Source of the DNA: Bdellovibrionota bacterium
GTDB lineage: Bacteria; Bdellovibrionota_C; UBA2361; JBGSMV01
Reading direction: 5' to 3'
DNA length: 27,115 nt
NCBI GenBank assembly: GCA_044356455.1
Contig: JBIKWF010000057.1
Span: forward strand, 1-27,115
Shown here: positions 1-27,115 of the stretch, piece after piece
Numbering within the stretch: the first letter of the stretch is position 1
How the letters are laid out: every line of letters starts with the position of its first letter
Position numbers and translations under genes: made by a program
The notes under the pieces: generated by a model
Databases searched by the model: none
The model's input: the letters and a program-made list of their open reading frames with translations, nothing else
Told to the model about the DNA's origin: nothing

Positions 1-54
1 CACAAGGCGCGGCTATTCAAGAAGCATCCACTACCCACACCGGAGGAATTGTAA
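1..54 (+). CDS. possible 3' end of an upstream gene (partial, unidentified)
   Basis: Frame 1 is open from the window edge (HKARLFKKHPLPTPEEL) to TAA at 52-54, followed by hairpin ctcatgc-gaaa-gcatgag at ~80-97. Too short to identify. Confidence 0.3.
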   Translation, partial: HKARLFKKHPLPTPEEL

Positions 55-207
55 AAAGAACGCAGAAGCTGAACCTAGCCTCATGCGAAAGCATGAGTCA
101 ACCATTTGATTTGATTGTTATATTTTCAAGTCCTAACAGAATCCTAACATGTCAAATACATTAGGTAATCCCTTGCGAGGGAGTCTCCCCCAAGGTACCC
201 AAATAAG

Positions 208-1374
208 ATGACAGCCGTAACAACCAGTCCTATCCGTCCCGCGCTTGTTGACTACTCAGATGAGCTAAGGCCCCCGATGCTTTCTGACTACCTTCTTGCG
301 GCAGCGACGGTCGTACTTCTCGGGCTTGGCATGTTGATGGTGTATTCAACCACCGGAGTGGTTGCCTCTGAGCGATTTGGTGATTCTCTTTATTACGCCA
401 AGCGCCACGCAGCGGCAGCACTTCTTGGTCTTGTCCTGGCGTTCGTGGGAACAAGGCTTCCTCTTAAAGTCGTGAGGCAACTTTCGCCTTGGTGTCTACC
501 GCTTACTGTTATCTTACTCGCGCTCCCCATGATTCCTGGATTAGGAGACAACGCGGGCGGCGCGACGCGCTGGGTATCTTTGGGGGGAATGCGATTTCAA
601 CCAGGGGAGATTTCTAAATTGACCTTTGTACTTTTCATGGCGGGGTTTCTTTCACGCCACGAGCACAAGCTTCAATCCTTTAAGCAGGGCATTCTTATGC
701 CGCTGCTTTTGTTAGCTCCCGTAGCCGTTCTTTATCTAGTGAAACCAGACTTTGGAAGCACTGCGGTGCTTACGCTAGTCGTCGTCATCATGATTGCCTG
801 TACCGGAGCTCGTCTTTCTTACCTGGCAGGGATTGGGGTGCTCCTTGCCGGAGCCGCTGCCGCCCTAGTCATGACATCCCCCTATCGCATGAGCCGTATT
901 GTGAGTTTTCTCTCTCCCTTTGCCGATGCCCAGGGAAAGGGCTATCAGCTGATTCAGTCCCTCATTGCTATTGGTTCAGGAGAAGTAAATGGCGTTGGGA
1001 TTGGAGCGAGTCAGCAAAAGCTCTTCTTTCTTCCTGCCGCGCATACCGACTTTATCTTCGCCGTCATTTCAGAAGAGCTAGGGTTCGTGGGAGCTCTTTT
1101 TGTTATCGTGGTGTTCTCCGTGTTTCTGTGGCGCGGGTTAGTGATTGCGTCGCGCTGGGCTGAGGATACTTTTTGCTTTTCGCTTGCCTTGGGCCTTACC
1201 TTGCTCATCGTCCTTCCCGCGTTTCTGAATATGGGAGTCACGACAGGGCTCCTGCCGACGAAGGGGATGGTGCTCCCGCTTGTTGCCTATGGTGGTTCTA
1301 GTCTTCTTGCCTCATTATTTGGAGTAGGTTTGCTGCTAGGGTTGGCGCGGCACTTTCACCGTACGGTAAGATAG
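208..1374 (+). CDS. ftsW: cell division SEDS peptidoglycan polymerase FtsW
   Basis: Multi-TM 388 aa with SEDS motifs GATRW, FQPGEISK, PDFG, GYQLIQSLIAIGSG, FFLPAAHTDFIF, LPTKGMVLPLVAYGGSSL; directly upstream of murG. Confidence 0.95.
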   Translation: MTAVTTSPIRPALVDYSDELRPPMLSDYLLAAATVVLLGLGMLMVYSTTGVVASERFGDSLYYAKRHAAAALLGLVLAFVGTRLPLKVVRQLSPWCLPLTVILLALPMIPGLGDNAGGATRWVSLGGMRFQPGEISKLTFVLFMAGFLSRHEHKLQSFKQGILMPLLLLAPVAVLYLVKPDFGSTAVLTLVVVIMIACTGARLSYLAGIGVLLAGAAAALVMTSPYRMSRIVSFLSPFADAQGKGYQLIQSLIAIGSGEVNGVGIGASQQKLFFLPAAHTDFIFAVISEELGFVGALFVIVVFSVFLWRGLVIASRWAEDTFCFSLALGLTLLIVLPAFLNMGVTTGLLPTKGMVLPLVAYGGSSLLASLFGVGLLLGLARHFHRTVR

Positions 1375-1456
1375 GGGATGTGCTCTCGTCGCTTCGTCGC
1401 TAATGTGCCGAAGAAGCTCCCAAGATATCCCATTGATAGGGCACCGGAATGTTTTC

Positions 1457-1676
1457 ACCACAAAGGACGCAAGGGACACAAAGGAATACGTTGAAATTGC
1501 TAGGAGTCTGTCCCCTAGAAAATTATCGGCACTACAGGTAGTGGTGGCAACGGGACAGCCTACCTACGGATTGTGTCCGAAATGCAGATTTATGTTTTTA
1601 CGGGACACACTCCTAGTTTTAATTGAGCTTTCTTTGCGTCCTTAGCGTCCTTAGCGTCCTTAGCGTCCTTTGTGGT
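1457..1676. repeat. inverted pair of 9-bp-periodic repeats (REP/REPIN-like)
   Basis: accacaaaggacgcaagggacacaaag (1457-1483) is near-complementary to ctttgcgtcc(ttagcgtcc)x3-tttgtggt (1632-1676). Confidence 0.7.
1504..1612. mobile_element. putative MITE, ~109 bp, CTAG target duplication
   Basis: Imperfect terminal inverted repeats GAGTCTGTCCCCTAGAAAA / TTTTTACGGGACACACTC, flanked by CTAG at 1500-1503 and 1613-1616; no transposase. Confidence 0.6.
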
Positions 1677-1779
1677 CCAATAAAATCTTAGATAATTTTA
1701 GGGCTTTACGCCGAACGTTCTTGCTCCCTGTCCTATTGAAATTGATTCCTCCTTGGTCGTTCCCATGGATACTGCAAAA

Positions 1780-2850
1780 ATGAATCCAAGAATCCTCATT
1801 GCCGCAAGTGGCACGGGAGGGCACCTCATGCCTGCGCTGTACATTGCGCAGGCGATTCAAAAAAAATCGCCTCAGGCAGACATTGAATTTCTTGGCTCTG
1901 GGCGTCCTCTTGAAGAGACGGTGCTTGGTAAAGCCGGGTTCAAACGCTCCGTGGTTGATATTGTCGGGCTTAAGAAGCGGGGGCTCTCTGGGGCACTGCA
2001 ATTCTTAACGAAATTACCCGCGGCGGTTTTTAAGACAAAGTCTATTCTCGCGAGACATCGTCCGCACGTCGTAATAGGAGTAGGGGGCTACGTAACCTTT
2101 CTTCCCGTGGTGCTGGGATGGCTGAGCGGCGTTCCGGCCTGGATTCATGAAGCAGAGCGTAAGCCGGGAATGGCGAACCTAGTCCTTTCTTACTTCGCGA
2201 AAAAGATATCGGTAGCCTTTGAGGATTCAAGCATCCCTAATCGGCATAAAACTTTAGTGACCGGACAACCAGTACGACCAGAACTTATAGCTCTAGGGGC
2301 AGAGCCCCACGAAATCTCTATTCGTCCACGGCTTCTTGTTATGGGAGGTTCTCAAGGAGCGCGTGCTATCGATGAGGCTCTTGGGGCCATGGCAGATTGG
2401 CTTAAAGAGCGTGGAATAGAAGTCTGGCATCAATGCCGCCCTGAAAATGAGGTTCCCGTGCGAGAGGCCTATGCCAAAGCAGGAGTCTCGGCCCAAGTCG
2501 CTTCCTTTATCGAGAATGTTGAGCCAGCCTATCGCTGGTGCGATATCGTGCTCGCGCGCTCAGGCGCGGGCACGGTGATGGAAATTGGAGTAGTGAATCG
2601 CCCCGCAATTTTAGTTCCGTATCCACACGCCCAGGCGAATCACCAGCTCACCAATGCCAAGACTCTTTCCTCGAAGGGAAAGGCTATTGTTATTGAGGAG
2701 GGACAGGATTTTTCTCAGCGGCTACAAAAAGCGCTCTCTGAGTTGCTCAATCCTGAGCGCTATCAGGCGATGCGAGGTCTTCCGCTTGTCGGAAGAAAAG
2801 TTTCCGCCGCAGAAGCAATCGCCGAGGGAGTGCTCGCGCTGATTAGGTAG
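1780..2850 (+). CDS. murG: undecaprenyl-PP-MurNAc-pentapeptide GlcNAc transferase MurG
   Basis: Motifs SGTGGH, GVGGYV, HEAE..PG.AN, G.PVR, MGGSQGA, RSGAGTV.E, PYPHA..HQ..NA. Start ATG 1780 (alternative 1765). Confidence 0.95.
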   Translation: MNPRILIAASGTGGHLMPALYIAQAIQKKSPQADIEFLGSGRPLEETVLGKAGFKRSVVDIVGLKKRGLSGALQFLTKLPAAVFKTKSILARHRPHVVIGVGGYVTFLPVVLGWLSGVPAWIHEAERKPGMANLVLSYFAKKISVAFEDSSIPNRHKTLVTGQPVRPELIALGAEPHEISIRPRLLVMGGSQGARAIDEALGAMADWLKERGIEVWHQCRPENEVPVREAYAKAGVSAQVASFIENVEPAYRWCDIVLARSGAGTVMEIGVVNRPAILVPYPHAQANHQLTNAKTLSSKGKAIVIEEGQDFSQRLQKALSELLNPERYQAMRGLPLVGRKVSAAEAIAEGVLALIR

Positions 2851-3057
2851 GGCGCGCCGAATCATTTGCCGCGGGCCTCCGCAATCAATTGCGAATGTGC
2901 AATCGGCGCGGTGGACACATACCTGCCACGTGCCTGGACGGGAGATCTTGCGGCACCGCGGGGACGCGGCGCCCTACCAAGGCATCTGTCCTTCGTTCGA
3001 CCATGCGTTCAGAGCTCTCTTCCCATGAAGGTAGGGCGCCCTGTCCTCAGGGCGCCG
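2846..3057. repeat. cluster of GTAG-family REP elements between convergent murG and trkH
   Basis: ggtagggcgcgccg (2846), inverted cggcaccgcggggacgcggcgccctacc (2951-2978), ggtagggcgccctgtcctcagggcgccg (3030-3057). Confidence 0.75.
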
Positions 3058-3096
3058 CAAGATCTTGCAATCCAGCACACGCGTGGCTTAATGAAA

Positions 3097-4542
3097 TCAC
3101 CGCCGCCAATAGGTCGGCGTAAATAGAACCAGGACCGTAAAGAATTCAAGGCGTCCGAGCAGCATGCAACCTATCAGCGTTATCTTTGAAGTGACAGATA
3201 AGTCCGCATAGTTCGCAGTAGGCCCCAAATCTCCAAGCCCAGGTCCAATATTCGATAGAGCAGAGAACGTTCCTGTTGTTGCAGTCACAAGATCGAGTCC
3301 CTCTCCGGTAAGGATTAGCGCTGAAATCGTGAATACCAGCAGGTACAAAAAGATAAGGCCCCATATCGCATCAATCACCGACTCAGGAATGATGTGGTTA
3401 TTCGCCTTAATAGGAATTACCGCCTTGGGATGGACTACCTGTTTAAGCTGACGGTGAAGCTGCTTAAAGGCCGCGACAATTCGGATGCACTTTATGCCTC
3501 CCGCCGTTGAACCGGACATTCCGCCCATCACCATAAGCAAGACAATCACGACATGGGTAATTGAAGGCCACGGGACAAAATCGTGATTGGTGAAGCCCGT
3601 TGAGGAGGCCACTGATGTTACGGTGAAAAATGCGTACCTTACCGCGTCCATGCTCGACTCGTAGACTGTGCCATGTGTTGCGGCGGCAATGATGAGAGTT
3701 GAGGCGCCAAGCAGCGTTAAGAACCACCTGAGCTCAGTATCAAGAAGCGCGCGCATATCTTTGAGTACGAGAACCCTGTAGTGAAGCCCAAAGTTCACTG
3801 CGCCTATCACCATGAAGATAGCGATAAGATAGTCAATTGCAGCGCTTTGGTAGTGCGCGATGCCGCTATTCTTAATCGAAAAGCCACCGGTCGCCAGAGT
3901 CGCAAAGGCGTGGTTAGCCGCATCAAAAAGAGGCATGCCGGCCTGGTAAAGACAGAGGATGAGTGCCGCAGTAAGGGCGACATAGAGAATCCACAATTTT
4001 CTCGCCGTTTCTGTCACCCGCGGGGTTAATCTATCTTTTTGTGGACCCGCAACTTCGGCTTTAAAAAGCTGAACGCTCCCAAGTCCAAGCGCGGGAAGGA
4101 GGGCCACAAAGAATACGATAATTCCCATGCCGCCCACCCATTGGGAAAGTGAGCGCCAAAGGAGAAGCCCGCGATCTACCGTCTCAACGTCTCTAATCAC
4201 CGAAGCTCCCGTGCCTGTAAAGCCTGAAATGGATTCAAACAGCGCGTCGGTGAAAGAAGGCAGCGTTCCGCTAAAGTAAAAGGGCAGGGCGCCCACAACG
4301 CCGGCAAGTACCCAGGCCAAGGTTACCAGAGCAAGAGACGTGCGGGCGTCAAGCTCCGTGCGATATCCTTTCTGCGAAAGAAGCATGAGAGCGCCCAGGA
4401 TTAGGCTCATGCAACTTATGGCCAGAAACATATCTGAGTAGGAATCTCCATCCAAATAAGAGAAGGCAGTGGGGGCGAGTAGCACAAGACCGAGGAGTGC
4501 GCATTGCCCGCCAAGAATTTTTATGAGGGCTCGAACATTCAT
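3097..4542 (-). CDS. trkH: Trk potassium uptake membrane protein TrkH
   Basis: Motifs FESISGFTGTG, WRSLSQWVGGMGIIV, TLATGGFS, SSTGF, GSTAGGIK, SNIGPG, MLLGRLE. Confidence 0.95.
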   Translation of the reverse strand: MNVRALIKILGGQCALLGLVLLAPTAFSYLDGDSYSDMFLAISCMSLILGALMLLSQKGYRTELDARTSLALVTLAWVLAGVVGALPFYFSGTLPSFTDALFESISGFTGTGASVIRDVETVDRGLLLWRSLSQWVGGMGIIVFFVALLPALGLGSVQLFKAEVAGPQKDRLTPRVTETARKLWILYVALTAALILCLYQAGMPLFDAANHAFATLATGGFSIKNSGIAHYQSAAIDYLIAIFMVIGAVNFGLHYRVLVLKDMRALLDTELRWFLTLLGASTLIIAAATHGTVYESSMDAVRYAFFTVTSVASSTGFTNHDFVPWPSITHVVIVLLMVMGGMSGSTAGGIKCIRIVAAFKQLHRQLKQVVHPKAVIPIKANNHIIPESVIDAIWGLIFLYLLVFTISALILTGEGLDLVTATTGTFSALSNIGPGLGDLGPTANYADLSVTSKITLIGCMLLGRLEFFTVLVLFTPTYWRR

Positions 4543-5906
4543 CAGAATGACTCAATCGCAAGATCGAGAAGCTTCTCGAGTTTTTTAATGGAAGACTTAA
4601 GCACAAAGAAGACAACACGGTCTCCTTCCATGAACCTTATTTCAGGGCTCACAGGAAGAGCTCCGCCTTCACGCAGCACTGCCCCCACGTGCACTCCATA
4701 AGGCAGGTCTATTTCGCTGAGCAGTTTTCCCGCAATTGGTCTATCTGCCGAGACGTCTATTTCTACAAATCCGCCTCCATCGCTCTGAACCGCAATCTCG
4801 GTCAGCATCGATCGCGAGTGGATATGCCGAAATATCGCAGAGGCTGCGGCAAGTCGTGAGCTCACTACGACGTCAACGCCCACCGCGCTAACAAGTGGCA
4901 GGTAGGTAGATTTGCTTACCAACGCTACTGCGCTCTTCGCGCCAAGTTTTTTTGCTAAGAGTGCTCCCAGTACGTTGTTCTCTTCGTCCTCTGTTGCCGC
5001 AATAAAGGCATCCGTTTCGTCCACGTTCTCTTCAACAAGTAAATTCTGATCGGTGCCTTCGCCCCCAAGCACGAGCGCATGTTTGAGCTGGTCTGCCATG
5101 GCATACTGCTCTTCTTCGTCGCTCAAGATTAGTTTGACGCGAATGCCCTCTTCATCCAAGCGCAGCGCGAGAGAGCGTGCGAGGAAGCTCCCGCCCCAAA
5201 TCATAGCCGTTTGAGAGTCCCGAAGTTCTCTGCCTGCAACTTTAAAGGCTTTCTTGGTAAGTTCAGGGACTGTCACGACATAAATGACATCGCTGACCCG
5301 CAGCTTTTCGGAAGTTTTAGGACAGAAGATTTTATTGCCTCGTAAAACGGCAACTACTCTAAGCGCCATCTCGGCGTACGATTCATGGAGTTCGGCTACT
5401 GTAAGCTGCAGGGCAGGGGAGTTGGGAGTGAGGCTAAGTCCGAGCACGCGTACCTTTCCCCCGGCAAGATCGATGAATTCTCTCGCTCCCGGCATCTTGA
5501 AAAGTTTTAGTAAGTACTCGGCTCCCGCCTCTTCGGGATTGATAATCAGGTCGAAGTATTCGCTCAGGAGCTCAGGGGCCACCAAGCGATGGGTCAGTTC
5601 AAGGTCGCGGATGCGGGCGATGCGCTTAGGACTGGGATTAAGCAGCCGCGAGACGAAGCACGCAGCGATATTTACTTCATCGCTGTCCGTCACGGCGATG
5701 ACAAAATCCGCCGATTCTATGCCAGCAGCGGAAAGCGTCTCGGGGGAACAACCGTTCCCGAGGACTATCTTTAGGTCTAACCCGGCAAGCTCGGAATCGT
5801 TAATGTCCGAGTCGCGGTCTACGACAACCACATTATGGTGGTGGGCCGCAAGTTTGCGGCAAAGACTCTTCCCAACGTCCCCAGCCCCAATAATCAGAAA
5901 ATTCAT
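4542..5906 (-). CDS. trkA: Trk potassium uptake regulatory subunit TrkA
   Basis: N-terminal IIGAGDVG, two RCK N/C repeats, VTDSDEVN and TEDEENN motifs; overlaps the trkH start. Confidence 0.92.
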   Translation of the reverse strand: MNFLIIGAGDVGKSLCRKLAAHHHNVVVVDRDSDINDSELAGLDLKIVLGNGCSPETLSAAGIESADFVIAVTDSDEVNIAACFVSRLLNPSPKRIARIRDLELTHRLVAPELLSEYFDLIINPEEAGAEYLLKLFKMPGAREFIDLAGGKVRVLGLSLTPNSPALQLTVAELHESYAEMALRVVAVLRGNKIFCPKTSEKLRVSDVIYVVTVPELTKKAFKVAGRELRDSQTAMIWGGSFLARSLALRLDEEGIRVKLILSDEEEQYAMADQLKHALVLGGEGTDQNLLVEENVDETDAFIAATEDEENNVLGALLAKKLGAKSAVALVSKSTYLPLVSAVGVDVVVSSRLAAASAIFRHIHSRSMLTEIAVQSDGGGFVEIDVSADRPIAGKLLSEIDLPYGVHVGAVLREGGALPVSPEIRFMEGDRVVFFVLKSSIKKLEKLLDLAIESF

Positions 5907-6090
5907 CGTAAAACGCCTCGGAAAGACACTTCGATTGACCCGCTTACACAGGAATACTCATTGGATGCGGGAGGGGCCATCCAAGTGTTGGAAATCTCGA
6001 AGATTTTATAGTAATAAAGGGGGCTTAAATGGGTCAAGCCATCGTTTGATAGCCCAAATCCCATATAACTAACCTTAAGGGAGAATAGTA

Positions 6091-7950
6091 ATGAGCGCTC
6101 AGCAGCCTGGATCGCAGACTTCTGCGTCCCAAGAGCAATCCCGGGTCCCCCAAGGACCTAAGCAGTATCTTCAGAGTACGTATCGTACTCACACCTGCGC
6201 TGAGCTCTCGAATGATAACGTAGGTAACGACGTTGCCCTTTCGGGTTGGGTAATGCGTAAGCGTGATCACGGCGGCGTGGTCTTTGTTGATTTGCGCGAC
6301 CACTATGGAGTCACCCAAGTGGTGTTCTCAGGCGCCCTCGGCGAAGAGATGCAAAAGATTCGCCAGGAATCCGTGATTGCGATTCGAGGCAAAGTGACTG
6401 CGCGAGGTCCCGGACTCGAGAACCCCAAAATTCCCACAGGGCAAATTGAGGTCGTTGCCTCTCAGCTCAAACTACTCTCACAATGCGAGACGATTCCGTT
6501 TCAAATTGCAGAAGATGACAATGCGCCAGAGCCCGTGCGGCTCAAGCATCGTTTCCTTGAGCTGCGCCGGGAGAAGCTCCACCGCAATATTATCATGCGT
6601 AACCGTGTGATTAAGACTGCGCGCGAAATCATGCATGAACTTGGCTTTGCTGAGTTTCATACCCCCATTCTCACGAGCAGTTCACCGGAAGGAGCACGAG
6701 ACTTTGTGGTTCCCTCCCGGCTTCACCCCGGGAAGTTCTACGCACTGCCTCAAGCCCCCCAGCAGTTTAAGCAACTTCTAATGATCGCAGGATTTGATCG
6801 CTATTTCCAAATAGCGCCCTGCTTCCGTGATGAAGATGCGCGTGCCGATCGCTCACCAGGCGAGTTCTATCAAATCGATATGGAGCTCTCTTTTGTTGAG
6901 CAGGAGGACATTCTGCGCGTCAATGAAAAGCTTATGTATGAGCTCTTTAAGAGATGCTCGTCCTATAAGATCGATGAACCGCCGTTTCCGCGCTTTAGCT
7001 ACCACGATGCGATGCAGCAGTTTGGTTCGGATAAACCGGACCTCAGGAACAGCCTTCGCATCAGTGACGTCTCGAAGGTCTTCTCTGACTCGCAGTTTAG
7101 GGTCTTCCAAGAAGCGCTTAACTCGAAGGGCAGTATCCGCGCCATCGGTGTGCCGGTAGAGGCGCTTCCCTCTAGGAAGTACTTCGATGATACCGTGGAT
7201 TTCTTCTCAAAGCTCGATAGAGAGGAGCCAAGCCTTGGACTCGCTTATCTTTCCTTTGAAGGAGAAGCTTACAAGGGAACGGTGGCAAAGTTCGTTTCCG
7301 CGGATGAAGCGAAAGCCCTTAAAGCTGTGCTTAATCTCCCGGAAAAAGCGGTGGTGTTTCTTGCGGCTGGTCGAACCAATCGGATTCTTCCCGCCATGGG
7401 TAAGCTTCGCACCAAGCTTGGCGCCGAACTTACCAAGCTTGAAGAGAAGGTTTGGCGCTTTTGTTGGATCACCGATTTCCCGTTCTATGAAAAGAACGAA
7501 GAAACCGGCGGAGTTGACTTCAGCCACAACCCGTTCAGTATGCCACAGGGCGGACTTGATTCATTGATGAATAAGCCACCGCTTGAGATCTTGGCACATC
7601 AATACGATTTTGTGTGTCATGGATATGAGCTTGCATCAGGCGGAGTGAGAAATCATACGCCCGAAGTCATGTACAAGGCCTTCGAGATAACGGGCTACTC
7701 CCGTGAAGATGTCGACAATAAGTTTGGCGGCATGATTCGAGCCTTTACCTACGGAGCGCCCCCTCACGGCGGCATCGCTCATGGTATCGAGCGCATCGTG
7801 ATGCTGCTTGCAGGCGAGGAAGCAATTCGAGAAGTAATCGCGTTTCCGCTGGCCCAAAATGGAGAGGATCTTCTTATGGGAGCTCCTTCAACCATTAGTG
7901 AGAAGCAGCTTCGCGAGGCGCATATCCAGCTTCGGCCGCCGCCTAAGTAA
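6091..7950 (+). CDS. aspS: aspartate-tRNA ligase, probably non-discriminating (Asp/Asn)
   Basis: Motifs RTHTC, RDHGGVVFVDLRD, PEGARDF, YALPQAPQQFKQLLM, CFRDED.R.DR, GSDKPDLR, GAPPHGG. The His in RDHGG is typical of ND-AspRS. Confidence 0.97.
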   Translation: MSAQQPGSQTSASQEQSRVPQGPKQYLQSTYRTHTCAELSNDNVGNDVALSGWVMRKRDHGGVVFVDLRDHYGVTQVVFSGALGEEMQKIRQESVIAIRGKVTARGPGLENPKIPTGQIEVVASQLKLLSQCETIPFQIAEDDNAPEPVRLKHRFLELRREKLHRNIIMRNRVIKTAREIMHELGFAEFHTPILTSSSPEGARDFVVPSRLHPGKFYALPQAPQQFKQLLMIAGFDRYFQIAPCFRDEDARADRSPGEFYQIDMELSFVEQEDILRVNEKLMYELFKRCSSYKIDEPPFPRFSYHDAMQQFGSDKPDLRNSLRISDVSKVFSDSQFRVFQEALNSKGSIRAIGVPVEALPSRKYFDDTVDFFSKLDREEPSLGLAYLSFEGEAYKGTVAKFVSADEAKALKAVLNLPEKAVVFLAAGRTNRILPAMGKLRTKLGAELTKLEEKVWRFCWITDFPFYEKNEETGGVDFSHNPFSMPQGGLDSLMNKPPLEILAHQYDFVCHGYELASGGVRNHTPEVMYKAFEITGYSREDVDNKFGGMIRAFTYGAPPHGGIAHGIERIVMLLAGEEAIREVIAFPLAQNGEDLLMGAPSTISEKQLREAHIQLRPPPK

Positions 7951-7988
7951 TCGCCGCCTCGGGGAGCTCTTAGTGGATTATAAAAATA

Positions 7989-8162
7989 ACCACTAAGAAC
8001 ACAGAGACCACGAAGGGGAAGGGTGATTTTCCAAGCTTTCGGGTCTTTCAGAGATTCCCTTGGTGACGGACTCGTTCTTCGCGCAGTTCGTTCCTCGTCT
8101 TTTGGCGAAGAACGAACTGCGCCGCAGATGTCTATGGTAGGGCGCGCCGTCCCGGCGTGCCG
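7989..8162. repeat. repeat cluster downstream of aspS (9-mer inverted pair, long hairpin, GTAG REP)
   Basis: accactaagaacacagagaccacgaaggg (7989-8017) with an inverted partner at ~8036-8065; hairpin gcgcagttcgttcctcgtc-tttt-ggcgaagaacgaactgcgc (~8080-8121); REP ggtagggcgcgccgtcccggcgtgccg (8136-8162). Confidence 0.6.
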
Positions 8163-8196
8163 CACGATCTCTCGGCACCGTAAGGGGCTTGGCTCC

Positions 8197-8629
8197 CTAG
8201 AGATGCGGAACACCAGCTCCGCCCATTCTCAGTCTCTGCTCCGCCGGCTTCTCTTCGCCCCCGCCGCCCGTATCCTGACATACGCGCGCAGAGTCGAGAG
8301 CTGTTTTGACTTGCTTCATAAACTGCGGGAATAAAATCTTGCTTGCCCCCGTATTTACGTCTCGCTTGATTGCCTGAATACAGCGGCGGCACACGGCTTC
8401 CGCCTTTCGCGTCTCGCCATCTGGTTTGTAAGCACATCTCGCTTTAATCTTGTCGACAATATCGTCAATCCTTACGAGACGAGGCGAGCAATCAGAGACA
8501 CCGACACACGTCAGTACCGAATCACTAATACATGTTTCGATTGAGTTAAGTTCTTCCTCAGACTACGTTCTCCATCAAGCAAATGCAGTCATCGGCCGTC
8601 GCTTTTTCGCCTATAATGTTTGCCGCCAT
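8197..8629 (-). pseudogene. possible frameshifted Cys-rich hypothetical gene
   Basis: Stop-free frame 8562 to 8197 lacks an ATG near its 5' end. An ATG at 8629 in the adjacent frame stops at 8558-8560; a 1-nt shift would join them. Confidence 0.3.
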
Positions 8630-8733
8630 TTCAGGAGTGCGCCTAGGGTCCCCTTGTTTCGTGGAGTTAACTAAGCAATTAATAAATTCCGAATTTTGCC
8701 CAGGAAGTCGCTTAAAATCTCTCATTCCTGAGA

Positions 8734-8816
8734 CACCTCTGTGTACCTCTGAGTCCTCTGTGGTGAATTTCTTCATGAAAACTTCACCACGGAGGACTCA
8801 GAGGTACACAGAGGTG
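8734..8816. repeat. 34-bp-arm inverted repeat of 9-bp-periodic units
   Basis: cacctctgtgtacctctgagtcctctgtggtgaa (8734-8767) vs ttcaccacggaggactcagaggtacacagaggtg (8783-8816), one mismatch. Confidence 0.85.
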
Positions 8817-8979
8817 AGTTTTTCAGAGGTTCCCTTGGAAGCCTTGGTGAGAGCCCCCTGAAGAGCTCCGCTCTTAGCTTTTTACCTGCAAAGGCAACAA
8901 AATAGGCAAAGTAGCATTTGTTTAGGCCACTATTTGAGTAACTATGGCAGCCTCAGGAGTTATCGAAAGGGATGCCCCT

Positions 8980-9192
8980 ATGACAGATACCGAACTTCTC
9001 TCCCGCATGGAGGCGCTAGAAATGAAATACGCCTATCAAGAGAGACTTATTGAAGAACTTAACGCCTTGGTCACTGACCATCAGAAAACCATCGATGCGA
9101 TGAGTATTAAAATTAGAGACGCTTTCCAGCAGCTCGCTGAGAACCGCGACAGGACCGAGAAGCCACCGCACGAGAGACCGCCGCACTACTAA
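8980..9192 (+). CDS. slyX: SlyX family protein
   Basis: R...LE.K.AYQE..IEELN..V coiled coil and C-terminal E.PPHY signature; alternative start 8944. Confidence 0.9.
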   Translation: MTDTELLSRMEALEMKYAYQERLIEELNALVTDHQKTIDAMSIKIRDAFQQLAENRDRTEKPPHERPPHY

Positions 9193-9213
9193 TATCCCCA
9201 GACGCGATGAGAG

Positions 9214-9241
9214 GGTAGGGCGCCCTGTCCTCAGGGCGCCG
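9214..9241 (+). repeat. GTAG-family REP identical to the copy at 3030-3057
   Basis: ggtagggcgccctgtcctcagggcgccg, 28/28 identical; overlaps the DoxX stop codon. Confidence 0.85.
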
Positions 9242-9719
9242 TAACACCATCCACAGAAGTTTTGCAGCGCTTCGCAATTAGCGCATCAACGGAATACCGT
9301 CCCGCACCAAACAAAAACACGAGTACAGCAGCCAGCAAGAATAAAAAGGGCGGTGCCTCAAGAAAGCCATCCGGATTAGAGAAAATTCCCAAAAGCTCTT
9401 CGCGATGCGCCGTCGCGTAGGCAACCACCATAGTTCCGATGAGCGGTATTGGAACTATCTTCGAGCCGGCCCCCAAGGCAAGAAGTAGTCCCCCAACAAG
9501 CTCGGTACCGGCTGCCATCACCGCTTGTTGCTTCGCCATGGGAATGCCAAGTGAGGTGAAGAACTCAACGGTTCGGTCGAAATTGATGAACTTCCCCCTA
9601 CCGGTAAGAAAGAATCCAATTCCCCATTGCAAGCGTATGATGAGTAAAAGGACATCTCGCGCGTGTGGAGCCAAACGATCATGCAGACTCGCGTATGTGT
9701 GGTATATCTTCTTAATCAT
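9231..9719 (-). CDS. DoxX family membrane protein
   Basis: LL.IRL..G.GFF.TG.GK, F.SLGIP, ELVGG.LL.LG, M.VAY.TAH, GAGRYSVD. Confidence 0.9.
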   Translation of the reverse strand: MIKKIYHTYASLHDRLAPHARDVLLLIIRLQWGIGFFLTGRGKFINFDRTVEFFTSLGIPMAKQQAVMAAGTELVGGLLLALGAGSKIVPIPLIGTMVVAYATAHREELLGIFSNPDGFLEAPPFLFLLAAVLVFLFGAGRYSVDALIAKRCKTSVDGVTAP

Positions 9720-10065
9720 ATAGTTTCGCTTAAAGCTCCCTACCTAAGGGGGATCGATTAGCAAGTCGCCCCCTGAGATTGCTTATAAAGTTGCCGGGGC
9801 TTCTTCCCTTGCCTCTTCTACTGAGTGTCAGAGGGACAGGAATCGTTACAAGCATATTTTGTTTCTTAGGTACGCGCAGTGGGAGATTTGCGGGGGGAGG
9901 GAGGCCAGGGCGCCGTGGACGGGCTTTCCAGAATACCAGCCGGAATACTTTTATACGCTTTCGCCTCACATTTCAGTTACTTAAATGCAGGCTCTCGGTT
10001 GATCTCTCGCCCAGAGAGCGGTTAATCTCTCCCAAGCGTTTAGACGCATAAAGCTTCTTTCTCTC

Positions 10066-10103
10066 GCCCGAGTGATGGAATGGTAGACATACAGGACTTA
10101 AAA
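10066..10103 (+). pseudogene. 5' half of intronless tRNA-Leu(UAA), disrupted at the anticodon loop (attL)
   Basis: GCCCGAG-TGATGGAATGGTAGACAT-A-CAGGA-CTTAAAA, then non-tRNA sequence; the acceptor strand pairs with CTTGGGC at 19717-19723. Confidence 0.9.
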
Positions 10104-10159
10104 GTCATGTGCTCCACTCCTGATTCCGGGTACTTGGAAGTTTAGCGGCGGATGCCGCT

Positions 10160-10209
10160 TGTTGTAGGGTGTTGAGGGTTGTTGACAGGTGTTGTGAAGA
10201 ATTGCGGAA
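10160..10209 (+). repeat. four TGTTG-N5 repeats at 10-bp period (putative integrase arm-type sites)
   Basis: tgttgtaggg tgttgagggt tgttgacagg tgttgtgaag followed by aattgcggaa; counterparts at the right island end. Confidence 0.6.
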
Positions 10210-10252
10210 ATTTTCGGATAGAAAATTTCCGGTGAGCAGAAAAGTTAAATAT

Positions 10253-10684
10253 GCCGGGGTGATGGAATTGGTAGACATACAGGACTTATAGAGAAAATGA
10301 GCCACGGAGCGGTGACGTTCCGATGGGATGCTGGCTAATTCGGTGAAGCCCCTTCCGTCCCCTAAAGGGGCCGAGACGAGGTAACGCCGAGCTAAATCAT
10401 CCGGGTAAAACCGGATGTAAATGTGTAGAGATCATACACCAGCCATCCCCCGAAGCCTTCTTGTCCACCGCATCTTTAGCGGAGGTGGAGGCGGCGGGGG
10501 ATGAAGACATGATCCAGACCACGAACTTTGAATTGAAAGATTCAAAGGCGGTGAAAACCGAAGGTTAGTTCGCAGAATTTGAAATAATTTCTGCGGCTAG
10601 CCCCGACGAAGCCTTGGCGAAGTCGGGATGGTAAGAAAATCCTGGATCCGAAAGGGTGTGCGGGTTCAATTCCCGCCCTCGGCA
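10253..10684 (+). tRNA. tRNA-Leu(UAA) with group I intron; exons 10253-10287 and 10636-10684
   Basis: Spliced product has acceptor GCCGGGG/CCTCGGC-A, anticodon arm CAGGA-CTT^AAAA-TCCTG, long variable arm, T arm GCGGG-TTCAATT-CCCGC; CCA not encoded. Confidence 0.93.
10288..10635 (+). ncRNA. group I self-splicing intron (348 nt) after U34 of tRNA-Leu(UAA)
   Basis: 5' exon ends in U with IGS-like GAGCC; P aattcggtgaag (10337), Q aacgccgagc (10383), R gtgtagagatcatac (10423), S gaagacatgatcc (10503); P3 GCTGG/CCAGC; P7 GATCAT/ATGATC; terminal G at 10635; no internal ORF. Confidence 0.92.
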
Positions 10685-10810
10685 TTTGTCTTGGCTTGGC
10701 GCGCAGAGCCTATATAGCCGGATTGCGTATCGAGGCCCGGACCTGCCCGTCCGGGGACTTTCAAAACGGGGACCTAGTAGAACGTTTTGAGGCGCAATTT
10801 GCTGCATTTA

Positions 10811-10850
10811 GGTTGCAAAACTTAGCAGAAAACGCTAAGTTTTGTGAACC
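10811..10850. promoter_or_regulatory. inverted repeat, probable AbiEi autorepression operator
   Basis: ggtt-gcaaaacttagc-agaaaac-gctaagttttgt-gaacc immediately before the abiEi ATG; AbiEi antitoxins are known to bind promoter inverted repeats. Confidence 0.55.
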
Positions 10851-10852
10851 AA

Positions 10853-11641
10853 ATGTCGAATTCAGAGTCTTTCCTCAATAAACTCCAAGCCCAAGGGCGA
10901 ATCGCCTTCACTACTGTGGAGTATGCCGCTGCCCTTTCCCTTAGCCCTACAGCGGCGATGCACTCTCTTCTTCGCCTAAGACGGAAGCAGGAAATTGCCT
11001 CGCCCGTGAGAGGATTTCACGTGATTCTTCCCCCGGCGGATCGAGCCAACGGCTCTCGCCCTGCGGACGAGTTCGTCGACTATCTCATGAAGTTCCTGAA
11101 GTCTTCCTACTATGTCGCACTTCTCTCAGCGGCAGAAATTCAGGGAGCTGCGCATCATCGCCCACAGATGTTTCAAGTCATAGTGACTAGTCGGCGCAGG
11201 GCGATACGATGTGGCAACGTCCGCATTCAATTTCTCGTCAAAGGGTCTATAGATCGATTACCGACTACGAAGCATAAAGTCAGGACTGGCTATCTGACGG
11301 TTTGTACGCCGGAAGTTACTGCCTTTGATCTCGTTGCCTATCAAACGAAGGCGGCAGGAATAGACAACGTCGCAACGGTGCTCTCGGAATTAGCCGAAAG
11401 AATCTCTGCTCAAAAGCTACTGGAGGCTTCTAAGTTCTTCGAGATTGCAACCGTCCAACGGCTCGGCTTTATCCTTGATAAAGTGGGAGCAACGGAGATT
11501 GCCAATCCACTTGAGGGGGAAGTTCGGAAACGAGCCCCTCGCTCCGTGGTACTTGTACCGGGAAAGAGGTCCGCCCGTAACGTGGTGACTGACAAGCGGT
11601 GGCGCATCATTATTAACGACATCGTTCAGCCTGACCTATGA
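10853..11641 (+). CDS. type IV TA antitoxin, AbiEi family
   Basis: N-terminal wHTH-like region, YYVALLSAA..HG-like (IQGAAHH.PQ), TPEVTA.DL, QRLGFIL, W.II.N; ATGA overlap with the toxin. Confidence 0.88.
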   Translation: MSNSESFLNKLQAQGRIAFTTVEYAAALSLSPTAAMHSLLRLRRKQEIASPVRGFHVILPPADRANGSRPADEFVDYLMKFLKSSYYVALLSAAEIQGAAHHRPQMFQVIVTSRRRAIRCGNVRIQFLVKGSIDRLPTTKHKVRTGYLTVCTPEVTAFDLVAYQTKAAGIDNVATVLSELAERISAQKLLEASKFFEIATVQRLGFILDKVGATEIANPLEGEVRKRAPRSVVLVPGKRSARNVVTDKRWRIIINDIVQPDL

Positions 11642-12501
11642 TTCCAGAATTATTTATTGAGCAGTGGAAGAGTCATGCGCCGTGGAGCGGCGCCCATCAA
11701 GTTGAGCAAGATCTAGTACTTTGTCGGGCATTGGTTGAGATTTACTCACACCCATTACTGGCGCAAAAACTTGCCTTCCGCGGAGGCACAGCGCTGCATA
11801 AAGTGCATCTCAAGAATGCGGCACGCTACTCCGAAGACTTGGATTTTCTTCAGATTGAGCCCGAACCGATCGGGCCAACTTTCGATGCCCTTCGATCGAT
11901 TCTCGATCCCTGGCTTGGGGAGCCGCGTTGGGAATTGAAGGAGGGGTTAGTGAAACTTCTCTATCGGTATCGTGCCGAGTCCGATGGTCGGCCTATGAAA
12001 CTGAAGGTCGAGATAAATTCTCGCGAGCATTTCGCTGCCAAGTCTACCGTGCGCATTCCATTCAGGGTTCAGTCGGAGTGGTATACTGCCGCGACCGAGG
12101 TTACATCTATTTCTCTCGATTGGCTCTTGGGGAGTAAACTTCGTGCACTTTATCAGAGGCGCAAGGGGCGTGATCTATTTGACCTGTGCCTCTCACTTCA
12201 AAGCAAATTAGTAGACGCTGAATCGATCGTAAGATCTTTCCAGCTCCATCTGGATGGCGATGGAGCGCAGATCTCTCGTGCGGAGTTTGAAAAGAATCTG
12301 TATCTAAAGTTAAGAGACTCTGTTTTTCTTCAAGATCTGCCACCATTGCTTGGTGCTGGCGCAGAGAATTTCAACCTTCATTCAGCGCATGAACTGATAG
12401 CGAAGGAGATCCTATCTCGTTTGCCGGGACATCCATGGAATCAGGCAGGGGAAGAGGAGCAACAACGAAAGCGCAAGAAGAAACCCGCGGGGAAGGAATG
12501 A
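11638..12501 (+). CDS. type IV TA toxin, AbiEii/AbiGii nucleotidyltransferase
   Basis: QVEQDL, LAFRGGTALHK, RYSEDLD, KVEIN, KLRALYQRRKGRDLFDL. Confidence 0.92.
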   Translation: MIPELFIEQWKSHAPWSGAHQVEQDLVLCRALVEIYSHPLLAQKLAFRGGTALHKVHLKNAARYSEDLDFLQIEPEPIGPTFDALRSILDPWLGEPRWELKEGLVKLLYRYRAESDGRPMKLKVEINSREHFAAKSTVRIPFRVQSEWYTAATEVTSISLDWLLGSKLRALYQRRKGRDLFDLCLSLQSKLVDAESIVRSFQLHLDGDGAQISRAEFEKNLYLKLRDSVFLQDLPPLLGAGAENFNLHSAHELIAKEILSRLPGHPWNQAGEEEQQRKRKKKPAGKE

Positions 12502-13022
12502 CAGTCTTCTTCACCGCCGATACGCACTTCGGGCATTCTAATGTCATACGCTATGACAAGCGGCCCTTTCGCGATGTCACCGAAATGAACGAAATTCTAA
12601 TCAAGAATTGGAATCGTACCGTCGGAACATCAGACACCGTATATCACCTCGGCGATGTTTCTATTCTACGACCTGAGAAGACGCGCGAGATACTCGATTC
12701 ACTTAACGGCAAGATATTTCTGATTCGTGGAAACCACGACAAGGCAGCCGAGCACAAGCTTTGCGCTTCGCGTTTTGAGTGGATCAAGGATTACTTCTTC
12801 TTGGGTCTTAATGGTGGGATTAAGATTGCTCTGATGCACTACGCCATGCGGGTCTGGGATCGTAAGCATTACGGAAGCTGGCATCTCTATGGGCATTCAC
12901 ACGGCAAGCTGCCACCAGCGGATGGTACGTTCGCGGTTGATGTGGGTGTGGACAGCTGGAATTACACCCCAGTTTCACTCGAACAAATCAAAGATGTTAT
13001 GCCTCGAGTATCTAGGAGTTAA
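12498..13022 (+). CDS. calcineurin-like metallophosphoesterase
   Basis: ADTHFGH, YHLGD, RGNHD, HY, LYGHSH, DVGVD; ATG 12498 overlaps the abiEii TGA. Confidence 0.9.
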   Translation: MTVFFTADTHFGHSNVIRYDKRPFRDVTEMNEILIKNWNRTVGTSDTVYHLGDVSILRPEKTREILDSLNGKIFLIRGNHDKAAEHKLCASRFEWIKDYFFLGLNGGIKIALMHYAMRVWDRKHYGSWHLYGHSHGKLPPADGTFAVDVGVDSWNYTPVSLEQIKDVMPRVSRS

Positions 13023-13024
13023 AG

Positions 13025-14323
13025 TTGAGTTCTGCGAGAAGTGCAATCAAAGATGGTGTAGGAAGCCTCGGCGCGCCCTGGCTAGTGCGCATTCGCTGGG
13101 CAGCCGTATTTGGCCAACTTCTAGTCTTCCTTGGCGCGAATTGGTTAATGGGGATTTCACTTTCCTGGGGTCCCTTTCTGATTGTTTCAGCAGTCGTCGC
13201 TTTCTCTAATATATTTCTATTGCTGCCTCGGGGGAGCACGTGGCTTGAAGCGCGACGTTCGCAAGGAATTGTTCTCGTCGCTGACGTACTTTTGCTTACC
13301 GCCCTGCTTTATTCTTATGGAGGGCACACAAATCCGTTTAGCATGGTGTATCTCGTGCACGTGGTGCTTGCGGCACTATTATTGGGCTCGGCGTGGACGT
13401 GGGGAATCTCAATTTTTTGCTCCCTTTGTTATGCCTTTCTTTTTCGTTGGTATTTGCCTGTCCCGGAATTATCAATGGGGCACATGCATGGAAGCGGTGA
13501 CGAATTTAATCTTCATCTTCAGGGGATGCTTGTTGGCTTCGTTCTTATTTCTTTCCTTGTGAGCGGCTTTTTGCAGAGGATGCGAGCGGAAATTGATTGG
13601 CGAGAGAAGGAATTAGGGCGCAGGCGCTCGAATGAGGAAAAACTTGCTGCCGTCACTACTATTGCAGCATCCGTTGCTCATGAATTGGGCACTCCGCTTG
13701 GTTCGATGATGCTTGTGGTCGATGATATTTTGGCGGAACTTCGCCAGGGCGGAGATGATTCAAATATTGGCAAAGATGTCGGAGTTCTTCGTGCCCAGCT
13801 CGATCGGTGCGCGGAGGCTATGAGGCGTCTTGGGCAGAATTCTGGTGAATTGTTCGGTGAAATGCCGCAAGAATTCTCAATCAAAGATCTGCTTGAATCG
13901 ATACATGGTGGACTAGCGAGTGCCGATGCCAGACGCGTGCATATAAAACCTGACGGCGCCGTCCAGTCGGTGGTGTTGCCGATGGAGGGTGTGCGCCACA
14001 TCATTTCAGCCGTAATTAAAAATGCGCTTGAGGCAAGCATCATTGGCAAGGGCGTCAGCGTTTCAGTCAATGGAACCAGTAAGGCGATTCACCTTACGGT
14101 CGAGGATTGCGGAAAAGGGATGAACGCGGAGGATTTGCAGCGAATCGGGGAGCCTTTCTTTACCACCAAGGACAGCGGTCGGGGAATGGGCCTAGGGCTT
14201 TTTATAACTAAGCTTTTCTCAGAAAGATTAGGTGGTGCATTCAAAATTGAAAGTACCGTCGGCAAGGGTACAAAAGTTGAGATTGAGCTTCCGCGAGTTG
14301 TAGCCTGGGAGCCTGAGTCATGA
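13025..14323 (+). CDS. RegB/PrrB/ActS-like membrane sensor histidine kinase
   Basis: L.RIRWAAV.GQ, GG.TNPF, H-box AASVAHELGTPL, KNALEA, D.GKGM, GEPFFTTK, GMGLGLF; start codon uncertain (TTG). Confidence 0.88.
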   Translation: MSSARSAIKDGVGSLGAPWLVRIRWAAVFGQLLVFLGANWLMGISLSWGPFLIVSAVVAFSNIFLLLPRGSTWLEARRSQGIVLVADVLLLTALLYSYGGHTNPFSMVYLVHVVLAALLLGSAWTWGISIFCSLCYAFLFRWYLPVPELSMGHMHGSGDEFNLHLQGMLVGFVLISFLVSGFLQRMRAEIDWREKELGRRRSNEEKLAAVTTIAASVAHELGTPLGSMMLVVDDILAELRQGGDDSNIGKDVGVLRAQLDRCAEAMRRLGQNSGELFGEMPQEFSIKDLLESIHGGLASADARRVHIKPDGAVQSVVLPMEGVRHIISAVIKNALEASIIGKGVSVSVNGTSKAIHLTVEDCGKGMNAEDLQRIGEPFFTTKDSGRGMGLGLFITKLFSERLGGAFKIESTVGKGTKVEIELPRVVAWEPES

Positions 14324-14838
14324 AGTACCTAGTAGTGGACGATGATACTACGTTTCGAGAACGACTTGTCTTGGCACTTAAGAAGCGCGGCGATGAGGCC
14401 GTTGGTGCTGCTAGTTCCAGAGAGGGACGTGAGGTCGCCAAGGGATTCAATCCAGATCGCGCCATCGTTGATTTGCGAATGCCAGGAGATTCAGGGCTTC
14501 AGTTGATTTCGTGGCTGCGTACCGACCAGCCAGCATTGCCGATCGTCGTGCTCACCGGATTCGGGAGTATCGCTACTACTCAGGATGCAATCCACCGGGG
14601 AGCCATGAGCTATTTGACTAAACCCTGCCCGGTAGAAAGAGTTATCGAAGCTTTCTCACCCTCGAAGTCAACCGATTCTAAGCCACTTCCCGTACCTTCA
14701 CTTGATCAAGTTGAATGGGAGCACGTGCAGCGTGTTCTTGCTGATTGCGGCGGAAACGTCACGCATGCGGCCAAGGCGCTAGGAATGGACCGCCGTTCTT
14801 TGCAGCGTAGGCTCGCCAAAGCTCCAAAGCTGCGCTAG
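14320..14838 (+). CDS. RegA/PrrA/ActR-like response regulator
   Basis: Receiver domain VVDDD/DLRMP/LTGFGSIAT/KP and RegA-type tail VEWEHVQRVL..CGGNV..AA..LGM.RRSLQR.LAK. Confidence 0.92.
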   Translation: MKYLVVDDDTTFRERLVLALKKRGDEAVGAASSREGREVAKGFNPDRAIVDLRMPGDSGLQLISWLRTDQPALPIVVLTGFGSIATTQDAIHRGAMSYLTKPCPVERVIEAFSPSKSTDSKPLPVPSLDQVEWEHVQRVLADCGGNVTHAAKALGMDRRSLQRRLAKAPKLR

Positions 14839-14841
14839 CGG

Positions 14842-14922
14842 TGCGGCACAAATGCCGCATCCATTTTAGTCTTAAATACAGTTATAGAATCTATGCTCGA
14901 CGAAGTGTGACATGCGTCGCAC
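14842..14922. promoter_or_regulatory. two RegA/RegR-box-like palindromes
   Basis: TGCGGCA-caaa-TGCCGCA (14842-14859) and GTGTGAC-atgc-GTCGCAC (14905-14922) resemble the GCGNC...GNCGC RegA/PrrA consensus. Confidence 0.55.
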
Positions 14923-14980
14923 CGAGCAGGTTTTCTCCGGGGTAGTGCTATCAAGTGCTGCGCCCAGAAGGAGTTGGTTC

Positions 14981-15463
14981 ATGGGTATCTGCTGTCTGTT
15001 GGCAGGTCTCGGAGTATTGCTCACGTCTCTCTGCCTTGTTGGCTGGGTTCTACTTACGGACCGACGGTGTGGCCTCTGGTTGCTTGGTGGGACGGTGGTG
15101 TTTGTGGTGCTTCGCCTTACGGTGTGCACGGAATGCCAAAATCCTTACCACAAGGAGATGCTCTATTGCGGTGCGCCACCGGTCACTCAAGAAGTAGCAA
15201 GCCGCGAGTTTCTCTCCGAGGACCAGATCGCTCGGAACCAATTTCTTCAATCTTTCTTTGAGAAAGGGGTTTGGATCTACGGGCTGACGGCTTTGTCACG
15301 GGCGATATTCCTGTTGGGAACGACCAAGCGGGAACTTGTGATCGGCATCTACAAGCAGAGTTGTGGCTGCGCTTGCGCTCTGAAGAATCGTGTCTGGTCA
15401 TCGGGCAAGACGAAGAGTTGCGACTGTGGATCTGTTGGGGGATCTGGTGTTCTGCCTAAGTAA
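14981..15463 (+). CDS. Cys-rich hypothetical membrane protein
   Basis: RBS AAGGAG before ATG 14981; two N-terminal hydrophobic segments; CC, CTEC, CGCAC, CDC motifs. Confidence 0.6.
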   Translation: MGICCLLAGLGVLLTSLCLVGWVLLTDRRCGLWLLGGTVVFVVLRLTVCTECQNPYHKEMLYCGAPPVTQEVASREFLSEDQIARNQFLQSFFEKGVWIYGLTALSRAIFLLGTTKRELVIGIYKQSCGCACALKNRVWSSGKTKSCDCGSVGGSGVLPK

Positions 15464-15534
15464 ATGAGGCGTCGTGTCATTTACAATCCGTGTCCCTTCG
15501 CAAGAAGGGGGTTTTTACGAAAGGAGGGGAGCCT

Positions 15535-15846
15535 ATGTGCCCTCTCTGTTTGGCGGCGTTGGTCGCTCAGGTTGTGTTCTATGTCACGGCGGGCATCTGT
15601 CTCGTCGTGATCACTGATCTGAAGGTCGGGCTTCCGCTTTCTCTCGGAACCTTGTCGATGGCGGCAGGGAATATGTGGGGATGGTGGAGCGTTCCCAACT
15701 GGATGCTGTACGTGCTCGGAGCGATGCTCTTGGTGCGCGGTCTCTGGGTGCTTGCAAAACACGAGCATAATTGGGTTCGTCGTTTGGCACTGAGGATCCG
15801 TGGCTGGCTTAAGCGAAAGCTTCGGCCACTAGTGTACGGTTCATGA
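15535..15846 (+). CDS. small hypothetical membrane protein with N-terminal CPLC
   Basis: Strong RBS AAGGAGG before ATG 15535; about 3 TM segments; basic C-terminus. Confidence 0.65.
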   Translation: MCPLCLAALVAQVVFYVTAGICLVVITDLKVGLPLSLGTLSMAAGNMWGWWSVPNWMLYVLGAMLLVRGLWVLAKHEHNWVRRLALRIRGWLKRKLRPLVYGS

Positions 15847-15926
15847 GGCTAGTGAGGTCGTGCCTACAAACGATCTTAAAAACGTTCCTTTTCGGGGGAA
15901 CGAAGGTTTTGAAAGTGAGGTTTGCA

Positions 15927-16580
15927 ATGTGCATCTATCATGAGGCGGTGCGGCTGCCTGGTGTTTCGGCGCAAGAGGCGCTGGCGCTTGCGGTGCTTCC
16001 TGGGTTCGAGCGGGGACATCCGTTCCTGCGTTGGTTCCGGGAAAATCCTGGAACGAGCGATTCCTGGGCGGTGAAGGCTCTTGATCAGCTCGCGGTCGCC
16101 GCGTGTGATGATGGGCTTGTGTCTCGACTGATCGCATTTCCGGAGGATCAGGGCAAAGGTCCTGAGGCGCTGGAACTGCTGCGGCAGACTCTGGGAGGAA
16201 AGGGTGCCCTTCGGCCCTGGACCGGTGAGAAGAGTGCACTGAAGACCATCTACCACGAGGCCCTGCTCCTGCCGGAGCTTGGTAATGAGGTGGTGGTCGC
16301 TCTCGGTGCTCTGCCTGGTTACGAGGTGCGAAAGACCTGTCTCGGCTGGTACGGCGAGAATCCTGGTTCAAGCGCTGAGTGGCAGGTGGCGCTCTTTGAT
16401 AGGTTGGCTCAAGCGACCTGCAAGCCCGGCGGCCTCTCTGATCAGCTGCGTGTGCTCGACCCTAACCCGGTCAATGCTCGCGCCGCTTTGGATTCGGTCT
16501 CTCAGGCTCTCGGACTCGCTGCGGCTACGTGTGGTACTTCTCCCGGAAAACCGAAGAAGCCCGGTTGCTGCTGTGGCTGA
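15927..16580 (+). CDS. hypothetical protein with internal tandem domain duplication and CCCG tail
   Basis: RBS GAGGT before ATG 15927 (alternative start 15843); two repeats IYHEA..LP..LPG.E..W..ENPG.S..W.V..D.LA.A.C. Confidence 0.75.
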   Translation: MCIYHEAVRLPGVSAQEALALAVLPGFERGHPFLRWFRENPGTSDSWAVKALDQLAVAACDDGLVSRLIAFPEDQGKGPEALELLRQTLGGKGALRPWTGEKSALKTIYHEALLLPELGNEVVVALGALPGYEVRKTCLGWYGENPGSSAEWQVALFDRLAQATCKPGGLSDQLRVLDPNPVNARAALDSVSQALGLAAATCGTSPGKPKKPGCCCG

Positions 16581-16705
16581 TCGCGGAGTTTTAGTTTCGT
16601 CGGAAGCGTTCGAAACATACCTGCGGGGATGCTTAATGCACAGGTTTCATTACTCAAGGTTCCATTTTCCCCGAAAGGAACCAACTTTTTTAGTTGGCTC
16701 CAAGA

Positions 16706-18220
16706 ATGTCGGAAGAGTTAGAAAAAACAGAGAGTAAATGCTGCGGTACCTGCGGTTGCCGTAATGCGTGCGCGGTTTCGCCGAAAATTGATCCATTGAG
16801 CGCTGCTTTACTTACGGACAAATCTGTAATCGTTGAAGCGGTTAAATCGAAGGGTTCGCCGCTTAACTTTGTGATGCCTGAGACTGTCGTCAGAAACCGT
16901 GAAGGCTTCAGCGCTGTACTACGTAGCAATGGACTGGCAGGCGAAGTGCTGTTCACATCGAAGCCTAATAAATCGCGGTCAATCCTCTCTAGCCTTGCGC
17001 TTGTTGATGCGGCAGTGGATGTGTCTTCTAAGGGAGCGCTCGTGCACTCGCTTGGATGCGGCATTCGTGGTAATAGAATTCAGACTTCCGGTCCGAAGTC
17101 TCAAGAGTACTTGTCTTCTGCGCTCCATCACGGAACAACGGTCAGCATCGATAGTTTTGATGAGCTACAGCAACTAGCCGAGATGCTGAGGGGTAATAGT
17201 GATTTACCCAACGCGCGCTTCTTAATTCGAATCTCCGGATTCCAATCGGAGCGCGTGAAATTCTCGCCGTCTGATGCCCCATTCGGGATTCGGTTCGAGA
17301 GAATTTCTGAGGCGCTATCAATAGCAAAGACACTTGGATCGCGGGCCACGTTTGATGGAATACATTTCCATCTATTGAGCGGCGATAAAGATGAACGTCT
17401 AGTTGCGTTTGAAAATGCGTTGGAAAGCATCCGGCACGCCTTCCAGATGGGGCTTCATCCCAAAGTGATCAATATAGGCGGCGGATTTAAGATTCAATAC
17501 GCAGCACTGTTAGATGAGTGGCAGCGCTTTCAAAGTTATCTACGTGCCTCAGTGCTTGGGAAAGTTAAGCCCATTACGTGGGATGGCTCGGGGCTCGGAC
17601 TACGAGCCGAGGAGGGAAGGATTGTCGGCGCACCCGCATTCGCCGATCACTTTCCAGCAGAGACTGGACCCGCAGCGCTCAATACCTTTCTCAATCAAAG
17701 GTCACCTCTATTCGATAACTGCTCCGTAGCCGAACTGATCCGCGACATGATGCTAGAGCTACGCGTTGAGCCTGGGCGCGCCCTATTGGATTGCGCTGGA
17801 TTGACTGTGGCCGATATCGCTTCTGTAAAGGAGTCGGCTGCTGGACAGCCACTCCTAATGCTTAACATGAATCATACTAACCTTCTAAGTAGGGAGCAGA
17901 AGTTGCTTACGCAACCGATTTTTATTCCCCAAGCTGCACGGGAGCCATCCACAAAGAGCTACTTTCTATTTGGGAATCTGTGCATCGCAAGCGATCTAAT
18001 TCAGTATCAGAAAGTCTATCCTGGCTTTGAGCCTAAGCGCGGCGATCTCGTGGCGTTTGTTAATACCGCGGCCTACCACATGGATTTTGCGGAAGCTGAA
18101 ATCCTGCATCAGGCTGTTGCTCGCAAAATGGCTGTGTTCGGCAGTGCCGACCAATTTATCTGCCGCGATGATAACTCTGTAAGTCCATCAGAGATCCGCG
18201 CCATTCAGGAGGGAAGATGA
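16706..18220 (+). CDS. fold-type III PLP enzyme, Y4yA-like / diaminopimelate decarboxylase superfamily (copy 1)
   Basis: FTSKPNKS (PLP Lys), HFHL, NIGGGF, EPGRAL, GNLC..SD, NTAAYHMDF. Confidence 0.85.
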   Translation: MSEELEKTESKCCGTCGCRNACAVSPKIDPLSAALLTDKSVIVEAVKSKGSPLNFVMPETVVRNREGFSAVLRSNGLAGEVLFTSKPNKSRSILSSLALVDAAVDVSSKGALVHSLGCGIRGNRIQTSGPKSQEYLSSALHHGTTVSIDSFDELQQLAEMLRGNSDLPNARFLIRISGFQSERVKFSPSDAPFGIRFERISEALSIAKTLGSRATFDGIHFHLLSGDKDERLVAFENALESIRHAFQMGLHPKVINIGGGFKIQYAALLDEWQRFQSYLRASVLGKVKPITWDGSGLGLRAEEGRIVGAPAFADHFPAETGPAALNTFLNQRSPLFDNCSVAELIRDMMLELRVEPGRALLDCAGLTVADIASVKESAAGQPLLMLNMNHTNLLSREQKLLTQPIFIPQAAREPSTKSYFLFGNLCIASDLIQYQKVYPGFEPKRGDLVAFVNTAAYHMDFAEAEILHQAVARKMAVFGSADQFICRDDNSVSPSEIRAIQEGR

Positions 18221-19542
18221 TCCTTGAAGATATTACAGAAGCGATTGGGAATACCCCACTGCTTCGAATTCCAAAATCAGTTACGAAGCTTGAACATATC
18301 GATCTCTTTGCGAAACTTGAGTTTTTCAACCCCTTCGGCTCAGTAAAGGATCGAATCGCCTGGGGTATGATTCGCGAAGCCCTGCCTGGAATTAGGGAGC
18401 GAGGGCAGGGCATAATTGAGAATTCAAGTGGAAATACCGCCAAAGCTCTCGCGGTAATCGCCAAACGTGCTGGAGTTCCATTCAAGCTTGTTAGTGCGAT
18501 GGTAAAAGTCAAAGAGACCAAGGATATTCTTAAGCTCTTAGGTGTCGAGCTTGAGGAGGTTTCCGGCTCACTAAATTGTTACGATCCAAGTGACCCAAAT
18601 GATCCGCAGTACCTTATCGAGCGAGAGGTGGCGCGCGCGCAAGGGAAGCTCTTTTTTACCTCTCAGTTTACTAATGAGTTAAATCCTAAAACTCATCGGG
18701 ATACTACGGCGGAGGAGATTGTTCGCGATCTTGGCTCAGTTGATTATTTCTGCTCAGGCCTTGGTACAGCAGGGTCAACTTTAGGAATCGCCGAGCGCCT
18801 AAGAGAGGTTAACTCAAAACTCAAGCTAATAGGAATAACGGCGGGTAAAAGTGATTTTATTCCCGGAATCAGAACGGTCGATCAGCTTCTTGAGGCAGGT
18901 ATTTTCACCCCTGAAAAGTATGATGAAATCGTTACCGTTGAATCGAGCTCAGCGATTGATGGTGTACTGTCCCTCATACGTGAGTGCGGTGTCTTAGGCG
19001 GTCCGTCTTCTGGCGCGCACCTTCAAGGCGCTCTCTCGTATCTACGTAAGATCGACAGCACGCTTACTAGTCGGGCAACTGCGGTAACAATCGTTTGCGA
19101 TCGGGTAGAGTGGTATTTGTCTTATATTCGGGAACGTCGCCCTGAGCTCTTTGGTGAAAAGAGAAAGTCTTTATCGATATTTTCAATTGACCCGCATCAG
19201 GTTGCGCGTGCTCCAGGTGTTTCTTTCAAGGATACAGAAGCCTGGGTAGCCGAGAACAATGCGCTTGTTGTCGACATCCGCGCTGCAGTTGCCTTTGAGC
19301 ACGGAAGTTTTCCAGGCGCCGTGAATATTCCGAGTGAGACACTTGAAAAGCTCTTGGATTCGAGAAGTCCTTTTGTTGGGGTCGAGAGAGCCGTGTTATT
19401 CGTTTGCCCCGTAGGTGATCAGTCTCGTCGATTTGCCGCTCAGCTCACTAGGCTGGGGGGTAGGGGATTTAGTCTCGAAGGTGGGCTTATGGCATGGAGA
19501 AGCTTTCGCAAGGTTAACGAGGGTGAATCGGCAGAGCTTTAA
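18217..19542 (+). CDS. cysteine synthase family (fold-type II PLP) - rhodanese fusion (copy 1)
   Basis: IGNTPL, KLEFFNPFGSVKDR, ENSSGNT, GLGTAGS, GPSSGA; C-terminal VDIR..F..G..PGA.NIP, VCPVGDQS, LEGG..AW. Confidence 0.9.
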   Translation: MILEDITEAIGNTPLLRIPKSVTKLEHIDLFAKLEFFNPFGSVKDRIAWGMIREALPGIRERGQGIIENSSGNTAKALAVIAKRAGVPFKLVSAMVKVKETKDILKLLGVELEEVSGSLNCYDPSDPNDPQYLIEREVARAQGKLFFTSQFTNELNPKTHRDTTAEEIVRDLGSVDYFCSGLGTAGSTLGIAERLREVNSKLKLIGITAGKSDFIPGIRTVDQLLEAGIFTPEKYDEIVTVESSSAIDGVLSLIRECGVLGGPSSGAHLQGALSYLRKIDSTLTSRATAVTIVCDRVEWYLSYIRERRPELFGEKRKSLSIFSIDPHQVARAPGVSFKDTEAWVAENNALVVDIRAAVAFEHGSFPGAVNIPSETLEKLLDSRSPFVGVERAVLFVCPVGDQSRRFAAQLTRLGGRGFSLEGGLMAWRSFRKVNEGESAEL

Positions 19543-19557
19543 CAGGCACTATGAAGG

Positions 19558-19672
19558 TTCCGCAATTTTTACGTAAATACCTCCAATACCCTTCAACAAA
19601 TTCTTCGTGCTAAGTGGCGAGAATGTTTATTTGTAGGACGTTGAAGGGCCTCGACCGATAATGTACCCGGGA
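19558..19672. repeat. right-end repeats of the island (putative arm/core-type sites)
   Basis: ttccgcaatt (19558-19567) is the inverse of aattgcggaa (10200-10209); cctccaatacccttcaacaa is the inverse of the TGTTG array; direct copy ttgtaggacgttgaaggg (19631-19648); gtacccgg (19663-19670) is the inverse of ccgggtac (10126-10133). Confidence 0.6.
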
Positions 19673-19724
19673 ACTTAAAATCCTGGGGCCAAAAGCCGTG
19701 CGGGTTCAAGTCCCGCCTTGGGCA
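19673..19724 (+). pseudogene. 3' half of intronless tRNA-Leu(UAA) (attR)
   Basis: ACTTAAAA-TCCTG-GGGCCAAAAGCCGT-GCGGGTTCAAGTCCCGC-CTTGGGC-A; no 5' half immediately upstream. Confidence 0.9.
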
Positions 19725-19873
19725 TACTGATACAAGCTGCCGCTGACGACGCTCTCGCCACACAGCGGACCCCGGGCGTAGCCTCGGGCGAAGTCGGGTC
19801 CCGCCGGACCGCGGCTCAGCCTGAAGTTTAGACGGGTTGGGCATTCTGTTTCAATCTGGGCGTGGGAGGACGG

Positions 19874-19990
19874 ATGCTATCAATCCGGAAGAACTTTGAG
19901 ATGTTGGAGAAGTGGATGGCGCAGTCGATAAAATTTAAGGTCACCCACCATGTGATGGAGTTTTTCGGCCTCTGTAACAGTTGCCAGTAG
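19874..19990 (+). pseudogene. C-terminal remnant of a Fur-family (possibly Zur) regulator
   Basis: Manual translation MLSIRKNFEMLEKWMAQSIKFKVTHHVMEFFGLCNSCQ* matches the Fur C-terminal F.v..H..E..G.CxxC pattern; an in-frame stop lies shortly upstream. Confidence 0.65.
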
Positions 19991-19996
19991 AACATG

Positions 19997-21469
19997 CTAT
20001 CCAACAGAGCGAAGCAACTGACAGAGAGCTTTAGTCTCCGCCAAGGTCTCGGTGCCCACACTGAGGCGAATTCCTGGAGAAGCTCCGCGATCCATAACGC
20101 GACTCGAGCATACGCGCGCGACATCAAAACCAAAGCTTGTGCCATGGACTAATGTAAGTGCTTTGCTCTGAGCCTTCGTCACCAGCGTGCGACAGAGCTC
20201 TTTGCAAGACTCAACAGATGAATAGGGTTCCCCATACTGAAGAAAAAGAAGAGTAGTATTAGGAGATTTTGAGGGGCTGACCGTCGTTACAGATCCTTTC
20301 TCCGTCAGAAGATGCGCTTCCATGTACTGCGCGTTCCGCCTCATTCGTGAGAGGCGGCGCTCAAGTACCGAGCCAAGCTCCGCCAAATCGGCGCCCGATT
20401 TTGCCCAAAAGATAGGTAGTGAGCAGGCTGCGGTGTCGGAAATTATGGTGCCTGAAAGCTGGCGCAGTCTGTCAAAGGAATTGGTGGAACCATAGGGGAA
20501 CCAAGTCACCAGAAGACCTCCCGGAACGGTGTCTAGTCCGAGCTGGAGATACTTGGCGAGGCTATGAACTATAACCACTGAATAGCTTGGCTGGTTCGCC
20601 TGGAGCCAGGCCACGATCTCCTTTGTTTTTAATCCGCAGGTATCGTCGATTATGAGAGTAAAAGTTTCATCAACATAGTTTGCTAAGAGCTCCATACACT
20701 CCTGCAAATTGGGACTGGCTAGCGTGAAGCAGTTCGCCACTGAATCGAGCAACAAAGCATCATAGGTCTGTGTTTGAAGTTCAGTTCGAAGCTCTTCCGC
20801 CGATTCCTCGTTAAACTCGCGATAGTTCTCCTTTGGTAAAAGACGCTGCAGTAGTTCTCGGTTTTCGCAGTAACAAGAAGTCCCGATGAGAACACGAGGT
20901 AACTTCCTGCTCGTTAAATATTGCATCAACGTTGAGAAGGCCGCCATGCCGCTGTGAAATGACCACGCCGCTAAAGGAGCCTTATCTTCGAAGCCAAACA
21001 GTTGCAGGAGCCGACTCTCTAAAGATTTCGCTATATAGTGACGCTCGCGTTTATAGAAGAAAAAATTGTCCTCTATGGGGCCCAGATTAAGTGCGGAGGC
21101 GCTATTCTTGTCAGTCCCAACTATAACGGGAGACTGCCACTCGTGGCCGCAATAAATTGAGGCGAGTTGGCGTATGAAGAACCTCATCGAATCGATATTT
21201 CGGTGCTTCAATCGAAGAAGTTCATCCTTGGTCGTAGGGTAGGAGCGGGCCCCAGTTGCCGCCTCTCTCGCCTCAGTGCCGAGACTTTCCAGCGCCTTTT
21301 GCAAGGTGAGATAGAAAGGCAATTGCTCTTGGCTTAGAGCGTGATGTCCGAGTTGGTCTGAGGTGAATTCATTCACTCGAGAAAGCAGTAGCCTAATGAG
21401 AGTGGCCTGGTCTTGAAGATCGGCCCTTAGCTCGTCAATCGAGTCCTTGAGGCATGATATCTCGTCCAT
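19997..21469 (-). CDS. divergent fold-type I PLP enzyme, Cys/Met metabolism (transsulfuration)-like, with N-terminal extension
   Basis: FHSGMAAF, IIDDT, VHSLAKY (PLP Lys), GGLL, GTSFGF, IRLSVG; coupled to the upstream gene (TAATG overlap). Confidence 0.75.
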   Translation of the reverse strand: MDEISCLKDSIDELRADLQDQATLIRLLLSRVNEFTSDQLGHHALSQEQLPFYLTLQKALESLGTEAREAATGARSYPTTKDELLRLKHRNIDSMRFFIRQLASIYCGHEWQSPVIVGTDKNSASALNLGPIEDNFFFYKRERHYIAKSLESRLLQLFGFEDKAPLAAWSFHSGMAAFSTLMQYLTSRKLPRVLIGTSCYCENRELLQRLLPKENYREFNEESAEELRTELQTQTYDALLLDSVANCFTLASPNLQECMELLANYVDETFTLIIDDTCGLKTKEIVAWLQANQPSYSVVIVHSLAKYLQLGLDTVPGGLLVTWFPYGSTNSFDRLRQLSGTIISDTAACSLPIFWAKSGADLAELGSVLERRLSRMRRNAQYMEAHLLTEKGSVTTVSPSKSPNTTLLFLQYGEPYSSVESCKELCRTLVTKAQSKALTLVHGTSFGFDVARVCSSRVMDRGASPGIRLSVGTETLAETKALCQLLRSVG

Positions 21470-22818
21470 TAGTTAAGTCCGAGAGGTTGCGCAAAAACCT
21501 TAGATAATGAGGTAGACAAGGGAGCAAAATTTCCTCGTTTCCACGCTGACAGGCCACCCTTTAGAGACGCAGCCTCGTAGCCTTGCGCACGAAGAAAAGC
21601 TGCAAACTTGCGAGAAATGGTTCCCACGCTACAAACAATACAAATCTTCTTGGATTGCGGAAAAACTGGTCCCTCTTCGATTATCTGCGTGAGTAGTTCA
21701 TCGAGGATGTTGATAGAATTGGGGATGTGACCGCGAGAGAATGCAAAGTTCCCGCGAATGTCGATTACTATTGCCCCGTCGTCGATCCAATTATTTAACT
21801 CCGAACCATCGATCTCCTTACTCTCTGCCAATTCTTCTTCTAAAAGAGAGTTGACTCGAGACCGCGAGGAGGTTTGTGTATTAAAAATGTCAGGGGAGTG
21901 GGTCTTCAAATAGGACATATAGGGCTCGATTCGATCGCACGCGATGAAGACTGCAGTAACCTTATCCCTTGGCCCTACCTTTAGTTCTCGCAGTTTCTTT
22001 CGCGCAGCCACGTAGGTAAGTCCAGAAGTTGGACCGCATAATAATCCCGCCTTTCTATTGAGCTCAAGCATTCCTGCTATTGCTTCATCTCGAGTACCTT
22101 CAACGAGGCCGCTAAAAAAATCTTTCTTAAAGAAGCCGCTTTCCCAAAGCTCGCTGGCATTTCTTCCTCCCGGCACATGATGCCCAGCGGCGGCAACCAC
22201 TCCCCAAATTTTCGAATCTGTATTTTCTTCTTTAAGTTTTTTTCCGACGCCCATAGCGGATCCGCATGTGCCAAGGAACCCGAAATAGTGGTCAACTCGC
22301 CCGAGGTCTTTCAGGATCTCGTTCCCGGTTGTCTCGTAGTGGGTACTGATATTTCGTGGGTTAAAGAATTGGTCTGTGTAAAAATACTTTTCGGGTTCTT
22401 GCAGCGCCATGCGACTTGCCACCGCTGTGAAGTCGTTTGGATCGAGAGGATCGGGACAATCGGAGAGGCCAGGAAGTTCCTCAATCTGCGCGCCAAGACA
22501 TTGCAGAACCATTCTAACTTCGGGCGTTTTGATTCTATTGGTTACTGCCTTAAAAGCTAAGCCCTTGGTTCCCGCTATCGCGCAGAGAGCTTTCGCAGTG
22601 TTGCCACTTGATGCCTCAAGAATGGTCTTGCCGGCGCCGCTTAGCTCGCCTAGCACAGGCTTAAGCATGGCGAGAGCCACCCTGTCTTTGAGTGAGCCAA
22701 AGGGATTCATGAACTCAAGTTTGGCGTAAAGCTCTACTTGGGGAATGCCGTGCACACTCTCAGGGATCAGTAATAGGGGAGTGTTGCCGATCAACTCTTC
22801 TATATGTTTAACTATCAT
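21469..22818 (-). CDS. cysteine synthase family - rhodanese fusion (copy 2)
   Basis: IGNTPL, KLEFMNPFGSLKDR, EASSGNT, GPTSG; rhodanese IDIR..F..GHIP.SINI, VCSVG, LKGG..AW; RBS GGAGA before ATG 22818. Confidence 0.9.
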   Translation of the reverse strand: MIVKHIEELIGNTPLLLIPESVHGIPQVELYAKLEFMNPFGSLKDRVALAMLKPVLGELSGAGKTILEASSGNTAKALCAIAGTKGLAFKAVTNRIKTPEVRMVLQCLGAQIEELPGLSDCPDPLDPNDFTAVASRMALQEPEKYFYTDQFFNPRNISTHYETTGNEILKDLGRVDHYFGFLGTCGSAMGVGKKLKEENTDSKIWGVVAAAGHHVPGGRNASELWESGFFKKDFFSGLVEGTRDEAIAGMLELNRKAGLLCGPTSGLTYVAARKKLRELKVGPRDKVTAVFIACDRIEPYMSYLKTHSPDIFNTQTSSRSRVNSLLEEELAESKEIDGSELNNWIDDGAIVIDIRGNFAFSRGHIPNSINILDELLTQIIEEGPVFPQSKKICIVCSVGTISRKFAAFLRAQGYEAASLKGGLSAWKRGNFAPLSTSLSKVFAQPLGLN

Positions 22819-24250
22819 AGCTTGTCTCCAAGTCCGGAAAATAGCGATTCTCGTCACAGAGAACGTGTTTCCCGTCTCTTTTTAGCACTACAAGTTTCTT
22901 TCCCTTAGGGTGTTGATGCGGGCTAGCTTCCTCAAAGTCCGAGAGGTATGCGGCGGTATTGAGGAAACAGAGCAAATCGCCCGCTTCAGGCCTTTCGTCA
23001 AATTCTATGTTACGTGTACTTAGCATGTCGGTCTCTCTACAGAGAATTCCGGCAATACAAGCTGAAAACGCTTTCTGTGAAGAACCGTGACTGCGTTTTA
23101 TCAGCAAGGGATCGGAAACTGCCTCTTTCCCGCGCTGAGATAAATTGAGCGCGTGGGTATTACAGACCATTAAATTCATGCCACTTTCTGCAGTCTTTAT
23201 ATCGATGATTTCCACCAGCGATACTCCACAATTGTCGAGTAAGGCCGATCCTGGTTCGACGGTCAGCGAGAAACCATTCTCAGTTATGAAACGGGCAAGG
23301 CTATGCCCATCCGGAGAGCGAGCTCTGAGAATTGCCCTCAACACGGGCTCAACACCCAACGTGGGATACCGGTTTACCGCTTGGGCATGGTTCTGGAGGC
23401 TCCCGTCACGCGCCATGGAGATTCCATAGGCGTGCTGTCTCCACGTGGGGAGGGGGGAGTTCGTTGAGAGATTGCCTTCAATAGTCTCGATGAATTTTTG
23501 CCAGCGCCCCGGTTCCTTTAAGTGGGGTTGTCTAAATCCACCACCAATATTCACCATTGTTGGGGTAAATCCTTGTGCGTATGCGTCAATGAGTAACTGC
23601 AAAAGTCCTTGCGCTTGGACTGCCCGATAGTCCGGATCCTGCTCCTCGGCGTGATGGTGAAAACCTTCCAGCGTGATGCGTTTGCTTGCGCGGATAAGAT
23701 CAAATGCAGTGGATATGTCTCTATGAGAGATTCCAAACTTGCTATCTTTGGGAGTGATTGAACGCTCCGAGGTCCCAGTGCGCTCAACACGTAAAAGAAT
23801 CCGTGCATTGGGGAGATTGGGGTGGGTGGCTAAGAGATCCGCAATACGCTTAAGTTCAGAGATCGAATCCACGCTTACTAAGCAATGTTGCTTCAAGGAG
23901 AGAAGGAGCAACTCTGGGGCTTTGTGCCCACTCACTTCGATTCTATCCCCGCGGAATCCGCTCGCGAGTGCAGACGATAGTTCCTCTACAGATGCTACAT
24001 CGATTCCGATTCCAAGTGCCTCAGCCTCACGAATGAAGGCTTGCGACTTCGTCGGCTTGTGGGCGAAGAGTACGCTCAACGTCACATCCTCGCTGCGGGC
24101 CACCGAAGTAAATTGTTCTAGGTTTTCGCGCATCAGGAGGGGGAAAATGAGATGAGTTGGCCCGCGATGCAGCAACGCACCCTGGAAGAGTACCCCTTTG
24201 TTCTGCAAGACTTCCGCTGTTTCTCTGTGAAGTCGGCCTTCTAGTCGCAT
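22808..24250 (-). CDS. fold-type III PLP enzyme, Y4yA-like (copy 2)
   Basis: FAHKPTKS, DVAS.EEL, SKFG, GFHHH, NIGGGF, EPGSAL, GILC.E.D, NTAAYLSDF. Confidence 0.87.
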   Translation of the reverse strand: MRLEGRLHRETAEVLQNKGVLFQGALLHRGPTHLIFPLLMRENLEQFTSVARSEDVTLSVLFAHKPTKSQAFIREAEALGIGIDVASVEELSSALASGFRGDRIEVSGHKAPELLLLSLKQHCLVSVDSISELKRIADLLATHPNLPNARILLRVERTGTSERSITPKDSKFGISHRDISTAFDLIRASKRITLEGFHHHAEEQDPDYRAVQAQGLLQLLIDAYAQGFTPTMVNIGGGFRQPHLKEPGRWQKFIETIEGNLSTNSPLPTWRQHAYGISMARDGSLQNHAQAVNRYPTLGVEPVLRAILRARSPDGHSLARFITENGFSLTVEPGSALLDNCGVSLVEIIDIKTAESGMNLMVCNTHALNLSQRGKEAVSDPLLIKRSHGSSQKAFSACIAGILCRETDMLSTRNIEFDERPEAGDLLCFLNTAAYLSDFEEASPHQHPKGKKLVVLKRDGKHVLCDENRYFPDLETSYDS

Positions 24251-24286
24251 CTTGATCTACACCCCTACACGTTGCCGCGAACGGCT

Positions 24287-24316
24287 ATTATTGCAACCAA
24301 GTTGCGTTAGTGTCAA
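24287..24316 (-). promoter_or_regulatory. sigma70-type promoter of the PLP operon overlapped by a Zur-like palindrome
   Basis: Minus strand TTGACA (24316-24311), 18 bp, TGc-AATAAT (-10 at 24292-24287); palindrome TGCAAC-caa-GTTGCG (24292-24306) resembles the TGCAAC-N3-GTTGCA Zur motif predicted for Desulfovibrio-type bacteria. Confidence 0.6.
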
Positions 24317-24363
24317 GGTTGTGGCAATACTGTGGCGTAGTAATCAGGAGTCGTTTTTGTCCC

Positions 24364-26013
24364 ATGAACCCATCAATTAGTTCACTTTCCGCCCAGGGGG
24401 CGGTTAATCATATAAACGCTATTCGCCAAGAACCGCTTGTTATTGGAATCATCGGACCTTGGGGGGCAGGAAAGACCACTATCATCAATGACCTTGAGCG
24501 TCGTTATTCGCCGGACCCAGATCGCGTGGCAATTATTTTCGCTGAATTCGGCGAGGAGAATGTTGATGCCGCACGCATAAATGGACGTAAGGTTGTAGAA
24601 GTAAAAGATCGCTGCATCTGCTGTCACGGCGCTGAGGCCTTAGCGAGTGCGATTCAATCGCTCCGATCGAGCACTGATCTTATTCTCGTTGAGACCTCAG
24701 GAGTTTCAAACGGCGGCAACGTACGAAATGTTTTCGATAGTCTTGGGCTTAAATTCTCCATGTTGGGAGTAGTTAATAGTGCCGATTTTGCGCCAGATGA
24801 TACTGAGATCCTTGATAGTCAGCTCCCAGCTAGTGACGCCGTCGTTTTGACGCATCATTACTGGCTTGGGGAAGAGCCCTCCTTAGCAGATCCGCGGATT
24901 GATCCATTGAGGCGATATGTAAAGGAAACTTGCGGGCGTGAGCCGGACGACTTTTCCTCAAGCTCTTTTGGATTAAAGCCTGAAACGTTCGAAGCATTAG
25001 TTTCACGATCAAGCCTACCGGTTGTTCGTTCTCCAGAGGAAATTGAAGCAAGATTGAAGCGTTCAGCCGCCACTCGCCACAATCAAGTTCTTTTAACGCT
25101 CGTCTTGCATGAGAATTGCGACGCCTCGACCCTAGAGCAGGCTCTTCGAGAGAGCGGTGCAAGAGTAAAGCGCGCGAAAGGTGTAGTTCGTGATGAGCAT
25201 GGAGGAATGCGAGAGTTCGATTTCGTCCCCGGTAGAAGTGAGACGGATAGTGAGTTGCGGGCTATGAATTTTATTCTGCAACCTAATCAGAGTCGCTCCT
25301 CGCTATTTCGCGGCAGGCCGCATGCAGTTCTTTGCTCCCTCGACCGACTTGGGGGCCTCTCCTATGAGCAATTTCTCTCAATAGGCCTGCCTGACCTATC
25401 GGAGACAAAATTACAAAGAGCGTTCTCACGCTATCCAGCTCACGAAGCAATGCTCGCTAAGGGAAAAGCGTTCCCCGTCTATAATAAGGAAGGAGACAGG
25501 TTTTATGGACTTCTCTACCCGATTAAGGACGCTCTTTCGCAGATTCCGACTGACAGCGGTCGATCTCTCGTAGTTGAAAGTTGGAGGAGAACGCTACATG
25601 AGTATCTCTCTTGGCGCACACGGGGGCTAGAACTTTTGTCCAGAGAGTACGCCGGCGACGTCAAGTATAGTGAGCCGACCAATCTTTTGGCCCTAAATCT
25701 TCTCTGGCATCTCTTAAACTGTGCAGACGACATCTCTCCTGATCTCCGAGAGGACATCGCTAAACAAAAGCCAGCCACCGCGTTCTTTACAAGCTGCCGG
25801 GGTCTAACAACACCGCCTGAATCTGGCCAGAGTACAGAATTGTCAGACGATACCTTTGAAATGCTTATCCAGTTTGCCAGGTATGCCATTGATGCCGAAA
25901 AGCTAGACCGAGGAGTAATCGTCGATGCGCTAAATCATGCTCAAGCTTGTGATGCCTCAGGGACCTGGGGGACGAAGGGCGAAGAATTGAAAGGACGGAT
26001 CTGCGCTCTGTAA
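24364..26013 (+). CDS. atypical COG0523/CobW-family P-loop GTPase with long C-terminal extension
   Basis: GPWGAGKTT, AEFG, CICC, VETSG, RAKG; G4 region reads VVLTHHY; alternative start GTG 24310. Confidence 0.8.
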   Translation: MNPSISSLSAQGAVNHINAIRQEPLVIGIIGPWGAGKTTIINDLERRYSPDPDRVAIIFAEFGEENVDAARINGRKVVEVKDRCICCHGAEALASAIQSLRSSTDLILVETSGVSNGGNVRNVFDSLGLKFSMLGVVNSADFAPDDTEILDSQLPASDAVVLTHHYWLGEEPSLADPRIDPLRRYVKETCGREPDDFSSSSFGLKPETFEALVSRSSLPVVRSPEEIEARLKRSAATRHNQVLLTLVLHENCDASTLEQALRESGARVKRAKGVVRDEHGGMREFDFVPGRSETDSELRAMNFILQPNQSRSSLFRGRPHAVLCSLDRLGGLSYEQFLSIGLPDLSETKLQRAFSRYPAHEAMLAKGKAFPVYNKEGDRFYGLLYPIKDALSQIPTDSGRSLVVESWRRTLHEYLSWRTRGLELLSREYAGDVKYSEPTNLLALNLLWHLLNCADDISPDLREDIAKQKPATAFFTSCRGLTTPPESGQSTELSDDTFEMLIQFARYAIDAEKLDRGVIVDALNHAQACDASGTWGTKGEELKGRICAL

Positions 26014-26074
26014 AGTCTAGATTGAGATATCATTGTTAACAGAAAGAGCCGTTGGAAATTAAGGGGAAGAGGAA

Positions 26075-27115
26075 ATGAAAAAGCGCTTGCCGGTAACTGT
26101 TCTGTCAGGATTTCTCGGTGCGGGTAAGACCACGGTTTTAAATCATGTGCTCTCGAATCGCGAGGGGCTTAGAGTAGCGGTAATCGTTAACGACATGAGT
26201 GAAGTGAATATCGATGTTCAGCTTGTCGAACGTGGAGAAGCTCATCTTGATAGAAGTGAAGAAAAGCTCGTTGAAATGTCAAATGGCTGTATCTGTTGCA
26301 CGCTGCGCGAAGATCTTATGGAGCAGGTTGCTGAGCTAGCCAAAGCTAACAAGTATGATTACCTCCTGATTGAGTCCACGGGAATCGGCGAGCCCATGCC
26401 GGTAGCGGCTACCTTTGCCTATGAGGACGAAGATGGCCAAAGCCTCTCGCGAGTTGCGCGGCTCGACACGATGGTTACGGTAGTAGATGCAGCGAACTTC
26501 TTCTCTCATATTGAATCAAGCGACGACCTTCGTAAGCTCGGAATTGCCGTCGATGAGACAGACGACCGAACAATCGTTGATCTGCTAATTGATCAGGTGG
26601 AATTTGCCAATGTGATTCTGCTGAATAAGACAGACCTGATCCAGGAGACACAACTCAAAACTTTAGAAGCTATACTCCATAAGCTGAATCCTGATGCGAA
26701 GATTATCCGTACTGCGTTCGGCCAAATCCCAGCGAGGGAGGTCCTAGATACTAAGCTATTTAACTATGAAAAGGCTTCGCAGAGCCCGGGCTGGGTTAAA
26801 GAGCTTCGAGGGGATCACACTCCTGAAACAGAGGAATACGGGATTCGCAGTTTCGTTTATCGAAGAGATCGACCATTTCACCCAGAGCGGTTCTCGCAGT
26901 GCCTTCAATCGGAGTGGCCGGGAGTCGTGAGGTCGAAAGGGTTCTTTTGGTTAGCATCGAGACCGAGGCTTGCAGGGTCTTGGTCTCAAGCAGGTGGCTC
27001 CTGTCGTTCCGAGCCAGCGGGTTTTTGGGCTGCACAGGGGCCGGATGGAAAGGTAATTTCTTCAGAAGATGCTCCTGTTACAGGGAAACAGGAGCTGGTG
27101 CTTATCGGAATTGAT
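26075..27115 (+). CDS. COG0523 zinc metallochaperone GTPase (ZigA/YciC-like), 3' partial; absent from the ORF track
   Basis: Manual translation [98 protein letters not shown], running off the window end. Confidence 0.95.

Follow-up and report, generated by a model that had tools for sequence, protein, structure and literature searches.

The window, that is the whole stretch of 27,115 nucleotides of a Bdellovibrionota genome (G000) that was analysed, contains a tRNA-Leu(UAA) gene near aspS that is broken at its anticodon loop, with a 9.6-kb island bearing a second, complete tRNA-Leu(UAA) between the two halves. The features of the locus are the following.

6091..7950, + strand: aspS (aspartyl-tRNA synthetase), a host marker preceding the tRNA-Leu(UAA) locus (Pfam tRNA-synt_2, OB and GAD domains)
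10066..10103, + strand: orphan 5' half of the host tRNA-Leu(UAA), with acceptor 5' strand, D arm, 5' anticodon stem and anticodon loop (joined to 19673 in the X3 contig)
10097-10103, + strand: 7-bp crossover core CTTAAAA within the orphan 5' half
10104..10252, + strand: left (P') arm (hairpin and repeat search; 87% identical to G001:C16 14080-14212)
10145-10158: trailer hairpin in the left arm
10159-10198: about four 10-bp arm-type repeats TGTTGnnnGG in the left arm
10205-10231: 11-bp perfect hairpin in the left arm
10253..10287, + strand: 5' exon of the island-borne tRNA-Leu(UAA) (ARAGORN with introns allowed; alignment)
10288..10635, + strand: group I intron, IC3-like, 348 nt, at the CUU/AAAA position, splitting the 7-bp core (Rfam Intron_gpI)
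10636..10684, + strand: 3' exon of the island-borne tRNA-Leu(UAA) (tRNA-Leu(taa) fold after splicing)
10844-11641, + strand: AbiEi antitoxin (Pfam PF09407)
11638-12501, + strand: AbiEii toxin (Pfam PF08843), paired with AbiEi over 10844..12501 (130 and 120 bits for PF09407 and PF08843, in that order)
12435..13022, + strand: metallophosphoesterase (Pfam Metallophos, 30.8 bits)
13025-14323, + strand: RegB/PrrB-like histidine kinase (Pfam; NCBIfam NF033792, 207 bits, below the curated cut-off)
14320-14838, + strand: RegA/PrrA-like response regulator (Pfam; NCBIfam NF033791, 142 bits, below the curated cut-off)
14912..16737, + strand: open reading frames (ORFs) without Pfam or NCBIfam match (14912-15463, 15490-15846, 15843-16580 and 16279-16737)
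16694-18220, + strand: PLP-dependent decarboxylase (Pfam, NCBIfam)
18217-19542, + strand: cysteine-synthase-like PALP protein fused to a rhodanese (Pfam, NCBIfam)
19558..19672, + strand: right (P) arm, with arm-type repeats in both orientations, CCCTTCAAC at 19589-19597 and GTTGAAGGG at 19640-19648 (repeat search)
19673..19724, + strand: orphan 3' half of the host tRNA-Leu(UAA) (one letter differs in the X3 contig over 19673-19726)

Each half of the host gene holds one copy of the 8-bp repeat ACTTAAAA, at 10096-10103 on the left and at 19673-19680 on the right, in agreement with the shared sequence that the preliminary description had reported for 10066-10103 and 19673-19724. When the halves were joined by their coordinates, a check proposed in that description, ARAGORN returned an 82-nt tRNA-Leu(taa) whose acceptor stem pairs 7/7 including one G-U, exactly as had been predicted. 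The mismatched cross-pairing with the internal tRNA was also recovered, chimeras of the halves with the inner gene presenting C-C and A-C acceptor mismatches in one direction and a G-G mismatch in the other. The left junction continues into non-tRNA sequence and the right one has no 5' half, so that no tRNA is rebuilt at either; the claim that neither junction restores the gene, and that the complete island-borne copy stands in for it, is thus upheld. By default, ARAGORN found no tRNA in the whole window. A crossover in the anticodon loop was reportedly described for tRNA-gene genomic islands by Williams in 2002. A gene for AspRS also immediately precedes this tRNA locus in G033, G072, G064, G070 and G075 (six genomes with G000).

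The insertion of the island at tRNA-Leu(UAA) is real. Indeed, the search for an empty site, suggested earlier, yielded a 746-nt contig from a lake metagenome (X3) that joins 9645-10095 straight to 19673-19726, skipping 9577 bases. Its left flank is identical, its tRNA gene is intact and it has no island; a contig with the same flanks, an intact gene and no island implies a true insertion. This insertion is precise, as indicated by the tRNA-Leu(taa) formed by the joined halves and by the 8 letters shared at the empty-site joint. Together with the aspS-tRNA-Leu synteny that recurs in relatives, the empty site bears out the view that the two halves are one broken host gene.

The complete second tRNA-Leu(UAA) announced 150 bp inside the left end was found by ARAGORN with introns allowed, at 10252-10685 with an intron of 348 nt; manual reading places the gene at 10253-10684 and the intron at 10288-10635. 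The intron scored 42.1 bits against Rfam Intron_gpI (E 3e-9), below the gathering score of 50, and its homologues scored 65.5 (in G084), 47.1 and 42.5 bits. Compensatory changes occur in 32 of the 89 pairs of its consensus fold, all four aligned sequences conserve the splice-site U-G pair of P1, and the last base is a G in all four aligned copies. The insertion thus has the features of type Leu.3Ug, namely a position between CUU and AAAA, a U at -1 paired with G in P1 and a G at omega. Since the intron lies between CTT and AAAA inside the core, the DNA of the spare gene no longer holds the integrase target. From structure and covariation we infer that the intron would have to self-splice for the spare tRNA to work. 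Intron-bearing spare tRNA-Leu genes are present in four genomes besides G000; in G021 and G084 they also stand behind orphan 5' halves, and the copy of G003 is located at a contig end. Wherever the upstream DNA is readable (G000 C209, G000 C101, G021 and G084), the intron is inside the spare tRNA of a mobile element and not in the native gene.

A scan of the assembly for other copies of tRNA-Leu(UAA), as had been advised, gave no uninterrupted one (47 tRNAs and no Leu(taa) by default ARAGORN in 216 contigs of a genome 93% complete), and revealed a further intron-bearing copy on contigs C101/C69, island-borne and with its intron interrupted by a repeat element. TTA codons are present in 1642 of the 1768 ORFs of at least 300 amino acids. 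The suggestion that the host may need the island for UUA decoding stands in part: the codon usage and the lack of an uninterrupted copy in the assembly speak for it, but the second island-borne copy means dependence on islands in general and not provably on this one alone. We infer that UUA decoding was probably taken over by the island-borne tRNA-Leu(UAA). The island is likely fixed in the strain, because precise excision needs an integrase in trans and any other loss would remove tRNA-Leu(UAA) together with the AbiE toxin-antitoxin pair.

Both arms of the island have relatives elsewhere. Left arms homologous to that of the island occur in G000:C101 and G084:C28, and the right arm is 82-88% identical to arms in G000:C198, G000:C101, G001:C16, G001:C73, G031, G034 and G048. 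No phage structural or replication genes were detected among the island ORFs with Pfam and NCBIfam, and the island does not qualify as a temperate phage. No integrase was found in the island or on its contig, and tblastn retrieved no homologue of the family integrase in the G000 genome, in which the four PF00589 matches are all on other contigs.

Relatives in the same order repeat the design time and again, with an orphan 5' half, the 7-bp core, a short linker, a complete tRNA-Leu, a tyrosine integrase, cargo, an arm and an orphan 3' half. An integrase-bearing version exists in G033, G072, G064 and G021, and only the start of the integrase is seen in G029 and G015. In the integrase-bearing relatives the linker from core to tRNA-Leu is GAAAGTGA, and the integrase, of about 450 amino acids with RH..HY motifs, follows the complete tRNA-Leu. 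When a single genome from each species was scanned for the pattern, 45 matches turned up at 44 loci. Of these matches, 20 (19 loci, all in Bdellovibrio-type MAGs) are junctions of orphan 5' halves, the other 25 being chance matches; a complete tRNA-Leu follows these junctions without intron in 13 cases and with an intron in one. The orphan halves vary from host to host and the incoming tRNA and trailer are constant. Nested acceptor pairing is found in G000 and G033, and serial integrations apparently leave arrays of orphan 5' halves in relatives. The island of G001 is 95.5-96.9% identical to that of G000; the host flanks of G000 were not found in G001 at the DNA level, nor was the family integrase found in G001-G004 or G031, all carriers of G000-type arms. 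In relatives, the cargo of the family comprises defence systems. Judging from the homology of its att sites and from these relatives, the interrupting island probably belongs to a tyrosine-integrase family that targets the anticodon loop of tRNA-Leu(UAA). Its initial description as a tRNA-targeting integrative element is therefore sustained by the integrase family of the relatives, though the present copy is devoid of integrase.

Our main reading, with a probability of roughly 80%, is that 10104-19672 represents an integrase-less genomic island of a Bdellovibrionota tyrosine-integrase family that recombines at CTTAAAA of tRNA-Leu(UAA), and that its spare tRNA takes over UUA decoding. The att site of the element shares only a short core with the host gene, so that integration leaves this gene in two orphan pieces, its 5' half at the left junction and its 3' half at the right one. 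UUA decoding would then pass to the complete tRNA-Leu(UAA) just inside the left end, in which the intron sits exactly inside the core (CTT/AAAA), and the integrase would have been lost from the G000 island or never been present. The locus presents what a non-restoring design entails, a short core and no functional tRNA at attL or attR, and the element carries a complete tRNA-Leu(taa) (10253-10684); it is no canonical restoring island, in which the displaced tRNA end regenerates the gene at one junction. The left arm resembles what a restoring arm (3' half, trailer, arm repeats) would become after deletion of the 3' half, a loss that the spare gene would have made tolerable. Complementation in the G000 copy may thus have come about by decay and not by design. 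The earlier claim of complementation rather than restoration consequently holds for the complete island-borne copy and the absence of a rebuilt junction, and is tempered by the left-arm trailer, which follows a tRNA 3' half in G001:C16.

Alternatively, decay could account for the locus altogether. The host 5' half would first have been joined to a 3' half of the element, as in ordinary restoring integration, and a deletion of about 52 bp between short TTAAA repeats would then have removed this 3' half, made tolerable by the downstream intron copy; the outcome would be identical, with complementation as a chance effect of redundancy. This scenario is possible although doubtful. It draws on the order seen in G001:C16 (arm, core, 3' half, TTAAA, then the same trailer as in G000, 87% identical over 133 nt to 10101-10231), on the trailer beginning directly after the core in G000, on G001:C27, where the same island stands behind a complete intronless tRNA, and on G070, whose family element has no orphan 5' half, so that states of restoring appearance also occur in the family. 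However, G000:C101, G084, G021 and 19 loci of other species likewise have non-restoring junctions, with other linkers, hence the family is regularly without a restoring half; moreover, a TTAAA-mediated deletion from the G001 sequence would give three A's, against four in the window. The element may just as well have undergone the deletion prior to integration, which amounts to the main reading itself.

The other alternatives are much weaker. An 8-bp direct repeat flanks the insert, as would the target duplication of a transposon, for example one with an IS91-like rolling-circle transposase, and a degraded IS91-type gene (Pfam Y2_Tnp, with a zinc-finger motif in another frame) starts beside the arm in G001:C16; the first 25 or so codons of such a gene lie upstream of the arms of G000:C101, and similar sequence upstream of those of C198 and G034. 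Transposition instead of site-specific recombination is nevertheless very improbable: the same 7-bp anticodon loop is the junction at dozens of loci in many genera, a tyrosine integrase lies beside the spare tRNA in relatives, the 10-bp arm-type repeats in both orientations are typical of attP, and no transposase is present in the island. Likewise, one could imagine a genuine split tRNA, with halves transcribed apart, paired through acceptor and anticodon stems and a leader-trailer helix, and joined or used in trans. About 10 nt of complementarity link 10124-10133 to 19663-19673, and a promoter could lie in the conserved sequence that precedes the 3' half. A Nanoarchaeum-type split tRNA was however rejected, and the idea is scarcely tenable in view of the complete copy 150 nt away, the uninterrupted gene at the empty site of a near-identical, island-free strain, and a leader that varies among copies with no matching changes in the trailers compared; a promoter scan restricted to 9950-10850, the region of the 5' half and of the inner gene, detected none, and the presence in relatives of arrays with several orphan 5' halves agrees with serial integration and not with a gene in two pieces. 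Finally, the genome is a draft of 216 contigs and repeats at the locus break other contigs (C101, C69 and C198), which might evoke an assembly chimera in a metagenome bin. Contigs from an independent run (X2) make this hardly believable: one of 13,554 nt covers 12590-20800 without difference and bridges the right junction, and another of 270 nt covers 10074-10343 without difference, with 30 letters on the outer side of the left junction where the bridging rule asks for 31. In addition, G001 holds a homologous island with the same right junction.

The mechanism of the main reading is already published as tRNA-dependent lysogeny, described for actinobacteriophages (Fionnbharth/K4, cluster L and others; Guerrero-Bustamante and Hatfull, mBio 2024, PMC10865867) in a paper that also cites the Lj965 prophage of Lactobacillus johnsonii. 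Both systems share a tyrosine-integrase element with a short core in a tRNA gene (about 10 bp there, 7-8 bp here), the lack of a functional tRNA rebuilt at either junction and arm-type sites beside the attP core. On the contrary, the present elements are not phages and carry a toxin-antitoxin pair, regulators and enzymes (G000) or defence systems (relatives); their host is Bdellovibrionota, their target tRNA-Leu(UAA), the spare tRNA lies 20-150 nt from the core, and serial integrations would yield arrays of orphan 5' halves. The G000 copy further differs by having no integrase and a spare tRNA with a group I intron.

Canonical tRNA-gene islands (Islander, PMC4383910; Anabaena preprint 10.64898/2025.12.09.693284) similarly use a tyrosine integrase and a crossover in the 7-nt anticodon loop; the integrase adjoins the tRNA at one end, the opposite end bears a displaced tRNA fragment, and islands accrete in tandem. 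Such islands bring along the displaced tRNA end and rebuild the gene with it, whereas in the present locus this happens at neither junction and an orphan 5' half stays. The intron resembles that of cyanobacterial and plastid tRNA-Leu(UAA), of type Leu.3Ug and subgroup IC3 (K. P. Williams, preprint 10.1101/2020.01.27.920355), in its CUU/intron/AAAA position, the U at -1 in a P1 U-G pair, the G at omega and the match to Rfam Intron_gpI, but it is found in Bdellovibrionota and, in the upstream-readable cases, in the spare tRNA of an element instead of the native gene. An archaeal model posits that an intron reaches the attB part of a tRNA gene by way of a mobile element and then blocks further invasion (Caldiarchaeum subterraneum tRNA-Thr; Sugahara et al. 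2012, PMC3293823). The present case resembles this model; the archaeal introns are spliced by proteins and integration there is restoring, whereas a bacterial, putatively self-splicing group I intron and a whole spare gene are involved here. What is distinct in the present case is thus a non-phage element family of Bdellovibrionota, its arrays of serial replacement, and an intron that splits the crossover core of the integrase.

The island at positions 10104-19672 is an insertion into a formerly intact tRNA-Leu(UAA) gene of the host, a Bdellovibrionota bacterium (genome G000), and the two orphan halves of this gene now stand on either side of it. Both halves contain ACTTAAAA and, when spliced together by their coordinates, they form an 82-nt tRNA-Leu(taa) with an acceptor stem paired 7/7 (ARAGORN), while chimeras between an outer half and the complete inner gene show acceptor mismatches, which bears out the preliminary description in its view of the halves as one broken gene.

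Features of the split locus and of the island
6091-7950: aspS, upstream of the split tRNA locus
10066-10103: orphan 5' half of tRNA-Leu(UAA), with its break in the anticodon loop
10159-10198: about four 10-bp repeats that follow a hairpin in the left arm
10253-10684: complete tRNA-Leu(UAA), the spare, just inside the left end
10288-10635: 348-nt intron of the spare
island cargo: AbiEi/AbiEii pair
island cargo: metallophosphoesterase
island cargo: RegB/RegA-like two-component pair
island cargo: several ORFs without family match
island cargo: PLP decarboxylase
island cargo: cysteine-synthase-like protein fused to rhodanese
right island end: right arm, with the left-arm repeat motif in both orientations
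19673-19724: orphan 3' half of tRNA-Leu(UAA), matching the 5' half

Contigs from four lake-water metagenome runs were compared with the window over 9000-20800. One 746-nt contig of run X3 follows 9645-10095 without difference and resumes at 19673, thereby skipping 9577 bases with eight letters shared at the joint; it is the empty site, with both flanks joined across an intact tRNA gene. Most island bins lack cover in X3, an observation counted only jointly with this contig. The locus also has a recurrent neighbor, as aspS lies directly 5' of tRNA-Leu(UAA) in five relatives (G033, G072, G064, G070, and G075). Two details of the flanks may be mentioned here. In place of the 80 bases right after the host 3' half (19727-19806), the island-free contig has 25 different letters, which may be due to a small insertion or to variation between strains, and a similar stretch follows the orphan 3' half on another contig of the genome, C198. 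Moreover, a repeat of about 30 nt (9211-9247 and 3027-3060) is common to many other contigs of the genome.

Several other explanations of the broken gene were considered and rejected. A split tRNA with halves transcribed separately and joined in trans does not fit the intact gene of the island-free contig. An assembly chimera, which the preliminary description had named as a possible refutation, is contradicted by run X2, where a 13,554-nt contig bridges the right junction over 12590-20800 with zero differences and a 270-nt contig spans the left one (10074-10343), its left side being 30 letters long, one below the rule of the tool. A transposon with target duplication was discarded since the island has no transposase: neither integrase nor transposase was found among its ORFs with Pfam and NCBIfam, and the four PF00589 matches of the genome all lie on other contigs, one of them beside tRNA-Arg(CCT).

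The complete second tRNA-Leu(UAA) announced inside the left end was recovered by intron-allowing ARAGORN, with an acceptor stem GCCGGGG/CCCUCGGC. Default ARAGORN reported 0 tRNA genes in the window and Rfam at its gathering threshold none, so that intron-aware ARAGORN and the E-value mode of Rfam were required to detect spare and intron; such loci will appear devoid of tRNA-Leu(UAA), or as tRNA fragments, unless annotation tools are intron-aware. A simple promoter and terminator scan around the inner gene gave no signal above shuffles, and comparison of the intron-bearing tRNA with plasmid sequences gave zero matches. The whole assembly, a draft of 216 contigs of which the window is one complete contig of 27,115 bases, encodes 47 tRNAs, with no other Leu(taa) among them, and TTA represents 6.4% of leucine codons and is present in 1642 of 1768 ORFs of at least 300 aa (a crude ORF set that includes spurious frames). 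A second intron-bearing copy, 94% identical over 347 nt, runs from G000:C101:55976-56709, at the contig end, to G000:C69:4858-5064; a palindromic repeat element breaks its intron at CTAG, and the two contigs stop in the two ends of this element. A right arm, the 7-bp crossover core CTTAAAA and a left arm precede this copy and correspond to an attP-like or tandem junction, so that all tRNA-Leu(UAA) genes recovered from the assembly are island-borne. The earlier proposal that the host may depend on this island agrees with the use of TTA and with the tRNA count, but with a second island-borne copy any such dependence may fall on islands in general rather than on this one alone. A joint from 19668 to 10160 in runs X1 and X2, considered as the attP of the island, was rejected as being the paralogous C101 junction, and no circular island was seen in the metagenome contigs, where rare forms would not show.

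The island ends look like attP arms in their sequence. The right arm is 82-88% identical to arms on two other G000 contigs, in the same-genus sister species (G001) and in three genomes from other families of the same order (G031, G034, and G048), and clusters of the arm motif in the genome, under a strict rule, point only to C101 and C198. On C198 (1996-2338, minus strand), a third right-arm copy is joined to another orphan 3' half, which differs from that of the window but has an identical acceptor strand, then to a stretch of about 130 nt with 78% identity to window 19725-19853, with no integrase nearby; it may represent a second host locus or host DNA that was captured. In the sister species, a frameshifted IS91-type transposase gene starts beside the right arm (L022, from G001:C16, 14440-15700), with Pfam Y2_Tnp and a zinc-finger motif in another frame; its first 25 codons or so persist upstream of the C101 arm, and the C198 and G034 arms are likewise preceded by similar sequence. 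The last two genes of the island, encoding the PLP decarboxylase and the PALP-rhodanese fusion (16694-19542, plus strand), have distant paralogues among the host genes just to the right (21469-24250, minus strand; 30% and 39% identity), the two pairs being in mirror orientation about the right junction.

Many relatives within the same taxonomic order share one arrangement of parts: an orphan 5' half, the CTTAAAA core, a linker starting GAAAGTGA, a complete tRNA-Leu(UAA), an approximately 450-aa tyrosine integrase immediately after it, cargo (including type I restriction, a Zorya-like gene, and Mrr), an arm, the core again and an orphan 3' half. This arrangement was read in sequence in seven genomes (G033, G029, G015, G040, G064, G072, and G021) and, among 91 genomes searched, by coordinates in six more (G067, G073, G075, G080, G006, and G081). 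When each species was represented by one genome, an exact-pattern scan yielded 45 matches, spread over 44 loci; 20 of the matches (19 loci) are true junctions and the remaining 25 are chance matches. All 19 junction loci are in Bdellovibrio-type MAGs, and what follows the junction is an intronless complete tRNA-Leu (13 loci), an intron-bearing one (1), a contig end (4), or another orphan (1). From host to host the orphan halves vary, but the incoming tRNA does not, nor does its trailer. In both G033 and G000, moreover, each outer half finds its pairing partner in the other outer half, and the inner gene pairs within itself. Together these observations indicate that the complete gene is element-borne. 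Two or three orphan 5' halves in a row, present in G040, G064, and G073, record serial take-overs. In integrase-bearing relatives, the spare is bracketed by a 16-bp perfect inverted repeat, in which the core and the first part of the linker recur as their reverse complement (L051:2580-2720, also L055, L061, L070, L081, and L093), which could be a processing stem insulating the spare from the upstream orphan half or a second core-type site.

The enzyme adjoining the spare in these relatives is a predicted divergent tyrosine integrase. It presents RH..HY motifs and a weak Pfam signal confined to the SAM-like N-domain. PF00589 was not matched even when E values up to 1 were allowed, neither NCBIfam nor the PDB sequences gave a match, and the annotated sequences found are plasmid integrases only 25-33% identical. 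None was detected by tblastn in G000, nor in G001-G004 and G031; by the caution of the search tool, an empty answer lacking a positive control is no evidence of absence. G033 encodes, in addition to this enzyme, a second, small PF00589 recombinase (196 aa) at the right junction of its island (L021, from G033:C222, 2478-3068).

The sister species harbors a near-identical island (96.9% over window 10663-12635 and 95.5% over 12506-19724) and the G000 host flanks were not found in it at the DNA level, which fits a recent horizontal movement. At its left end stands an intronless tRNA that is complete and has the G000 orphan half as its 5' half; 46 nt further, the tRNA of the island is reduced to a 3' exon, with neither 5' exon nor intron, and bears a 52-nt T-arm insert. 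One and the same T-arm insertion, of about 52 nt, is present in two tRNA-Leu copies of G001 (L022, from C16, 2850-2950; L023, from C27, 1960-2050). On C16, the trailer that opens the G000 left arm comes after a tRNA 3' half, and the G000 left arm therefore looks like a restoring arm that has lost this half. Decay rather than design might thus explain how the arrangement arose; the deletion of the restoring half may have preceded integration, within the element, or followed it. We regard decay as the less probable origin, though not a remote one, and it would not alter the present state. The preliminary claim of complementation instead of restoration is accordingly supported for the locus as it stands, with a complete spare and neither junction restoring the gene, but less secure as to how it arose.

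The intron lies at CUU/AAAA, inside the crossover core, which is the classical position of Leu.3Ug introns (preprint 10.1101/2020.01.27.920355). Against the Rfam Intron_gpI gathering score of 50, the window copy reaches 42.1 bits (E 3e-9), that of C101 47.1, that of G021 42.5 and that of G084 65.5. In an alignment of four copies, the consensus fold retains the tRNA stems across the intron, a P1 helix with a U-G pair is found in all four, and 32 of 89 consensus pairs exhibit compensatory changes. Intron-bearing copies were found in 4 of 124 genomes searched in the phylum (two in G000, others in G003, G021, and G084); an orphan 5' half precedes those with readable upstream DNA (G000 C209, which is the window, G021, and G084), and in G021 an integrase gene comes next after the spare. 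Nothing relevant was found in the literature on Bdellovibrio, group I introns, and tRNA together.

We propose, with a probability of roughly one in three, that the group I intron shields the spare. With CTT separated from AAAA, the spare would no longer contain the integrase target in its DNA while the spliced RNA stays normal, so that neither rival elements of the same family nor the attP of the element itself could recombine with it, and the island would become the last, permanent owner of the only UUA decoder of the cell. This reading is suggested by the repeated take-overs in relatives with intronless spares, with up to three orphan 5' halves, and by the sister species, where the spare is dead and a different complete tRNA lies upstream, whereas the intron-bearing spare of G000 is intact. 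If true, selection for an intron in a bacterial tRNA gene could be explained by the protection of an integrase target, which would also be a route for the spread of such introns and would tie a classical self-splicing intron to competition among mobile elements. The idea that a mobile element brings in an intron, which then blocks further invasion, has already been published for an archaeon (PMC3293823).

No report of such elements in Bdellovibrionota was found in the published literature. Their recurrence suffices for a repeated turnover of the host tRNA-Leu(UAA), an essential gene being replaced by successive mobile copies. The mechanism matched by the G000 island and its relatives is tRNA-dependent lysogeny, as set out in PMC10865867, where it is considered possibly prevalent outside the actinophages as well, and where prophage Lj965 is cited. 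This mechanism has so far been shown only for actinobacterial phages, whereas the Bdellovibrionota elements are non-phage islands. The island is real and well supported as an instance of this known mechanism, found in a new setting; the shielding of the crossover core by an intron may be a testable addition to it. The island also extends tRNA-dependent lysogeny to non-phage islands of another phylum.
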